The notes beneath the pieces are model-generated. The model did no database searches. It was not told the DNA's origin and was given only the letters and a program-made list of their open reading frames with translations. The translations under genes and the position numbers were made by a program. From an uncultured virus (IMG/VR IMGVR_UViG_3300032038_000020) (lineage: Duplodnaviria; Heunggongvirae; Uroviricota; Caudoviricetes), in the IMG/VR virus record IMGVR_UViG_3300032038_000020, positions 62,001-122,517 of that record: a DNA stretch of 60,517 nucleotides; one strand, 5' to 3'. Position 1 is the stretch's first letter. Each line of letters starts with the position of its first letter. Below are positions 1 to 60,517 of this stretch, one piece after another.

Positions 1-535
1 TCCAGTAGTTCTTCATAGTCTGCATTTGAGCTTCCTGAGCTTTTCTGATCTCTTCAGCCTGCTCATTGTTCATCTGCATTCCGCCAATACCCATACCCAT
101 GCCAAACATATTGTATCCCTGCTGAGCCTGAGAGATATAAGAACCTCCCAACGGATTATAAGTTGTGGCCGCAGCGTTTACTATTGGATTGGAATACGGC
201 ATGGATGTTGCTGTCTTCTGTGTCATACTGCTCTGCTGTCTTGCTATGTTCTGCCAGTTTGAGGCAGTAGAATCGCTTGATACACAAGACATTCCTTCGC
301 TTTCCTCTTCATTGTCGAACGAGAAGTTTGATTCATCATTCAACTCATTCAGACCATCTAAAGAGAAATCTACATCTTCTGTCGGCTTTGGTGAACCATA
401 CATCTCTTCTTCGATGTATGATTTGCTTGACTGTAGCAGTCTCGCTTTTCTTTCAGCTCTTCTCTTCTTTTCTTCATCTAACATAACTGAAGCTGTCGGT
501 GGAGCTGACTTTTCTTTAAGTTTGTTTAATGTCAC
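1..535 (-). CDS. hypothetical protein, runs off the window start (partial)
   Basis: Manual translation: GTG at 535 after AAAGGAA; frame open to position 1 (VTLNKLKEKS...MQTMKNYW). Absent from the ORF track because no stop lies in the window. Confidence 0.75.
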   Translation of the reverse strand, partial: MTLNKLKEKSAPPTASVMLDEEKKRRAERKARLLQSSKSYIEEEMYGSPKPTEDVDFSLDGLNELNDESNFSFDNEEESEGMSCVSSDSTASNWQNIARQQSSMTQKTATSMPYSNPIVNAAATTYNPLGGSYISQAQQGYNMFGMGMGIGGMQMNNEQAEEIRKAQEAQMQTMKNYW

Positions 536-709
536 ATTATCATTCCTTTCATGTATTTGTATGTCTGAATAGTAGTAAGGTTGTGCCATTGGCCATTTGG
601 CGCATCCCTAGTACACTCGCCACTATAATATATAACTTACACTTTGTTTGCGATAACTACTTAGTAACAAGCCTGGATGGGCATGATAAGAAAGTGAGTG
701 TGAATGCAC

Positions 710-1426
710 ATGGAAAAATTAAGAGATATGATGATGGACTCTCTCACCCCGTTTCATAAGAAGCGGTCTCGTTATGAGAAAGGTGGAAGAGGTATTCCGT
801 CAGTAACAGAGATCCTTGGTTACATAGATAATCAGGGTCTTATTGATTGGGCGAATGCCATTGGTCGAAAGGGCCAAAACAATAAAGACATAGCAGCGAA
901 GGCTGCTAGATATGGAACCGCTACTCACTCAGCTATAGAGAACTACCTTAAGGAAGGTTACGATACAGGGTTTCTTGATAACTCTTCATTCAAAGCTTTT
1001 CTTAAGTGGTGGAATGGAATCAATAGCTGTCACAAAGTGGTAGTATTAGGACAGGAAGAAGCTCTTATAACTGAGCTCTTTGCTGGCACATATGATCTGC
1101 TTATCTCTATAGATGGAAAGATCTATATGGTCGACTTCAAGACAAGCAATCATGTTAACTACAAATACTTCATGCAGTTGGCTGCCTACAGATATCTGAT
1201 ATACAGACTCAAAGGCATCAGCATTGATGGAGTAATTATTCTTCAGCTTGGTAAAGGTCCTAATGCAGGATTCACCGAGTTCCCTCTGGACTTCAACATT
1301 CCAGATCATTACAACTTCATAGAGAACTGTATGAATGCTTTCGTAGGAGCTCTCTACACATATCATAGTGCAGAGCCTCTGAAGGATCAGTTCAAAGACG
1401 TATTCTATGAGATCAACAAAAAATAA
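710..1426 (+). CDS. PD-(D/E)XK exonuclease (Cas4/RecB-like phage nuclease)
   Basis: PSVTEILG, GTATHSAIE, AGTYDLL...VDFKTS, QLAAY motifs. Confidence 0.85.
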   Translation: MEKLRDMMMDSLTPFHKKRSRYEKGGRGIPSVTEILGYIDNQGLIDWANAIGRKGQNNKDIAAKAARYGTATHSAIENYLKEGYDTGFLDNSSFKAFLKWWNGINSCHKVVVLGQEEALITELFAGTYDLLISIDGKIYMVDFKTSNHVNYKYFMQLAAYRYLIYRLKGISIDGVIILQLGKGPNAGFTEFPLDFNIPDHYNFIENCMNAFVGALYTYHSAEPLKDQFKDVFYEINKK

Positions 1427-1455
1427 GTAAGGGGAGTCAATCGACTCCCCTTATC
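1426..1455. terminator. bidirectional intrinsic terminator
   Basis: TAAGGGGAGTC-AATC-GACTCCCCTTA hairpin between convergent genes. Confidence 0.8.
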
Positions 1456-1456
1456 T

Positions 1457-2824
1457 TTATACCCATTCAGCATCAGAAATCATCTTGTTCTCGACAAGCA
1501 GCTTCTTAAGCTGACGTTTAATCTGACCATACGATCTAGTCTTTGTGGGATCATAGTCAATCCCAATCGCACAGCACATGGCCTGATATCTATCAGTGCA
1601 GTTTCTTTCGGCATCCTGATATGCATTATATGCTGCTGCGGCAAGATTGACATCATATATGACTTTCTCACTAGCTTTTTTGAGATGCTCAATCTCTTTC
1701 TTCATAGCTTCGATTGTAGCGATGTGTCTCTCATCTGCCGACTTGAAGTTGTCGGCAACTTGCTTAGATTTCTCGAGAGCTTCATTCTGAGTCTTAATGA
1801 TGCTCTCAAGCTTAGCAATTGTATCCTCGAGATCCTTGACTTTCTTGTCGTAATCTGCAGGGATGTTCTTCTGCTTCTCAAGAACCTGTTCTAGTTCCTC
1901 TCTCATCATAGCTTCTCCGCAAGCCTGATCTGAGAGTTTCTGGTTCTCTTCGGCAAGCTCGTTTCTCTCTCTACGGAATTCATTTCTTTCCTTTTCAAGC
2001 TCCATATACTGATCCTGAAGCTTGTGGAGTTCTGTGTTATCCTGATAGAGTTTGAACGCTTTTGGGTCTTGCTCATAGAGATAGCTTAAGATACGGTTTA
2101 TGTTGTATCCTCTCTCTACGTAGGTCATCTTGAAATCCTCAAGAAGAACCTGTTCCACAGCAGTTTGGTTCATTGTGACTGGAACTGATTCTACTGCTGA
2201 TATCGGAAAGGTTATGATCTGACCGTGATCCAGGTAAGATATAGCGTTTATATTCTTTGCCAGGATCTCTGGTGTGCTTGGAATCGCACTACGGCGATTT
2301 CCAGTGATTGACCCGATTATGCCAGGCTTACTACATAATGGTAAGCCTCTAGCCAGAGTACCATCACACCATACGACGAATATGGGACGATGAGATCCAG
2401 CTATGAGTTCGTTCTCGATGTCTTCTTTGTCATCAAAGACACCTGTTGTGATAACAACATCGCCTGGTTTGATCAGACATCTGTTGTACTGTTTCACCAT
2501 ATTCTTATTCAGGATAAGGTGAGGCTTGTTTCTTTTACCCATATCGGGTAACTGAACCCTCTTGGGTGTTTCTACCTCGAGAGTCTTTACTTCAGTTTTA
2601 TCTTCAACAACGGCGGGAACTGGTGGCTGTTCTATAACTACTGGTTCTATAATTGAAATCTCCGATTCAGTAGTTTCTTCAATCACTTTAGCAGCCTCTT
2701 CGTTCTTGTCAACGTCATTGAGAACTGTTGTTGACTCAACTGGAGTAGTTTCCCTAACACCAACTTTACTGGTTCCTATGTAGTTAGTGTTAGCTTTTTT
2801 GTTCTTCTTCTTTCTTGAATGCAT
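1457..2824 (-). CDS. hypothetical protein with PemK/MazF-like central domain and C-terminal coiled coil
   Basis: PGDVV...HRPIFVV...GLPLCS...SYLDHGQIITF pattern; E/K/Q-rich heptads in the C-terminal half; AGGAGG RBS. Confidence 0.5.
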   Translation of the reverse strand: MHSRKKKNKKANTNYIGTSKVGVRETTPVESTTVLNDVDKNEEAAKVIEETTESEISIIEPVVIEQPPVPAVVEDKTEVKTLEVETPKRVQLPDMGKRNKPHLILNKNMVKQYNRCLIKPGDVVITTGVFDDKEDIENELIAGSHRPIFVVWCDGTLARGLPLCSKPGIIGSITGNRRSAIPSTPEILAKNINAISYLDHGQIITFPISAVESVPVTMNQTAVEQVLLEDFKMTYVERGYNINRILSYLYEQDPKAFKLYQDNTELHKLQDQYMELEKERNEFRRERNELAEENQKLSDQACGEAMMREELEQVLEKQKNIPADYDKKVKDLEDTIAKLESIIKTQNEALEKSKQVADNFKSADERHIATIEAMKKEIEHLKKASEKVIYDVNLAAAAYNAYQDAERNCTDRYQAMCCAIGIDYDPTKTRSYGQIKRQLKKLLVENKMISDAEWV

Positions 2825-2940
2825 AAAGCAATCCTCCTTTTAAGTAATTAGCATAGTCATCCATGCTTACTATAATAGTATATAACCATAGATACTTACC
2901 AAGGCCAGAACTTCTAAGTAATCAGAAAAGGAGGAATCGT

Positions 2941-4077
2941 ATGTTTTACAGTAACCCAAACGCTACCAGACCTACTCTGGTAGAGATACATACAGCAGAT
3001 ATTCACTTTGGAGCAATGGATCCAAAGGTTCAATATGATCTCTTAACTAAAGGGATTCTCGACAAGCTTCAGAATATACAGTTCGATCTGTTCTGTATCA
3101 ACGGAGACTTGTTTCATCATAAGTTCATGAGTAACTCGGATGCGGTATTATATGCATCCATGTTTGTAGACAATATCGTACAGCTCTGTAAGAGAAATAG
3201 AGCTGCTCTGATCTTACTTCATGGTACTGCGTCTCATGATGCTAACCAGTTAAAACTATTCTATCACTACCTCGCAGATACTACACTCGAGATGTACATA
3301 ATAGAAACAGCTACATTCGTTTCAACACACGGTAAGAAGATACTCTGTCTCCCAGAGGAATACAATAAGGGTAGAGATTACTATCTAAACCTCTTGGAGT
3401 GGAGCGGTTCATACGATAGTGTATGTATGCACGGAAATCTTAAGGGTGCTATCTTCGGTTGCGACAAAGAAGATCTCGACACAACAAAGAACCCTACATT
3501 CGATATCAACTCATTCCAGTTCTGTAAGGGTCCTATCATTGCAGGACATGTACATGTGTCTGGCTGTTACCAAAGTCATATGTACTATTCAGGAAGTCCT
3601 CTTAGATGGCAGTTCGGAGAAGAAGAAACTAAGGGCTTCTTGATAGTTATACACGACCTCGACTCTACTTACTATACAGTGCAAATGGAAGAAGTTGTGT
3701 CGTTCAAGTACAATACTATCAATCTGGATGAGATGGTTAACTATGATCCTAAGGATGTAATCAAGTATCTAACGGACCTGAAAGCTACTGGTGTAGACTA
3801 TATCAAAGTCAAGTTCACTAAGGGTGGTCCAACTGTAGATGCTCTTAAGGTATACTACAAGATGAACAATGAGATTACTATAGATGCTTCGGATGTTCAA
3901 TTCCAAGAGACTATAAGAGAGAACCAAAAGGTGAGCGAAGAGTATGCTAAGTATTCATATATCTCCGACAAGAATCTTACTCCTAATGATATCATAGTAC
4001 GATACATCAATGATGAGAAAGGTTGTGAATTCATCACTGTAGATGAGCTCGTCAAGTTACTCAGTTCAATCGATTAA
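2941..4077 (+). CDS. sbcD: SbcD/Mre11-like metallophosphoesterase nuclease
   Basis: ADIHFG, NGDLFH, HGTASHD, AGHVH, YSGSP motifs; start reassigned to ATG 2941 after AGGAGG. Confidence 0.85.
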   Translation: MFYSNPNATRPTLVEIHTADIHFGAMDPKVQYDLLTKGILDKLQNIQFDLFCINGDLFHHKFMSNSDAVLYASMFVDNIVQLCKRNRAALILLHGTASHDANQLKLFYHYLADTTLEMYIIETATFVSTHGKKILCLPEEYNKGRDYYLNLLEWSGSYDSVCMHGNLKGAIFGCDKEDLDTTKNPTFDINSFQFCKGPIIAGHVHVSGCYQSHMYYSGSPLRWQFGEEETKGFLIVIHDLDSTYYTVQMEEVVSFKYNTINLDEMVNYDPKDVIKYLTDLKATGVDYIKVKFTKGGPTVDALKVYYKMNNEITIDASDVQFQETIRENQKVSEEYAKYSYISDKNLTPNDIIVRYINDEKGCEFITVDELVKLLSSID

Positions 4078-4197
4078 GGGGAGTTTATCTCCCCTTCATA
4101 ACCTGAATCAGATATATACTATCCATGAGTATAAAACTATCATCTTAGAAACATACAAGTAATCATATGAATCCTAAATTGGAGGAGGCATACACAT

Positions 4198-6291
4198 ATG
4201 CGAGTTAGAACCGCAGGTAAAACAATCGAACCAATGGCCTCTGAGGTGAAGATACCTCAGAGACTTTCAATAACACTTTTGGATATAATCTGTTCTTATA
4301 TGATAACAGATAACAAAAACATTCGTCGTAAGGGATATACAAATATCCTCATGGCGATGAACACATTAGACCTTAGCATCTATACAGATGATGCATACTT
4401 ATTACGTTTCGACTTCATTAAGACTGCTCTTAAGGCAAGAGTCGATAACGGCTTAACCAATCAGGCTCTCGTAATGGACTATATAGAAAACAATCTTGGA
4501 GATCTCTATAAGGAGATTGAACTTAGAGAGCTCAATAATAAAGAGATAGACTACATCAATCAGACAATCTCAAACATGCTTGACAATGTAGTCTTCGCAC
4601 GTAATATAATGTCCTTTGAGTCTATAGCTCAGAGGTTTAAAGAAGCTAGTCCTAACCAGAAACCGTCTATAGTTAAAGAGTGGAAAGGACTTGTTGATGA
4701 AAGTAAGAATGCCATTCGTCAGCATCGTATAGAGAAGACTGACGAACAGATGTATTCACTGCAAGAGGGTGTATTCGAAGATTACGTAATGTACACTCAC
4801 GCAGATTTATCTAGCCCGTGTAACAAACTTGCCACAGGTATGATTGGATTCAATGTCCTTTTAGGGGGTGGATTCCAGTCTGATAGAATATATGGTATCT
4901 TTGGACTGCAGGGTGAAGGTAAGTCATCAACTTTAGTTAACTTAGCATATCAGATCAAGATGTATAACAGAGGGTATAAGTGTAAAGACCCGACGAAGAC
5001 ACCTTGTGTAGTATATTTGACAATGGAAGATCATCCTAAGGAGACTCTGTCACGTCAGTTCTCGATGGTAACAGAACAGGGTAGTCTTATCGATCATGAC
5101 GTTAATGAGTCAATTCAGCTTATGAGACAGGGTGGTCTCGAGGTAACTCCAGATAACCCGATTGATATCATAGTCAAATATAAACCTAATGAGTCTGTAG
5201 ACACATCATATATCTATGACTTAGTAGACGATCTTGAAGAGATGGGATATGAAGTTATCTGCGTGATACTTGACTATCTCAACAGAATTCGTTCAGTCAA
5301 TAAATTTAGTGCGTCCGAAGAAAGACTCAGACTTGGTGCTGTTGTAAATGAGCTTAAGACTATAGGAACAGAACTCCACATCCCAGTCATTACAGCAGCT
5401 CAGTTCAATAGAAGTGCTAATAAGAATATAGACGAAGCTAGAGAAAGCGGAACAGACGATCTTGTCAATCTTCTCGGAAGAGATAATATAGCTGAGTCTA
5501 TGAAGATACTTGACAACCTCGATGCGGCATTCATGATAGTGCCAGAGTTCGATATCAATCATCATAAGTATCTCGGTATCAAGTTAGCAAAGAACAGATA
5601 CCAGGTTGATTTAGAGTCTCCTCTTATCAATACTAAGAAGAGATGTATTCATCATCCATACACAAACAACTTCTCTATGCGTCTTGCAGAAGATGTATTA
5701 TCAGGAGTGCCAGTTCATAAGAAGACACTCGTAGAGATGCAGATGTGTGATGAAGAAGGCATTGTAGTAGACGACAATGCTATCATTCCAGATAACAGCA
5801 ATAGATTCAACTCTGCTGTTACAGAGTCTACAAAGAAGAATCTCCTCAAAGAAGCAGGTATCAAGGATACAAGTAAGACTACAGTAGTAGGTAATACTGT
5901 CGTACCTAATCTTGATAATATGACTGAGGAAGAGAAAACGAAGTACAAGAAGAAAACGTCAAAGAGTAAGAGTGCAACTAAGTGCACTCTCACACCTGAT
6001 AGATATTCGTTCTTGTATACATTGACTCAAGACCCATTGGGATCTATCAATCAGAGATTTGTAGATGACTTCAACAAAGAGTTTAATACAAACTATGGTG
6101 TCGATATGTTCCCATACATAGCTAGTACTAGAGAAATCAACCGTCTTAGAAAGGTGGAAGGTTCTCAGTATGAAGATATGAAATGCAAGAAGGGTGAACT
6201 ATATACACCTCTCTTCAGGGTAGTAGAACAGAGAAATCTGTTTGAGATATTGACTCCACAAGAGTATGCGGCTTCACGTTGCAGAAGCTGA
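4198..6291 (+). CDS. dnaB: DnaB-like replicative helicase
   Basis: Walker A GLQGEGKSS, YLTME, ILDYL, PVITAAQFNR, AKNRY. Confidence 0.88.
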   Translation: MRVRTAGKTIEPMASEVKIPQRLSITLLDIICSYMITDNKNIRRKGYTNILMAMNTLDLSIYTDDAYLLRFDFIKTALKARVDNGLTNQALVMDYIENNLGDLYKEIELRELNNKEIDYINQTISNMLDNVVFARNIMSFESIAQRFKEASPNQKPSIVKEWKGLVDESKNAIRQHRIEKTDEQMYSLQEGVFEDYVMYTHADLSSPCNKLATGMIGFNVLLGGGFQSDRIYGIFGLQGEGKSSTLVNLAYQIKMYNRGYKCKDPTKTPCVVYLTMEDHPKETLSRQFSMVTEQGSLIDHDVNESIQLMRQGGLEVTPDNPIDIIVKYKPNESVDTSYIYDLVDDLEEMGYEVICVILDYLNRIRSVNKFSASEERLRLGAVVNELKTIGTELHIPVITAAQFNRSANKNIDEARESGTDDLVNLLGRDNIAESMKILDNLDAAFMIVPEFDINHHKYLGIKLAKNRYQVDLESPLINTKKRCIHHPYTNNFSMRLAEDVLSGVPVHKKTLVEMQMCDEEGIVVDDNAIIPDNSNRFNSAVTESTKKNLLKEAGIKDTSKTTVVGNTVVPNLDNMTEEEKTKYKKKTSKSKSATKCTLTPDRYSFLYTLTQDPLGSINQRFVDDFNKEFNTNYGVDMFPYIASTREINRLRKVEGSQYEDMKCKKGELYTPLFRVVEQRNLFEILTPQEYAASRCRS

Positions 6292-6738
6292 TTGATTGTA
6301 TGAGTCAATGAATGACTTCTCGGAGCCATTGATACTACTAAGGGCTTGAGACATTTGAGACTTTGAGATAAGACGAACTTCACGGAAGTTGAAGTCTTTG
6401 ACAGACCAAATGTCATTGAGCCATAGTATAATGTAATAGAGCTCTCCGTTTCCATAGAGGAAATCGGCTAAGAGCTTAGGTCTAAAACGATATCTGAGGT
6501 ACTCTTGCTCAGATAACGTGACCTTGGTAGACATATCTTTCAGATCCTGTATATAGTCTGACATGACATTGTATACATCGAACTCGATGTGATGTGCTGT
6601 ATCGGGCTCTAACAGAGAAAGATAGTAGTATGACAACTGACCAGACGGCTTAGCATTAACGAAGTCGTCTAAAGTACAAGTTCTTGAAGGAACTTGCTGT
6701 GCGGAATTGACGTAGGTAGATGAGTTATTGTACTTCAT
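6274..6738 (-). CDS. baseplate wedge protein (T4 gp53/LysM-like)
   Basis: RPKLLADFLYGNGELYYIILWLND resembles the gp53/LysM-like pattern. Confidence 0.65.
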   Translation of the reverse strand: MKYNNSSTYVNSAQQVPSRTCTLDDFVNAKPSGQLSYYYLSLLEPDTAHHIEFDVYNVMSDYIQDLKDMSTKVTLSEQEYLRYRFRPKLLADFLYGNGELYYIILWLNDIWSVKDFNFREVRLISKSQMSQALSSINGSEKSFIDSYNQSASAT

Positions 6739-7082
6739 TCGTAACACCTCCCGATGATCTGTACGTTGTTTATATTACCGCCTACAAAAGCAACTAAGAA
6801 CTTAGTGCCTTTAGGGATGAACTTGTCTTCATAGGCGAGCATAATCTCTCTAGGTATCTTAAGGTCTAGTGTTATCTCACTAGACATCTTGCTAGTGGAT
6901 AACCAGGTAAGGTCTTTATTCATAATATAAGATCTATTAACTACTACAGTTCTTCCAACCTCTGTTTCAAAAGGCACCAATGCCTTGATATAGAATGGAT
7001 GTTTAACTGTAGGGTTTTCATACTTGTTTACTTCTTCGTACAGGATAGCTTCTTGTACGTAGTTGTACTTCGAGTATTCCAT
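6735..7082 (-). CDS. putative baseplate hub/spike OB-fold protein
   Basis: C-terminal PKGTKFLVAFVGGNINNVQIIG resembles the gp5/gpV OB motif PxxGxxVxVxFxxGD; adjacent to gp53-like gene. Confidence 0.45.
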   Translation of the reverse strand: MEYSKYNYVQEAILYEEVNKYENPTVKHPFYIKALVPFETEVGRTVVVNRSYIMNKDLTWLSTSKMSSEITLDLKIPREIMLAYEDKFIPKGTKFLVAFVGGNINNVQIIGRCYE

Positions 7083-7142
7083 TCAATCACCTCCAGGATA
7101 ACTTATTAGATGGTTCTGGAGACACAATAAGGAGGAACCTAT

Positions 7143-7790
7143 ATGGCTATGCTTTATACACTTGATTATTCTCCATTTAAGAAGCTTACACCAAGTCAGT
7201 ATAAAAAGGGTATACCGAGTCTGGACAGTTATACTGGTATAGAAGGACTGTTACAGTCGGTAAGACCAAAAGATCGTGAAGCTATCAGAACAGTACTCAC
7301 ATATGATCCATCGATCATATTCATGGATATCATGTACTATGCTGGTATTGGAACCAGTAATGGTATCGTCGTAGATAATGATACTATGAGACCATTACCT
7401 TACAATGGAAACAAGCTCATGAGATATCCTGCTGTTATCGGCGGATGCGGAAACATGAACATAGTCAACTTCGATCCTATCTTCAACCTTAAGATGATGG
7501 AGATAGTCTTCACTGTGTATATCACTAAGATATCTGCAGAGAGAAACATAAGCATCAAGTCATTCTATATATACGGACGTCAGAACCAACTTAAATCTGG
7601 TGAGTTGTGTTTAGACGACTATAAGGGAACTAAACTAGTTTCGGATCAATTCATGACTGATACTGTATGCTATATCAATCTGATGATGCAGATTGAGGGT
7701 GTAGACAGAGAAACAGCATACAATCAGTGTGCGGCTCTTGACAACTACATCGTTTGCTCAAAGAAGATGAAAGGACGTCATTATGAATGA
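7143..7790 (+). CDS. hypothetical protein
   Basis: 215 aa ORF, AGGAGG RBS. Confidence 0.8.
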   Translation: MAMLYTLDYSPFKKLTPSQYKKGIPSLDSYTGIEGLLQSVRPKDREAIRTVLTYDPSIIFMDIMYYAGIGTSNGIVVDNDTMRPLPYNGNKLMRYPAVIGGCGNMNIVNFDPIFNLKMMEIVFTVYITKISAERNISIKSFYIYGRQNQLKSGELCLDDYKGTKLVSDQFMTDTVCYINLMMQIEGVDRETAYNQCAALDNYIVCSKKMKGRHYE

Positions 7791-8991
7791 TTATGGATCA
7801 CTGAACACTAATCAGCGTAGAGTGTTCGACGCAGCTATGGAATGGTGGAAAGGTGCTCGATCTGAACCGTTCGAGATCTCTGGACCACCAGGCTCTGGCA
7901 AGACATATCTGATAAACACTATAGTCGATTACCTCGGTATAGCTAGAGAAAAAATAGCTCCACTCGCATACACTGGAGCGGCCGCAATCAATATGAGAGT
8001 TCATGGAATGGAGAACGCTAAAACTGCTCATTCATGGCTCTATCTTCCAGTAATGCAACAGCTAGTCGACGAAAATGGTAAACCTATCATAGATCCAAGA
8101 ACTGGTAAGCAAAAAGTGGTGATAAAATACGTCGAAAGAGAATCACTACCAGGTATAGATCTCTTGATAATAGATGAGGGTGGCACTATACCACCCAACA
8201 TGAGAGCTACTATAGAGAAACATCATATACCAACCATAGTAGCAGGAGATATAGATCAATTGCCACCAGTACATGGTAAGCCTGCGTATCTGAATGATCC
8301 CCGCAAGATTCACTTCCTAACGGAGATCATGAGACAGGCTCAGGATAGTGGTATAGTCTATATCTCTCAAATGGTAAAAGATGGAAGACAACCGCATTGT
8401 GGACTCTGGAAAGATGCGCTTGTCATCCATCGAAATCAGCTAACCTTAGATATGCTCTTAAGGTCAAAGATTATACTATGTGGCAGAAACGTCACTAGAG
8501 ACTATTATAATGACTTCATGAGAGCTACCTATGGTTTTGCAGGACAGCTACCAATGTATGGTGAGAGGGTAGTATGTCGTAAGAACAACTGGAATGTCGT
8601 CACTCCAGATGGAATCAATCTCACCAATGGTCTTTTAGGTATGTGTATAAATGACCCAAAGTATACATATGATAGAAAGCATGATTCTTTCGTCTTAGAC
8701 TTTGCACCAGATATGAGTACTGGTGTAACGTCTAATGTATTCCACGGTCTCGACTGTTCATACACATACTTCACATCGGATGCTAAAGTCCGTGAGAAAC
8801 TACGAAACGATCCCGAAATAAAGACTGAAAGATTTGAGTTTGGATATGCCATTACTACCCACATGTCACAAGGCTCTGAGTACGACAATGGTATATACAT
8901 AGAAGAATCACTCAACAAGAGCATAGATCACAAACTTAACTACGTTGGAGTTACACGCTTCAGAAAGTTTTGTATCTATGTAAAAGAGTGA
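7783..8991 (+). CDS. Dda/RecD-like SF1B helicase
   Basis: GPPGSGKT, IIDE, GDIDQLPPV, LTEIMRQ, YAITTHMSQGSEY, YVGVTR. Confidence 0.9.
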   Translation: MNDYGSLNTNQRRVFDAAMEWWKGARSEPFEISGPPGSGKTYLINTIVDYLGIAREKIAPLAYTGAAAINMRVHGMENAKTAHSWLYLPVMQQLVDENGKPIIDPRTGKQKVVIKYVERESLPGIDLLIIDEGGTIPPNMRATIEKHHIPTIVAGDIDQLPPVHGKPAYLNDPRKIHFLTEIMRQAQDSGIVYISQMVKDGRQPHCGLWKDALVIHRNQLTLDMLLRSKIILCGRNVTRDYYNDFMRATYGFAGQLPMYGERVVCRKNNWNVVTPDGINLTNGLLGMCINDPKYTYDRKHDSFVLDFAPDMSTGVTSNVFHGLDCSYTYFTSDAKVREKLRNDPEIKTERFEFGYAITTHMSQGSEYDNGIYIEESLNKSIDHKLNYVGVTRFRKFCIYVKE

Positions 8992-9013
8992 TGTATTCTT
9001 CTAACAAACTCAC

Positions 9014-9025
9014 AACAATATAGTA
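9014..9025 (+). promoter_or_regulatory. late-type promoter motif AACH-N6-TA (representative; about 18 copies)
   Basis: Plus copies at 655, 2909, 4150, 9014, 10775, 12572, 23711, 29546, 34224, 49965, 50781, 51151, 54409; minus copies starting at 7115, 22214, 23622, 25740, 28288; all just upstream of genes or RNAs. Confidence 0.75.
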
Positions 9026-9143
9026 TGGCGGTGCAGCTATGCACTATTAGACTCTCACAGCAGTTCTCTATGTTAAAATGGACAGTTATGAGTCTAGACG
9101 AGCGATTCTTTAAGAGTTGAATCTTAAGCAGTTACCGCCACCA
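9025..9143 (+). ncRNA. candidate tRNA-like structured RNA ending in CCA
   Basis: 5' GGCGGUG pairs with 3' UACCGCC followed by ACCA; internal stems UAGACUC/GAGUCUA and GAUUC/GAAUC; AACA-N6-TA motif at 9014 and hairpin downstream. Confidence 0.55.
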
Positions 9144-9147
9144 CCTT

Positions 9148-9173
9148 TCCGTAGTGGAAATGTCCACTACGGA
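9148..9173 (+). terminator. stem-loop (terminator or processing hairpin)
   Basis: TCCGTAGTGGA-AATG-TCCACTACGGA perfect inverted repeat. Confidence 0.6.
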
Positions 9174-9257
9174 TAAGTTGTCTTAAAACAACTTTTGGCT
9201 ACATATCATACCTTTGAGTCAAGAACAATACTAAGACTCAGAAAGGAAATCGAAACA

Positions 9258-9974
9258 ATGAGCGATAACATTGTAAACCCCTTTGGTATTGTGAATCCTG
9301 TATCTGGTGAAGTAACCGAACAGGAAGTTAATCCTACCAAAGAGGATCTCAAACTTATCAAAGAAAAGGAAAAGAGACTGGCAGAAGAGGCTAAGAAGAA
9401 CCTCAAGACAGTCAAAGTTGCAGATGGTACAGCAACAACTAAGAGACCTGCTAAGAATAAGAGAGCTCCACAGGCTCCAGTAGTAGCAGGTAAACCACAA
9501 CAGCAGAATGTTCCTCAGAAGCCTAAGCAGATACAGTCTGTAAAAGAGTATCTTGTGTGCTTTGTATTTGAGGGACAGGATATGACTGAACCAGACTGGA
9601 CACGTTCCAGATGGATAACTGCAGAAGGAAGAGGTTTATGCTTTGCTAAGACAGTAAGCATGATTCATGATATAACCTCTGAAAATGAAGACTTCTATGA
9701 TCCTATCGATTATGAGGAGTCATTCGTGTTATGCACGGGAGTCAAGTATGAAGAGAAGGTTCCGCTCCTTCAGTTCATCAGACTCTGCATCGAGAAAGAA
9801 GCCAAAGCAATAGACAAGTATATGCTTGACTATATGCAGGCAGTCCTCAAGTCATACGAAACTGGTTCGTTTGAACCTATTGACGAATGGGTCAAGGTTA
9901 ACAATGATACACCTTGTACTCCACAGGTTCAGCAGACCATGTATACATCACTTGAGGGTGAAGATATAAACTAA
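9258..9974 (+). CDS. hypothetical protein
   Basis: Start reassigned to ATG 9258 after GAAAGGA. Confidence 0.8.
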   Translation: MSDNIVNPFGIVNPVSGEVTEQEVNPTKEDLKLIKEKEKRLAEEAKKNLKTVKVADGTATTKRPAKNKRAPQAPVVAGKPQQQNVPQKPKQIQSVKEYLVCFVFEGQDMTEPDWTRSRWITAEGRGLCFAKTVSMIHDITSENEDFYDPIDYEESFVLCTGVKYEEKVPLLQFIRLCIEKEAKAIDKYMLDYMQAVLKSYETGSFEPIDEWVKVNNDTPCTPQVQQTMYTSLEGEDIN

Positions 9975-9996
9975 ACTAGCCAAGGAGGACACTAAT

Positions 9997-10764
9997 ATGG
10001 CACAGAACAACAAACCAAGACAGCCTCGTAAGACGTGGTTTGATAACCAGGCCGAGAGGAAAGGACAGAGGTTTCTGGACGGTTGGGCCAATGGTCAGGA
10101 CAGAGACTTCATATTACCAGATAAAAAGATAAGAGCCATCGATAATATCCTGAGAGATATTAAAGATGGCCAGATAAATCAGATTAGGGATATAACTCCA
10201 ACAAGGTTACTTAACAAGGACCTTCTGTATTCCATCACGCAGGTATGTAAAGCGAGACTGGATTATTTTAACCGTATGTATAATGCGTTTGTTATGCTCG
10301 ACATGGTAAGCTACTGCGTTCTGACACAGAAACGGCTTTATGAACTGACAGAAGGAATAACAGACGTAGATGAAAAAATGAAGCATCTTGAAAAGATTGG
10401 TGTTGACAGAAACTATATTTGGCTCGTCGGCACTATGCCTTTAGACGGAGCATATGATCCCATGACCAACACTTACAAAGGTGGTATACCTTATACAAGA
10501 GAGCTTCAGCAAGCACACAATCACCCAGCATATCAAACGCAGATATGGATGGCTGAGAGGTATAAAACCATGTATAAGATCATGTACAATATCTTCTCAA
10601 AAATCTATGATGGTGTGGCACATAACACGCTCAAACAGTCGGATATAACATTTTATGAGCAGATTCAGTCAGCAATGAAAAACGCTGAAGAGCATAAGTT
10701 CCCAAATGGAATGAAGGTGCCGCTTGACTTCAATGTGCTGACTGGATACGACTACATGCTTTAA
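9997..10764 (+). CDS. hypothetical protein
   Basis: 255 aa, AAGGAGG RBS. Confidence 0.8.
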   Translation: MAQNNKPRQPRKTWFDNQAERKGQRFLDGWANGQDRDFILPDKKIRAIDNILRDIKDGQINQIRDITPTRLLNKDLLYSITQVCKARLDYFNRMYNAFVMLDMVSYCVLTQKRLYELTEGITDVDEKMKHLEKIGVDRNYIWLVGTMPLDGAYDPMTNTYKGGIPYTRELQQAHNHPAYQTQIWMAERYKTMYKIMYNIFSKIYDGVAHNTLKQSDITFYEQIQSAMKNAEEHKFPNGMKVPLDFNVLTGYDYML

Positions 10765-10812
10765 CCAGGCACTCAACTTATCTATAATACTAACCAAAGG
10801 AGGTTAATAGTT

Positions 10813-11349
10813 ATGGATAAAGCAAAACTTATAGCTCTTAGAAAAGAGCTTCATCAGCTTACCAATATAGCTAGAAAGAATCCCGATCAGAAGATAGATG
10901 TACCGCTCATCATAGCAATCGATCACGGTACTACTGTAATCGACGAGATCGATAGTTGTATAATGTGGGATGATGATAACGAAGTATTGTACTCAATCGA
11001 GTACAATAACAACGTGAACGACAAGCTGTACAATATCTGCCCGATGAGAATCAGAGCATTTCAGTACAGCACGATCGTTTCAGTAACTGCGAGAGCAGAT
11101 CTGAATATGCTTATGGACTTCTTCGACTCAAAGATTTCTGACGGAATCACGAATGAGACTACTAAGGAGAAGTACAGAAAGGCATACATGGATATGAGAG
11201 ATCCGAGAACCTTCGCTGCAGGACATCCTAGTCCGTCTACTTCAAAGGATCTTCCTTTGAATCAGGTAGATAGATTCAACGAAGACTTCCCGCTCATGAA
11301 TCCATCAGCTATCATGGCAAACCTCGAGAACTCAAATCCTGAGGTATAA
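10813..11349 (+). CDS. hypothetical protein
   Basis: 178 aa, AAGGAGG RBS. Confidence 0.8.
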   Translation: MDKAKLIALRKELHQLTNIARKNPDQKIDVPLIIAIDHGTTVIDEIDSCIMWDDDNEVLYSIEYNNNVNDKLYNICPMRIRAFQYSTIVSVTARADLNMLMDFFDSKISDGITNETTKEKYRKAYMDMRDPRTFAAGHPSPSTSKDLPLNQVDRFNEDFPLMNPSAIMANLENSNPEV

Positions 11350-11433
11350 ACACAATAACAATTGTATACAATAGAGGGGTACGAGAGGATCCCTCTTGTA
11401 TAAATCAAAATTCTTTTAAGGAGGACATCGACA

Positions 11434-12510
11434 ATGATGTACAATTCTGTTTTCAACACACCCAACGGAGGAATCTATCCTTCAACAGTAATCAACCCCG
11501 TTAATGAGAAGCCTCAGGTTTCTACTCTTAACGAAAAGGAAGAGAAGATCCTCGCTTCAACAGGCGGAAACGAGTTCGTTTTCACAGAGGAAGAAATGGC
11601 AGTAGCTCACTGCAACCACGCTCCATCAAACAACGGCCAGAATGTTCTGGAAGTAGAAAGCGATGACGGAGTTGTTGCAAAGTTCCGTTGCAGACGCTGC
11701 CACACTACATTCGAAGTGGACAGAAGAATCACTGAGAGTGATGTAAGCAAGGTGTGCGAGGTAATGCATAATATACTCAACACCATCAAAACATATCTTG
11801 GATCTGAGATCTCACCTCAGTTCGCAAGAGACGTGTTCAGCATTGATGCAGCTTTCCCGAAGCTGCCTAAGCTCTACTCACAGGCTAAGAAGAGCATCGA
11901 GCAGAAAGTCGCTGCACTCAATCAGCAGTTCCAGTATGCAAATCCTGGTGCTTACTTCGGCCAGGCAAATCCATACCAGACTGCATTCGCAAACGGTCTG
12001 AACAGTCCGTCAGCACAGTACCAGTACAACCAGTACGCTGCAGCTGCATATCCTACCTTCAATGGTAATGGAATGCCTCAGCAGATGTATGGTTACGCAG
12101 GACAGCCTGGAATGCCTGTAAATCCATATGCAGCTCAGACACCTCAGATGGTAAATCCTTATGCTCCTCAGCAGGGATATGCACCTTCTCCTGTTGGCGG
12201 TCTGATGACTGCAGAAAATCCGCTGTATACTTCACAGACTAGCGGAGTAGCTCCTGAGGGTACTGGAACTTATTCAGTTCCTGCTCCCAACTCAGGAATG
12301 ATGTTCAACAGCGTTGTTCCCTCAAACGTAAATGTTGCTCCTGCAGCTCCTATGGCAGGTACAACAACACAGGCAACACCTCAGATGAACATCCCTACAG
12401 TAGGAAGTCCTGCACCTGCACTTCCTCCTGTAACAAACCCTACACCTGCAGCTGCTCCTGCTCCTAATGTAGCAACTCCTGTAGGTAACACAAGCACAAT
12501 CACACTGTAA
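11434..12510 (+). CDS. Zn-finger protein with long P/A/Q/Y-rich low-complexity tail
   Basis: HCNH...CRRCH; tail with NPYA/QQMYG repeats. Confidence 0.7.
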   Translation: MMYNSVFNTPNGGIYPSTVINPVNEKPQVSTLNEKEEKILASTGGNEFVFTEEEMAVAHCNHAPSNNGQNVLEVESDDGVVAKFRCRRCHTTFEVDRRITESDVSKVCEVMHNILNTIKTYLGSEISPQFARDVFSIDAAFPKLPKLYSQAKKSIEQKVAALNQQFQYANPGAYFGQANPYQTAFANGLNSPSAQYQYNQYAAAAYPTFNGNGMPQQMYGYAGQPGMPVNPYAAQTPQMVNPYAPQQGYAPSPVGGLMTAENPLYTSQTSGVAPEGTGTYSVPAPNSGMMFNSVVPSNVNVAPAAPMAGTTTQATPQMNIPTVGSPAPALPPVTNPTPAAAPAPNVATPVGNTSTITL

Positions 12511-12526
12511 TTCATATTGCCCTATA

Positions 12527-12560
12527 GGGAGGTGAGAGATTCTCTCACCTCCTTATTTTT
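12527..12560 (+). terminator. intrinsic terminator
   Basis: GGAGGTGAGAGA-T-TCTCTCACCTCC hairpin plus T run. Confidence 0.8.
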
Positions 12561-12610
12561 ATCGATCCTACAACAACACTATAATCAAATTAGAAAGGAT
12601 TGATGCTACA

Positions 12611-14971
12611 ATGGCAACAGTGAAAAAGAAGAAGACCGAATCCCTTGAAGAACAAATCAAGAATTATGGGTCGCAGATCAAGGAGATTAATGATATTGTC
12701 GATCAGGTTCGACAGACTCCTGATGTGTATATAGGACCTTTAGGAAATAAGGGATTCCTAACGATGATTAGAGAGATCTTTCAGAATGCTCTTGATGAGA
12801 TACTGAAGGGTGTAGCTCTTGATATGAATATATCGCTCACATTCGATGAGCGCACTAACGCGGTGACTGTTGCAGATCATGGTCGTGGAATACCTCATGG
12901 TATGATAGGCAAGATCTTCGGTCAGACGCATACAAGTTCCAACTATGAAAAACAGCCTGGTGTATATTCTGCTGGAAAGAATGGTTGTGGCGGTGCTGTC
13001 ACAAACATGCTTTCTCATAGTATGATTATAGATTCATACGTTTTAGGCGAAGGCCGACACGCCGAATTCGTAGAGGGACATCTCTGGAAGAAAGGCGAGG
13101 TAGCAATCCCCAAGAAGGATTGCAAAGGGAAACAGGGATCAGTGATCACATTCATTCCATCTGAGACATGTTTAAACGTTGACAAGTTTAGTTTGACTTG
13201 GGAGAATGTGCATGACTTGGTTGCTTCCATAGTTCCGTTGGCACCAATAGGAACAACTTGTTCATTCGATGGAGTGGACATGAATGGAGTTATCCATCAC
13301 GAGGATATAGTCAATCAAGATGGGGTGATAACCCATTTGATCAACATGACCCAGAATCCGTTCATTGCTCCTATCGTTGTACAAAACGATAATGGAACAA
13401 TGAAGATGGATTTATGTTTGACGTACGATACAAGTGTCGAGAACAACTTTGAAGACTATCAGAGCTTCAACAACACTTGTCCTACTGAGGGCGGAAAGCA
13501 TCTTGATGGTGCACTCGATGGAGTAGTACGATTCTTCAAAGAGTACATGAACAAGATATACCTTGTAAACGTAAAAAGCAAGGTTAAGCTCGTATGTGGA
13601 ATCAACGACATCAAACAAGGACTCAAACTGGTCATAAGTACATTCCATCTCTATGCTATGTATACTGGCCAGAGTAAGGAGATACTCAGCAATGAGGATA
13701 TCTTCCCATTCGTTTCGCAGACTACTTATGAAGGTCTTCAGGCTTGGAGTCAGAACAATACTACTGATCTTCAGAACCTGTGTAAGTACTTCAGAAGCAT
13801 AATCGAACTTAGACTGAAGCAGGATAAGGACAAGGTGAAGTTGGCAAACTCTTTTAAGTCATCGATCCTTTCGGGCTATCCTGATAAGTTCAAGAAACCT
13901 AATATGAAGAAAGGTTTCGAGTTGATTATAGTTGAAGGAGATTCAGCTTTCGGTTCTGCAGAGAACTCGAGAGACAATAACACTCAGGGTATCTACCCCA
14001 TAAGAGGTAAGTTACCTAATGCCTTCGAAAAGCCAGCGAGCGTAATCTTCCAAAACGAAGAGGTAGCATCCATCTTCCAAATCATAGGTGGAGGCTACGG
14101 TAAGAACTTCGATATATCAAAGGTCAACATATCAAAGCTTATATTCATGGCTGATGCTGACCCTGATGGTAAACATATCTTGACACTTCTCCTCAGGCTG
14201 ATCGCACTGTATGCGAGACCGCTTTTGGAGGCAGGTATGGTTTACGCGGCAATACCGCCGTTATTTGGAGTTCCTATGGGTAAGGATAAGTACAAGTACT
14301 TTGTCGATAAGAAGGACTACTATCAGTATATACAGAAGAAGTTCTCTACAGACAATGTCCTTACCGATATCAACGGAAAGGCTATGAGTACAAAGAGTAT
14401 CGTAGACCTTCTCGACAGAACAGATAACTATATCAGCGTTCTTGAGAGTACTGCTACTAACTATGCAATTGATCCTAGTCTGCTTGAGAGTATCTTAATC
14501 AATAAAGATCTCTCACCCAAGAAGTTCAAGTCTGCTATAGAAAAGCAGTATAGATTCATGAATGTACGTACTGAGAACGGTATAACTGTTCTTGATGGTT
14601 TGGCTGGAAACAAAGCACATCTGGTATTCCTTACACCTCGTCTCTTAGCAGCGTGTGGTATGGTTATGAGTTATTTGAACGCTAATGAACCGTACTACAG
14701 ACTCAATGGAGAAGTGGTGTCACTGTATGGACTCAGAATTGCATTCGGCAAATACGAACCATCACATCTGCAGAGATTTAAAGGTCTCGGCGAGATGAAT
14801 GCTAAGATGCTTGGTATAAGTACATTAAGACCTGACGGAGATAGACTTCTTGTTAGATACACGTTTGAGGATATCAATCGTGAGATCAATGAGATGAGAA
14901 AGCTCAATGATAACAAGGAACTTCTCCTCAAGGGTATTGGAAAGATACCTAGACAGGACATCTTAGGATAA
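12611..14971 (+). CDS. gyrB: type IIA topoisomerase B subunit (GyrB/ParE)
   Basis: EIFQNALDE, DHGRGIP, AGKNGCG, IVEGDSA, PIRGK, DADPDG, RFKGLGEM. Confidence 0.93.
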   Translation: MATVKKKKTESLEEQIKNYGSQIKEINDIVDQVRQTPDVYIGPLGNKGFLTMIREIFQNALDEILKGVALDMNISLTFDERTNAVTVADHGRGIPHGMIGKIFGQTHTSSNYEKQPGVYSAGKNGCGGAVTNMLSHSMIIDSYVLGEGRHAEFVEGHLWKKGEVAIPKKDCKGKQGSVITFIPSETCLNVDKFSLTWENVHDLVASIVPLAPIGTTCSFDGVDMNGVIHHEDIVNQDGVITHLINMTQNPFIAPIVVQNDNGTMKMDLCLTYDTSVENNFEDYQSFNNTCPTEGGKHLDGALDGVVRFFKEYMNKIYLVNVKSKVKLVCGINDIKQGLKLVISTFHLYAMYTGQSKEILSNEDIFPFVSQTTYEGLQAWSQNNTTDLQNLCKYFRSIIELRLKQDKDKVKLANSFKSSILSGYPDKFKKPNMKKGFELIIVEGDSAFGSAENSRDNNTQGIYPIRGKLPNAFEKPASVIFQNEEVASIFQIIGGGYGKNFDISKVNISKLIFMADADPDGKHILTLLLRLIALYARPLLEAGMVYAAIPPLFGVPMGKDKYKYFVDKKDYYQYIQKKFSTDNVLTDINGKAMSTKSIVDLLDRTDNYISVLESTATNYAIDPSLLESILINKDLSPKKFKSAIEKQYRFMNVRTENGITVLDGLAGNKAHLVFLTPRLLAACGMVMSYLNANEPYYRLNGEVVSLYGLRIAFGKYEPSHLQRFKGLGEMNAKMLGISTLRPDGDRLLVRYTFEDINREINEMRKLNDNKELLLKGIGKIPRQDILG

Positions 14972-14977
14972 CCAATA

Positions 14978-15009
14978 GAAGGTGTGGAGCAATCCGCACC
15001 TTCTTTTTT
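14978..15009 (+). terminator. intrinsic terminator
   Basis: AGAAGGTGTGGA-GCAA-TCCGCACCTTCT plus T run. Confidence 0.8.
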
Positions 15010-15096
15010 GTGCGTAATATTTTAATGACAATCCTACATATATATAATCGAACCCAATTGGGCGATATTAAAATACATCCAAAGGAGAGTATCATT

Positions 15097-15540
15097 ATGA
15101 ACAACAACAGAAACCCTAAGTACAACAAGAAAGGCTATTCAAAGCCTAACCCGAACACCACAAGAGTAGCAAAGTATACTACGGCTGAGTTCGAACTTGG
15201 TTCTTCTGACAAGTACGACTCTATAATCGACACACTTATTGCTATCATTGATTCATGCAGCTTCGACTGCTGCGCTATCACTGCTAAGATGAGAAAGTCC
15301 GCTTTCTTTGACAGCTCTGAATCAAAGGGAATGATCGACCTCGGCGAGATCAGAGAGTTCAACAATGATACAAAGAAGTTCACTGTATCTATGCCTACAG
15401 CTACATATACAAAGCTTAAGGACGTCATCAACAACGGCAGTCTTAAGATCGTACCTGCAGTGAGACTCAACAAGGACACTGGTGAAGTTAAGTTCATCTC
15501 TTGCTTCGAAGCTGTTCTTCCTTCCACTGCAAACGAATAA
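15097..15540 (+). CDS. hypothetical protein
   Basis: ATG 15097 after AAAGGAG. Confidence 0.8.
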   Translation: MNNNRNPKYNKKGYSKPNPNTTRVAKYTTAEFELGSSDKYDSIIDTLIAIIDSCSFDCCAITAKMRKSAFFDSSESKGMIDLGEIREFNNDTKKFTVSMPTATYTKLKDVINNGSLKIVPAVRLNKDTGEVKFISCFEAVLPSTANE

Positions 15541-15695
15541 GACAACTTCTATCATTTCAAAACCATCCTTATATAGGAATTCGGTGGAGGTCCCTAGTGG
15601 CCTCCACCAATTCCCGTGTCTGTTGTATATTATAGAGAGGTAATAAAGGAGTTTGGTCAGAACTCTACAATAATCACACAAGGAGGTTACAATAT

Positions 15696-18086
15696 ATGCC
15701 AGAAACAATAGTAGAAAGGAATATGCTCAGTCAGTATCACGGAGATTATAGAGCGTTTGCTCTGTACTGTGAGATGCAGAGAAGTGTTCCTAATATGAAT
15801 GACGGACTTATACCAGTACACAGAAGAACTGTGCACTGTGCATGGGAGTATTGTCATGCGTACTATCGGGAGAATGAACGCCCGAACCTTATGAAATGCG
15901 CCAATGTGATCGGAGCTACAATGTCACACGATCACCCACATGGTGATGCTGGTATACAAACAGCGCTCTATACAATGATAAACTGGTATCAGACTAAGTA
16001 TCCTCTGTTCCTTGGACAGGGAAACTTTGGTAACACCTTTACCAGTACTGGTGCTTCACCACGATATACTGAGGCTACAATTTCAGCATTCTGCAGGGAT
16101 GTAGTACTCGATGAAGTTATGCAGTTCAAAGATGTAATCGATTGGACTCCTAACTATGACAAGAGAAGCTTGGAACCATTATACTTACCTACTAAGGTTC
16201 CGCTTCTTCTGTTAAATGGCTCAATGCATATGAGCGTTGGTGATAAGGTTGATGTACCTTCACATAATATCTGTGAGGTAATTGATGAGACTATCAAACT
16301 TATCAAGGACCCTAATCACCAGGTAGTTCTTATACCCGATCACACTCAGGCTTGTGAGATCATAGATACAGACTGGAAGGAAATGTCTAGAACTGGTTAT
16401 GGCTTATACAAAGTAAGAGGTGTGATAGAGATTAAGGAGTACTTCGGTAAGACTAAGAAGTATAAGGGACGTACTGTTCTTGCTATACGTAGTTGTCCTA
16501 ATCTCACTTATCTCGGAAACATCATAACTTCTATCGAAAAGCTTGTTAAGGACAATAAGCTTATCGGTATAGAAGATATCGAAGATGAATCAGGCATCGA
16601 CGATATGAACTATATTCTCGTTCTCAGACCTGGTGTAGATCCCAACTTCGTTAAGGAGAGTATCTATACAAACACCAGACTTCAGAACACATTCCGTCTC
16701 TATCTGAAGGTATTCGTAGACGATGGAATGTATGTATCTACTAAGAGAATGAACTACACAGAGTATCTCACACACTTTATCGATATCAGACGTATCACCA
16801 AGCAGAGATACTACTGCCACAAACATCAGAAGATTCAGACTCGTCTGCATGTAGTAAACAACTACATCTGGGCTTTTGAGTCTAAGAAGGTTACTGATGA
16901 GGTTCTTAACCTTATTCGTAAGAAGAAAGTTGTCGATGATGCAGAGCTTATAGAAGATCTGATTAAGAAGTTTGGCTTCACTGATCTTCAGGCTAAGTTC
17001 ATAATCGACATGGAAGTCAAGAAGCTTTCACAGGGCTGGTATCTTAAGTTCAAAGAAGAGAAGGAACAGCTTGATGCAGAGGCTAAGATATGTGCAAACA
17101 TCATCGCCAATGACGATGTACTCGATCAGATCATTATAGATGAGCTTGAAGATATCAAGAAAAAATATGGCGATAAGAGAAAGTGCAGAGTTATCTCTGC
17201 TGCAGAAGCATCTGGTATTCCTCAGGGTATCTTCAAGATATCTCTGTCAGAACAGAACATGCTCAAGAAGTTCGGACCAGAAGAGAATATAACTGGAACC
17301 AGATCTGGTGATAGAGTTAAGTTCCTTATCAAGGGAGACAACTCTAAGAATATACTTCTCTTCGGCAACAAGGGAAGAGTATACAATATTCCGCTGTCGA
17401 AGATTCCGTTTGCGGATAAGTCTTCTCCTGGTACAGATGTCAGAATCATCAACAAGAATATCAATGCTCCGATAACTGCAGTTATCTATGAGCCTTTGTT
17501 CGAACAGTACAAGGATGGATATCTTGTAGTAGTTACAAAGAGCGGTCTTATTAAGAAGATGACCATAGGTGACTTCTTAGCAGTTCCACCTAGCGGTCTC
17601 GTGTATACGAATCTTGACCCAGATGACTATGTGATCAGCGTTAACTTCTTCTATGGCAACAACGCTGACATAGTGATCTACAATCAGAACAAGGCTCTTA
17701 AACTCAACATTGCGGAGATACCTCTCTTTAAGCGTAATGCTAAGGGTAATATCTCTATGGGAGGTACAAACAAACAAGTAAACGGTATGAGTGTACTTAA
17801 ACACGGCAGTACCGAGTATCTTGTATGTACAGCAAACGGCTATATCAACAAAATAACTCCAGACACTCTTCCTTCAGGAAGGGCAAAGGCTGGCAAGTCG
17901 GTAACAAGATTGACTAAGGGAGACTATATAGTCGATATACTTGGTGTAAACGAAGAATCGACTGTAAGAGTACTCACTAATAATGGCCAGCACACAGACA
18001 TCGCTGTAAACACAATTCCTATGGGTAGCTCAGTATCTGTAGGATACAAAGCCAACTCTGGTATCATCGGAGTTTGGAACTTATAA
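15696..18086 (+). CDS. gyrA: type IIA topoisomerase A subunit (GyrA/ParC)
   Basis: DGLIPVHRR, HPHGD, GQGNFG, catalytic PRYTEA, beta-pinwheel C-terminal repeats. Confidence 0.93.
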   Translation: MPETIVERNMLSQYHGDYRAFALYCEMQRSVPNMNDGLIPVHRRTVHCAWEYCHAYYRENERPNLMKCANVIGATMSHDHPHGDAGIQTALYTMINWYQTKYPLFLGQGNFGNTFTSTGASPRYTEATISAFCRDVVLDEVMQFKDVIDWTPNYDKRSLEPLYLPTKVPLLLLNGSMHMSVGDKVDVPSHNICEVIDETIKLIKDPNHQVVLIPDHTQACEIIDTDWKEMSRTGYGLYKVRGVIEIKEYFGKTKKYKGRTVLAIRSCPNLTYLGNIITSIEKLVKDNKLIGIEDIEDESGIDDMNYILVLRPGVDPNFVKESIYTNTRLQNTFRLYLKVFVDDGMYVSTKRMNYTEYLTHFIDIRRITKQRYYCHKHQKIQTRLHVVNNYIWAFESKKVTDEVLNLIRKKKVVDDAELIEDLIKKFGFTDLQAKFIIDMEVKKLSQGWYLKFKEEKEQLDAEAKICANIIANDDVLDQIIIDELEDIKKKYGDKRKCRVISAAEASGIPQGIFKISLSEQNMLKKFGPEENITGTRSGDRVKFLIKGDNSKNILLFGNKGRVYNIPLSKIPFADKSSPGTDVRIINKNINAPITAVIYEPLFEQYKDGYLVVVTKSGLIKKMTIGDFLAVPPSGLVYTNLDPDDYVISVNFFYGNNADIVIYNQNKALKLNIAEIPLFKRNAKGNISMGGTNKQVNGMSVLKHGSTEYLVCTANGYINKITPDTLPSGRAKAGKSVTRLTKGDYIVDILGVNEESTVRVLTNNGQHTDIAVNTIPMGSSVSVGYKANSGIIGVWNL

Positions 18087-18138
18087 GAAATGCGGGTAGA
18101 GGATAACACCTCTACCCATCTTTTATAGGAGGGTTATT

Positions 18139-18867
18139 ATGAGCGAAACAATCAAAAACACCAACGCAAAGATAAACGCACAGATGGAATTCACTATAGC
18201 TAATGGTGGCAACATCTGGCTCATGACTGATTGGCATCTTATCAGATACAACAAGAAAACTGGCGAGTTCTATGAAAGAGAAAACGCAGCTGATATCCTT
18301 GGAACTGCGGTAAGGACTATTAAGGATACCGACATTGTTATCTTCATGGGCGACCTTGTAGATTCAGAATGCTATACAGATTATCCAGTTGTATCACTGT
18401 ACAGGAAGTTAGCAACTATCTGCAGTGTCTTCAAGAAGGCTAAGAAGAAGTACTTCGTTATCGGCAACAATGATAGCGATGTCATACAGCTCTATAAGGA
18501 TCTCGGATTCGATGAAGTGGTTCCGTGTATCCTCTTTAGAGGCGACATAGTGATTAGTCACATGCCATTCAAGTGTAAAGATGCTAAGTATAACATACAC
18601 GGACATCTGCATATCGGAGATCCAGATCTCAAGTGTACTAGCCATTATTGGCCTCAGTATGGAGTAGAGAAAACCAGTCAGCACATCAATGTGTTCAACA
18701 ACGAGAGACATCCGATTGATCTGATGAGTGATGTTCTCAATGGACTCTGTATCAACGGAGTTCCAAATGATTCAGAGCCGTTAACTACTACAGACATGAA
18801 GGCTAAGAAACATAACGCACAACTTCTTAAGGATACCAAAGCTTACTACAAGGAACTTAAGAAGTAA
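18139..18867 (+). CDS. calcineurin-like metallophosphoesterase
   Basis: TDWH, MGDLV, IGNND, SHMP, NIHGHLH. Confidence 0.85.
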   Translation: MSETIKNTNAKINAQMEFTIANGGNIWLMTDWHLIRYNKKTGEFYERENAADILGTAVRTIKDTDIVIFMGDLVDSECYTDYPVVSLYRKLATICSVFKKAKKKYFVIGNNDSDVIQLYKDLGFDEVVPCILFRGDIVISHMPFKCKDAKYNIHGHLHIGDPDLKCTSHYWPQYGVEKTSQHINVFNNERHPIDLMSDVLNGLCINGVPNDSEPLTTTDMKAKKHNAQLLKDTKAYYKELKK

Positions 18868-18918
18868 TCTATAGGGGGTTGTTATACACAACCCCTTATT
18901 TTTAAGGAGGAATCGGAT

Positions 18919-19515
18919 ATGAATAACAGAATTCCTAAGATACCAAAGATGAAGATAGAAGATCTTCTCGAAAAGCTCAAAGAAGAATTCAGAATAGGAC
19001 ATTGGGATCCGAAGGAGGAAGAGTTTACTCCAAGAGGTGCATTCAACATGCACTCTATATACAGAACTCTCTCCCCACAGAAGTTTGAAGCTTACAAATG
19101 TGGACTCAACTACGACTACACAGAGTATCTGGCTTGGTATTTCACTACATACTTCAATTCAACATTCTTTGAACTGTACTACATAGAGTTCAGCGATGGC
19201 TTCAATTACACATTCCTTATCTATCAGGATCAGTACGGATATCATCTTGTCATTCCAGATGGCTATCTTCCAGTGTATGGAGTCATCGACAAAGGAACAG
19301 AAGATGAGTGTGTACAATTCATAGTCAATGTGATAAGTAGCTATAGAATGTGTAAAACAGAATGGATCGTCTTCAAGTATCTGCCTACTGGAATATATGG
19401 GTGTACTATAAAACAGTTCATGGATGATAAGTGGGTATGGAGATGGTACTACAAGTCATCATGTAGACAGGATCAAGTTCAATTCTTATTCAAGAGAGTC
19501 AATACCGTCCTATAG
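18919..19515 (+). CDS. hypothetical protein
   Basis: 198 aa, AAGGAGG RBS. Confidence 0.75.
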   Translation: MNNRIPKIPKMKIEDLLEKLKEEFRIGHWDPKEEEFTPRGAFNMHSIYRTLSPQKFEAYKCGLNYDYTEYLAWYFTTYFNSTFFELYYIEFSDGFNYTFLIYQDQYGYHLVIPDGYLPVYGVIDKGTEDECVQFIVNVISSYRMCKTEWIVFKYLPTGIYGCTIKQFMDDKWVWRWYYKSSCRQDQVQFLFKRVNTVL

Positions 19516-19548
19516 TTACATATTATAATGACGAAAGGAGGACTAGTT

Positions 19549-19938
19549 ATGGCTAGTGGAGTACGTATAGTATCAATCCCTAGGCGAGTAACTAAGAAAA
19601 ACGAAGAGTATAAACTCGATGGATACCACTATGTGGGAATGGAGGAAGCTCTTCGGAAGTACACACACCCAAGGTTTGCCGATCAATGCTGCTGGGTTTA
19701 TATGCAGAGGGATTCAGCAAACCAAAACAACCAGTTACCAGATGCTCTCACAATAGTGGGTAAAGTGATCAATTACGATGAAGAGCAATTCACTGTAGAA
19801 CTCTATAGGAATGACTGGTACAATACTTTACCCAATCCAGAAATCTCTATAGCCTTTACAGGTCACAGAGACGTCGAAAACAAAGCTATCGAAGTATACT
19901 CCATTACTGGACTGTACTTAGGTAGCGTAATATTCTAA
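19549..19938 (+). CDS. hypothetical protein
   Basis: ATG 19549 after AAAGGAGG. Confidence 0.75.
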   Translation: MASGVRIVSIPRRVTKKNEEYKLDGYHYVGMEEALRKYTHPRFADQCCWVYMQRDSANQNNQLPDALTIVGKVINYDEEQFTVELYRNDWYNTLPNPEISIAFTGHRDVENKAIEVYSITGLYLGSVIF

Positions 19939-19951
19939 GGAGGAATTACAC

Positions 19952-21316
19952 ATGGGAACAACAAGAATGGGAATTATCGTTAGGGATACTAAGAAGCCCT
20001 TTCCATTCGATAAGGAAAAGATCGAGAAAGTTAACAAGACAGAAGAAGGTTACTCTATTCTCGTACATGGAGGAGTAAACCACTTCGATGACAGAGCTTG
20101 TGTTGCTCTGTTCAGACTGATCATGGCTGGATATTCCACCAGTTATGTAAGAAACACAATCCCTGCTGTTGAAGGTGATGAACCTGCATGGGAGCATGAA
20201 GTTACGATTTCAGAAAAGACACATGACAACAACGAAAATATTACAGTTGAAAGACAGACTAAGTACTCACTCATCTGCGACATCGGTCGTAAGTATGATC
20301 CTGAAAAGGGATATTTCGATCATCACCAGGAGCTTGACGAAGCACATAAGAACTATGCAGCTTTTGGTCTTCTCTGGGAATACTATACTACGCCAGAGAT
20401 GAGAGAATACTACAAGGAGTTTGACAGATTCGTTCATCAGATGGATGATCATGACATGGGAGTTAAGAAGTCTCCTGTATGCGACTTCTTCAGAAACTTC
20501 AATGCGTTCTCATCAACCAGTGGTTATTATGATAATGATGAGATACTTTTTGAAGAGAGCGTTAACATACTCACCTTTGTATTCAGACGTATGCTGATCA
20601 ATTGTCACATCAGCAGAGTAGCAGAAAAGGAAGCTGCTATAGCATCAGAGATAAAGACAGTAAAGCTGGAGAATGGTAAAGAAGTAAAGATCTGTATGCT
20701 CAAACACTTCTTCCCTGCTGGTGAATCATATGCTGCATCAATGGGTTGCGAATTGGTAGCATGGAAACTTGCAGAGGACGATGATCGCAATCCTAACTGC
20801 TATCATGTAATTTGTGTACGTCCCGACAGAAGCACTTACTCTACACCAGTTCGTTTCCCTGCTGACTGGGCAGAGAAGAAGAGTGCACCTGAATGGGTAA
20901 AGTTCTGCCACAAGACAGGATTCCTTGCAGTGGTAGATACTTATGAGCATGCTGTGGAGTGCTTACATCATGTAGTACTCAATGAGAAGGCTGCTGATAA
21001 GGTTCTCAATATCAAGCTCATATGCTCAGACGACATCAAACTCGAGGATATGTATAACCAGTACATGTCAGAGTTCGGAGTTATGGGTGACTATGGCGAA
21101 GGAAATATCTCCATAGATCGTTTCCCTGAAGCAGACAATATGGGTATCTACAGCGATGTGAGAGAACTTGGTCTCACTTTAGATCTGAAGAAGGCTATAG
21201 CTCCTAATCAGCTTGTTAGTATGATGGGAAGAGTATTCTCCGATCAGTGTTGCGAAGATCTCTATGACTATCACGATGAGATACTCGAAAAGCCTGCAGG
21301 AAACTTTGGCTTATAA
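19952..21316 (+). CDS. MYG1-family (DHH-like) 3'-5' exonuclease
   Basis: VHGGVNHFDD, CDIGRKYDP...FDHHQ, AAFGLLW, FCHKTGF. Confidence 0.85.
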   Translation: MGTTRMGIIVRDTKKPFPFDKEKIEKVNKTEEGYSILVHGGVNHFDDRACVALFRLIMAGYSTSYVRNTIPAVEGDEPAWEHEVTISEKTHDNNENITVERQTKYSLICDIGRKYDPEKGYFDHHQELDEAHKNYAAFGLLWEYYTTPEMREYYKEFDRFVHQMDDHDMGVKKSPVCDFFRNFNAFSSTSGYYDNDEILFEESVNILTFVFRRMLINCHISRVAEKEAAIASEIKTVKLENGKEVKICMLKHFFPAGESYAASMGCELVAWKLAEDDDRNPNCYHVICVRPDRSTYSTPVRFPADWAEKKSAPEWVKFCHKTGFLAVVDTYEHAVECLHHVVLNEKAADKVLNIKLICSDDIKLEDMYNQYMSEFGVMGDYGEGNISIDRFPEADNMGIYSDVRELGLTLDLKKAIAPNQLVSMMGRVFSDQCCEDLYDYHDEILEKPAGNFGL

Positions 21317-21329
21317 TACATCAGCAAGA

Positions 21330-21366
21330 AGGAACGGTGGGAATCATCCCACCGTTTCTTTTTTTG
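21330..21366. terminator. terminator between convergent genes
   Basis: AACGGTGGGA-ATCA-TCCCACCGTT plus T run. Confidence 0.8.
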
Positions 21367-22179
21367 TTAATCCCACGGAGAACGGAACAATGGTACATAT
21401 ACAGGTTGCTGTGCAGGCGCTTGTGAAGGTATACCAGCATAGTTATCGTTACCATCTCTTAAAAACGACAGACGCTGTTTAAGCAGTTCCCGAGTAGCCC
21501 CAAGCTGGTCGACTTGAGAGTTGTCTCCCATATCGATAGCAATGTATTTCTTTTCAAGTATCTGCATGTAGTCATTGTATATCTGATCTTGTGCAAGCTT
21601 CTCAATCATTTTCAGTTTGTCGAGAAGTTCAGTATCGATATAGTCATGATATTGCTGAACGAATGCATTGTAATATCCGTATACCCTGTTCGCAGGAACA
21701 TAGATATACTGATTATGAACAAGCTCATGAACAGTCTCTGATAATGGGATAAGTCCTACCATTAAGCAGTAGTGTACATAGAGTACTTCATATGCTACTG
21801 CTTCTATAGTAAGAAGCTCTCCAAGAGCCATTCTCTTTCTGATGATTATACTACAGATCTCATAGAGTGTCATAGGAGAGTGGTGAATCTCTATCCTTAT
21901 CTTAGGAGTAAACTCGTTCGATACGTTAGGCAGAAATGCACAGTTTCTCATATCCATATACTCCCTGAGATACTGTACCATGTTCTTGTATTCGAGTGAT
22001 TGTCTGACAAATCTCTCGAGATCTTTTATGTATTTAGTCATATCCTTCTCATCAAACATATCGTAGTCTTGAACACCGTACTCGGGTATGTCGTTCGGAA
22101 TTGCAATTATATCGATATCGTTAGGAGTGAAGGTATCAAGAGGATTAGTAGTATCCACTTCTTTGTTATTGTAATCCAT
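21367..22179 (-). CDS. hypothetical protein, degenerate HNH-like
   Basis: CAF...IEIHH...LIPLSETVHELVH; start 22179 after GAAAGGAGG. Confidence 0.5.
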   Translation of the reverse strand: MDYNNKEVDTTNPLDTFTPNDIDIIAIPNDIPEYGVQDYDMFDEKDMTKYIKDLERFVRQSLEYKNMVQYLREYMDMRNCAFLPNVSNEFTPKIRIEIHHSPMTLYEICSIIIRKRMALGELLTIEAVAYEVLYVHYCLMVGLIPLSETVHELVHNQYIYVPANRVYGYYNAFVQQYHDYIDTELLDKLKMIEKLAQDQIYNDYMQILEKKYIAIDMGDNSQVDQLGATRELLKQRLSFLRDGNDNYAGIPSQAPAQQPVYVPLFRSPWD

Positions 22180-22262
22180 ACAAATGCCTCCTTTCAGGTA
22201 TTTATCATGATGTTTCGACAAAAAAAAGAAACCTGGGCAGTACGCTCAGGTTCCTCTTAAAA

Positions 22263-22586
22263 CTACTGGATGTTCCAATACCCTTCGAAGAAGTGCACTG
22301 TTACAGAGGGATAGTCTCCCCACTTTTCAAACATCCGATATCCACCCCATGCTGGAACGGCGAACTTGTAGACGCCATCGACACATACCAACAGATACCC
22401 GTCGAAGTTCTTCACCATTTCCCTAATAATCCATCCTGGGAAAGTGGCAGTGCTGTCTGTTGTTCTTATATGCGGTGCTGACTTGATCAGCTTCTCACCG
22501 AATATAAGCTTTATGCTTTCCACGCTCTTATAATCGGAAAGCTTGAATCTGGTCACCTTTACACGGTCTTTTGTTCTACTAGTCAT
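22263..22586 (-). CDS. hypothetical protein
   Basis: ATG 22586 after AAAGGAG. Confidence 0.7.
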   Translation of the reverse strand: MTSRTKDRVKVTRFKLSDYKSVESIKLIFGEKLIKSAPHIRTTDSTATFPGWIIREMVKNFDGYLLVCVDGVYKFAVPAWGGYRMFEKWGDYPSVTVHFFEGYWNIQ

Positions 22587-22700
22587 AATTGACAACTCCT
22601 TTTCATTTAGTATGAGAATGTGATTATCACACTCTACACATCTATAGTATATAACGGAGACAAAGATTCCGAGATCCACTAGGGATCTCGGAGTTTCTTT

Positions 22701-23579
22701 TTACTTACTGCACCAATCCATGATAGCATTCTGTACATACTGCTCAAGGTTAACAATAACCTTCTTACCATCTGTAGTGGTCAGAGCAACTCTCTTACCA
22801 CCATCAACGATAATAGCAGATTCATACAGAGTTTCGAATGTATCAACGATGAACTTAACGTTAGCAGACTCTTCCTTGATGAAGTCGCATACCTGCTGGT
22901 TCATGATAGGAGTGAGTATACCATCTGTAGCAGCTGATTCTGTAATCATAGCTCTTCTGTGAAGTTCGTTGTCTGCCAGAGGTTTTCCGTCTACTCCTAC
23001 TATAGCAGACTCTTTGATAACCTTGTTCTTATCCTTAGGATCGATAAGATGACTCATGTAAGCTCTCTTATGAGATGGGAAGATAACGTGGTCCCAAGTG
23101 ATGATTCTGATGTTTCTTACATAGCATCTACCATCCTTAGAACGATCTACACTACCCAATGCTCTAAGAGAGAAAGCAGGCTTGCAGCCGTCGATAAGGT
23201 CTTGGTTAAACATAGCACCAAGCTCATTGTTTGTTCCGTGGAAGTTAGCATGGATATCCTTACCATCTCTCCATACCTTATCGAACTGTACACAGACAAG
23301 CTTAGGATCGATTACACTCTGTATAGAGAGTTCATTGCTGGAAGGATGTCCTGCATGTCCTCTGAGATAGCCTGCCTTAATAAGCTCCTGCATTCTGTCG
23401 CCGTTAAGTTCGGGATCCATCTCTTTGACTTCGTAGATACGTCCATTTCTGTTTTCTATCTCAAGATCCTGTACTATGCCAGTAGCATAGACTCTGCCAC
23501 CTTCTTGCGAAATGACAACAGAATCTGATTCAGTGACTGATTCGTTGATAATCATACCAACGCATACATCTTTGTTCAT
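22701..23579 (-). CDS. prohead core protease (T4 gp21-like)
   Basis: NRNGRIYE, GHAGHP, FSLRALGS, ITWDHVIFPSH. Confidence 0.88.
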   Translation of the reverse strand: MNKDVCVGMIINESVTESDSVVISQEGGRVYATGIVQDLEIENRNGRIYEVKEMDPELNGDRMQELIKAGYLRGHAGHPSSNELSIQSVIDPKLVCVQFDKVWRDGKDIHANFHGTNNELGAMFNQDLIDGCKPAFSLRALGSVDRSKDGRCYVRNIRIITWDHVIFPSHKRAYMSHLIDPKDKNKVIKESAIVGVDGKPLADNELHRRAMITESAATDGILTPIMNQQVCDFIKEESANVKFIVDTFETLYESAIIVDGGKRVALTTTDGKKVIVNLEQYVQNAIMDWCSK

Positions 23580-23746
23580 AATAGGGATTACCTCCTTTGA
23601 GTGATATTGTTACTAAGATGTTTAAGAAGAACCCCTCATATGTGTTTTATATCAACATCTATAAACTGACCCGTTTGGGAGGATTATAGAATACAGTTTT
23701 AAAAAAGCAGAACATATTAGTAATCTCCTTGAAAGGAGTTGGTGAC

Positions 23747-23944
23747 TTGAACAAGTCAAAGACACATTACGAGAAGGGAAGTTTCTTAGATCATCTCGCT
23801 TCAATGACACCAAACGAGATCAATGACTTCCTTAGGACTAATGGTAAAAGTAAACCAGTCAACCCATTTATAAGAATCGATCCTAGAGATAGGTTCGATC
23901 AAACTACATCCAAACAGGAGGACAAAGACTATGGCAACCAATAA
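23747..23944 (+). CDS. small hypothetical protein
   Basis: TTG after GAAAGGAG; overlaps next gene. Confidence 0.6.
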   Translation: MNKSKTHYEKGSFLDHLASMTPNEINDFLRTNGKSKPVNPFIRIDPRDRFDQTTSKQEDKDYGNQ

Positions 23945-24503
23945 GAATGCTACAGCTAACACAGAAGAGATGGGAGTAACAGCTCTCGTCAATGACATCA
24001 AGACTCATCTCACTCAGAAGAGTGCTTCTACAAGAGATGAAGTAAGAGTAATGAAAGCAATGCTCAATGACAGAAACTTCCAGTATTCCGAATACTCTAA
24101 CAGCGGCGTTACACAGCACTGCCCTGCAACAGAGTTCAGAGGAATGATGGCAAATATCGTATCATCAACAACTCACATGCCCAAGGCTGAGGCTGAAACA
24201 CTCGTTAACTCCTATGAGGCTAAGAAGAGCGATGCTGAAACAATGGTAAAGCTCTCCAAGGACTTCCTCAATACAGCGCTCAGAACTGGCAGAAGCGTAA
24301 ATCTCGGCGGTACAGAGAAGAGCAATATCTCTATTCAGCTCAAGGACGTTGAAATGACAACAAAGAGATATCCTAAGAAGGTCGGCGTTAACCCTGACGG
24401 TTCTACACGTTACGAAAACGCTGAGTCTACAGTACCTGCTCATGAAGGACTTAAGGTTAAGTCACCTTGCCCTGATTGGGTATCAGACAAGAAGAAGAAG
24501 TAA
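23931..24503 (+). CDS. HU/IHF-like DNA-binding protein (putative)
   Basis: Basic protein; helix-FLNTALRTGRSVNLGG-beta arm-PAHEGLKVK pattern resembles the HU fold. Confidence 0.5.
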   Translation: MATNKNATANTEEMGVTALVNDIKTHLTQKSASTRDEVRVMKAMLNDRNFQYSEYSNSGVTQHCPATEFRGMMANIVSSTTHMPKAEAETLVNSYEAKKSDAETMVKLSKDFLNTALRTGRSVNLGGTEKSNISIQLKDVEMTTKRYPKKVGVNPDGSTRYENAESTVPAHEGLKVKSPCPDWVSDKKKK

Positions 24504-24550
24504 TCTCTCCGAGATTACTCTTCATATAAATCATTCATCCATACTTATAC

Positions 24551-24650
24551 CAAGTGCGAGACGAATCAGCTGATAAGCAACACTAAACCTAGTCCAGGTA
24601 GGACAGTAGTAATATGAGAGTAGTACGCGAATCAGCCCCGTCTCACATTG
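24551..24650. ncRNA. candidate ~100-nt rod-shaped RNA
   Basis: Nested inverted repeats GAGACG/CGTCTC, GCTGAT/ATCAGC, ACTA/TAGT, GTCC/GGAC in a 380-bp intergenic gap. Confidence 0.45.
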
Positions 24651-24844
24651 ACTAGCATCTCAATACCTATAGTTAAAAGCTCTCACTCAATTCACAATAT
24701 GCAATATAACCTAGCCTTTATATAACATACTAGCTTCCAGCCTATTGGATTAAGTAGGCGATCACTACCACTATACAGCTCTAACACTGTAAAGGATATC
24801 CTTAATTAACAATTCTAGCTAAAGAACTAAACCCCATGATTTAG

Positions 24845-24877
24845 CCCACTGGGTGTTCCCCAGTGGGCATCTTTTTT
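24845..24877 (+). terminator. intrinsic terminator
   Basis: GCCCACTGGG-TGTTC-CCCAGTGGGC plus T run. Confidence 0.8.
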
Positions 24878-24882
24878 GTCTC

Positions 24883-25704
24883 TTAGATGTAATCGTTTGT
24901 TACAACTGCAGATTCATCTACGTTCTTCATACGTCTCTTCATCAGGAAGTTGTATTCCTTGTTGAAGGTAGCAAGCCACTCATCGAGTTTGCTCTGAACG
25001 TGTGACTTGTCTGAAGCATCTCTTGCTTCCTTAGTTACATCAATGAGCTTTCTGAGAGTCTCACTGACTGCTGTACAAGCTGTCTCATAGTCGTAAGTCT
25101 TCTCAGTCTCTACGCCCATCTCAGGAACGTACTTAGCAGCATTACAGAAGTTATCAAGCTCACAAGCTTCGTCCTCAAGAGCAAGCTCTGCTGCAACGTC
25201 GATGAGATACCAACACTTACCGACAAGGTTGTCTGTCATAGAGTGTATAGTATCGAACTTCTTACCTGCACACATGAGGTGTACGTGTTCGAAGTTGTTA
25301 GTTGCAACGACGATTGCATATGCGAGCTTAGCGAGAAGTCCTGACTCCTGTCCACAGCCACAGCATTCTCCTGAATCTGATGAAGAATCATCGTCGCCGA
25401 GATAATCGTTAGAACTATAATCGTCCTCATCAGAATCACTCCAATCGGAGTCATCCTCCGACGAATCTTCTTCGTCACCAAGGTAATCATTACCCGATGA
25501 ATCGCTATCATCATCAGAAGAAGAATCATCGTCATCTTCATCTGAATCTATATCATCGAGATAGTCATTTCCGTCGCTAGAAGAATCATCGTCGTCATCA
25601 TCCTTCTTATCTTCGTCTTTCTCGTCATCGAGCTCTTCGTCTTCGTCGTCCTTCTTCTTCTTCTTGAGCTCCTCGTCGTCTTCTAATAAGAACATGTTAG
25701 CCAT
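24883..25704 (-). CDS. Dps/ferritin-like protein with long acidic N-terminus
   Basis: HVHLMCAGKKFDTIH...IDVAAE matches the Dps HxxHW.v.G..F..lH...D.iAE pattern; ~110 aa D/E/S tract. Confidence 0.7.
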   Translation of the reverse strand: MANMFLLEDDEELKKKKKDDEDEELDDEKDEDKKDDDDDDSSSDGNDYLDDIDSDEDDDDSSSDDDSDSSGNDYLGDEEDSSEDDSDWSDSDEDDYSSNDYLGDDDSSSDSGECCGCGQESGLLAKLAYAIVVATNNFEHVHLMCAGKKFDTIHSMTDNLVGKCWYLIDVAAELALEDEACELDNFCNAAKYVPEMGVETEKTYDYETACTAVSETLRKLIDVTKEARDASDKSHVQSKLDEWLATFNKEYNFLMKRRMKNVDESAVVTNDYI

Positions 25705-25743
25705 AACGTGTTCCTCCTTTCAGTAGTTTATTATAAGGTTGAT

Positions 25744-27057
25744 TTACTTGATCTTGGTGTTCTTAATATAGGTCTGCTGGACATCCTTCTCAGTGTCGAA
25801 GATTCTGTTCTTAATAAGATACTTGAGATCTCCTCCGCCAGCATAATACATGAACGACCTCATGTAGTTCTCTACTACTCTAGGGTCATCGATGTCTTTA
25901 CCTTCTTCGAAGATATCATCGATCGTCTTTTCCGTTCGCTTGATATCATTGTCAAGCTGTTTCTTAAGCTTGGGAGAGATACCAGGTCTGTTCATCTCTG
26001 TCTTAAGACCATCAATGACACTTTTGAATCTTGCTTGTGTAGCTGGGTGCTCGTCAGTGATATCAAGCAGAAACTTAAGAGGCAGAAGAATGAGTTCTTG
26101 TGAGTGCGAGTATATAGGAACTTCCATAAAACGAGCCCTAATACCAGCACCCTTTCTCTGATCTCCAAACTTATCGAGAGCAGATATGAGGTCCTTACCA
26201 AAGCCGTAGTAGCTAGCGAATCTATCAGCCATGATCTCACCATAATAAGCATGACGTCTTGAGAATGGTGCCCATATCAATGTACTGATAGCACTCATAA
26301 GATTACGTCCCATAGCATATATAACAGCTATAGGAGGGATAAACAGCATAGTCAGATCAGAAGCAATATCGATAGAGTTCTTGATCGTACCGAATATAGT
26401 ATTTGCTGTAGAGATGATACTGTTCCTCTGTCCTATATTCATTTCGTTATACAACTTCGATATTGACCCTAAAGTCTTATCGTTTAAGAATGGGAGCAGG
26501 AGAGATTTCATGTTACCCATAGCAAGCTGAAGGACACTTAAGAGAAGATCATTCATATTGGCACACTGTCCTATGGTGTGCATTCTATCAGATATGACAT
26601 CTTGGAAGTTATGGCCTATCTCATGAAGCATGATAGCAAAGACTTCTCTGTTTGTATAATCGGAGTTGAAGAACAGACCGCCAAAGATACAAGTAATCAT
26701 GGATACTTTACATTCTTTCTTGAATCTGTAGCCGTCTTTTCCGAACTCTACTCTTTCAGTTCCCTTTAGCTTACTGTTGAAGTTGAAGAATGCTGGGAAG
26801 GTGAAAGCGTTTATAGTGTCACTATTTATTATGACTATAGAGTATGAATAGAGACCGAACTCCCTTTCTATCTCTGCTACGAACTTACCTAACAGAGGGT
26901 CTCGTTCGGCAGCACCATTCATCATATAGACCTTTCTATCCATAAGATACTTACTTCTCCACGCAGAGAAGGCATTGAAACATCTCATGATACCAGGGGT
27001 TTCGCCAAAGTACACCTCATTCAGTACTTGGTCTTTCTGTATTGAATATATACCCAT
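25744..27057 (-). CDS. zinc metallopeptidase (M48-like), probably virion-associated
   Basis: LHEIGH, EIMADRFA...GFG..L.SALDK, DEHP...RF. Confidence 0.78.
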   Translation of the reverse strand: MGIYSIQKDQVLNEVYFGETPGIMRCFNAFSAWRSKYLMDRKVYMMNGAAERDPLLGKFVAEIEREFGLYSYSIVIINSDTINAFTFPAFFNFNSKLKGTERVEFGKDGYRFKKECKVSMITCIFGGLFFNSDYTNREVFAIMLHEIGHNFQDVISDRMHTIGQCANMNDLLLSVLQLAMGNMKSLLLPFLNDKTLGSISKLYNEMNIGQRNSIISTANTIFGTIKNSIDIASDLTMLFIPPIAVIYAMGRNLMSAISTLIWAPFSRRHAYYGEIMADRFASYYGFGKDLISALDKFGDQRKGAGIRARFMEVPIYSHSQELILLPLKFLLDITDEHPATQARFKSVIDGLKTEMNRPGISPKLKKQLDNDIKRTEKTIDDIFEEGKDIDDPRVVENYMRSFMYYAGGGDLKYLIKNRIFDTEKDVQQTYIKNTKIK

Positions 27058-27068
27058 CAGTGTTCACC

Positions 27069-28253
27069 TCACTTGTTTGCAGAGTTTATAATCAGAGCGA
27101 AGTATGTAAGGATTGCTCTGTTGTACGAGAGTTGCGTAGCTTTACGACTCTTACGTCTAGAGTATGCAGTAGAGTTACCCATAAGCAACTCCTCTACAAC
27201 TTCACCTTGACGAAGAATGTCTTTGTTCTTAGTATTCGGTTTAGCCTTGATGGAGAATGTAATGAAGTCGATATCTCTTACATCCTTAGTACTACTACTC
27301 TGGAAGTATGTAGATACCATGAGATAAAGAAGTTCTCTCATCAGATCGAGGTTGTCAGTATTCTTTACGATACTCTCAATGATAGAACGTATCTCATCAG
27401 TCTTAACGTTCTCGTCACTACACATCTTACATAGACGATAGTCTACATCATGGGAAGTAATGTAGGTAAGTGTTCTGTTGACAGCAGTATCTATCTTAGT
27501 AGAGTCATTCTGAGTGAGACGGAAGTTATCCTGACTCATATCATCGGATTCGTAAGTAAGATACTCTTTATCATTATAGCACTTATAGTAGACTTCAGCA
27601 GTGTTCTTGATGAAGGACTTGATACGAACGTGGAGCTGTTGTATGATGTAGACATAATCTTCGTCATCAGTCACTCCAGTGAATCTATCCTTATAGGTAT
27701 CAATCCATGTCTGAGTGGTGTTCTTCATAACACCGATAACGTTTCCTTCCGTTTTCAGAAGGAACTTGTCAGAGAGTTCATTGTTTACCACATAGTCACA
27801 CACGAATCTATAGTCTGCAGGGACAGCCTTAGGATATTGAGCATAGTGTATAGAGGGATAGAACTTACCTGTGAAGCAAGTGTAGATCATAGCAAGCTCA
27901 AGGTTCTTCTGGTCCTTCTTAGAGTAGAAGTACTTGATCATACACATACACAATACAGTGACTGGGTCCTTAGCTGCTCTTGGATTGAAGTTGGTAATCT
28001 TACCGTAATAGGTTTCATTGATGAATCCTTGTATCTCGTTAGCCTTAACGCCAAGAGCAGAACAGAGCATGTCGGTATCCTGTTGTCCATAAAGCATACG
28101 TGTAGCTGGGAAAGTATCATATAATCCCTTAGAACGTGTCTGCATAAAGTGAGACATAAGAGACTTAAACTTAGTAAGCGACTTAGAAAGAGAGTTCTTA
28201 ACCAAGGGATAGATCTTAGTGTCTATAACCTTAGTGATTTGATTGTTAGCCAT
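27069..28253 (-). CDS. hypothetical protein (late gene)
   Basis: 394 aa, AAGGAGG RBS, AACA-N6-TA motif upstream. Confidence 0.8.
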   Translation of the reverse strand: MANNQITKVIDTKIYPLVKNSLSKSLTKFKSLMSHFMQTRSKGLYDTFPATRMLYGQQDTDMLCSALGVKANEIQGFINETYYGKITNFNPRAAKDPVTVLCMCMIKYFYSKKDQKNLELAMIYTCFTGKFYPSIHYAQYPKAVPADYRFVCDYVVNNELSDKFLLKTEGNVIGVMKNTTQTWIDTYKDRFTGVTDDEDYVYIIQQLHVRIKSFIKNTAEVYYKCYNDKEYLTYESDDMSQDNFRLTQNDSTKIDTAVNRTLTYITSHDVDYRLCKMCSDENVKTDEIRSIIESIVKNTDNLDLMRELLYLMVSTYFQSSSTKDVRDIDFITFSIKAKPNTKNKDILRQGEVVEELLMGNSTAYSRRKSRKATQLSYNRAILTYFALIINSANK

Positions 28254-28412
28254 TGTTGCACCTCCTTATGTATGATTATAGTGATGTTTTCGACAAAAAA
28301 GAAACCCCGTAGGGGTTCCTCTTTCCTTTGATAAGCTAGTGTGGTCTAGCCGTTTGTGCAACCGATATTATAATCCTCCGTCGGTTAAGCGGTCTTTGAT
28401 GTGCACTTTACT

Positions 28413-29309
28413 TTACTTTATATTCCTTCTGGACGGGCGACGACAATGGCTCTCCTTTGGGATGAAGGTTAACTCGTCCTCTTCGAGTACTTCATTCGAA
28501 TGGAGATTACTAATCTCTATTCCATACTTCTTCAGCCACTTCTTTGAAGTATTATAGCCGAAGTCGTACTCTGACGAATCGTCTCCTACAGATACAGCTA
28601 AGAGAATTTCCAGTATATCTCCTATATACATCTGGAAATCTCCTACTTTCTGATACATACTTATATGCAGAGCAGCTGCTCTGTGCATGAATACGTATCG
28701 ATCTCCTCTTCTTTTGTAGAGATCTAACGACACATCTCTACATCCACTGTATCCTGTACGAACAGTAGTTTTGTATGGGTGTACTCGATCACATCTATTG
28801 TATCTATGCAGACTAGCTGTTTTGCTAGCTACATATTCTACAATTGTTCCCACTTGTGCAATTGTAGGGTCCGCACCTTTTAATTTTGTAAATTTAAGGT
28901 CATGATCGACCAGTTCTACAAGACATCTGCCTTTGGATGGGTTTCCATCCCAGTCCCATGAAGTATAATTGAAGCAGTATTTTGATTTTGTTTTTGCTGT
29001 TGTAGTTGTAGTGGTTTCCCTGTATGGTTTTGTCGGCCATCTCTGGCCTGAGACTCTGTCGAGGATATCCTCTCTGAGCTCCTCTGATGCTCGAAAACCA
29101 TCATCATTCAGTTCTGATATGGTTTCCATCCATGTGTCATCGTCTACCGCATATGAAATTCTTTCATACATATGAAAGTATAAATCGTAATACAAGTCGT
29201 GCCAAGTTAAGTTAAGATAGCTGTATGTATGTTCTAATGCGGCTATGAGAGCTATTACGATATTCTTTGTGCTGTATCCGTTTCTGTAGAGATTGAGATT
29301 AATGTTCAT
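28413..29309 (-). CDS. hypothetical protein
   Basis: 298 aa ORF; no Shine-Dalgarno; preceded by a structured leader. Confidence 0.7.
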   Translation of the reverse strand: MNINLNLYRNGYSTKNIVIALIAALEHTYSYLNLTWHDLYYDLYFHMYERISYAVDDDTWMETISELNDDGFRASEELREDILDRVSGQRWPTKPYRETTTTTTAKTKSKYCFNYTSWDWDGNPSKGRCLVELVDHDLKFTKLKGADPTIAQVGTIVEYVASKTASLHRYNRCDRVHPYKTTVRTGYSGCRDVSLDLYKRRGDRYVFMHRAAALHISMYQKVGDFQMYIGDILEILLAVSVGDDSSEYDFGYNTSKKWLKKYGIEISNLHSNEVLEEDELTFIPKESHCRRPSRRNIK

Positions 29310-29515
29310 AGTATTTGCTCAGTAGGTGCTACACGGTTGACCGACCGTCGTGCTGAGCGAATGTAGTCTCCATCTGAGACATCCTATCATAAAGGATACA
29401 CCTTTTGTTACTGGATGTAGAGGTCTGTCTTTCTCCTTAGCAGACCTTAAGATTTTTACACCCAGTGTAAGTTGGTTTAAATCTATTGGGCTTATGCCCT
29501 TAACCACTTACACTA
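29310..29515 (-). promoter_or_regulatory. ~200-nt highly structured 5' leader with potential pseudoknot
   Basis: Stems AGUGUAAG/CUUACACU, ACUGGGUGUA/UACAUCCAGU, AGGUCUG/CAGACCU, AGGUG/CACCU, AUCCU/AGGAU, GUCUC/GAGAC, ACGGU/ACCGU, GCUCAG/CUGAGC. Confidence 0.55.
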
Positions 29516-29587
29516 TTAGAATATATAGTCGAATCGTCTTACTTTAACAATCCTATAATACACACTCTATAAGGAGGAACATAGACT

Positions 29588-30307
29588 ATGAACGCTAACC
29601 GTAAGAAAGCTGAACTTTTGATCTATAAGGCCTTTGATGCTATAGATCCTACTCATGCTAACTCAGACTTCTATAAACAACTGTTCGCTGGAATGACAGA
29701 TGAGCAGTTCCTTAACTTCTGTAAGAGAAGGCTTCCCCTTAGATTACAAACTTCAGCATTTGAAAGGGAACTTACCCCAGAGAAGTGTCTTAAGGGACTC
29801 AAAGCTATAAACGTACCATTGATGGAGAAAGTGGTTAATCCGCAACTCTATGTAAACAAAGATGGTGTTCCTGTAGGAGGAGAATATGAGGCCTTCGTAG
29901 TATATCTGAACATCCCTAAGCTCAAACAGTTCGCTACTAAGAAGAGTGGTTATAACACCAACATCGATACTCGTAACCCTAAGACTGGACAGATCGTAGG
30001 TAACAGTAAGGGTATCGAGAGTGATAGAGAGCTTGAGAGTTTGGTACTTCAAGGACTCGATGATACTATCAAAGAAGTTACCAGAGCTAAGGCAGATGAT
30101 ATGGAAGCTAAGAACAAGATGTATACAATGATCAATACTACTGGTCAAGTATCATTGAAGGACTTAGAGAGTCCTAAGACTGCCCAGGTAGCTAGAACTA
30201 CAACAGATGTCTTCTTGATAGGAAGCTTTGTAATGACAAACCTGTTGGAAGAGGACTACATGACTCCATACACTCTGTCAATGAAAAAGAAAAGAATCGA
30301 GAAGTAA
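29588..30307 (+). CDS. RNA polymerase beta subunit, short C-terminal fragment (putative virion RNAP)
   Basis: KLKQFATKK...TGQ...ESDRELESLVLQGLDDTIKEVTRAKADD parallels RpoB C-terminal KL.H...TQQP...GEME...LQE.LT.KSDD. Confidence 0.72.
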   Translation: MNANRKKAELLIYKAFDAIDPTHANSDFYKQLFAGMTDEQFLNFCKRRLPLRLQTSAFERELTPEKCLKGLKAINVPLMEKVVNPQLYVNKDGVPVGGEYEAFVVYLNIPKLKQFATKKSGYNTNIDTRNPKTGQIVGNSKGIESDRELESLVLQGLDDTIKEVTRAKADDMEAKNKMYTMINTTGQVSLKDLESPKTAQVARTTTDVFLIGSFVMTNLLEEDYMTPYTLSMKKKRIEK

Positions 30308-30343
30308 AGGAATGCCCCACCCCGTGAAGGGGTGGGGATTTGA

Positions 30344-30745
30344 TCAGTAGATGCTAATGTGCTTCTTGCTTGTGTCGCTATAGGTAATAACTATATCTCC
30401 TCGCCTTACTCTCTCGAATACATCTGAGAGGTCCGAAGGAATAATATCAAGTCTTGTTATTAGCCACGCAAGATGCATGGCTTCTTCTTTTCCGTTTTTC
30501 ACTGCGCTTATGAAAAACGGAAAACTTCTTTCAAGCTTTTCGTTTTTCGCTAGCACGAATTTCTCGGTCATCCACTTTTCAATGACCTCATTATCCGTAC
30601 CAAAAACGGCATCCATCAACTTAACGGTCATTTCCCTGTTGTTGTCGTTTAAATAGTTGCATGCCATTGCGACCATTAATTGGTCTGAGGAGCAGCAAAG
30701 ATACTCATCAAAATCTTTCCAGCATGCTCTGATAGTTGTTGTCAT
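30344..30745 (-). CDS. hypothetical protein
   Basis: ATG after GGAGGAGG. Confidence 0.75.
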   Translation of the reverse strand: MTTTIRACWKDFDEYLCCSSDQLMVAMACNYLNDNNREMTVKLMDAVFGTDNEVIEKWMTEKFVLAKNEKLERSFPFFISAVKNGKEEAMHLAWLITRLDIIPSDLSDVFERVRRGDIVITYSDTSKKHISIY

Positions 30746-30747
30746 AT

Positions 30748-31080
30748 TTATTCCTCCTCCCAAACAGAATATTCGTTATCGAAGTCTTTAGACTCCTTGA
30801 TTGTTGTCAGTATCTTCTTGCATATGGTTCTGACCTCTGCCATCTTTTTGGCAGTGTAATAGTCGAACTGTGTGAGTTTCGATACTTCTCCCAGGAGTCC
30901 GCAGACTCCAAATTTGTTCATCCAAAAGAGGTCTTCAAAGTGCATCGATACCTCTCCTGGAACGTTTTCATATTCTCTTTTCAGACTTGTTGCGATATAA
31001 TATGCATCGTCTTCAGAAATGAGCTTCTTAGTAAGAACAAATTTCATAAGAGCTTCTGTGTTTTCATAATTCCATGCCAT
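30748..31080 (-). CDS. hypothetical protein
   Basis: 110 aa ORF, GAAAGG RBS. Confidence 0.75.
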   Translation of the reverse strand: MAWNYENTEALMKFVLTKKLISEDDAYYIATSLKREYENVPGEVSMHFEDLFWMNKFGVCGLLGEVSKLTQFDYYTAKKMAEVRTICKKILTTIKESKDFDNEYSVWEEE

Positions 31081-31287
31081 GATAAAACCTACCTTTCATC
31101 AGTTCCTACTCTAGCGAGCTCCTACCTTTCCTCTTAGGATCATAGTCTTTTGCCGAGTAGCAAGCCAAGAACGTCAGAACTTTTCTGAACTCTTATCTTG
31201 ACTCACTATGATGATATACATTCGAAACCACCTACTTTTACAAAACAAAAAAGAACGGACTTGTCAAGATCCGTTCTCATCTCATCA

Positions 31288-31683
31288 TTAGGTTGACTCT
31301 TTGTCGAGTATCTCAATAGCCTTATAGAGATCGTCATATACTTTCTTGATCATATCTGTAAGTTCTTTACAAGCATCGTAGTCGTTACTGTTGTACTCCA
31401 GATTGAAGTCTTCTGGGAGACTGAGCCTCTTGATGCCACTCATCCCCATGTCTACTAAAGGTGCCATTGCATCATAATAAGTGATTGATGCTTCTGCATC
31501 TAAGCTACCTATAGCGCCAAGATAGTGACTTGCTATCGTATAATAGATCTTATCCTTGGCACACTGTGCCTTCCAGTGTCTATCGAGAGTAGTTCCATCA
31601 TATTCGAAGTTATCGAACATGCTGTCTGCGGAATCATTCTTAATAGACATAAATACCGATACAAGTTTCTTTACCTTAATCAT
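31288..31683 (-). CDS. hypothetical protein
   Basis: 131 aa, AAGGAGG RBS. Confidence 0.75.
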   Translation of the reverse strand: MIKVKKLVSVFMSIKNDSADSMFDNFEYDGTTLDRHWKAQCAKDKIYYTIASHYLGAIGSLDAEASITYYDAMAPLVDMGMSGIKRLSLPEDFNLEYNSNDYDACKELTDMIKKVYDDLYKAIEILDKEST

Positions 31684-31743
31684 GGTTTAGTCCTCCTTCT
31701 TAAAAAGAAACCGTGGCTAATTGCCACGGTTTCATGTTTAGTT

Positions 31744-33330
31744 TTACTGCTGGTCTTCAGTTGTTTCGACTCTGATGTCGATATCACCGCTACAAGCTTC
31801 AATTATAGGCCTTATAGCAGAGGCTACATTAGCAGTCTTGATGATCAGTGTAGGTCTCTGCTGATAGATGTCGATCGCTGTATTCTGCTTTCTTGTAACT
31901 TCATCGTACCAAGCTTGGCTATGTCTAGCTATGGTATCGAGTCTGTCAGTTTCTCCTGTCGAAGTGAGCATATCGCCATCATGGAAGAGAGTGAATACTA
32001 CATCTTTTACGTCGAATCCGATGTAGTCGGCTACCATCTTAGCTATTGCTTTGATAGTGGTGTTTATGTTTTCCTTCTTGATATTCTCAAGATTGAAGCC
32101 TGTAGGCTTACAAACTGCTAAGCCTTTCCTGATCACGTAATCCTCAAGATTCTTGTAGAGCTTTCCGTTGTAATCGGCATGCTCATCCTTTACAAGATTG
32201 TAAAGCTGCCAGAAAGCGGCACGCTCTTTTTCCTCGTACATCATCTCCCATATAGAAGTGATGAGCGATTCTGGGTAAGCGTCATTACCATGACGTTTCT
32301 TGTAATCATCCCTAAGGATGTCTCTGATTCTGGCTACAACTCTGTTATAACCATAATCGGAATAGGATGTGGAATCTACAGTTACCTCGGTCTTACCATT
32401 GGTATTCTTGAACTTTTCAAGTGTGTCCTTATGGACTTTAAACTTGAAGGTAATATATTCGTCCTCTTCCTCCTGCTCGAGTACCTTGTCATTGATGTTG
32501 GGAAGGTTTATAACGCCTTTCTGGTAAAGGTACTTCTGAAGTGGAGCAGGATCAACTCCTTCTGATACTCCATTCAACGCTACCTCATACAGTCTGTCAT
32601 AGACTTCTTTATCCATTAAAGTATATATAGGTTCATCAAGTGCACCTACTGGATAGTCAAGTAATGGGCTATCTATATAAATAATACGTAGCACTCTTCT
32701 TAAGCCGTCCATGACTTTTCCGAATGAATCTGCAGATTCAAATTTTCCCGCATCAACTCTTATAGTGGTTGTATCGATGGGATTGCCATTGGCGTCAGTG
32801 CAATTACAGAAGAGAGCATCATTCTTGAAGTTTTCTCCTCTAAAGAGCTCACAAATACCCTCGCCAATGTCTTTTATATCTACTCCCCACTCCTTCTTAG
32901 GCCATGTGAACTGAAGATTGAGTGTATTTACCTCAGTTTCTTTAGCACTGTTGTCAATACCTTTAAGTGTACGATATACATCTAATGCGCTTTTCGCAGT
33001 CGCAGGTTCCGATGTAGCTGGTATATACTGCTTATTTACAATAAGCTCGAACATTCTCACGAAGTCTGCCTTGAACGTGTTCAGCAGGCGGCAGAATGAG
33101 AAGAATTCCTTGATAGAAGGAAGTCTTTTTTCGTCAAGAAGCTCAAGATGCTTCTTTCTGTACTGCGACGAAGATGCCGCTATTATTTTCGACAGTCCAT
33201 ACTTATCTGTATGTGCTATCGCACATGCTGTTTCTACAAACAGTCTGGGAGTCATTTTCACAATTCTTCCGTCTCTGTCAACAGTTGTGAAATCGATTAT
33301 ACCGTTATTCTGCTTCTTATCTCTATACAT
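31744..33330 (-). CDS. hypothetical protein
   Basis: Start reassigned to ATG 33330 after GAAAGGA. Confidence 0.8.
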   Translation of the reverse strand: MYRDKKQNNGIIDFTTVDRDGRIVKMTPRLFVETACAIAHTDKYGLSKIIAASSSQYRKKHLELLDEKRLPSIKEFFSFCRLLNTFKADFVRMFELIVNKQYIPATSEPATAKSALDVYRTLKGIDNSAKETEVNTLNLQFTWPKKEWGVDIKDIGEGICELFRGENFKNDALFCNCTDANGNPIDTTTIRVDAGKFESADSFGKVMDGLRRVLRIIYIDSPLLDYPVGALDEPIYTLMDKEVYDRLYEVALNGVSEGVDPAPLQKYLYQKGVINLPNINDKVLEQEEEDEYITFKFKVHKDTLEKFKNTNGKTEVTVDSTSYSDYGYNRVVARIRDILRDDYKKRHGNDAYPESLITSIWEMMYEEKERAAFWQLYNLVKDEHADYNGKLYKNLEDYVIRKGLAVCKPTGFNLENIKKENINTTIKAIAKMVADYIGFDVKDVVFTLFHDGDMLTSTGETDRLDTIARHSQAWYDEVTRKQNTAIDIYQQRPTLIIKTANVASAIRPIIEACSGDIDIRVETTEDQQ

Positions 33331-33346
33331 AATTAACTTCCTTTCG

Positions 33347-34102
33347 TTATTCGGACTCTGTATCAGAGTCATTGTCATTCTTTTTACATTCGATTGTGCC
33401 GTCGTCATTGACGATCAGCTCACATTTGTCATATTCGACGCCTGTGTTTATACAGTTCGCTTTATAAGCATCTGTGATATTCAGAAGCATCGACATGATG
33501 GCAAAGTCTATCACATCTGGTGATTTTAACATTGCCACTGTATTATTTCGGAGCGACTCGTAAGCCTTTGCTCCAGACTCGTCGTACATGAAACAGCTCC
33601 ATGTACCATCGATGGCGCTGTCAGTATGACTTATACAAAGGGGTGTAATACACTTCCATATAGGAAGATCCCTCTTTGCATTCTTTGGTGCTTTCGCTGT
33701 ATAAAACTCTATTCGCACCATGTCGGTGACAAGGATATCTCCAAACAGGTCTCCATCCTTGAACTTCTTTATTCTTTCTGCTCTGTTCGGTAAGGGAATG
33801 AAAGATATTCTGGTTCTATACTTTCCCTTATAGAGCAGATTGCCACTACTTATTGTAGATAGCGGCTCATACTGGATCGGGTTCCAGATAAGATTCTTAA
33901 TCGCTTCTGTTCTCGTCCAGTTTATCGAAGTTAGCATTGACTGAGTATCACTTGGAATCATGCTTGGTTCCAAAGAATCAGTCAATCTATTCTTCTGCTT
34001 TTGGATCTCTTCGGTAAGTTCCCAAACTTCCTTAGAGAATGATTGTTTGATGAGATTGTCTTCATCGTAGAAGATCATATCATCAAGTAGATTCATGAGC
34101 AT
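33347..34102 (-). CDS. hypothetical protein
   Basis: 251 aa, AAAGGAGG RBS. Confidence 0.8.
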   Translation of the reverse strand: MLMNLLDDMIFYDEDNLIKQSFSKEVWELTEEIQKQKNRLTDSLEPSMIPSDTQSMLTSINWTRTEAIKNLIWNPIQYEPLSTISSGNLLYKGKYRTRISFIPLPNRAERIKKFKDGDLFGDILVTDMVRIEFYTAKAPKNAKRDLPIWKCITPLCISHTDSAIDGTWSCFMYDESGAKAYESLRNNTVAMLKSPDVIDFAIMSMLLNITDAYKANCINTGVEYDKCELIVNDDGTIECKKNDNDSDTESE

Positions 34103-34264
34103 ATGTATACTCCTCCTTTCATATAAGATTTATACACAACAGTCAAAGGAGTGGTGCAAGTGGCCGTTGTATATACATCTTAATAGTATGTAACCCATGT
34201 ATATTTTATCAGTTCATTCTGCAAACCATACAGTAATCACTATTGTACCGAAGGAGGTGCTATT

Positions 34265-34402
34265 ATGGAAGATAAGAACTACGGAGTGCTTAACGAACAA
34301 GGCTATGTAGGAGCTAAACTCGGTTTCACTCCTCTCAACGAACAGGACTCTAAGGCTACTGAAGCTGAGAAGAAGGAGTCCGAAAACAAGGACAAGGAAT
34401 AA
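34265..34402 (+). CDS. 45-aa charged peptide (MEDKNYGVLNEQGYVGAKLGFTPLNEQDSK...), not in ORF track
   Basis: AAGGAGG RBS, AACC-N6-TA motif at 34224, directly upstream of the tubulin gene. Confidence 0.75.
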   Translation: MEDKNYGVLNEQGYVGAKLGFTPLNEQDSKATEAEKKESENKDKE

Positions 34403-34422
34403 TATCCCAAAGGAGGATCACC

Positions 34423-35763
34423 ATGCTTAGATCATTCACATTCGGTTGTGGTCAGGGTGCTACAAAGGCAATGATTACGGCCATTGACAATGGTGTACTT
34501 GATAAGGGTAGATGTGTAGTAGTTAACTCTACGATCAAAGATGTCCCTTCAGAGTACAGACCTACTGCTATCATCATCTCAGACGATCCTGACGCAGGTT
34601 GTGGTAAAGTAAGAGACGCAGCGCGTGCGTTGATGAATGACTTTATCAAGGTTAACCCAAACTATCTCGAGGAACTTATCCCCGAAGATACAGACTATGT
34701 AAATATTATCACCACTTCAGAAGGTGCTTCTGGTAGTGGTTCTTCTGTAGTACTTGCTCAGTACATCAGTAACTCTATTCAGCTTCCTGTTATCATTACA
34801 CTGATCACAGGCTTCGAGTCTGATGTAAGAGGTCTTCAGAACACTATCAACTACTTCAGAGACCTTAAGGGTGCTAACTGCGGAATCATCACTGTATCAA
34901 ACAGACGTTTCCTCAATGAAGCTAACGGCAATATCTTCGTTGCAGAGAAGCTTGCTAATGAGGATATCTCTAAAACACTCTCTATCGTCGGAGCTCAGGG
35001 TCTTATAGACTGCGAGCAGAACATCGATGATACAGATCACTACAAGATTATCACCAATCCTGGTGTAGTCTTCGCTGGTGAAGTTGAAGTGTCAGACCGT
35101 ATCAAGAATGCCGAACAGTTCAACAAGCTTGTTGGCGATATGATCGACAATACTACTTCACTTGACTTCGAGCCTTCTGCTACTAAGGTAGGTATCTACA
35201 TGAACATACCTGAGGAGACTATAGAAGTACTCGATACTTCATTCTCTATCATCAAGAAGAAGCTCTGCTGGAATGGCTTCCAGGAGTTCTTCATCCACAG
35301 ACAGTATAATCCTAAGCAGAAGAGTTTCATCAGAGTCATTGCTTCGGGTATCAACATGCCTAAGGCTGAACTGATGAGCATGTACGACAAGTTCGAGAAG
35401 TCTACCAACCAGATGAACGCTGCAGAGGATGACTTCTTCGATACTCTTGGTAAACTTGAGACTAATGCACAGCTGGAGAAGAAGGTTGAAAGAGATGATT
35501 CATTTCTTGACTCCTTCGCAACAGCTTCTAGCGATGAAGCTAGCGCAGTCTTATCGAGAAATAAGAGGAAGTCGGGTGTTAAGCTCGGCACATCAAAGCA
35601 CTCGGCACCTGAGAAAGTTTCAGACACAACTGATAAGGTTGCTGATGAAGAAGTGAAAAAGAATCCTCTTACTACCAACGGTAAGACTCAGATAAATCCC
35701 AAACACTCTATGGGTACTAACAAGCATCTCACAGAGTTCTCGGAAGAGGGAATCAACAAGTAA
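34423..35763 (+). CDS. tubulin/FtsZ-family GTPase (PhuZ/TubZ-like)
   Basis: FGCGQGA (T1), VVVNS (T2), DAGCGK (T3), SEGASGSG (degenerate GGGTGSG), NIDDTD (T7); disordered C-terminal tail. Confidence 0.82.
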   Translation: MLRSFTFGCGQGATKAMITAIDNGVLDKGRCVVVNSTIKDVPSEYRPTAIIISDDPDAGCGKVRDAARALMNDFIKVNPNYLEELIPEDTDYVNIITTSEGASGSGSSVVLAQYISNSIQLPVIITLITGFESDVRGLQNTINYFRDLKGANCGIITVSNRRFLNEANGNIFVAEKLANEDISKTLSIVGAQGLIDCEQNIDDTDHYKIITNPGVVFAGEVEVSDRIKNAEQFNKLVGDMIDNTTSLDFEPSATKVGIYMNIPEETIEVLDTSFSIIKKKLCWNGFQEFFIHRQYNPKQKSFIRVIASGINMPKAELMSMYDKFEKSTNQMNAAEDDFFDTLGKLETNAQLEKKVERDDSFLDSFATASSDEASAVLSRNKRKSGVKLGTSKHSAPEKVSDTTDKVADEEVKKNPLTTNGKTQINPKHSMGTNKHLTEFSEEGINK

Positions 35764-35888
35764 AAGGACGAGGGTGGATAAGCTCCACCCTCTAATTCTA
35801 CCCGCAGTAAGACTTTATAGTTTTCGAAACTATTCAATACAGGAGTACTTAGAGTGCTCATAATCGATCCAATCAAGGAGGAATAGTT

Positions 35889-37148
35889 ATGTTATTAACA
35901 GAAATGTTCAGGAACGCCGTTAAGGATTCCAAGGACTATGGCATGAAAACTGAGGCAGTGTTTGACGTTCAGTACAGCACTGGCTTCCCAAACGTTGACT
36001 ACCTTAATGGTCAGATCATAAGAGTAACAGACACAAACAGAGGTATAGAGTTCGAGTACGATAGCGTAGGCATCGTAGACGGCTCAATCAATATGGTAAT
36101 CGGTCGTTCTGGATGTGGTAAGTCCACATTCATCAAGCAGGCTGCAGGTAATATAATCAGAGGATTCGACAAGGGTGCTATCTTCGAAGATAGTATCGAA
36201 GGCGGCATTACTCGTCGTCGTGATGAGATCCTCACAGGTATGACACCAGAAGAGCTCAACACAAAGATGATCGTTCGTAATGCAGGTATCAGTACTGAGA
36301 CTTTCTATAAGTCTATCAAGATCATCTACGATAAGAAGACAGAGCATGCAGATGAATTTACCTATGATACTGGTAAGTTTGACAGTAGAGGTAACCGTAT
36401 CTACAAGATGCAGCCAACAGTATACATTCTTGACTCACTAGCTATGCTGATGCCTGAGAAGATGACTCAGGAAGAAGAGCTTAGTGGACAGATGTCTACT
36501 ACAGCGGCTGCTAAGATGATAGCTACTACAATGAGAAGAATAGTTCCTCTCTGTAAGGCAGCTAATATCATCGTCTTCATCGTTAACCATATCACCCAGA
36601 AGATTGAGATCAATGCGTTTACTCATTCTAAGGGTCAGAATATCTATCTTAAGCAGGATGAGACTTGTCCTGGCGGTGTAACTCCGTTCTATATCGCAAA
36701 CAATATCTTCAGACTTGATGATAACACCAAGCTTACTGAAGATAAGGGACTTGGTATCTCTGGTAATCATGTACTGATCACTATGGTTAAGTCTCGTACT
36801 AACCGTGCAGGTGCAAGTACAGATATGATCTTCAATCAGGATATCGGCTTCGACGTAATTCTCACTCTTTACAATATGCTCAACGACAACGGCTTCATCA
36901 AGGGTGCAGGTGCTTACCTTTACATCGACGGCTATCAGGACGTTAAGTTCGCTCAGAAGAACTTCAAGAAGAAACTCTTTGAGAATGAAGAGTTTAAGAA
37001 TGTCTTCCTCGATACTTGTACTAAGGTTCTCCACAATATGCTCCATAGACTTGATAGTGCTACTGACGATGAGTTCATTAAGGCTACTGGTATTACTCAG
37101 GAGCTCTACATGAGACTCAACAGTAGAGAAGAAGATATCGTAGCATAA
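35889..37148 (+). CDS. recA: RecA/UvsX-like recombinase
   Basis: GRSGCGKS, YILDSLA, IVNHI, PGG, KSR. Confidence 0.85.
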   Translation: MLLTEMFRNAVKDSKDYGMKTEAVFDVQYSTGFPNVDYLNGQIIRVTDTNRGIEFEYDSVGIVDGSINMVIGRSGCGKSTFIKQAAGNIIRGFDKGAIFEDSIEGGITRRRDEILTGMTPEELNTKMIVRNAGISTETFYKSIKIIYDKKTEHADEFTYDTGKFDSRGNRIYKMQPTVYILDSLAMLMPEKMTQEEELSGQMSTTAAAKMIATTMRRIVPLCKAANIIVFIVNHITQKIEINAFTHSKGQNIYLKQDETCPGGVTPFYIANNIFRLDDNTKLTEDKGLGISGNHVLITMVKSRTNRAGASTDMIFNQDIGFDVILTLYNMLNDNGFIKGAGAYLYIDGYQDVKFAQKNFKKKLFENEEFKNVFLDTCTKVLHNMLHRLDSATDDEFIKATGITQELYMRLNSREEDIVA

Positions 37149-37161
37149 ATCAAAGAGTTGT

Positions 37162-37171
37162 TATATACTAT
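37162..37171 (+). promoter_or_regulatory. early-type promoter motif TAYATAYTAT (representative; about 13 copies)
   Basis: Plus copies at 4113, 9200, 15624, 19517, 37162, 42047; minus copies at 625-634, 2875-2884, 22644-22653, 29518-29527, 31211-31220, 34183-34192, 54355-54364. Confidence 0.65.
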
Positions 37172-37229
37172 GGATTGGAGAGGGTCCCACACTCTCTCCA
37201 GTTCGTATCTTTAAAGGAGGATCACACTT

Positions 37230-39461
37230 ATGAAAATCGAACAGAACCCAAAACTTGACCAAGCATTTGCTGAAGTCTATGCGTCTAATCGTCCGATAGA
37301 TCAGATGCTTGGTAGATCAGGACTCCAGATATGTGAGTCCCTGAATTCATCTTCAAGAAAGATAATGCATTCCAACCAGAAGAAACAAGCTAAGTGTCCG
37401 AAGGAACCAGAGGTTCCTCTTGCTGGTACTGGAATAGAGAACCGTTATGGACACAAATCATCGGCATTCTTACAGTCTAATGAAGCACAGACTGTAATAG
37501 CCAAGATAAGTAGATACTCTATGTACCCAGACCATGAGTACTATCTTATCCTTAAGAACGAACACAACGAGCTCAATATGGTGACTCGTAAAGTTTGTCA
37601 GCACAACACCGAGACATTCGGTTTCCTTTGGAACAATGATTACATCGATTCTCTTCAGGAGGATGATGTCATTCCTAAAGGAACAGTGTATAAGAAAAGC
37701 ACCAGTTTCGATGAGTACAATAACTACAAAGCTGGTGTAAATGCGCTTGCTACTTATGCAAGCCTTCCTCAGACTACAGAAGACCCTGTTATCATAAGAC
37801 AGGGATTCCGTAAGAAACTCAGCTCTCCAGAGTTTAAGAGTATAACCGTTAAGTTAAACGACAACGATGTATTCTTAAATCTGTATGGAGACGAAAACGT
37901 CTATAAGGCTTTCCCAGATCTCGGTGAAGAGACTAAGAACGGTATACTCTGTTCTATAAGAAAAGCCAATTCAGACAACTCAGCGTTTACCTTATCTAGA
38001 GACTCACTCAGAAATATAACTATCTCTGATGAGACTATAGTTCCCAAAGAAGGTAAAGTCATAGACATAAAAGTCTATTCTAACAAGCAGATAGCCCCAG
38101 GACGTGAGGATGGAGAACTCTACAACGTCTTTGAGGGTCAGCTTAGAATGTACGTTGATGAAGAGAACCGTTTCGCTAGACAGTTTGTCGAAGCTATGGC
38201 TAACTACATCAACAACAAGGACTACAAGGTATCTTATGAGCTGGAAGAGATGTACTATAACTGTCAGGGTAGACTTGAAGGAAAGCAGTTTATCGAAGAT
38301 GGTAAGATCACCAGCAATATAGTTATAGAGTTCCTTGTATACTGCGATCACAATATATCTATAGGTGATAAGCTTGCTAACCGTAATGGAGGTAAAGGCG
38401 TTATCGCTGATATATGGCCAGATGAAATGATGCCAAAACTTCCAGATGGAACACCTATCGACATTATATGGGATGAGAGTACTTGTGTAAACCGACTCAA
38501 TATAGCTCAGCTCTCAGAACTGTCTATCAATCGTATTGGTAGAGGAATCCTCGACTATATCAACTTGGGTGTACTTGATACTGCACAGATATGTGGAATA
38601 CTCACAGACTTCTATAGAGAGCTTTCACCAGATCTTGCAGACTTCTTCCAGAAGACTCTTGAGTGTTGTGAGACTGATCAGGAACTTATTACGCTCGTAG
38701 AGTCATTCTTATATCCTACTGAAGGGCCTAGAGGAATCTATACTTCCCTTCTTCCTATCAGTGAGTGCGTAGACTTCGATAAGATCAGAAAGATCTATGA
38801 GAAGTTCTCATATATCAAGCAGGAATATCTTCAGGTACCTATACAGAACTCAGATGGTACTTATCGTTATACATGGTCTAATAAACCATCTACGGTAGGT
38901 GAACAGTTCATATACATCCTCAAGCAGGAAGCTGAAGAGAAACACTCTGCTACTTCTGCATCTTCGACTAATATCAAGGATGAGAACAGCAAGAGTAAAG
39001 AGTCTAAGGAGTACAGATGTGCTATCACTAAGACTCCAGTTAAGTGGGGAGAGATGGAGACAATGATCTTCCTCCACTGTAGCTCAGAGACTGTAGTAGT
39101 CAACGCTATGCTGATGTCTCTGTCTCCTAGAGCACGTAGAAGTGTCATGGACATGCTTCTCGGAGATCCGTATCATATCGATATCCATATCGACATGGAT
39201 GCTCGTAACAGATCTGCAGAAAAGGTACAGGCTATTATGAAGGGTATGGGACTTAGACTAAAGTTTAAGAAGATACCTATAGTCAAAAAGCCAGTATTCG
39301 AGATGGCAGAACAGAAGATGCTCTTCGAAATAGTTCCGCAGAAGATGCTTTTTGAGCAGATACCTCAGAAGATGCTCTTCGAACCTATGGAGATGAAACC
39401 TCTGTTCGAGCCAGTAAAGCAGGAATTACTTTTCAAACCACTTTGGTTATGCAAAGACTAA
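37230..39461 (+). CDS. RNA polymerase beta subunit, C-terminal half (putative non-virion RNAP)
   Basis: SSSRKIMHSNQKKQ, EDPVII, GDKLANRNGGKGVI, MMP..PDG.PIDII, NRLNIAQL, KWGEME. Confidence 0.9.
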   Translation: MKIEQNPKLDQAFAEVYASNRPIDQMLGRSGLQICESLNSSSRKIMHSNQKKQAKCPKEPEVPLAGTGIENRYGHKSSAFLQSNEAQTVIAKISRYSMYPDHEYYLILKNEHNELNMVTRKVCQHNTETFGFLWNNDYIDSLQEDDVIPKGTVYKKSTSFDEYNNYKAGVNALATYASLPQTTEDPVIIRQGFRKKLSSPEFKSITVKLNDNDVFLNLYGDENVYKAFPDLGEETKNGILCSIRKANSDNSAFTLSRDSLRNITISDETIVPKEGKVIDIKVYSNKQIAPGREDGELYNVFEGQLRMYVDEENRFARQFVEAMANYINNKDYKVSYELEEMYYNCQGRLEGKQFIEDGKITSNIVIEFLVYCDHNISIGDKLANRNGGKGVIADIWPDEMMPKLPDGTPIDIIWDESTCVNRLNIAQLSELSINRIGRGILDYINLGVLDTAQICGILTDFYRELSPDLADFFQKTLECCETDQELITLVESFLYPTEGPRGIYTSLLPISECVDFDKIRKIYEKFSYIKQEYLQVPIQNSDGTYRYTWSNKPSTVGEQFIYILKQEAEEKHSATSASSTNIKDENSKSKESKEYRCAITKTPVKWGEMETMIFLHCSSETVVVNAMLMSLSPRARRSVMDMLLGDPYHIDIHIDMDARNRSAEKVQAIMKGMGLRLKFKKIPIVKKPVFEMAEQKMLFEIVPQKMLFEQIPQKMLFEPMEMKPLFEPVKQELLFKPLWLCKD
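39283..39450 (+). repeat. 27-bp-period coding tandem repeat (QKMLFE-type nonapeptide, six copies)
   Basis: CAGAAGATGCTYTTYGA three times plus degenerate copies; KKPVFE/QKMLFE/QKMLFE/QKMLFE/MKPLFE/QELLFK. Confidence 0.85.
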
Positions 39462-39532
39462 TACAATGATATAATATAGAAGGGTATGATGGTGAAAGCC
39501 ATCATACCTAACTTATGAAAGGAGGTGTTAGT

Positions 39533-39709
39533 ATGACACAGATCGTAGATAGTATAATGCTTATAGTGCTCTTCTGTTTAGCAATTGCTATAATGATCGC
39601 AATGTTAGTATGCTTTGCGAAGATCGCTATAGTACCAATCGATGATGAAGATGAAGAATGGGATGATGAAACCCCAGATTCTCTTCAGGCTGAAAGGAGT
39701 GGAAACTAA
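39533..39709 (+). CDS. small single-pass membrane protein with acidic tail
   Basis: Hydrophobic stretch then DDEDEEWDDE; AAAGGAGG RBS. Confidence 0.7.
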   Translation: MTQIVDSIMLIVLFCLAIAIMIAMLVCFAKIAIVPIDDEDEEWDDETPDSLQAERSGN

Positions 39710-42015
39710 TGTACAAAAAGATCATTCAGCATCTTCTCAATGGAGATGCCTCAGATCTTGTTCCTGAAACAATCAGGAACATCAACTCACATGTGGTGAG
39801 GTTTCTTAATCGAACCAATCTTGATCCACAGGAAGTTGAAATAGTGGGTGATATATTGCATATCAGCAATATCATCTACAACAACACGGATAGGAGTATC
39901 CTTGTACTTGAAGACGGAGTATATGATAATCTGCTTCAGATGTACAAGAGGTACAATCCTAATTATCAGGTTGGAGGAGAACCTGTACATTTTGCTCCTG
40001 TTGGAGAGACTGTCGTTAAAGAGACTCCACAACAGAGACCAGTACAACTCTTCCAAGAGATGCACTACGATAAAGATATGCTCTTCAGAAAAGATATAGC
40101 GTCTAACAACACATATCGAAGAGCAGACTTTGGTGGAGAAGACGTTAAAGCATCAAAACGACTCCGCAATACTGCACACAACTATCCACAGCTCGTGGGT
40201 ACTCTTGATAAGGCTAAGTTTACGCTCAATCAGGAGGCAGTAGAAAGAAATGCTTGGAACAATCCAAACGTTGTAATCTTCGAAAGAGATTTCCTCGCTA
40301 AACACATCCAGGAGGGTATAGTTGATCCTAACAATATATCCCTTGTTTGTGAGCTCAAGTATGATGGAATCTCAGTGGAAGCAGATGTAACCGATGAGGT
40401 TGTGTCTGCAAGAACTAGAGGAGACACTGGAATGGATAAGGCTACAGACCTTACTTCAGTCTTCCAGGGTTATCCGTTCATGGAAGCAAAAGAATATGCT
40501 AAAAAGGTAGGTCCTATAAAGCAGTTTGGTATGAAGTTTGAAGCTATAGTAGACAACTTTGCTTTACAGGAACTTGATAGAAAGCATAATATAAGATATG
40601 TGAGCTCTCGTAATGCAGTAATCGGTCTCACTAGTAGAGCTGATGCACGTATGTATGCTCATTATATCACTCTCGTCCCTCTTCAGACAAGTCTTGAGAA
40701 TATGAATAGGGTAGAAGAGATTGCGTTTATGAACAAGTTCTATGCTAACGGCATCTACTTAAGTCATGCTGTTATACATGGAAATTATCAATCCGTTTTG
40801 TATCAGGTATATAAGTTCGTTCAGGAAGCAGAACAGATGAGAGACTATATCCCATTCAAGTATGATGGTATAGTTGTCTCTTATATAGATCCTGTAATAA
40901 GAACTGCACTTGGTAGAAAGAACTTTGTCAATCAGTTCTCCATAGCTATCAAGTTCAATACTATGAAGAAACTTACCCAGTTCATCGGTTATGACTATAC
41001 TGTTGGTAAGGACGGAACAATAACTCCGATGATAAACTACAATCCAGTAGAATTCTTCGGAGGTATAAACACGAAGTCTTCTGGACACTCATGGAAACGT
41101 TTCTTCGAGCTTGGTCTTCGTAAAGGAGATTGGCTCCAGGCTGAGTTCAGGAACGATGTCATGGTCTATATAGAGAAGGCTAACGTGGAAGAGAATCAGT
41201 ACAATCCTATGCCAATGGAACAGTTCCCCAGTAATTGCCCGTGTTGTGGTACGAAGTTGGTGTTCAGCGATAAGAATGCCAAGTGTATCAACTTAGCGTG
41301 TCCTGGAAGGGTTTTAGCTAGAGTAACAGACATGCTCGCTAAGCTAGGTTTTAAGGGATTCGCCGAGGAGAGTGTTAAGAAGCTTGAACTCAAAGGATTT
41401 GATGACCTCGTAAACGGAATGTCAGAGGAGAGAATTATCAAAGCTCTCGGTAAAGCAGATGGTCAGGACTTTATGGAACAACTCTCTAAGTTCCTGACAG
41501 ATCCACAGTTCGACTATATAGTACTTGGAAGCCTCGGCTTCTCATCTATAGCCTCAACAAAGTGGAAAGGAATACTCCAAAAGGTTTCATTGGATGAGCT
41601 CATAAATCTTGACAATATGACCTTATCCACTATAATGCAATCGAAGCCTAACAAGATAGGTACAAAGACGATTCAGACTGTCCTCGAAGAGAGGCCAATC
41701 TTTATCAATGATTTGATAGCAATCAAGAATCTCAGGAATCTTGTATCTATCAAAGATAACAAGAACGGAACAACTTCTAAGATAATCAGATTCAGTGGAT
41801 GTAGAGACGTTCAACTCATGATGGCTCTCAACAAGCTGGGGCATGATTGTTCAGAAGGATCTGTTACAAAGAACACAAACATTCTCTTAGTCCCATATAT
41901 GGGATTCAACAGCACCAAAGTTGCATCTGCTTCAAAGTATAACAGCAATGGTGCTTTCATTCGCATACTGCCTATAGAAGAATTCAGAAAGAACCCAAAC
42001 GCGTTCCTTCAGTAA
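39709..42015 (+). CDS. ligA: NAD-dependent DNA ligase
   Basis: ELKYDG, TRGD, YDGIV, AIKF, VGKDGTITP, CPCC Zn finger, BRCT-like VTKNTNILL. Confidence 0.92.
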   Translation: MYKKIIQHLLNGDASDLVPETIRNINSHVVRFLNRTNLDPQEVEIVGDILHISNIIYNNTDRSILVLEDGVYDNLLQMYKRYNPNYQVGGEPVHFAPVGETVVKETPQQRPVQLFQEMHYDKDMLFRKDIASNNTYRRADFGGEDVKASKRLRNTAHNYPQLVGTLDKAKFTLNQEAVERNAWNNPNVVIFERDFLAKHIQEGIVDPNNISLVCELKYDGISVEADVTDEVVSARTRGDTGMDKATDLTSVFQGYPFMEAKEYAKKVGPIKQFGMKFEAIVDNFALQELDRKHNIRYVSSRNAVIGLTSRADARMYAHYITLVPLQTSLENMNRVEEIAFMNKFYANGIYLSHAVIHGNYQSVLYQVYKFVQEAEQMRDYIPFKYDGIVVSYIDPVIRTALGRKNFVNQFSIAIKFNTMKKLTQFIGYDYTVGKDGTITPMINYNPVEFFGGINTKSSGHSWKRFFELGLRKGDWLQAEFRNDVMVYIEKANVEENQYNPMPMEQFPSNCPCCGTKLVFSDKNAKCINLACPGRVLARVTDMLAKLGFKGFAEESVKKLELKGFDDLVNGMSEERIIKALGKADGQDFMEQLSKFLTDPQFDYIVLGSLGFSSIASTKWKGILQKVSLDELINLDNMTLSTIMQSKPNKIGTKTIQTVLEERPIFINDLIAIKNLRNLVSIKDNKNGTTSKIIRFSGCRDVQLMMALNKLGHDCSEGSVTKNTNILLVPYMGFNSTKVASASKYNSNGAFIRILPIEEFRKNPNAFLQ

Positions 42016-42115
42016 GAAAATATAGGCTGTTAAACATGATTATAAGCATATACTATGCTTATGTACGGGACGACGAGTCCTGTAATATTATAAACTTTTC
42101 AAGGAGGTTTTCACT

Positions 42116-42877
42116 ATGAAAACAATGGAACTCAGAGACACTAATATGCCACAGCTTTTCAGAAGCTCACTCATCAGCGAGCTTACTGGCAGTGGCACAA
42201 ATGGAAATGCAATTCACTTCGTAATCAGTGACACAACTAATGAAAAGGATCAGCGCAATGACAGCGTATATCCTTTCACTGCAGTCATAGCAGCTTGTGC
42301 TCGTATCATGAGTGCAGATGCTATGAAGAGCAAAGACCACAAGACCGCACTCGTATTCTCCGATCCTAAGGGCGCAGGAAGCATGCTTATGGCTTGCATT
42401 TCTGAGTGGATCCCTGAAGGAGACGACGGAAACTACAATTTCTACTTCTCCTTCGACCCTGAAGACATCAAGGGTATTCCTGAGGACGCAATCAAGCCGT
42501 TCTATGATATCCAGGCTATAATGCCTTGGGGTCCTACTCTGAGGGATGTACTTACTAACGTACATTGCCGCAGAATCGACGACCTTGAGATTCTCAACGG
42601 AATCACAATCCTGGTCGTAAAGACTATCTGCAACTGGCTCGATTCAAACGCCAACGAGTCAGAAACAGTCAATGTCGAATTCAAAGACAGTACTGTATAT
42701 GATGCAGAGCTCACGGCAGAAGGCGCACCTAACCCGATCGACTTCGAGACATACAAGTCACACTGGGTAACTTATGCTACCGCTACAGTATCTGTAGAGC
42801 GCGGCATCAAGAAGAAGACCATGACCTTCGGCGAAGAGATGAAGGCTATCGCTAAGGGAAATGCAGATCTCACTTGA
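42116..42877 (+). CDS. hypothetical protein
   Basis: 253 aa, AAGGAGG RBS. Confidence 0.8.
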   Translation: MKTMELRDTNMPQLFRSSLISELTGSGTNGNAIHFVISDTTNEKDQRNDSVYPFTAVIAACARIMSADAMKSKDHKTALVFSDPKGAGSMLMACISEWIPEGDDGNYNFYFSFDPEDIKGIPEDAIKPFYDIQAIMPWGPTLRDVLTNVHCRRIDDLEILNGITILVVKTICNWLDSNANESETVNVEFKDSTVYDAELTAEGAPNPIDFETYKSHWVTYATATVSVERGIKKKTMTFGEEMKAIAKGNADLT

Positions 42878-42950
42878 TTGTCGAGGTTAGCTAATCATAG
42901 TAATCGGGGAGTTCGCTCCCCGATTATTTTTAAGAGGAGGAGAGTATAAG

Positions 42951-43637
42951 ATGTTACACCCAATAAACCAGGCTTACGTAAACGGCGTCAGAGTCGATGT
43001 CGTAAGTCCATCAGAATACTTCTACAACCAAGAGTTGTACGATCCGAAAACGACGTGCATCATGATGGAGAATGTGGATTATATTCTCCCAATTCGTACG
43101 TCTAATGTTGACCTTAACGTTCCTGGTTTCTATGTAACGCCAGGAGTCTATGGTCCTGGAGCTAGTCCGTTCATTCCTATAGTACCTCCAACTAAGAATG
43201 AAATGGAAACGTACTCCACAAAAAACATTGTAGATTTCTCCAACGTGTCATCAATGTCTGAATATCTCGCCGCTAATGCAGAGCTGGTTGAACAGGAGAG
43301 AAAAGCCTTCCTGTCGGATCAGCCAGATGATGTGGTGAGACTAATCATAGATGAGGTGTCCGATACACCTCTGATGATATTATGCAAAAGCATTATCAAT
43401 AGCAAGTTTGTTACCTCGAAGTTCCTCGAGAATAGAATGGGTAACAACTACAACAACAACATGCGTCTGCTGAAGAATAAGAACGATATCTCCTACAACA
43501 AAGCAGTTGAGATACTCAACTGTATCGATGTAAAGATAACGGCTACGGCAGACAATGCAATCAGCTCGGCTGTATATCCAATGCAGTCTCCTATCACATA
43601 CGATCTCAACTCAGGTATAAATGGGGGGTGTTTCTGA
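42951..43637 (+). CDS. hypothetical protein with possible C-terminal HTH
   Basis: NNMRLLK...ISYNKAVEILNCIDVKI resembles an XRE-type tail; translationally coupled to the RNAP gene. Confidence 0.55.
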   Translation: MLHPINQAYVNGVRVDVVSPSEYFYNQELYDPKTTCIMMENVDYILPIRTSNVDLNVPGFYVTPGVYGPGASPFIPIVPPTKNEMETYSTKNIVDFSNVSSMSEYLAANAELVEQERKAFLSDQPDDVVRLIIDEVSDTPLMILCKSIINSKFVTSKFLENRMGNNYNNNMRLLKNKNDISYNKAVEILNCIDVKITATADNAISSAVYPMQSPITYDLNSGINGGCF

Positions 43638-45424
43638 TGAGACCTTTAGAATGGGACGGTAAATGCTATCAGATGTATCCCAATCAGAGATCTATGATAG
43701 CAGTATACAACGAAACTCACAGAGCTCCGTTCAATGACGATCTGTTTAAGAGAGACGTTAATGATATCATTAGTTGTCTCAAGAATATCATACTCTCTGC
43801 TCAGAGAGATGAATTCTTCAAGATACAGGTTACTGGCTTCAGAGAGATAACTTCATATGCTGAAGTTCAGGAACGTCTTAGAGCACTCGAATCGAACTCT
43901 AACAACAAGAGAAAGAGATTCAATGAGTACGAGTATATCAATCTCAAACCATCAAGTGTCATGCTTCTCGAAGTTCTGTATCATCTCGAAACAGAAGAAG
44001 AGAAGTGTGATACTTCGGTTATAATACAGGTACCTATAGTCGTTGATAAGTATTACTTCAAGATCAACGGCTGTAAGTATTCGGCGCAGTACCAGATAGT
44101 GGATGCGTCTACCTACAATAACACTAGCATGGGATCTGCAAAGGTCCCTGCAGTGTTTATGAAGTCAGCATTCTCAAGAACTGTTGTGCATCGTATGGAG
44201 AAGAAGCTTACCACAATCGATAAGGAAACCATACCTTGTATGCAGTTTGTATGTGACATCTTCGCTAATAAGATATCTGCTGAGAAGTTCATACTCTGTA
44301 AGTTCGGTCTTAACAGAGGTATAGAGTTTCTCAATCTTCATGATATCGGATACACTAGTGAAGCCACACTTGATGAGAAGTACTATTACTTCCCTACAGA
44401 GATCCCAGGAGTCAATGTGTATTGTCCTAAGTTTCTTTACGACAACAACTACATGTATCAGAGCATGTGTTACTGTCTCGTGAAGAATGCTGTTCAGAGT
44501 TACACATTAGCGGATCTCTATACTGAAGACTACTGGCTGGAGTCTCAGGGTGCTGAGCTTAAGACCAGAACCAAATTCAAAGGTATGTCATTCAGAGAAT
44601 CGTTTGAAGTCTCTATAGACAATAACACATATGATCACCTCAGGGTATCAGATGAGTATAAGAAGAGAGACGCTTATACAGTTCTCAGATGGATACTTCA
44701 GAACCATGCAGCATTGTTGCTCAAGGACAACACAAACATTGCTGCTAAGCGAGTAAGATTTGGTGAGTATATAGCGGTTCATTATGCTAGAAAGCTTGCT
44801 AACAATATCAAGCGTGTAGCTAATGCAGCTAACAAGGTATCGATGAAGAAGCTCAAACAGATCATTGGTATCAAACATCACTATCTTATCGATCAGCTTA
44901 AGAGTAGTTGTACTCTCGTCACCTATAACAACATGGTTAATGATGACGATGCTATAGTACCACTCTCTTATTCATTCAAAGGCATCTCAGGTATTGGAGA
45001 GAACAAGACATCTGCAGTACAGACTAAGTATAAACTTGTTAACCCAAGTCATCTTGGTCGTCTGGATATGACTGATTCTTCTAACAGTGATCCTGGAATG
45101 TCTGGTACACTTGTACCTTATGCAAAGCTCTACGAGGGTGGATATCTTAGCGATTTCCACGAACCTTGTAAGGGACGTGATGATCTGGATAAGCTCTATG
45201 AAGAGTACAAACAGCTTAACGGAATTGTTGAGCTCGAGTTTGCTAAAAGTGCAATGCTTGGTAGAAGCAATTCAGATACCATCATGGAGTTAACCTCATA
45301 TAAAGAGCTCATGGATAAGATATCTAATGCTGCTCTGAATCTTAATGATCCTGTTGTAGATGTCGTCAGCGAACTCCCGTTAGTCGAAGACGGCTCTATT
45401 ACTATAGGAGCAATAGCAGCTTAA
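43637..45424 (+). CDS. RNA polymerase beta subunit, N-terminal half (putative non-virion RNAP)
   Basis: YFKINGCKYSAQYQI (RpoB FIINGxERVIVxQL), KRVRFGEYI, SFKGISG, VNPSHLGRLD...PGMSG. Confidence 0.82.
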   Translation: MRPLEWDGKCYQMYPNQRSMIAVYNETHRAPFNDDLFKRDVNDIISCLKNIILSAQRDEFFKIQVTGFREITSYAEVQERLRALESNSNNKRKRFNEYEYINLKPSSVMLLEVLYHLETEEEKCDTSVIIQVPIVVDKYYFKINGCKYSAQYQIVDASTYNNTSMGSAKVPAVFMKSAFSRTVVHRMEKKLTTIDKETIPCMQFVCDIFANKISAEKFILCKFGLNRGIEFLNLHDIGYTSEATLDEKYYYFPTEIPGVNVYCPKFLYDNNYMYQSMCYCLVKNAVQSYTLADLYTEDYWLESQGAELKTRTKFKGMSFRESFEVSIDNNTYDHLRVSDEYKKRDAYTVLRWILQNHAALLLKDNTNIAAKRVRFGEYIAVHYARKLANNIKRVANAANKVSMKKLKQIIGIKHHYLIDQLKSSCTLVTYNNMVNDDDAIVPLSYSFKGISGIGENKTSAVQTKYKLVNPSHLGRLDMTDSSNSDPGMSGTLVPYAKLYEGGYLSDFHEPCKGRDDLDKLYEEYKQLNGIVELEFAKSAMLGRSNSDTIMELTSYKELMDKISNAALNLNDPVVDVVSELPLVEDGSITIGAIAA

Positions 45425-45439
45425 AGGAGGTGAGAGGAA

Positions 45440-45682
45440 GTGGACATTTATACTCGCTACTTCCTCTTCTCCCAATCTCATTATGATAAGATCATGGAGA
45501 TTGAGAGAAGAGCAGGAAACAGAAACTACAAACCTGGTACAGTGCTGGTAGGAGGTTATTACAGACCTTTCACCGCTATGGAAACCAGACCAGAGAAGTA
45601 TACTCAGATACACGGAGACGCTAAAACCGTTCTGGTTGGAGATATTCGTAAAGTGAAGTATACTGATCCTGTAAAGGAGTAA
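45440..45682 (+). CDS. hypothetical protein
   Basis: 80 aa, AAAGGAGG RBS, GTG start. Confidence 0.7.
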   Translation: MDIYTRYFLFSQSHYDKIMEIERRAGNRNYKPGTVLVGGYYRPFTAMETRPEKYTQIHGDAKTVLVGDIRKVKYTDPVKE

Positions 45683-45687
45683 TCGAT

Positions 45688-46095
45688 ATGGAAACAGAAC
45701 CTTTATTCAAAGTGATCAACATCGGCGAGTGTCCATGTTGCGGACAGGATGGTAAGATAACTGTCAAGTTCCGCAATACAGAATACGTGACACTCAATAA
45801 GAATGGAAGAGTAACCAAATGGTCTGATGTTCAGAACCATATTGGAACTGCTTTCTGTGGTACATGTATGCAAAGGTTTGGTGCTATCAACTTGAGCGAT
45901 CTTGTTGGAATACCTGGGCTGGTACGTGTAGTACCGCTCGAGCATGTTAAAGATATCGCTTTGAGTTACCTCAAAGTCTATGCTAAGGATGAGTTTGAAG
46001 CTGCTGGAGAGAATCCATTAGTTTGTAAAACAATGACCGAAGCAGAGGATGCCGAGGAAGCTAGACAGCATATGGTAGACGTATCATATTTCTAA
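45688..46095 (+). CDS. Zn-ribbon protein
   Basis: CPCC...CGTC. Confidence 0.7.
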   Translation: METEPLFKVINIGECPCCGQDGKITVKFRNTEYVTLNKNGRVTKWSDVQNHIGTAFCGTCMQRFGAINLSDLVGIPGLVRVVPLEHVKDIALSYLKVYAKDEFEAAGENPLVCKTMTEAEDAEEARQHMVDVSYF

Positions 46096-46114
46096 TTACA
46101 AGGAGGACTCCACC

Positions 46115-48679
46115 ATGGAGAATCGCATTAAAGTAGAGGATGAGGTAAAGAATAGAGGAGGATTCAGAGATGAATCCTCCAAGCTTTATGTCGTAATCAA
46201 CGGAAGCTATGTCTTTCTCTTCCCAGAAGAAGAGTTCGATAAGCTCAATTCTATCGACAGAAAAATTGTATGGGATACTGTAGACTACGTCTTACAGAAC
46301 TCCCTTACCAACAAAGAAGGTGATACTGAATACACCTTCGACATGTTCGATCTCATGAAGATATCTCATACTGTCGTACTTCCGCCTATAACACTCAAGG
46401 TTGATATAAGCAGTGATGATGATGTATCTGGAGATGAGTTCAATACATTATACAACGACACACCATACCATGTACACTCAATGGTAATGAAGAAAGCTGG
46501 AGAGTATACAGTGTATGTAAACAGAACTGTCTACGATGGTCTCTCTGAAGAAGACAAGGATACCATATGTGATAACGTAGGATCAATAGCATGGAGTGGC
46601 TGTGATAAGCACGTATGGTTTATAGAGTCTAACACAGACTTCATGAACTTCTCCAATATCATATTCGTCGATATCAAACCTAACTACGCAAGAAGGTTTG
46701 TTCTTGATGAAATAGAAGAATATGGAGGGTTCAAAGACGATAAGACTGATGAGTATGTGATTTATCAGTATCCTTGCACGTTTATCTTTCCCGAATGGTT
46801 CGAGAATGTCGACAAGTCGTGTAGAGAGAATATATACTACATATGTCATAAGATATCTCAAGACGAAAATCGTCCATCGAGTAACAGCACCAATAGCTAT
46901 ACTTATAAGTGGGACGATATCATGTCGTGTATGCCAATATACTACACTCCAAGAAAGGCATATAGTGGCGATGCGTTAGGGCAGCTCATAGACCGTCAGA
47001 ACAGCGATCAGAATAAACGCGAAACACTTCTTTTCGATACAGAGGAGAACGACTACTATGTCAATCTTAAGTCGTGCGTGTCAAGATTACAGTTACATAT
47101 TAAACGCGACGTATGGGACAAGTTGTTTTTGTTCTCTAGCAACAATAGCTATAATCTTAGCAAAGAAAACATCTTCAATGCTTTCACCAACGTCATCAAA
47201 ACATTCTCTCAGAATGCAGAGAATGGATACGATTGGTCGTTAGACACGTTAGATTCAGTATCGTTCTTCATCAAAGCTGCTTTAGATACTCCTTTAACTC
47301 TTAGATCCAACAGAGTTGAATGTAATACATACTTTGAGCAGACAAGAGAGGGTAAGATTGTATTGAACGTAGATACATTCAACTTCGATACAGGTAAGAT
47401 TGAAGCATGCTGCTTTTATATAGGAACTGGTGACTTCTTCAGTGTCATAGATGAAGCCACTAAATCAGATATCATCGTTGAAGCTAAGAGGGTAGCTTGT
47501 CTCTCCGCAAAGGAAAGATGCGAAGAATTCAATACCTTCCCGATAGACTGTAAGGTATTCTATCTTGGATCTGAACGTAAGTTTACACCGTATAAACCTG
47601 AACCTATCATTGATACTCAGCTTCCTTGTATGAACACAAGTCTTCATTCTATTCAAGGAAGAATGAATATATACGTCACTATGAACGATGAGATAGTCAA
47701 GGAGAATATATATGACGACAACTACAGAGGTGAAAGATGTAAGATCCTGAAGTTTACCTCTAAGCATAACGGCATATACTTCTTCTCTATATCATCCGAA
47801 GCATGGTCTATGCTTGACCAGACAATGGAAGATATGGTCGTCACAAAAGCAAGAATCATATCCAAGTCTGGATGCAGTAACCAAGTATGGTATTTGAACT
47901 CTGTCACAGCTGTGGAAGAGTTCATTAATATACCTATAGTAGACGAGAAGAATCTTCTCGGTCTCAACAACACAAACCCTAATCCCAACCCAATCAAGGA
48001 GGAAAACACCATGTTTAACAAATTCCCATTCAAGAAGAACGACAACGACAACCTTCCTAAGAAGGAAGCCAACAGCCCTGCTATGCCTACTCCAGAGCAG
48101 GCAAAAGTTATCATGGATGCTATGTGTGCATGCCAGACAGATATCTCTCAGTATGCTGAAGATATGAGACGTGACAGAGCAAGAGCTAATGCTACAATGG
48201 CTAGAGCTATTCTCACTCACGGTATTCTGACAGATGACTCAATGATTGACAGAAACTTCCTTCTCCCGAAGGACGTCAAGTATCCTTATGCTACAAGAAT
48301 GCTTGATGGTGAGCTCGTTGTAGTTACTAACGGTAAGCCAGCATCAGATCAGGTTCTTACTACAATAAACTCTGTTCCTGTTACCAATCTTCAGGACTAT
48401 GCAAACATTCTCGGAACTCTCAACCTGGTTAAAGAACAGTCTGCTGATCATGGTCTTACAGCCGAAGAAGCAGCTTCTATAGTTACTAACTATATAGGTT
48501 GTCGTGACCAGGCTCTTCTGAACATGCTCCAGGATACTAACAGCCTCGAGAAGGTTATAGGAGAGAAAACTGTTAAGGATATTGAGAACACTGAGTTTAG
48601 TAATCTCATGATTACTACATCTCCTACTGTAATGAGGTATATCACTATTGAACCTGTCGATGAGGACAGCAAGAAGTGA
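46115..48679 (+). CDS. large hypothetical protein with internal repeats and a C-terminal domain paralogous to the next gene
   Basis: GGFRDE..YVV...FLFPE / GGFKDD..YVI...FIFPE repeats; NSVPVTNLQDYANI shared with 48863..49570. Confidence 0.8.
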   Translation: MENRIKVEDEVKNRGGFRDESSKLYVVINGSYVFLFPEEEFDKLNSIDRKIVWDTVDYVLQNSLTNKEGDTEYTFDMFDLMKISHTVVLPPITLKVDISSDDDVSGDEFNTLYNDTPYHVHSMVMKKAGEYTVYVNRTVYDGLSEEDKDTICDNVGSIAWSGCDKHVWFIESNTDFMNFSNIIFVDIKPNYARRFVLDEIEEYGGFKDDKTDEYVIYQYPCTFIFPEWFENVDKSCRENIYYICHKISQDENRPSSNSTNSYTYKWDDIMSCMPIYYTPRKAYSGDALGQLIDRQNSDQNKRETLLFDTEENDYYVNLKSCVSRLQLHIKRDVWDKLFLFSSNNSYNLSKENIFNAFTNVIKTFSQNAENGYDWSLDTLDSVSFFIKAALDTPLTLRSNRVECNTYFEQTREGKIVLNVDTFNFDTGKIEACCFYIGTGDFFSVIDEATKSDIIVEAKRVACLSAKERCEEFNTFPIDCKVFYLGSERKFTPYKPEPIIDTQLPCMNTSLHSIQGRMNIYVTMNDEIVKENIYDDNYRGERCKILKFTSKHNGIYFFSISSEAWSMLDQTMEDMVVTKARIISKSGCSNQVWYLNSVTAVEEFINIPIVDEKNLLGLNNTNPNPNPIKEENTMFNKFPFKKNDNDNLPKKEANSPAMPTPEQAKVIMDAMCACQTDISQYAEDMRRDRARANATMARAILTHGILTDDSMIDRNFLLPKDVKYPYATRMLDGELVVVTNGKPASDQVLTTINSVPVTNLQDYANILGTLNLVKEQSADHGLTAEEAASIVTNYIGCRDQALLNMLQDTNSLEKVIGEKTVKDIENTEFSNLMITTSPTVMRYITIEPVDEDSKK

Positions 48680-48693
48680 TAATAGTATTACCC

Positions 48694-48842
48694 TTTTGAT
48701 GAATGGCGGCTCGGTGAGTAGAATCACCGAGCCTGTTATTCCGATTATTCCAATTTAATTGTAAATTATGATAAGGAAACAACATTATATTGAGCGGAAG
48801 TGAATAAACACCCGTGCTTCCGCATAAGCCATTCATCCAAAA
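48694..48842 (+). ncRNA. candidate four-way-junction structured RNA or leader
   Basis: GAUGAAUGGC/GCCAUUCAUC closes GGCUCGGUGA/UCACCGAGCC, UGUU-UUCC/GGAA-AACA and GCGGAAGU/GCUUCCGC arms. Confidence 0.55.
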
Positions 48843-48862
48843 TTAATTAGGAGGTTAACACT

Positions 48863-49570
48863 ATGAACGACACAAACAACATCGACTTCAACCGTATGAT
48901 CTCTTTCAAAAAGAGAATAGGACGTCCAAGCGACTCAACAGACTTCTTCGAAGATGAGCCTGGTCAGGAAACAGAACAGGTATCTGTAGAAGTAATAGAG
49001 GAAGAAGATCCTCTCAAAAGAAAAATGATTGAATGTCAGGTAGACTTTCGTAAGTACTACTCAGACATGAAGCGTGAAAGAGATAAGGCTAACGTTGTAG
49101 TAGCCAGAGCTTTTCTCACAAACTCTATACTGACATCGAACATGATGAAACAGAACAACGTATATCTGCCTACTGGCGAAAACTTCTCGTCTGGTATAAG
49201 GGTATGCGACAATGAGTATGTCGCTGTTACTAATGGCGGCACTCCAGTCAGTCAGATTCTCGACAACACAAACTCTGTCCCAGTTACTAATCTTCAGGAC
49301 TATGCAAACATCATCAATTGCTACAACGAGAAGGATCCTGATTCAGACTATATAACTAAGCAGGAAGCGGCTTCTATAGCTACTAACTATATCACATTTC
49401 GTGATCAGTCTCTTCTCGATAGCGTAGTTAAGAATGGATGCATGGATCGTCTCATAGGTAAAGACACTATCAAGAAGATCAAGTGTACGGAAATAAACGA
49501 TCCTATGATAATCACTTCACCTACAATAAGAGCAAACTCGAAGATTCAGCAGGACAATGATGAGGATTGA
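48863..49570 (+). CDS. hypothetical protein, paralog of the C-terminal domain of 46115..48679
   Basis: Shared VTNG, NSVPVTNLQDYANI, EAASI.TNYI..RDQ.LL, MI.TSPT. Confidence 0.8.
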   Translation: MNDTNNIDFNRMISFKKRIGRPSDSTDFFEDEPGQETEQVSVEVIEEEDPLKRKMIECQVDFRKYYSDMKRERDKANVVVARAFLTNSILTSNMMKQNNVYLPTGENFSSGIRVCDNEYVAVTNGGTPVSQILDNTNSVPVTNLQDYANIINCYNEKDPDSDYITKQEAASIATNYITFRDQSLLDSVVKNGCMDRLIGKDTIKKIKCTEINDPMIITSPTIRANSKIQQDNDED

Positions 49571-49944
49571 TAAGAATGGACATTACTATTTACAGGGACA
49601 AGCCAGAGTATTTCAACAGGATCTGTACTGCTAATATAGTCTGGAATGCTCTGATCCCTCTTAACTACTACGAACCTGTGTTGTCAGTCAAAGACGTAGA
49701 GAATCAAGAAGACTATAAGAACAACTATGACGAGTCGATTGGTGTTCTTGAAAATCTCTTCAAAATGATGCAGATGACGACAGGAGACATAGTAGAAATC
49801 ACCAACTCGAACTCATGTGATGGCGTGTACTATTACAGATCTTATTGTTGGTACGAACTGAAAAGAGACGAGTTTGATATCAACTCTAAAAAGCTTGTAT
49901 GTGATATCGTACAGTGCCTAAGAATAGCCGAAGGGTGGAGGTAA
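49567..49944 (+). CDS. hypothetical protein
   Basis: 125 aa ORF overlapping previous stop. Confidence 0.7.
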   Translation: MIRMDITIYRDKPEYFNRICTANIVWNALIPLNYYEPVLSVKDVENQEDYKNNYDESIGVLENLFKMMQMTTGDIVEITNSNSCDGVYYYRSYCWYELKRDEFDINSKKLVCDIVQCLRIAEGWR

Positions 49945-49994
49945 TCCACCCTTCTTTTTTGTCAAACATATATGTAATAGGAAGGAGGAATCGT

Positions 49995-50429
49995 ATGGAT
50001 AACTTCATAACGTCTGTCTCCGAACTATTTCTTGGCAATGGTATAATCATATCATTAGCATGTCTCACAGTAGGTATGTTTCTTAAAGGTACCTTCAAGA
50101 AGTTCCCTAACAAGTATATCCCTTTTAGTAATGTCGTAGTCGCCATAGCTGCTGGATTCGCGATACCAGGAACTTTTGACGATAAAGACCCAGTGTCAAA
50201 GGTGATTATACTGGCATTCCTGGGACTGTCCTCTGTTGGCCTTTATGAGTCTCTCTGTGTAATTGTGAAGAAACGGTTCGATATAGACATTGCCGAGATC
50301 TTATCTCACTATGGGTCTGCCAGTGACCCTGATACTGGCGAAGATTCCAATGACGTTCTCCTGGATGCTACCACATCAGAGGAGATCGATATCCCAATCG
50401 ATCAATCCGAAGACGATGCGAAAACATGA
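49995..50429 (+). CDS. holin-like membrane protein
   Basis: Three hydrophobic segments, K...PNKYIP, GLSSVGLYE motif; late motif at 49965. Confidence 0.6.
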   Translation: MDNFITSVSELFLGNGIIISLACLTVGMFLKGTFKKFPNKYIPFSNVVVAIAAGFAIPGTFDDKDPVSKVIILAFLGLSSVGLYESLCVIVKKRFDIDIAEILSHYGSASDPDTGEDSNDVLLDATTSEEIDIPIDQSEDDAKT

Positions 50430-50532
50430 TCCTGGTGAATGAAATAACTGGTGCCCGAGGGAGCGCTCCCTCGGGCGTCATTCTCGTCTCTTACAGTAGG
50501 TGTAACCATCTAATGAAAGGAGATGATATATT

Positions 50533-50766
50533 ATGACAGAACCACTCTTCAAAATGGCTGGACCTAAGTACTGTTCAAGATGCGGAACAGACGGAATAGC
50601 AATCATAGTAGTAAATACTCGTAAAGGTAAAGAAGCTCGGTGTATGCGGTGTAAGAACTGTGGTGCTGAGTTCATGATAGATTGGAGAAATCCTAAAGTT
50701 CCTAGACCTCTGTCAATGGGGTTGTATGCTAATATATGTCTAAGAGGTTTGAATGCTTATGTATAA
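50533..50766 (+). CDS. small Zn-ribbon protein
   Basis: CSRC...CKNC; GAAAGGAG RBS. Confidence 0.7.
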   Translation: MTEPLFKMAGPKYCSRCGTDGIAIIVVNTRKGKEARCMRCKNCGAEFMIDWRNPKVPRPLSMGLYANICLRGLNAYV

Positions 50767-50791
50767 CATTACACAAGCATAACATATCATT

Positions 50792-50987
50792 GACGGACGG
50801 ATAGGATAGATAGTTTCAAGTCAGAGCCTCCTCAAGAGGTTACCACTCTGCGCTTACCGATACGTATTGCGGGTGTAAATCGTCCTGTTTGAGCAGCTTG
50901 TAACAGGTGACTATTGATACCCCCTAAGTGTTCGCTCGTGTCCTTAATAAAGCCATACTTGAAGCTATCTATCGTGTCCGCTCCGTC
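50792..50987 (+). ncRNA. candidate 6S-like rod-shaped RNA (196 nt)
   Basis: 5' GACGGA-CGGAUA-GAUAGAUAGUUUCAAGU pairs with 3' ACUUGAAGCUAUCUAUC-UGUCCG-UCCGUC; central open region; apical stem; starts at +1 of AACA-N6-TG. Confidence 0.6.
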
Positions 50988-51077
50988 GGACTGCAAACTA
51001 TTCCAAAATGATAACCCAACTTCAATTCTAGCATTGGTAAACCTTTACTCATGGTTTACAAAACATCTTAATACTCA

Positions 51078-51110
51078 GGGGTCCCGAAAGGGACTCCATC
51101 TCTTTTTTTT
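51078..51110 (+). terminator. intrinsic terminator
   Basis: GGGGTCCC-GAAA-GGGACTCC plus T run. Confidence 0.85.
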
Positions 51111-51182
51111 CTTCATTCGACTGTTCATAATCAATCCAAACACGTACGTTAACAATACTATAATCTAGCGAGAAAGGACGTT

Positions 51183-53933
51183 GTGAACGTTATGCGTATA
51201 AACTACTTAGAACTGCACAATTATGCAGGTATATACAATGGTATGGAGCTCAACGAGCTTGTTATCGACTTCTCCAAGTGCCAACACAAGATATGTCTCA
51301 TTAAGGGAGACAATGGTTCTGGTAAGAGCACAATCATGAAAGCACTTAATCCTCTTCCAGATCCAGCATCAGTATTCATTCCAGGATTAGTAGGATACAA
51401 GTGTATCATTTATCTTGACGAGTACACTGGTATCATGTATAAGATAGAGTATCTGCACGATGTAAACTCTAAGGGTGACAGAGCTACTCCTAAGGGTCAC
51501 ATCTACGAGATCACTCAATCAGCAGTGATCGATCTTAATCCAAGTGGTAATGTATCTTCTGCTAAAGAAATCATCTACGACAGGTTCAATCTTGACCCTT
51601 GTTATCTGTCTCTTACACAGCTTAGTAGCAATAAGAGGGGTATGGCAGATATGAAACCTGCCGAGAGAAAGAAGTTTGTCAACAGCATCCTAAACAATGT
51701 AGATGCATACAATGACATGTATAAGGTACTTAGCAAGAAGGCTGTCATGTACAAGGGAGTAATCAAGAACATCGAGAGTCGTCTCAGTACTATAGGAGAT
51801 GTAGGTAAGCTTGACCTTAGAATACAGAATCTCACATCTACAGTTAAACAGGCAGATGAGCTGCTCAACAATGAAAAGGATCTTAAGTCTAAGGCAGAGG
51901 CAGTTATACTTACTCTTGACCCAGATGGTACAAAGAACCAGAAGTATCTCGATGTCGTCAAGGATATGACTAAATACGAGAATGACCTCAACACATTCAC
52001 CACTATGACTGATCATAAGTATAGAGGACGAGAAGTACAGAGACTTGATCACAATAATCTTATCACTCAGATAGAACTTGCTAAACAGAAGAAGAGTTCA
52101 CTCAATACAGAGATTGGAACTCTGATGAGTAAGACTGAGATTGATACTATAGAGATCAACCAGAAGAGACAGAAGCTTAACGATGTTAACAGCGGTGAGT
52201 CTCTTGACTATCTAAGGGATCTTAAGTCTAAGCTTCAGGATAGATTCAGCGAGATTAGAGGAGAGCTCAAGAAGCTCAACATCAACACACTCGAGATTCC
52301 ATTCACTAAGGATACACTAGTACAGTGTATCACTACTTTATGTGAAGTGAGAGATAGACTCTCTTCTCCAGACTTTGCAGATATAGAGTTTCTTGTAGAG
52401 TGTGTATCCGAGTTTGGTCACGAGAGAAATGGCGAGATATCTTCACTCTCTATCATGAAAGCTGCGGCTAGTTCAATGGAAGAGCATAAAAAGACAATCG
52501 ACGATGCTAAGCAAAAGCTTGCCGAGAAGGAAGCTCTTAGAAGATCATTCGAGGGTCTGTTAGAGAATAGACCTAAAGAGTGTCATATAGACGATTGTCA
52601 CTTCATCGCTAATGCAGTGTTGAAGAAACGTGAGTATGAAGAATGCTATAATGAAGACTATGAAACTATCATCAGAGAGGCTACTGCTAACTACAATGGT
52701 GATAAACTCGTATGGGAACATATGCAGAATGTAGAGAATGGTTTCCGTGAACTTCAGATGCTTAAGGCTAAAGTGAATGGTATATCATCTACTCTCAAGC
52801 TCATCACTCCTAAAGAGTACATGCCTGCTTACGACTTCATAGTCAACTTCAACTATACTTCAGATAGTAAAGTAGTCAGGACCATAAACACTTTCAATCA
52901 GTATGTAGACTTCCTCTACAATCATCTCTATATAGCTAACTCCTTCGAGGAGTATAAGGATATACGAGAGAATCTTATCAAGGTACAGGGAGAGATTGAA
53001 AAGCTTGAGTCTAATGAACAGCTTATCAATATGCTTACCGATGATATTAACAAGCTTCAGGAAGAGCTTAACGAAACTCTTCAGAAGACTCAGAACAACA
53101 GGTTCGAGATAACACAACTCGATATAACTATATCTGACACTGAGAGAAAGCTTGAAGAACTTCAGACTTATAGAGAAGATATGTTCAAGCTCGACGAACT
53201 TAAGGAAAAAGTTAAAGAGCTCAATGCAGAGCTATACAATCTCGAGAATTCCATGTCTAAGCTGTTGGAAGCTAAGAAGACTATACATGAATGTGAAGCA
53301 AGCATCAAAGAGATCGAAGAGAAGCTCATTCCAATGAAAAAAGAATTGGCTGATCTGGAGACATCTAGAAGACTCTATGGCTCATACATAGACGATCTCA
53401 AGACCAACAAAGAGATGCTCAACAAGATAGAAGTAATCAAGTACTATACTTCTCCTACTACTGGTATACAGTTGATATTCGCTACACTCTATCTGAGTAA
53501 GATTCTTGAGAAAGCTAACTGGATGCTGTCTGGTCTTTTCGGAGGAGCATTCAATATACTTCCATTCATCATTACAGAAGATGAGTTCAGGATTCCTATA
53601 GCAGTACAGGGTGGACTCAATCACGATGATATAACTTCTATGTCATCTGCTCAAATAGCATTGATCAGTATGATTATCAGTATCAGTATGCTTAGTCAGG
53701 TGTCTACTAGTATGAATATCATAGTAGGAGACGAGATAGACGCTTCATTGGACACAGAGAATAGAAGACGTTTCTTCGACATTCTGTTGGGTCTAATGGA
53801 GATGGTCAATGCAAGTCAGAGTATACTGATCTCTCACAATAGTGAGTACACACAGAACGAATGTGATGTCATCTGGTTAAGAAACAAAGAACACATCACA
53901 GAAGCAGGTAACGTAATCTGGAGCTTTGAATAA
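51183..53933 (+). CDS. sbcC: SbcC/Rad50-like SMC ATPase
   Basis: GDNGSGKST, long coiled coil, MSSAQ signature, IIVGDEIDASLD, ISH. Confidence 0.88.
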   Translation: MNVMRINYLELHNYAGIYNGMELNELVIDFSKCQHKICLIKGDNGSGKSTIMKALNPLPDPASVFIPGLVGYKCIIYLDEYTGIMYKIEYLHDVNSKGDRATPKGHIYEITQSAVIDLNPSGNVSSAKEIIYDRFNLDPCYLSLTQLSSNKRGMADMKPAERKKFVNSILNNVDAYNDMYKVLSKKAVMYKGVIKNIESRLSTIGDVGKLDLRIQNLTSTVKQADELLNNEKDLKSKAEAVILTLDPDGTKNQKYLDVVKDMTKYENDLNTFTTMTDHKYRGREVQRLDHNNLITQIELAKQKKSSLNTEIGTLMSKTEIDTIEINQKRQKLNDVNSGESLDYLRDLKSKLQDRFSEIRGELKKLNINTLEIPFTKDTLVQCITTLCEVRDRLSSPDFADIEFLVECVSEFGHERNGEISSLSIMKAAASSMEEHKKTIDDAKQKLAEKEALRRSFEGLLENRPKECHIDDCHFIANAVLKKREYEECYNEDYETIIREATANYNGDKLVWEHMQNVENGFRELQMLKAKVNGISSTLKLITPKEYMPAYDFIVNFNYTSDSKVVRTINTFNQYVDFLYNHLYIANSFEEYKDIRENLIKVQGEIEKLESNEQLINMLTDDINKLQEELNETLQKTQNNRFEITQLDITISDTERKLEELQTYREDMFKLDELKEKVKELNAELYNLENSMSKLLEAKKTIHECEASIKEIEEKLIPMKKELADLETSRRLYGSYIDDLKTNKEMLNKIEVIKYYTSPTTGIQLIFATLYLSKILEKANWMLSGLFGGAFNILPFIITEDEFRIPIAVQGGLNHDDITSMSSAQIALISMIISISMLSQVSTSMNIIVGDEIDASLDTENRRRFFDILLGLMEMVNASQSILISHNSEYTQNECDVIWLRNKEHITEAGNVIWSFE

Positions 53934-53973
53934 AAAAAAATAAGGGGAGTGGCTGTTACGCCACCCCCTATTT
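53934..53973. terminator. bidirectional terminator
   Basis: A run, TAAGGGG-GTGGC/GCCAC-CCCC hairpin, T-rich 3' side. Confidence 0.75.
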
Positions 53974-53987
53974 GTTCTTGTTCGCTA

Positions 53988-54332
53988 TCAATATCCAGCT
54001 GGGACTATGATAGCGAGGATCCATAGCAACGATACCATTGCCAGCATCATTGCTACGGATCCAATAAATAGCAATGCTATCTCAAAGTAACTGAAATGTT
54101 TATGAAGCTGCCTTAGTTTATGTCTAACGGCAGCTAGACCCTCCATAAATATGAAGAGGCTTTCAATCGCCTCACATGTAAGGCGATATAACATAGTGAC
54201 GAATCCATACAGAACCCACCACACTAACCCAATGACGACATAGCCTATTGCGGCTACGATTCGTATTACGAATCTTGCCTCTGGGTTCTTGACATAGTTA
54301 TTAAGCGTACGTTTGTTGTTCATATTGAACAT
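53988..54332 (-). CDS. two-pass membrane protein
   Basis: Two hydrophobic helices; GAAAGGAG RBS. Confidence 0.7.
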   Translation of the reverse strand: MFNMNNKRTLNNYVKNPEARFVIRIVAAIGYVVIGLVWWVLYGFVTMLYRLTCEAIESLFIFMEGLAAVRHKLRQLHKHFSYFEIALLFIGSVAMMLAMVSLLWILAIIVPAGY

Positions 54333-54445
54333 CTCCTTTCATTGTTCTACTTCAATAGTATGTATTTCAAACTATTCGCCTTTACGAAGCGCCTTGATTG
54401 AGCCGTTGAACATTTTAGTAATCTAAATTGGAAAGGAGAGTTCAT

Positions 54446-57400
54446 ATGAGTATTCATATACATGAGCTTAAACCCTATAAGCTGTATAGCTCTAACAACA
54501 AGTTATACTTACCGCTGAATGAAGACTCTAACAAGAAGGGTAGTGCTGTTATCCTTCTCACCCCTAACCTCGAATCATCTATAGGGATAATCAACTCTAA
54601 GACGTTTATCAACAGAGCATGGTTTCAGTCCTACTATCTTGAGAAGAGTATCAATACTATCCTTACTCAAGAGAACTACATACAGAGCTTTGTAGACTCT
54701 ACCGATAGATTCCTCGACTATATCTTTGTAGAGGCTAAGCTCCCCTCTGACAAGAGAAACAAGCTTAACGATAAACAGTTCGGCATTCCTAGTAAGAGGA
54801 AGTATCCTCTGAATGATGAAGCCCATGTACGTGCTGCAGTGAGGATGTTCAACCATGTACATCCCGAAGACGAGAAGACACTTGCTCGTAACATCGTAAA
54901 GGCTATCAAGAAGTATAATATCACTGATCTCGAAGTAGGAGAAGGTAATCGCTTCCATAAGTACTACCATCCTATCAAGGAGATGACCTTTGATGACTAC
55001 GATATCTACTTCTTCAAGGATACCTCTACTATCATCAAGGAGTTCAAGGAGTGTGATACTCTCTACACTAAGGAGTATGGTAGAGGTATGACACTCAAGG
55101 GAAGCGTAAACGATATTAAGATCCTCGTGAAAGCATATCACGAGGGCGAGAATGAGCTTGTTGGCTTTATCTACGGTCGTAAGGAATCTGTATCTGGTAA
55201 GACTCTTGAGTGTAGTATCTATGTAGATCCCAATGAAGAGTATCAGGAGTATTGTACTAATGCTCTCATCTACGGTATGAGAAGTCATATCATGACAAAC
55301 ATGAGGGGAAAGTACGAGTATGCCACAATCTACTACGATGAAGATATGACTCAGGTTATGACTCGTATAGCTACAAAGTATAAGACTCTTCTCAAGGGCG
55401 AAGCACTTACTGGTATAGACAACAGAAAGGCTTCAAGAAAGAGTATCAAGCTTGTTCTTAAGGAAGAGACTGTACCTTTTGAAGAGAGCTACAAGGTAGA
55501 GAGAGTCAGCGAAGCTGCTATGACAGAGCTTGGACTTCAGTGTGGTAATCAGCTTATCATATGCGACGATGTCTTCAATGAGGATACTGTTGCTCGTAAC
55601 AGTGCTAAGCTTAAGCAGATACTCTACCCAGAGAGAATTCGTAATCAGAAGGATATCACTGCTATCTACAAGGCTGTAAAGAGTCAGTGTCCTTCTATCA
55701 AGTTTACATACTTCAACTATCCTGCTTATAAGATGAAGAATCTCTATGTAGATACATCTTACTACAACAAGGCATTCTTCGAAAACAAAAACAACACATT
55801 CGTTAATGATAAGGCTGTTGACCTTTACTATGATCTCATCGCCAGACTGCTCAACAACAAGGCTTTCGTTAACTCTGGTTACAGTAAGAAGACTCTTATC
55901 ATCCCTGTTATAGACTGGAACAAGAAGACTGGAGATGTGCTTGATTATAGGGAGAATATCAATCCTATCTCTATCATGATACGTCTTCTCAGAATCAATA
56001 AGGTAAGCAAGCTTCGTACTCTCTTCGGAGATATGGATACCATCTTCCTTGGTGCTACAGGATACTTCAAGATCAACTTCAAGGACTTCGATAAGAATGT
56101 GCTGTCTAAGTTCATGAATAACATCCGTACACTCATATCTAAGGCTCCTATAGAGGATGATGAGATGGTTCAGGATACTCCAGATGCTATAGTAACAGAT
56201 ATTGTAGACAAGCTGGAGAAGAGTCAGGGTATCCAGATGTATGCTCTTACTGGTACAAAGGGTGCTAGCAATAAGGGTTCACTCTCTGGTCTTGCTAATA
56301 AGCTGGCTAGACTCCCAGAATCTTCTAAGGACGAAAAGAAGGAGACTACTCCAAAGCCTGTAGAGAAGAAGGAAGAGCCCAAGAAGACAGAAACTACAGC
56401 TAAAACTACTACAAAGACTACAACTCCTAAGGAAGATAAGGAGAAGGTAGTTCCTAAGGAAGTAGGACCTGCTAAGTCAGACAAGCAGGCTGAATCAGAG
56501 GAAACACTTCAGAAGAAGGTTAAGGTTGCTAAGGCTATAGCCGATGCTGCTTCTACATCAACCTCTACTGATGAAGCTATAGAGAAGCTTAACAATGATG
56601 AGTATATAGCTAATCTTATCAAGGACATCGCAGACGAAGAGTCTAATGGTATAAAGGTATCTAGTGCTCGTACAGCACGTATCAATACTTTGAATGATAA
56701 TTTCAAGACTCAGTCTGTAAAGGGTAAGTCTGTTAAGGAACTCATCGAGAAGTCTCAGGACACAGAACTCGAAGAAGAGCTTCCTAAGACTTCACTCAAT
56801 ATCAACTCTATAAACAAGGATCAGTGGTCTAATCTTCAGTATATCAACTTCAATAAGGAGTATGATGTAGATGAAGATATCATGGCTATACTCTCATTCT
56901 TTGGCACTAGAACTGTACCTGTAGCTGTAAGAGATGTCAATGTTGAGGATACTTCTACATCGGAAGATCTCATAGAGACATGGACTGCTCATATGGAAGA
57001 TATTCATGGTACACGTTTCACACTCAAGTTCGATATCCCTAAGTTCATCAACAATCGTTTCATGAGACTTAGAGGTAACGATAAAGCTATCAATGCTCAG
57101 CTCATGAATCTTCCTATCATAAAGACCGAGAAGGACGTTTGTCAGATCACTACTAACTACAACAAGATCTTCTTCAGAGTATATGGCTCATCACTTGGTA
57201 AGAGTAATCTCTATGCCGATAAGATCTGTAAGACACTCAACAAGCTTGACGGAAAGCATATCAATGTAAAGCTGGGTAACAACTACATCGGCTCACTGAA
57301 GTATGATCTTCCTATAGACTATATAGATCTTGGTACTACTTACTCTATGCTTTCATATAAGCACTATACATTCTACTTCGACCAGGATGTAATCAGAGAG

Positions 57401-59746
57401 AAGTATAAAGATAAGCTTGATCTTAAGCAGGGTATTCCTATAGGATACGACTCGCTTAAGGGAGAGATCATCTATCACCCCAATACAAACGTTATCTGTA
57501 CTCAGATGATAGCAGAATACCTCTGCCAGTGTCCTGAGTTTAAGGCTATCTATGACGAGTGTAAGGCTAGTGTAAGATATTCTTACTCAGATGCTTCTAT
57601 CATGACTACTACAATCCCTGTAGTTGTAATCTGCTGCTATTGTGAGGGACTCACTAAGACCCTCTCCAAGGCTAACGTAGAATACAGAATCAGTGAGACT
57701 CGTTCCTATGATAGAAATACAGAGGATATCATCAAGTTCTCTGATGCTTATCTTATCTACAAGATTAACTACTCATCATCTATGCTCATGAATGGTCTTA
57801 AGGGAGTTCCTACAGACACATACTCTATCAAGGATATCAACACTAAGCAGATGTGGACAGAAGCTCTGGATCTGTTTGGAGGACGTATCAAGGCAGACGG
57901 TCTGGATAACTTCTATGACCTCATGTTTGATCCTATCTCTAAGAGAACTTGTGAAGCATATGATATTCCTTCAGACTTCTGTTCTGCTCTTATCTATGCT
58001 TCAAACATGCTTGTTGATTCTAAGTACAATAAGCATACTGATATCAGAGGTAACAGATTCAGAACTAATGAACTTGTTGCTGGTTACACATACAAGGCTC
58101 TCTCTAAGGCATATGCAGAGTATAGAACCAGACTCAAGAAAACTGGTAAGGGTAGTATGTCACTTAAGCAGTCTGCTATTATAGACCTCATCCTTCTTGA
58201 CAATACTACTGGTGATGCATCTACGATCAATGATCTCTGTTATGCAGAAGCTGCAAACACTGTATCGTTCAAGGGACTCTCTGGTATGAACTCAGAACGT
58301 TCTTACTCACTTGATAAGAGAACCTTTGATGAGTCTATGAATAGTATACTTGGTATGTCTACTGGATTTGCTGCTACTGTTGGTACCGTTAGACAGACTA
58401 CGGTTAATGCTAGCATTGCTGGTAAGAGAGGATATATCAAAGATACTGCTGGTAAGACGGAAATCATGAATGATGTCAATACTATGGCTATGAACGAAGC
58501 TCTTGTTCCTGGCTGTACTACACACGATGACCCATTCCGACTTGCCATGTCATTCACTCAGAGAACTAAGCACGGTATGCGTGTACAGGGCGGCGATCCT
58601 CTACTCGTAACTAACGGTGCAGACGATGCTCTCGCTAACTTCACACCAGATGTCTTCTCAGTTTGTGCTAAGCAGGACGGTAAGATAGTAGAGAGAACTG
58701 ATGAGTATATAGTAGTCAAGTATAAAGACGGCACTATAGACTATGTAGATCTTCGTAACAAAGTTTACAAGAACTCTGATGGTGGTTTCTATGCATCAGT
58801 TAAGCTCAAAGCATCAGACAAGCTTGGCGGTACTGTAAAGGCTGGTCAGGTAATTGCCTATGATCCTTTAAGTTATGATCAGCATATGGGATACGATGAT
58901 AATCCTACATACATTCAGGGTGCTCTGCTTAAGGTAGGTATCATGACTACAGATGAAGGATTCGAAGATTCTACTGCTGTATCTAGTTATGTATGTGAAG
59001 CTCTGTCTTCAGACATCATCACACAGGTTGATATCAATCTCGAGAAGGGAACCAACGTATTCAATCTCGTTAAGGTTGGTCAGCCTATCCAGGAGGGTGA
59101 TCCTCTGCTCATTATACAGAACTCTTATGAAGACGACGATGTCAATACTCTTCTTAAGAACCTTGTAGATGACGAAGAGACAGTAACCTCTCTTGGACGT
59201 ATACCTATCAAGTCTCATAACACTGGTTTTGTAGAAGACATCAAGATGTACAGAACCTGCGAAATCTCAGAACTCTCACCATCTCTCCAGAAGATAGTAA
59301 AGGAGTATGAGAAGAAGCAGAGTGAGATTCGTAAGACTATCGAGAAGTATGATAAGGTAAAGGCTCAGTCCTATACTAACGATCAGAAACTCTCTAACAC
59401 AGGTAAACTTAAGGGCCTTGAATCTGGTGTATTGATTGAGATATATGTCAGATACAAGGATGACTTCGCTACAGGTGATAAACTTATCGCTCTGGGCGCT
59501 CAAAAGGGTGTATGTAAAGAAGTCTTCCCCAAGGGTAAAGAACCTAAGTCTGAATACAGACCAGATGAACCAATAGATGTACTCTTCTCCATGAGATCAT
59601 TCGATGCGCGTATGTGTGCTACTCCTCTTCTTCACGGTATGGCTAACAAGTTCTTAGTAGAGCTTGACCGTCAAGTTAAGGATATCATGGGAATCAAGCA
59701 AGACTACACAGTACATCGTAAGGAGATAGAAGACAAACTTAAGTAA
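54446..59746 (+). CDS. giant RNA polymerase beta subunit, N-terminal/main part (putative virion RNAP) with long N-terminal extension
   Basis: FMRLRGNDK, SFKGLSG, DDPFRLAMSFTQ, GFEDS, GDKLIALGAQKGV, PIDVLFS..SFDARM; ends before the KL.H/GEME region supplied by 29588..30307. Confidence 0.85.
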   Translation: MSIHIHELKPYKLYSSNNKLYLPLNEDSNKKGSAVILLTPNLESSIGIINSKTFINRAWFQSYYLEKSINTILTQENYIQSFVDSTDRFLDYIFVEAKLPSDKRNKLNDKQFGIPSKRKYPLNDEAHVRAAVRMFNHVHPEDEKTLARNIVKAIKKYNITDLEVGEGNRFHKYYHPIKEMTFDDYDIYFFKDTSTIIKEFKECDTLYTKEYGRGMTLKGSVNDIKILVKAYHEGENELVGFIYGRKESVSGKTLECSIYVDPNEEYQEYCTNALIYGMRSHIMTNMRGKYEYATIYYDEDMTQVMTRIATKYKTLLKGEALTGIDNRKASRKSIKLVLKEETVPFEESYKVERVSEAAMTELGLQCGNQLIICDDVFNEDTVARNSAKLKQILYPERIRNQKDITAIYKAVKSQCPSIKFTYFNYPAYKMKNLYVDTSYYNKAFFENKNNTFVNDKAVDLYYDLIARLLNNKAFVNSGYSKKTLIIPVIDWNKKTGDVLDYRENINPISIMIRLLRINKVSKLRTLFGDMDTIFLGATGYFKINFKDFDKNVLSKFMNNIRTLISKAPIEDDEMVQDTPDAIVTDIVDKLEKSQGIQMYALTGTKGASNKGSLSGLANKLARLPESSKDEKKETTPKPVEKKEEPKKTETTAKTTTKTTTPKEDKEKVVPKEVGPAKSDKQAESEETLQKKVKVAKAIADAASTSTSTDEAIEKLNNDEYIANLIKDIADEESNGIKVSSARTARINTLNDNFKTQSVKGKSVKELIEKSQDTELEEELPKTSLNINSINKDQWSNLQYINFNKEYDVDEDIMAILSFFGTRTVPVAVRDVNVEDTSTSEDLIETWTAHMEDIHGTRFTLKFDIPKFINNRFMRLRGNDKAINAQLMNLPIIKTEKDVCQITTNYNKIFFRVYGSSLGKSNLYADKICKTLNKLDGKHINVKLGNNYIGSLKYDLPIDYIDLGTTYSMLSYKHYTFYFDQDVIREKYKDKLDLKQGIPIGYDSLKGEIIYHPNTNVICTQMIAEYLCQCPEFKAIYDECKASVRYSYSDASIMTTTIPVVVICCYCEGLTKTLSKANVEYRISETRSYDRNTEDIIKFSDAYLIYKINYSSSMLMNGLKGVPTDTYSIKDINTKQMWTEALDLFGGRIKADGLDNFYDLMFDPISKRTCEAYDIPSDFCSALIYASNMLVDSKYNKHTDIRGNRFRTNELVAGYTYKALSKAYAEYRTRLKKTGKGSMSLKQSAIIDLILLDNTTGDASTINDLCYAEAANTVSFKGLSGMNSERSYSLDKRTFDESMNSILGMSTGFAATVGTVRQTTVNASIAGKRGYIKDTAGKTEIMNDVNTMAMNEALVPGCTTHDDPFRLAMSFTQRTKHGMRVQGGDPLLVTNGADDALANFTPDVFSVCAKQDGKIVERTDEYIVVKYKDGTIDYVDLRNKVYKNSDGGFYASVKLKASDKLGGTVKAGQVIAYDPLSYDQHMGYDDNPTYIQGALLKVGIMTTDEGFEDSTAVSSYVCEALSSDIITQVDINLEKGTNVFNLVKVGQPIQEGDPLLIIQNSYEDDDVNTLLKNLVDDEETVTSLGRIPIKSHNTGFVEDIKMYRTCEISELSPSLQKIVKEYEKKQSEIRKTIEKYDKVKAQSYTNDQKLSNTGKLKGLESGVLIEIYVRYKDDFATGDKLIALGAQKGVCKEVFPKGKEPKSEYRPDEPIDVLFSMRSFDARMCATPLLHGMANKFLVELDRQVKDIMGIKQDYTVHRKEIEDKLK

Positions 59747-59756
59747 AACACAGCAA

Positions 59757-59786
59757 ATGTGGAGTACCATTACGGTACTCCACATC
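59757..59786. terminator. terminator hairpin between RNAP gene and tRNA
   Basis: ATGTGGAGTACC-ATTAC-GGTACTCCACAT. Confidence 0.75.
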
Positions 59787-59824
59787 TGTTTCTCAGAAGG
59801 TATATCACATATGACAGTTGCAAT

Positions 59825-59899
59825 TGGTTGGGGCAGCGGGGATCGAACCCACGGATGACAGAGTCAAAGTCTGTTGCCTTACCGCTTGGCTATGCCCCA
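59825..59899 (-). tRNA. tRNA-Gln(UUG) with encoded CCA
   Basis: Reverse complement TGGGGCATAGCCAAGCGGTAAGGC-ACAGA CTTTGAC TCTGT-...GGTTCGATCC...GCCCCAACCA. Confidence 0.95.
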
Positions 59900-59999
59900 T
59901 TATAATAATGGTTGCCTTCATCATAAAGAACTAAGTTTCCCCTAGGGTCCCACACCCTAGGGGAGTTCGGTTATCATATATGAAACAAGGAGGATCATT

Positions 60000-60080
60000 A
60001 TGATATACATCGAGTATGATGAAGTGGGATTCACTCCATACTATATAGTTAACGACAGAGTGGATTACTATACACTCTGA
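60000..60080 (+). CDS. possible 26-aa peptide MIYIEYDEVGFTPYYIVNDRVDYYTL
   Basis: AAGGAGG RBS with normal spacing; overlaps the 3' end of the convergent gene. Confidence 0.4.
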   Translation: MIYIEYDEVGFTPYYIVNDRVDYYTL

Positions 60081-60465
60081 TAAAGGGATTGTAGTATGCT
60101 GATGTAAAGGTATTATTACGATACTCTTCCACTCGCATAGTCTCAGTATCTACTCTTCTTCTAAGAGTTTCCCTATTGCCGCTATACCAGTGTTCCGTAG
60201 TGATACCTGTATTAATATTACCATTGATCTTATATATAAGATCGCCATACTGATCGTATTGATAGTGACTAAACTCACCGTTAGACTTATAGAATGCAAT
60301 CTTTCTATACTGATCATCATAAGTGTACTTATACTCTATAGGAATCGGCTTGTTGTTCTCGTCTCTTTCGTATACTATGTAGCTAAGCTTGTTGCCATGG
60401 TTATCTCGCTTTACATAGTAAGGTTCTCCAAGACGTGGATTCCTGGGTGGTTTGTTATAGTTCAT
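60049..60465 (-). CDS. YD/RHS-repeat-like hypothetical protein
   Basis: RDNHGN, RDENNK, YTYDDQYR, YQYDQYGD repeats. Confidence 0.6.
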   Translation of the reverse strand: MNYNKPPRNPRLGEPYYVKRDNHGNKLSYIVYERDENNKPIPIEYKYTYDDQYRKIAFYKSNGEFSHYQYDQYGDLIYKINGNINTGITTEHWYSGNRETLRRRVDTETMRVEEYRNNTFTSAYYNPFIRVYSNPLCR

Positions 60466-60517
60466 TGTGATATACCTCTTCTTTCGGCTAGGATTTCAGT
60501 AAAAAAAAAACGAAGAA

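Follow-up and report, generated by a model that had tools for sequence, protein, structure and literature searches.

The gap between a helicase gene and the following ORF of an uncultured phage raises the question of what kind of RNA, if any, is made from it. An earlier note on this DNA had proposed that a tRNA-mimic RNA with an acceptor stem and an encoded CCA is transcribed here as a unit of its own. The gap is predicted to hold a gene without a protein, whose product is a candidate folded RNA of about 120-150 bases that belongs to no known family. It is concluded that, on present evidence, the tRNA-mimic reading fails, and that the RNA is a late small RNA candidate of no known family.

The stretch analysed (the window, 60,517 nt) makes up the second half of a virus record of 122,517 bases, here called G000, which is about 50% complete. 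The site lies between a RecD/Dda-like helicase and a 238-aa ORF, with a divergent DnaB and gyrase B nearby. Among cultured phages, the helicase is matched best by Staphylococcus jumbo phages and Bacillus phage AR9 (30-34%). In a complete relative, G001 (229 kb), a scan of 182 ORFs of at least 90 aa found split RNA polymerase subunits together with ThyX, a chaperonin and RNase H. On these grounds the source is taken to be an AR9-like jumbo phage. The ThyX gene suggests that the DNA contains thymine, although the promoters follow those of the uracil-DNA phage AR9. In G001, loci L124:487-1890, L125:11245-12579 and L130:1670-2512 hold ThyX, a weak match to tubulin and an anti-defence domain of the Tad2 type. 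The clade that carries the RNA has no cultured member. The features discussed below are listed in the table.

Table. Features of the small-RNA locus and its surroundings, in window coordinates (p, predicted pair probability).
Feature	Position	Strand	Remarks
RecD/Dda-like helicase gene, upstream of the small RNA	7783..8991	+	
AR9-type late promoter, AACA-N6-TA	9014..9025	+	inferred +1 is A9025; motif and start rule from PMC5312081
Folded domain of the small RNA	9025..9143	+	119 nt counted from +1; relatives have about 101-133 nt
Leaderless frame from the AUG at +1	9025..9120	+	31 codons in the window; relatives have 10 and 7; not conserved as a gene
5' strand of the closing helices	9026..9038	+	P1 with 9133-9140; P1b with 9127-9131, A-A mismatch
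Alternative 5' hairpin, GUGCA/UGCAC	9031..9044	+	predicted p 0.9-1.0 before the 3' strand is made
P2, two G-C pairs	9041..9042 with 9102-9103	+	can form in each of the three lineages, p 0.43-0.81
Long arm	9048..9096	+	P3 9048-9054/9090-9096; internal loop ACAGCA 9057-9062; P4 9063-9066/9080-9083
Apical loop, 12-13 nt	9067..9079	+	UGUUAAA invariant in three lineages
Optional arm P5	9104..9123	+	5 pairs in the window; no T-loop
A-CCA	9140..9143	+	found in two lineages of three; U9026 is a possible partner of A9140
Perfect 11-bp hairpin	9148..9173	+	lacks a U-run; probably the 3' end or a stabiliser
Weak second hairpin running into four U	9175..9194	+	pairing partly kept in relatives
Early-type promoter of the next gene (AT-rich decamer, six bases, G)	9200..9216	+	17/17 identical in both other lineages
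238-aa ORF, downstream of the small RNA	9258..9974	+	without Pfam or PHROG family
tRNA-Gln (UUG)	59825..59899	-	sole tRNA gene in G000, G001 and G002; encoded CCA; hairpin about 35 nt downstream

Promoters and hairpins around the RNA

According to the accessible text of PMC5312081, AR9 late promoters have the form AACA-(6N)-TA/G with the start at the last base, and AR9 early promoters consist of an AT-rich element, six bases and a G. The same late and early grammar is found in G000. The late motif is used genome-wide and stands at the 5' end of the RNA, as in AR9 late units. Of its noncoding matches in G000 with the N6 spacer, 27 of 36 lie within 250 nt upstream of a same-strand start; the N4 spacer gives 23 of 28, many of which overlap through TATA, and the remaining spacers give 4-14. 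The start at 9025 that had been assigned from this motif is a putative one. The motif is present, is identical at all 12 positions in both other lineages, and is enriched upstream of genes; however, there is no enrichment over the window as a whole (52 matches against 45.9 ± 6.5 expected, with 20 of 100 shuffles as high), and the promoter scores only 3.7 on a matrix made from 28 sites (training median 18.2, minimum 2.9), with +2 to +4 differing from the mRNA consensus. The early-type pattern, which was composed so as to admit the variant found at this locus, has 8 noncoding matches at the six-base spacer compared with 0-6 at other spacers.

The perfect hairpin that had been noted 3' of the RNA is confirmed. 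Among the 108 ORFs of G000, 51 are followed by a long enough gap and by a strong hairpin of 7-16 bp. These hairpins mostly start within 35 nt of the stop codon (39/51). Five U in a row follow only 15 of the 51; hairpins without a U-tract may serve the phage polymerases as stop sites or may protect the RNAs. The hairpin at this locus is of the gene-end type, yet it starts 156 nt past the helicase stop, with a promoter and the RNA in between. No separate hairpin for the helicase precedes the late promoter, so the helicase mRNA probably ends here as well. The hairpin lacks a U-run, and read-through is therefore possible.

The proposal of a stand-alone structured RNA unit is supported both by this anatomy, namely a promoter, a gene-end hairpin and a separate promoter for the next gene, and by the relatives. 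We read 40 helicase loci, of which the four close ones carry the RNA element. The other 36, with helicases of 39-52%, lack it; they mostly have gaps of 6-98 nt, and many have an early-type promoter alone. Because the element is missing from the same place in all 36 of the more distant loci, it looks like an inserted gene. Sixty-three distant helicase loci belong to other phage groups and were left out of the comparison. In several distant gut-type phages (L020-L043 and others), TAG interrupts the reading frame of the helicase when table 11 is used, which points to stop-codon reassignment.

One of the 12 sequencing runs is recorded as RNA and makes up a small share. That run gave a contig of depth 3.14 over 8957-9431; the RNA-library evidence consists of assembled contigs, and hence carries no transcript ends, strand or level.

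Predicted fold and its conservation

The pairing of GGCGGUG (9027-9033) with UACCGCC (9133-9139), which had been described as an acceptor stem, is present, with six Watson-Crick pairs and one G-U. The letters A and CCA do follow it, and the stretch does measure 117 nt when counted from 9027. With a transcription start at 9025, however, U9026 would pair with A9140 (p 0.76), and about five more pairs would extend the helix inward. The ends are thus predicted to form a closing helix of about 12 pairs and not a free acceptor arm, which disagrees with the idea of a free discriminator base. Nor is a 117-nt product expected from transcription as such, given that the primary transcript should pass the hairpin and run to about 9173-9195, which would make the CCA internal.

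Two other elements of the earlier description hold. The GUGCA/UGCAC hairpin is predicted to compete with the end stem: predicted nascent folds contain the hairpin, which is then displaced by the closing helix, so that in the full RNA its pair probabilities are 0.00-0.07 (G7-C20). The UAGACUC/GAGUCUA arm is predicted with pair probabilities of 0.90-1.0. The GAUUC/GAAUC arm (9104-9108/9119-9123) is less certain, as the minimum-energy fold contains it and the centroid does not. Overall, the stability of 9025-9143 is modest (z -2.05, with 5 of 200 shuffles as good), compared with z -0.33 for the opposite strand.

Three lineages were found in the collections, namely the window, L002/L070 and L001/L003/L077. 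Their helicases are 83-84% identical, with 73/131 and 77/130 identical four-fold sites (56-59%), and the lineages lie at nearly equal distances from one another (median identity of 89% and 87% for 87 proteins). The promoter, fold and hairpin are common to all three, and all keep one predicted fold. The ends remain paired despite a bulge (L001) and an insertion of 3-4 nt (L002) on the 3' strand. P3 has one compensatory change, from A-U to G-C. When aligned by structure, P4 has the pairs GC/GU/AU and UG/AU/AU across lineages; this register was chosen by hand, while MAFFT places a 4-nt gap there instead. P5 has seven pairs of different sequence in L002 and is absent in L001. The loops behave differently. 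ACAGCA and UGUUAAA are invariant and are unpaired or weakly paired in all three lineages, and 9025-9045 forms a run of 21 invariant bases that spans the 5' strand of P1/P1b.

Of 97 cells in the alignment, 97.9% are paired, against 21-39% when the partners are slid along, although the alignment was fitted to the structure and there are only three independent sequences. One pair has changed on both sides; in this set of four distinct rows from three lineages the covariation is not significant, with 114 of 500 shuffles scoring as high. The intergenic region is 83% and 78% identical, which is no better than many of the 34 intergenic regions of at least 100 nt, and the flanks of the RNA are as conserved as the RNA itself.

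Beyond these lineages no homolog was found. An RNA model run on 35 records matched in G001 and G002 only, and none of the 33 more distant records, which include 16 virus records of at least 90% completeness, yielded a homolog. A match in G030 (E 0.35) was rejected, as it lies inside a 356-aa ORF and breaks P4. The model gave no matches in 150 bacterial genomes, a search that lacks a known positive and so shows little. G000 has no second copy that could be found. The region had no blastn match among 50,697 phage records or among plasmids. A DNA-pattern search of viral contigs returned the same three records only; a looser pattern gave 13 stretches, 10 of which were rejected by the RNA model. 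A gyrase B query led to the same three records, and a query with the downstream ORF confirmed none. Closer relatives, with helicases of 55-81%, are known as proteins only.

Comparison with tRNAs and other known RNAs

In its G-rich 5' end paired to a 3' strand and followed, in two lineages, by A-CCA, the RNA resembles tRNA, tmRNA and YrlA-type Y RNA. It differs from them in having no elbow and no anticodon. The earlier note had itself remarked on the lack of a canonical T-loop or anticodon loop, and this extends to the relatives: none of the three lineages has a T-loop, a D-loop or a 7-nt anticodon loop. A T-arm with a UUCRA loop is found in none of the four sequences, and the candidate arm is absent in L001. 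An uninterrupted stem of 7 bp occurs in the window only. L001/L003/L077 have no CCA and a bulged U after the first three acceptor-like pairs, and in L002/L070 the seventh pair is G-A; N-CCA follows the stem in two lineages of three. Because stem and CCA are not kept in the relatives, the tRNA-mimic part of the proposal is given up on a ground that the earlier note had named for itself.

Searches with tRNA and RNA models agree with this. ARAGORN, from which a negative result had been expected, finds tRNA-Gln alone in the window when run with default settings. A relaxed run gave 253 predictions genome-wide, none of them on the plus strand at the site, and these were treated as noise. Rfam gave no family for the small RNA at gathering and E-value thresholds, and, with no tRNA-clan match at E values up to 10, gives no sign of a degenerate tRNA. 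The suggestion of a Y-RNA-like RNA fares no better, with no Rfam match for the RNA and no TROVE/Ro60 protein among the 182 ORFs of G001. The same scan found no RtcB, CCA-adding enzyme or synthetase families, so that the Y-RNA idea has no support from the phage side. Elsewhere, the leader of the G001 ortholog of the 9258 gene (L148:518-555, minus strand) gave a weak match to CRISPR-DR56 of 18.9 bits (gathering 35; E 2.5), which spans the leader hairpin and Shine-Dalgarno region, is absent in L150, and is probably due to chance.

How often a stem with CCA arises by chance was estimated in two ways. A 7-pair stem with at most one G-U, followed by N and CCA at 60-200 nt, occurs at 134 of 244,634 starts genome-wide. 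In shuffles of 9025-9257 it arises in 11 of 5000 at the first four bases and in 275 of 5000 anywhere. The combination is thus uncommon at +1, whereas its occurrence at some place in such a region is not rare. Given the end stem, only the CCA is left to explain, at 1.25% by composition.

A processed tRNA mimic, trimmed to G9027...CCA9143 and serving as a decoy for synthetases, RelA, T-box leaders, EF-Tu or anticodon nucleases, is very unlikely. P1 and P1b do make 7 + 5 pairs, the length of an acceptor-T minihelix, and the position of the stem-CCA at +1 is the uncommon one. T4 RNAC provides a precedent for tRNA-like phage small RNAs. The phage tRNA-Gln also has both an encoded CCA and a downstream hairpin, so the hairpin behind the small RNA does not exclude trimming. 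These points are set against the bulged or mismatched stems and missing loops described above. The presence of CCA in two of three lineages carries little weight, since the lineages are nearly equidistant and three bases at a background identity of about 85% are expected to be kept more often than not. Most likely, the CCA after the end stem is incidental.

Other phage RNAs are closer in general character, and those of T4 and phiKZ offer precedents for late small RNAs in phages. T4 RNAC and RNAD are small stable late RNAs of 139 and 119 nt, the function of which is not known in the accessible text of PMC9697503 and PMC12685909. They are like the small RNA in size, late timing and absence of a known function, but lie in a tRNA cluster, while the small RNA has its own promoter in a replication region. 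The folds also differ: RNAC ends in a canonical T-arm, which the small RNA lacks. No homology was detected when the RNA model was run on the T4 region with filters off (best E 0.81). The phiKZ ncRNAs, as described in the accessible part of PMC8545117, are about 100 nt (after PHIKZ298) and about 180 nt (5' of p40), and occur in protein-sized (low-molecular-weight) gradient fractions. By that description they are similar in being intergenic or UTR RNAs bounded by hairpins in a jumbo phage with its own RNA polymerases; they are UTR-derived and have two hairpins, whereas the small RNA has a dedicated promoter motif and an end-closing helix. The accessible text of PMC5312081 reports antisense RNAs and UTR motifs for AR9, and no stand-alone small RNA. 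Of the closest kinds, the available part of a 2026 review (PMC13282480) mentions the phiKZ ncRNAs only. A description of the small RNA itself was not found in the literature searched, which was mostly outside subscription journals.

Possible functions of the small RNA

We propose, with somewhat less than even confidence, that this is a late small RNA confined to one narrow clade of AR9-like jumbo phages and that its conserved loops bind a protein, the protein step being reached by exclusion. The pattern is that of a protein-binding surface, because the unpaired bases are invariant while the stems vary. Invariance of the 5' bases can also be explained by their double role in the hairpin and the closing helix. 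For the fixed loops, protein binding is the most likely function, given that there is no kept ORF, no kept antisense site in G000, no kept GGA, and no likeness to the promoter above background. The GGA count is 1, 1 and 0 in the three lineages, at different places, so there is no kept GGA of the kind a CsrA/RsmA sponge would have. Two other roles were considered and have no specific support. One is an R-loop replication primer, suggested by the replication neighbourhood and the RNase H of G001. The other is a packaging RNA, suggested by a resemblance in the three-way junction and the size of about 117 nt.

Several further readings were weighed. It is unlikely, if not strikingly so, that the element acts in cis on stability or translation, whether as a long structured 5' leader of the 9258 gene, whose early promoter would then stand in tandem with the late one, or as the 3' end of the mRNA of the helicase. 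In the accessible text of PMC5312081, some AR9 genes have tandem late and early promoters and AR9 5' UTRs measure 26-491 nt, and a late-UTR motif in its Fig. S3 may bear on the leader reading. The hairpin has no U-run, the RNA-library contig extends into both genes, and the fold is predicted to survive in both longer contexts. Moreover, predicted access to part of the Shine-Dalgarno region is 0.12-0.50 (eight positions) in the long transcript compared with 0.24-0.98 in the short one. On the other hand, the lack of a U-run is normal for this phage, a contig across the genes shows no single transcript, and relatives without the RNA element express the same two genes. An antisense RNA acting in trans, whose apical loop or variable arm would pair with a host, mobile-element or phage mRNA, seems quite improbable. 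A single-stranded loop of 12-13 nt with a kept sequence is a usual antisense seed, which counts in its favour. In G000, itself about half of a genome, 36 sites have at least 10 complementary bases, but of the 29 with orthologs in both relatives none keeps at least 9.

The two remaining readings are less probable still. In one, the RNA would be a 6S-like decoy of the phage non-virion RNA polymerase: the apical UGUU would copy the template-strand promoter element, and the two alternative folds that are predicted would be a 6S-type release switch. The AR9 enzyme reads the template strand of uracil-containing promoters, as reported in the accessible parts of PMC5449584 and PMC9209446, and UGUU is unpaired and invariant in all three lineages, while only 4% of genomic 12-mers contain it. 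This reading is nevertheless highly improbable. On the promoter matrix the RNAs reach 1.5-2.9, which lies within background (75th percentile 2.2, 90th 4.9), Rfam gives no 6S match, and G001 encodes ThyX, so that its DNA probably holds T. In addition, an insertion at 9073, within UGUU, is seen in one contig of low depth and may be an error. If true, such a brake would be a self-limiting switch of late transcription, of a kind not found for a viral polymerase in the literature searched. In the other, a leaderless mini-gene, the AUG at +1 would direct a short peptide or hold ribosomes. The AUG and seven codons are identical in the three lineages and the AUG is unpaired in most predicted nascent folds, yet the frame varies in length as tabulated, with a frameshifting deletion and no synonymous changes, and the AUG is predicted to be paired in the finished RNA. 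This is extremely improbable.

The preferred reading, a late protein-binding small RNA, can be put as a sequence of steps. From the motifs, the non-virion RNA polymerase would start at A9025 and run to the gene-end hairpin, giving a primary RNA of about 150-165 nt. The nascent RNA is predicted to form the 5' hairpin first, and to keep it until the 3' strand appears. It would then rearrange so that about 12 pairs close the RNA by joining its ends and shield the 5' end. The closed RNA would present the long arm together with the invariant unpaired segments AUGCACU (at the 5' junction), ACAGCA and UGUUAAA, and would act late in infection as a decoy or scaffold for one RNA-binding protein of phage or host.

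A second late noncoding unit was seen in the window at 50781-50990 (plus strand), with AACA-N6-TG, a start at 50792 and a length of about 200 nt. Its end helix of about 28 pairs is kept in G001 and G002, the interior being different and shorter in G002. It has no Rfam match, and its interior was not found in 400 bacterial genomes. The relatives have more late-promoter starts followed by long noncoding folded runs (L130:6318-6600; L135:7305, minus strand; L124:5224-5440; L120:9366, minus strand; L131:5872), which are candidates for more small RNAs or for long leaders. The clade appears to carry at least two end-closed late RNAs plus one tRNA.

For jumbo phages with their own RNA polymerases, few small RNAs have been described, and functions are lacking. 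The locus illustrates that an encoded CCA after an end stem can mislead toward a tRNA reading. Here the natural variants mark the fixed loops and a dispensable arm, and the RNA is short enough to be made in vitro, so that its partner could be fished for directly.

Follow-up and report, generated by a model that had tools for sequence, protein, structure and literature searches.

A conserved multi-helix RNA leader ahead of Shine-Dalgarno-less early genes in a probable AR9-like jumbo phage

How is translation started on a phage gene that lacks a Shine-Dalgarno (SD) sequence, lies behind a heavily folded leader and is surrounded by genes with strong SDs? This question is raised by a 298-aa ORF in the virus record IMGVR_UViG_3300032038_000020 (G000), which is 122.5 kb long and about 50% complete. 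We analyzed the second half of the record, a stretch of 60,517 nucleotides (positions 62,001 to 122,517) that we call the window. Among other proteins, it encodes a piece of the RNA polymerase beta subunit, a prohead protease, a UvsX-like recombinase and a tubulin-like protein. Since the RNA polymerase piece has its best INPHARED match in Bacillus phage vB_BsuM-Goe21 (36%) and the close relatives of G000 are 229-232 kb in length, the virus is, as judged from these similarities, an AR9/PBS1-like jumbo phage. The strong use of SDs and the AR9 link suggest a Bacillota host.

The leader and its gene lie on the minus strand, where all of the sequence features named in the initial annotation are present at the places given there (Table 1). 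The early-type motif noted upstream of the leader agrees with the AR9 early consensus in 10 of its 13 positions (PMC5312081), and it also precedes other early-looking genes. AR9 early promoters consist of an AT-rich motif, 6 nt and a G at +1 (PMC5312081). As the motif, the 6 nt and the G are all found here, the transcript is predicted to start at G29511, giving a predicted leader of 202 nt (29511-29310). The leader start proposed earlier, 29527, falls inside the promoter.

Table 1 Features of the leader, its gene and their surroundings. Positions refer to the window unless a locus is named.
Feature	Position	Strand	Remarks
Divergent RNA polymerase beta-subunit piece	29588..30307	+	phrog_3233, E 2.7e-34; site marker in relatives
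AR9-type early (virion RNA polymerase) promoter motif	29518..29530	-	followed by 6 nt, then predicted G+1 at 29511
P0, 5'-terminal hairpin domain from predicted +1	29467..29511	-	predicted in the window
P1, long stem with large asymmetric A/U-rich internal loop and apical loop	29411..29465	-	
Invariant GGAGA in P1 apical loop, AAGGAGAA	29438-29431	-	7/7 copies
Core junction P2-P6	29324..29403	-	
P2, AGGUG/CACCU	29403-29399/29328-29324	-	
P3, hairpin	29397-29381	-	
P4, hairpin	29380-29366	-	
P5, UACA/UGUA	29365-29362/29333-29330	-	
P6, CGG/CCG	29347-29345/29336-29334	-	conserved GUCAA loop
P7, GCUCAG/CUGAGC	29358-29353/29322-29317 (29317..29358)	-	
Variable A/U-rich spacer before AUG	29310..29316	-	length 7 nt in 7/7 copies
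298-aa orphan ORF	28413..29309	-	early cassette gene, dispensable
Intrinsic terminator closing the cassette	28291..28319	-	GC-rich hairpin and U run
Site-2 H-type pseudoknot	L002:725-890(-), L003:2077-2285(+), L004, L005, L076; G000:C1:7037-7261		right after the stop codon

A second copy of the element, 71% identical, was found in the same genome (G000:C1:7875-8019), with the same promoter type upstream and a 201-aa ORF downstream that is unrelated to the 298-aa ORF. Pattern and model searches gave seven distinct sequences in six records, two at the window's site (site 1; the window and L013) and five at a second site (site 2; L002-L005 and L076), with L006, L063, L070, L071 and L080 excluded as repeats of known sequences. 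P0 is also predicted in the site-2 copies, where its sequence differs, and its 5' half is retained in a relative with an empty site. The model R1 matched 5 of 18 related records. Among 22 metagenome and 6 GTDB pattern matches taken together, five scored, four as known repeats and one as a new copy (L076); the remaining 23 failed to score and were set aside as chance matches. Two further sets of viral pattern matches (n = 50 and n = 31) contained 4 and 10 scoring sequences, all already-known copies, and 47 stretches spanning four whole records held only three known copies. Nothing was found on scoring five loci of distant phages against the element or in the P0002 scan of viral contigs, and the INPHARED phages gave no nucleotide match to it. 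Within these searches, the element is confined to one narrow clade, and for this reason the seven copies are not independent.

Comparison with known RNA families gave no assignment. In the whole window, a tRNA gene (59828-59899, minus strand) was the sole Rfam 15 match at the family threshold. A search of 29200-29650 at E<=10 returned only three weak matches, all on the plus strand (E 4-8), and eight related loci searched at E<=2 had no match on the element. The proposed identity of the leader as a riboswitch or ribozyme finds no support in these family searches. The motif is undescribed in titles and the openings of abstracts, and its core 13-mer occurs in none of the full texts covered, although Fremin et al. 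2023 (PMC10690425) may list it anonymously among their candidate alignments. Elsewhere in the window, two long intergenic stretches (50430-51191 and 8992-9257) appear structured and have no Rfam match at the gathering score.

The dense structure attributed to the leader is borne out by comparison with shuffled sequences. The region 29300-29540 folds with z = -3.0 (1 of 200 shuffles equally good) and the predicted 202-nt leader with z = -4.1. In a seven-sequence alignment fitted to the model, 96.7% of cells are paired and both partners have changed in 14 of 43 pairs, compared to 10 of 43 in an unfitted MAFFT alignment of six sequences. None of 500 shuffles had as many both-sided changes, and slid registers gave at most four such pairs. 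These changes are located in P1 (4/9 pairs in the stem, 4/6 in the upper stem), P3 (3/5), P4 (1/5) and P6 (2/3), and are absent from P2 and P5. The peripheral helices covary, and it is in the junction, P7 and the GUCAA loop that invariant bases are concentrated. Of the three hairpins originally placed in the multibranch loop, the third is a covarying stem of 3 bp, capped by the GUCAA loop, that can stack on the UACA/UGUA helix. The latter, a 4-bp helix (P5), was missing from the earlier description. L013, the copy with the interrupted ORF, is alone in having P5 mismatches and a G-U pair in P7, which is a single case.

P7 is 100% paired in the seven copies, with one G-C to G-U change and no double change, and both G000 copies contain it in their MFE folds. 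P2, P5 and P7 are nearly invariant and show one-sided changes only. Formed together, P2 and P7 would create a pseudoknot. However, an alternative nested pairing, GGUGU/ACAUU plus P7, is also 96.7% paired, and folds containing P2 alone or P7 alone come within about 0-4 kcal/mol, in a calculation in which two of the seven cores were incomplete. The pseudoknot fold pairs more of the invariant bases, whereas 11 near-invariant bases have no partner in the nested fold. When single sequences are shuffled, 21-44% of the shuffles contain a 6-bp match of the tail to another part of the leader. Since P2 and P7 are without double changes and a pseudoknot-free fold scores equally, the pseudoknot is plausible but unproven. 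The crossing GCUCAG/CUGAGC pairing of the initial annotation therefore stands as a complementarity, invariant in 7/7 copies, and not as a demonstrated crossing.

We compared the start of the gene with those of the rest of the record. Pairing to the anti-SD stronger than -6 kcal/mol was found for 98 of 104 ORFs of the 122-kb record, in a survey that picked ORF starts by their best SD and is thus biased towards finding one. The six remaining ORFs are the window gene, the second-copy gene, one contig-edge ORF and three that are probably shadow ORFs, which leaves the two element-led genes as the record's only clear cases without an SD. The AUG at 29309 pairs with -1.9 kcal/mol relative to a genome median of -12.0, and the element-led AUGs together range from -1.9 to -2.5 kcal/mol. 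In a list of 98 genes, the single weak outlier is a gene read there on the wrong strand, which scores -11.8 in the 104-ORF survey. The initial observation of a gene without an SD among SD-rich genes is therefore correct, as is that of a pairing which ends 7 nt before its AUG. An AUG follows P7 by exactly 7 nt in all seven copies, though the spacer and the N-termini vary. Among 98 SD-led genes, 58 have a spacer of 7-8 nt and 82 have one of 6-9 nt, which indicates that the 3' strand of P7 occupies the SD register. All copies have A at -3 and U at -1 of the spacer (genome-wide, 46/98 and 51/98), and the element start regions fold weakly (0.0 to -3.8, compared to a mean of -4.5, sd 2.5). An SD-like sequence is found further upstream, as the invariant GGAGA of the otherwise variable P1 apical loop, at 117-123 nt before the AUG and with an anti-SD pairing of -6.4 to -8.3 kcal/mol. 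No start codon lies 4-12 nt after GGAG in four of seven copies, and the other three have an ATG at 11 nt.

The 298-aa ORF has no Pfam or PHROG match, and Atlas and PDB-sequence searches were blank. It has 109 relatives at E<=0.001, and its N-terminus aligns with P0004. A first structure model had a pLDDT of 39.8 and a second of 78.8; approximately residues 105-290 form a confident predicted domain, with pLDDT >90 for 158 residues. This part contains a conserved R-x-G-x-S-G-C motif and has about 100 relatives. Searches with the model in Foldseek and VIA revealed no clear fold match (best Z 5.1) and no nuclease or toxin fold. At site 2, the ORFs of L003 and L004 differ by 28/15/75 by codon position. 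These differences indicate purifying selection on the site-2 ORF and, together with the 109 relatives and the conserved N-terminus of the 298-aa ORF, suggest that the element-led ORFs are translated. The two ORF families behind the leader are unrelated (hhalign probability 0.3%).

Site 1 is filled in G000, and the core and ORF are absent from it in G002 and G017. G001 has the same promoter and 5' hairpin start at this site, followed by a diverged core and an ORF that is 37-40% identical and interrupted by a stop and a frame change, next to an RNA polymerase gene that is 97% identical. In G015/G016, a homologue of the 298-aa ORF is preceded by a different leader with a true SD. This cassette exchange, and the homologue behind an SD-bearing leader, imply that leader and ORF are separable modules. 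The element also accompanies a second ORF family, and the G015/G016 homologue is found without it. One RNA-run contig skips 28307-29479, and the RNA-run contigs give no cover of the cassette. A contig of run X5 departs from the window at 29305, just past the AUG, into other sequence in which the frame is open over 30 letters, suggesting a further leader copy before another ORF.

An H-type pseudoknot is located behind the site-2 ORFs. It is 100% paired in five sequences, 7 of its 12 pairs change on both sides, and it has no Rfam match; a long hairpin and then a terminator lie downstream. In four of the five site-2 copies (L003, L004, L005 and L076), a trailer segment is complementary to the P4 loop and the P4/P5 strand of the leader over 9-12 Watson-Crick pairs. 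Matches as long were obtained in 29, 1, 0 and 12 of 200 shuffles, respectively, so that the pairing is significant in two copies, and one double change was seen, in L005. In the same four copies, the segment also resembles the anti-SD end of 16S rRNA. Neither L002 nor the window's site has this segment, which makes it an optional add-on.

Structured leaders of other kinds were also observed. Another early leader of the window (31081-31204, minus strand; 124 nt) is also structured, differs from the element and carries an SD; two similar copies of it occur in G002. A multi-copy leader family precedes variable ORFs in G007 (L099, L100, L105, L106), L014 and L015; it has an apparent pseudoknot and a partly hidden SD, and the distance from AGGY to AUG is 7 nt in 5/5 complete copies. 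A third family, with three copies in G015 (L113, L117, L119/L218), carries GGAG in the loop of a GGGC/GCCC hairpin immediately upstream of the AUG, and one of its members precedes the homologue of the 298-aa ORF. A structured RNA of 190-250 nt behind an early-type promoter is conserved between G001 (C1:226329, plus strand) and G002 (C1:33383, minus strand), and its first 180 nt show no clear start of an ORF. More distant phages contain other structured leaders at site 1 and elsewhere, with SDs partly hidden.

We tentatively favor, as a reading that falls somewhat short of probable, that the leader of a swappable early-gene cassette governs initiation by its structure and so replaces the SD. 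The cassette would comprise the promoter, the leader, a variable orphan ORF and the terminator. The virion RNA polymerase would start at G29511, and P0 would cap the 5' end of the transcript. The core would then fold such that P7 stops 7 nt short of the AUG, in the place usually taken by the SD/anti-SD helix, with the A-rich start region staying weakly structured and open. The GGAGA loop of P1 may act as a remote anchor for the 16S anti-SD, and ribosomes bound in this way could initiate efficiently. Structure-driven initiation was among the possibilities named at the outset, and it is indirectly supported by the fixed 7-nt spacing to an SD-less AUG, by the purifying selection on the ORF and by the lack of other clear SD-less genes in the record. 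Weakly structured AUGs can, however, initiate without any helper. We consider a natural bacterial IRES-like element somewhat unlikely; here the pseudoknot helix would replace the SD/anti-SD helix on the 30S platform and the GGAG loop would hold the anti-SD, and at site 2 the trailer may pair back and switch the core off once the transcript is complete. The combination that such an element would share with IRESs, no SD and a fixed distance from structure to AUG, is present in 7/7 copies. The best-known claim of structure-driven initiation in bacteria concerns the dicistrovirus IGR IRES in E. coli; its activity there has since been attributed to S1 and an SD-like element, its tertiary structure not being needed (PMC9458429), and for this reason the structure-driven reading is to be treated with caution.

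The near-equivalence of the two folds could also reflect a two-state translational switch, an unlikely explanation in our view, in which the core binds a metabolite, a signalling nucleotide or a protein and turns the gene on or off by changing from one fold (P2/P5) to the other (GGUGU/ACAUU plus P7). These folds are mutually exclusive, both conserved and nearly isoenergetic, the invariant junction, P7 and GUCAA loop lie amid a covarying periphery, and the trailer pairing at site 2 could bear on P4/P5. Translational riboswitches hide the SD at the position that P7 occupies here, but there is no SD under P7 (-1.9 to -2.5 kcal/mol), and no riboswitch was matched in Rfam even at E<=10. Furthermore, two unrelated ORF families show no ligand logic, and CsrA is absent from 3/3 records searched, in which controls were detected. 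The SD-like loop and the 5' hairpin are accounted for differently if the leader stabilizes and dampens, which we regard as distinctly unlikely. They would protect the early mRNA from RNase J1, the SD-less AUG would be weakly read and a possibly harmful early protein kept low, with the core inactive in ribosome placement. In Bacilli, mRNAs are known to be stabilized by an SD that has no start codon and by occlusion of the 5' end (PMC3997798), and the lack of a start codon 4-12 nt after GGAG in four of seven copies fits this role, as do the other structured early leaders of related phages with partly hidden SDs. Left unexplained are the position of the invariant core at the 3' end of the leader and the exact P7-AUG distance in 7/7 copies.

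This same distance, with the AUG always 7 nt behind the element, also argues against a new self-cleaving ribozyme or a released ncRNA whose ORF is a passenger or is translated after cleavage. Such an RNA might be expected from the compact multi-helix core with its many invariant bases, and ribozymes in the 5' UTRs of fungal and plant viruses can serve initiation (PMC13725137). Yet there is no terminator between element and ORF and no Rfam ribozyme or intron match, and we deem it very unlikely. Group I introns have an invariant guanosine-binding P7 helix and a P3-P8 core, and interrupt a gene. The element contains a GAGACUAYA word, which we take to resemble the group I P7 strand. A group I intron was rejected: the word is changed in 2/7 copies (L002 and L013), its partner strand is absent behind the window ORF, and there is no Rfam match and no split gene. 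A group I intron remnant, an HDV-like ribozyme, a T-box and a tRNA mimic were likewise rejected or unsupported when judged by the features of these classes. Finally, the initial annotation proposed a separate ncRNA that partners the orphan protein; IscB/omega RNA and type III toxin-antitoxin systems are arrangements of this kind. The RNA does lie immediately before an orphan ORF, whose product has a predicted domain that is conserved. However, two unrelated ORF families share it, the G015/G016 homologue has a different leader with an SD, and the separability of leader and ORF thus speaks against a dedicated RNA-protein pair, which we find extremely improbable. OMEGA/HEARO and type III toxin-antitoxin RNAs were rejected, as the element is not co-inherited with one protein family.

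In the portions of the literature covered here, a fold-dependent natural initiation element has not been established for bacterial ribosomes. The leader offers a clean natural test, in that two clear SD-less genes share a fold of 150 nt whose distance to the AUG is fixed. The leader is also short and portable, already serving two unrelated ORFs. If the IRES-like reading were true, a strongly SD-dependent host ribosome would start at an SD-less AUG. If the switch were true, the element would represent a phage riboswitch of a new class, with early genes as its targets.

Among known systems, SAM-II and preQ1-II are translational pseudoknot riboswitches with the 3' pseudoknot strand in the SD register before the AUG. 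The element differs from them in that its 3' strand holds no SD, it has no Rfam match and no ligand-related gene is present. If initiation by structure holds, the leader would be similar to viral IRESs, such as the dicistrovirus IGR and HCV-type IRESs, in combining a pseudoknotted domain, set at a constant distance ahead of the start codon, with a G-rich loop that can base-pair to small-subunit rRNA. It is distinct from them in its bacterial host and its lack of sequence or Rfam similarity, and it is not a member of a known IRES class. The cryIIIA start codon is provided with a strong SD, which the element-led phage genes lack. The GGAGA loop resembles STAB-SD and hbs in being an SD-like sequence within a 5' UTR, and in four of seven copies also in having no start codon of its own (PMC3997798). 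B. subtilis hbs also has a structured 5' UTR and a 14-bp pairing between its 5' and 3' UTRs that resembles the site-2 trailer; the start codon of hbs carries a strong SD, in contrast to the element-led phage genes (PMC5737220). AR9 shares the early promoter motif, and the available part of its description includes no structured SD-less leader (PMC5312081). A parallel in gene arrangement is offered by the PeSL (promoter-early stem-loop) cassettes, which shuffle orphan genes in the T4-type phages RB49 and phi1 (PMC2839356). In both, an early promoter and an RNA structure head non-essential orphan genes that are exchanged or lost between close relatives. PeSLs are short terminators with sigma70-like promoters, whereas the cassettes here have an AR9-type promoter and a multi-helix leader of 180-200 nt, in which, by inspection, no U run follows the core in 7/7 copies. 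The element is a real, undescribed RNA motif, and a variant of the phage early-leader kind.

Follow-up and report, generated by a model that had tools for sequence, protein, structure and literature searches.

The question raised by this locus is why a subunit of a phage RNA polymerase (RNAP) ends in a string of short, nearly identical repeats, and what partner these repeats might bind. The window (the whole 60,517-nucleotide stretch of DNA that was analyzed) is half of a 122.5-kb contig from an uncultured virus (G000; the other G numbers denote relatives) that is estimated to be 50% complete. The phage is a jumbo phage of the phiKZ/AR9 type with two multisubunit RNAPs, a divergent DnaB helicase, an NAD-dependent ligase, tubulin, and RecA; the two RNAPs, the divergent DnaB, and a split, divergent PolB place it in group 1 (phiKZ/AR9-like), and its closest cultured phages by beta-C are PBS1 and AR9 (30% identity). 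The gene at 37230..39461 (+ strand) encodes the non-virion RNAP beta C-terminal subunit (beta-C; orthologue of AR9 gp089, 30% match; phrog_3295, E 1e-89) followed by an extension of ~60 residues. The phrog_3295 model match stops at residue 679 and the repeats come after it, while the AR9 protein ends without an extension. Residues 687-738 (39288..39443, + strand) hold six [LV]F motifs (KPVFE, KMLFE three times, KPLFE, and ELLFK) at an exact step of nine residues (27 nt), just as the first-pass annotation had described six 9-aa repeats at this end of the protein. Within the QKMLFE part of the tail, TRF detects a 27-nt unit in 2.6 copies.

Related motifs had been noted on several other proteins of the window, and they are indeed found at the places named. 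The divergent DnaB helicase (ORF 4198-6291) carries two of them nine residues apart near its C-terminus (6205..6252, + strand), and the NAD-dependent DNA ligase (ORF 39709-42015) has one in its N-terminal linker (40042..40062, + strand). ORF 21367-22179 (phrog_12252, no assigned function) has a C-terminal tag (21376..21396, - strand); the corresponding self profile ranks first in 6/11 genomes, and the AR9 homologue of this protein exists and is untagged. Two Zn-ribbon proteins begin with a tag. That of the protein at 45688-46095 (45697..45717, + strand) is recognized by motif position and by Zn-ribbon genes in relatives, since genes in the same slot behind beta-N bear their own genome's tag in G004, G006, G012, and G013; that of the protein at 50533-50766 (50539..50559, + strand) marks a member of family F99 (E 8e-8), and the F99 proteins of G004, G006, and G018 likewise begin with their own genome's tag. 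The exception is a second ligase stretch, DMLFR (40075..40095, + strand), which had been counted among the shared motifs. A similar (D/N)ML[FY] is retained in relatives with unrelated tags, which identifies it as ordinary ligase sequence rather than a tag.

A C-terminal extension of beta-C is kept in all 14 phage-type homologues recovered by protein search and at 40 IMG/VR loci, with the repeats recognized by eye. The consensus of the tail varies widely (PFKRI, PFVRV, PMIQRV, PAFIK, PFIH, PIxF, PMxF, KAF, VMC, GMxY, IAxRV, AIxF, PFxI, and PIxR, with xLF in the window), and the general register is a small residue or proline, a hydrophobic residue, two variable positions, and another hydrophobic residue. 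On a FastTree phylogeny of the beta-C core, the motif keeps changing between branches, with QxxLF limited to the tip around the window. No such beta-C tail array is present in AR9, SA1, phiR1-37, AgentSmith, or LPJP1; the AR9 ligase lacks the linker, and the termini of the AR9 client proteins share no motif by eye. Judged from these sequences, the tail is a peptide tag private to each phage lineage, changing in step across the proteins of one genome.

Evidence for this concerted change comes from ORFs called on tiles of 13 relatives and of the window's own contig, two of which are small fragments and in which genes are cut at tile edges; the genome-wide analysis left aside G003, G011, and G014, as well as the final 36 kb of G017. 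Genome by genome, the motif in the ligase linker equals that of the beta-C tail. With beta-C excluded, lineage-specific motifs are more frequent in the proteome of origin than in the 13 others (PFI[HR], 12 versus 0-2; VMC, 8 versus 0-1; GM[VTH]Y, 8 versus 0-2; I[AV].RV, 14 versus 0-4; PM.F, 11 versus 0-6; P[IV].R, 41 versus 2-22), although the expression derived from the tail is not enriched in the own proteome of G000, G002, G010, or G017. Profiles built from the tails only, with anchors picked by eye after the ligase and proteome matches had been seen, give a self excess (P<0.05) in 10/14 genomes and no significant excess in the remaining 4/14. The strictest test ranked each genome's own profile among 13 competing profiles in fixed windows at 176 protein ends, with Bonferroni correction. 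The own profile comes out on top at the C-terminus of DnaB in 11/13 genomes (P 4e-11), at the N-terminus of the sigma-like subunit (AR9 gp226 orthologue) in 8/12, at the SF2 helicase in 7/12, at DNAP-N in 6/10, and at both beta'-C and F38 in 6/11. The ends that survive correction (6/176) belong to proteins of DNA or RNA transactions or of no assigned function, and none is a virion protein. Internal sites behave alike: the self profile matches the ligase in 11/13 cases (non-self, 55/156) and DNAP-C in 7/11 (non-self, 28/132). A weaker tag signal is seen for beta-N, SbcD, RNase H, F29, F80, F83, and F84, and the rank test gives no signal for RecA, the SSB-like protein, Dda, SbcC, primase, gyrase, beta'-N, the four virion RNAP subunits, capsid, terminase, tubulin, or GroEL. 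Of the refined matches, 118/179 lie within 30 residues of a terminus versus 21% expected, a comparison that is partly circular. The concerted tags in the relatives thus strongly support the proposal of a shared, multivalent docking code on the RNAP and replisome proteins.

Within this pattern the individual proteins differ among lineages. The beta-N subunit (43628..45424, + strand; phrog_2943) is untagged in the window and has a C-terminal tag in several relatives (self 8/13 versus non-self 37/156; 4/13 in the end-window test, which is not significant after correction). The SbcD-like nuclease (2863..4077, + strand) is likewise untagged here, and the tag search finds an N-terminal tag in several relatives (4/13 in the end-window test, again not significant after correction). 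A small acidic protein of family F80 (9195..9974, + strand) has one or two tags in relatives. In the sub-clade of the window, no LF tag is present on SbcD, beta-N, the sigma-like subunit, or the polymerase subunits, and PF-type look-alikes occur on DNAP-N and the SF2 helicase; in the closest complete relative, neither DNA polymerase subunit has an LF tag, only such look-alikes. Tags are also found on genes confined to single lineages. Most of the 35 such proteins scanned fall in no family, and some of the 35 will be chance matches; those that can be named include four HNH endonucleases, a Dam methyltransferase, an HTH protein, a DGR Avd protein, and two LPD28 proteins. The nameable genes in this set are mostly DNA-acting.

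What the tags bind is best approached through the explanations that compete for them. Part of the beta-C tail is a 27-nt tandem repeat, as would be expected if the repeats were a DNA- or RNA-level element (a binding site, mobile repeat, or slippage product) whose translation is incidental. This is barely credible, since synonymous codons within the motifs vary to the extent expected from codon usage (identity across genes at expectation in 9/9 genomes, P 0.22-0.96), which places selection on the peptide and the signal at the protein level. The distinctive motifs are moreover rare in the other five frames (0-6 versus 10-22 in ORFs), a rarity that does not extend to the looser motifs of G000 and G016, and slippage explains only the copy number in the beta-C tail. 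The precedent first invoked, that the tags are QxxLF motifs binding the host beta clamp (DnaN), draws on four QxxLF strings in the tail of the window and one in DnaB. Across the relatives, however, QxxLF occurs in 8/42 distinct tails, seven of the eight being close relatives, and QL[SD]LF in 0/42; the glutamine that the beta-clamp consensus conserves at its first position is not conserved in the tails, and the motif at orthologous sites differs by lineage (VMC, GMxY, IAxRV, or PFIH, with PFKRI and PFVRV in sister lineages). Nor does the proteome enrichment foreseen for QxxLF appear, as 5 instances outside beta-C on the whole contig compare with 3.5 in shuffles (P 0.3). Another pattern, [PM]LF[EKRT], is found 12 times versus 1.9 expected, a count reached in 0/100 shuffles for a motif picked post hoc. 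Since a conserved host DnaN pocket would not permit the motif to drift along the phage tree, the host beta-clamp label does not hold and this reading is very improbable. A signal for degradation, chaperoning, or timing, recognized by the phage chaperonin or by a protease adaptor of the phage, would accommodate hydrophobic, mostly terminal tags and a GroEL-like gene that belongs to the core; it is nevertheless improbable, because the tags are restricted to DNA-acting, non-virion proteins, GroEL is common to the untagged AR9, and the ligase and DNAP-C tags sit in internal linkers. Tandem arrays would also be better suited to avidity.

The strongest competitor, although itself unlikely, sees in the tag a linear address that directs proteins to, or admits them into, a replication compartment or condensate. 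It would be selective for self versus non-self and read by another phage protein, such as the low-complexity scaffold F26, the AT-hook coiled-coil protein F29, F27, or an unrecognized shell or import factor. In the window, F26 is a Zn-ribbon/helical protein with low-complexity Q/Y/G/N/P arms (11434..12510, + strand) and F27 an acidic protein of tandem alpha-alpha-beta-beta-beta units (42116..42877, + strand) that is tagged in one relative; both are rival hub candidates. Such a signal would explain why tags are gained by proteins as dissimilar as homing endonucleases, Dam, and Avd, why these tags lie near termini in the proportion given above, and why several RNAP subunits are each tagged separately. 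F26, F27, and F29 are also clade-wide, with no AR9 homologue found, and the arms of F26 are prion-like. On the other hand, RecA, the SSB-like protein, gyrase, primase, Dda, and SbcC need access to DNA as well and are untagged. No match to chimallin or PicA was found by Pfam and PHROG scans of 54 window, 74 core, and 82 further proteins, scans that missed the clamp-like protein described below too, and nuclear import as known from the available text of PMC11087766 uses protein surfaces rather than linear motifs. In the one self-tagged F27, the tag takes up no ordered position against the domain (pLDDT about 61), and self-docking of its own tag is not seen in the model. PDB sequence searches with F12, F26, and F27 gave nothing significant. 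Among other candidates for the hub, the SSB-like protein F15 was set aside as untagged, and tubulin is not the hub since it is absent from four tagged genomes (G004, G006, G010, and G015), an absence that also counts against a compartment signal.

The reading preferred here is that the tags dock enzymes on one phage-encoded hub, which is very probable; a concerted, genome-specific code suggests a partner that is encoded by the phage and drifts along with it. A synteny search points to a gene of 178-275 aa (~210 aa) that lies directly behind DNAP-N in 11/11 tiled genomes holding DNAP-N and in 149/160 further loci; eight of the remaining 11 loci stop too near the gene, and in three its place is taken by other genes. 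In three loci a tag-like polymerase tail occurs without a clamp-like gene within 3 kb. The gene is not on the contig of the window (50% complete) and was studied in a relative with an 85% identical beta-C. None of the 70 families is less conserved than its product (mean identity 0.18 versus a median of 0.37), which forms 777 clusters at 50% identity. Sequence searches were of little help: a Pfam scan of 150 members found no shared family, an 11-row alignment found nothing significant among PDB sequences, and a 150-row profile gave a single match, to archaeal PCNA (E 0.27). The AlphaFold2 model of the G001 protein (pLDDT 89.6) gave nothing at E<=0.001 in a Foldseek search of the PDB. When VIA was run exhaustively, the titles of 36 among the first 38 rows name a beta clamp, gp45, PCNA, 9-1-1, the ASFV clamp, or a herpes processivity factor; the remaining two rows are a chain from a mismatch-repair complex and one from the HSV-1 holoenzyme. 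The Z values of these 38 rows run from 7.2 to 4.8, none reaching 8, and the first unrelated row has 4.2; the clamp matches align 168-180 residues at an rmsd of 4.3-4.8, with the best Z (7.2) for gp45 (6drt). BFVD returned four uncharacterized Myoviridae proteins at E<=0.001 and, as weaker matches, jumbo-phage RNase H proteins of 492-557 aa, the size class of the clamp-RNase H fusion Rhc. Conserved lysines (K18, K180, and K205) would suit DNA binding, and the smaller number of strands in the N-terminal than in the C-terminal domain of the model hints at a non-ring form.

On this evidence the earlier guess of a sliding clamp survives in part, in that the host beta clamp is disfavored and a phage-encoded clamp-fold protein, matched to that fold by its model, becomes the leading candidate. 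That the hub is this protein has a little better than an even chance. A clamp would not usually have DnaB and as many as four RNAP subunits among its clients, which counts against it. In a partial Mantel test, divergence of the clamp-like protein does not follow motif distance (r -0.18, rank 61 of 70, P 0.86, with distances near saturation), and columns equivalent to the PCNA pocket track the motif class no better than other columns (P 0.44, 44 sequences, with motif labels assigned by eye and a signal dominated by one clade). No clamp-loader family was found among the proteins scanned, although the same scans missed the clamp-like protein too. AR9 g129 occupies the same slot behind DNAP-N and is in register with the family at its C-terminus, yet AR9 has no tags; its match to the family is not significant (probability 0.5%, below other AR9 proteins), and it may be a tag-less orthologue of the clamp-like protein.

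Comparison with known systems helps to place this arrangement. Among the peptide clients of T4 gp45 is also gp55. As with gp45 of T4 and RB69, short hydrophobic peptides are carried here on flexible tails or loops of the polymerase, ligase, and transcription proteins, and a two-domain clamp-fold gene lies beside the polymerase; this common motif is seen in the window and its relatives alike, the clamp fold in the model from a relative. The differences are that the motif is conserved there and rewritten in each lineage here, that the tags extend to the phage's own multisubunit RNAP, DnaB, and SF2 helicase in tandem arrays of up to six, and that no clamp loader was found here among the scanned proteins. 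According to the available text of PMC6212786, the T4 ligase binds gp45 via a loop peptide common to gp43 and gp33. The bacterial beta-clamp motif QL[SD]LF and the PCNA PIP box share with the present tags the logic of a hub and its peptides and similar classes of client, but here their consensus and conserved glutamine are lacking and the hub is apparently phage-encoded. The herpesvirus factors UL42, UL44, and BMRF1 offer a clamp fold without a loader (Z 5.2-5.6). They bind polymerase C-terminal peptides, with one main client and a conserved peptide, in contrast to the dozen client families and drifting code seen here. PicA/Imp1 nuclear import resembles the tags in choosing DNA-acting proteins, homing endonucleases among them, in a phage-specific way, but recognizes surface patches without a linear motif in the available parts of PMC11087766 and the review PMC13282480, and neither chimallin nor PicA was detected here among the scanned proteins. 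The idea of PicA as a primase-like protein finds no support in the available text of PMC11087766.

A further comparison is with the chimalliviruses, in which, according to the accessible portions of two preprints (10.64898/2026.09.30.755723, 10.64898/2026.10.01.755736), Rhc (phiKZ gp155, Goslar gp190), a fusion of RNase H with a domain derived from a clamp, binds the split polymerase, forms no rings, and pulls down nvRNAP subunits. The phages belong to the same supergroup, with a split B-family polymerase, a clamp-derived, apparently loader-less subunit, links to the nvRNAP (for Rhc), and weak structural matches of the clamp-like model to the long RNase H proteins. In the accessible part of the Basu preprint, phiKZ Rhc contacts the polymerase by a folded surface and not a peptide, and no peptide tags are described, whereas here the clamp-fold protein is a separate gene and RNase H is short (220-280 aa, matching only 71-177 of phrog_3265 (496) in 4/5 genomes searched), so that the Rhc fusion is absent. 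A search of cultured phages for RNase H gave no useful Rhc set. The proposed docking would resemble that of peptides on gp45 or PCNA, but the system is neither a member of the beta-clamp motif family nor Rhc.

If the docking reading is right, the beta-C repeats would be copies of a short docking tag private to each lineage, and all tags would bind one pocket on one co-drifting, phage-encoded hub. The tags sit on flexible ends or linkers of beta-C, beta'-C, the sigma-like subunit, often beta-N, the DNA polymerase subunits, DnaB, the SF2 helicase, the ligase, and several small proteins. The hub, which may with less assurance be equated with the stand-alone clamp-fold protein, would act on duplex DNA as a loader-independent processivity factor resembling UL42 or Rhc, recruiting and exchanging the tagged enzymes. 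Six copies of the tag could tether the RNAP avidly, and this tethering would couple middle and late transcription to DNA under replication, in the manner of T4 gp45. More tentatively, it is possible that a widespread, AR9-related uncultured clade of jumbo phages runs both replication and transcription via one stand-alone, loader-less clamp-fold hub whose pocket and client tags drift together; private, mutually orthogonal codes would then keep the enzymes of co-infecting phages and of the host off the DNA, and selfish genes (e.g., homing endonucleases, Dam, DGR Avd) would have to copy the tag to gain access.

Clamp-binding motifs are a textbook case of deeply conserved peptides, whereas here a dozen protein families rewrite one motif in concert, lineage by lineage. 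A literature search, with most subscription papers and the bioRxiv supplements outside its scope, returned no description of this tag system, only reviews and overviews. Group 1 jumbo phages are described in the available text of PMC7824862 as lacking a classical clamp, and a stand-alone clamp-fold protein can now be named in such phages. The hundreds of hub variants with their tags form a natural library for the evolution of hub-peptide codes and orthogonal docking pairs, and replication-coupled transcription by a phage-encoded multisubunit RNAP becomes testable with a few peptides. The tag also annotates genes of no assigned function. One further motif, QQMLFTPMW, forms the C-terminal end of a protein just beyond the window (G000 58307-58894).

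The small SH3-like protein encoded at window positions 45440-45682 (family F59) is joined to the non-virion RNAP subunit beta-N in the related genome G018 (L037), where beta-N continues into F59 as a single ORF, an arrangement which suggests that F59 is an RNAP-associated factor.

The F27 gene (42116-42877, + strand) yields a confident structure model with a tandem alpha-alpha-beta-beta-beta arrangement, presumably resembling the HU/CCDC81 type. Foldseek matches this model best to chains from the gliding machinery of Mycoplasma mobile and to proteins of doublet microtubules (E 3e-4 to 1e-3, TM 0.4-0.5), and F27 could be a phage tubulin partner or a DNA mimic. The window encodes a tubulin/PhuZ-like protein (34423-35763, + strand), with no accompanying chimallin detected; this tubulin/PhuZ-like gene is absent from 4 of 14 related genomes.

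The F26 protein (11434-12510, + strand; gyrase B gene downstream) carries prion-like low-complexity arms on either side of a Zn-binding helical core and is present clade-wide, with no homologue found in the cultured relative AR9. Also clade-wide is the small protein F97 (10813-11349, + strand), in which an Sm/Hfq-like pattern was judged by eye. F29 (L042:4829-5812, - strand, in genome G001) combines an AT-hook-like RGRP motif, a coiled coil and a small C-terminal domain; its gene forms a divergent pair with that of the N-terminal DNA polymerase subunit, and in several genomes its N-terminus bears the lineage-specific peptide tag.

In AR9 (L041), the 238-aa hypothetical protein g129 (positions 106726-107442 of the AR9 record, - strand), encoded between the portal and DNA polymerase genes, has a C-terminal pattern that looks clamp-like by eye; hhalign against the clamp-like protein encoded behind the N-terminal polymerase subunit gave no significance. 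Adjacent window ORFs of 854 and 235 aa (46115-49570, + strand), neither with a family match, have a C-terminal domain in common and are apparently a local duplication. An Avd-like accessory protein encoded in genome G009 (L074:16983-17708, + strand) suggests that this phage has a DGR; the protein bears the G009 tag.
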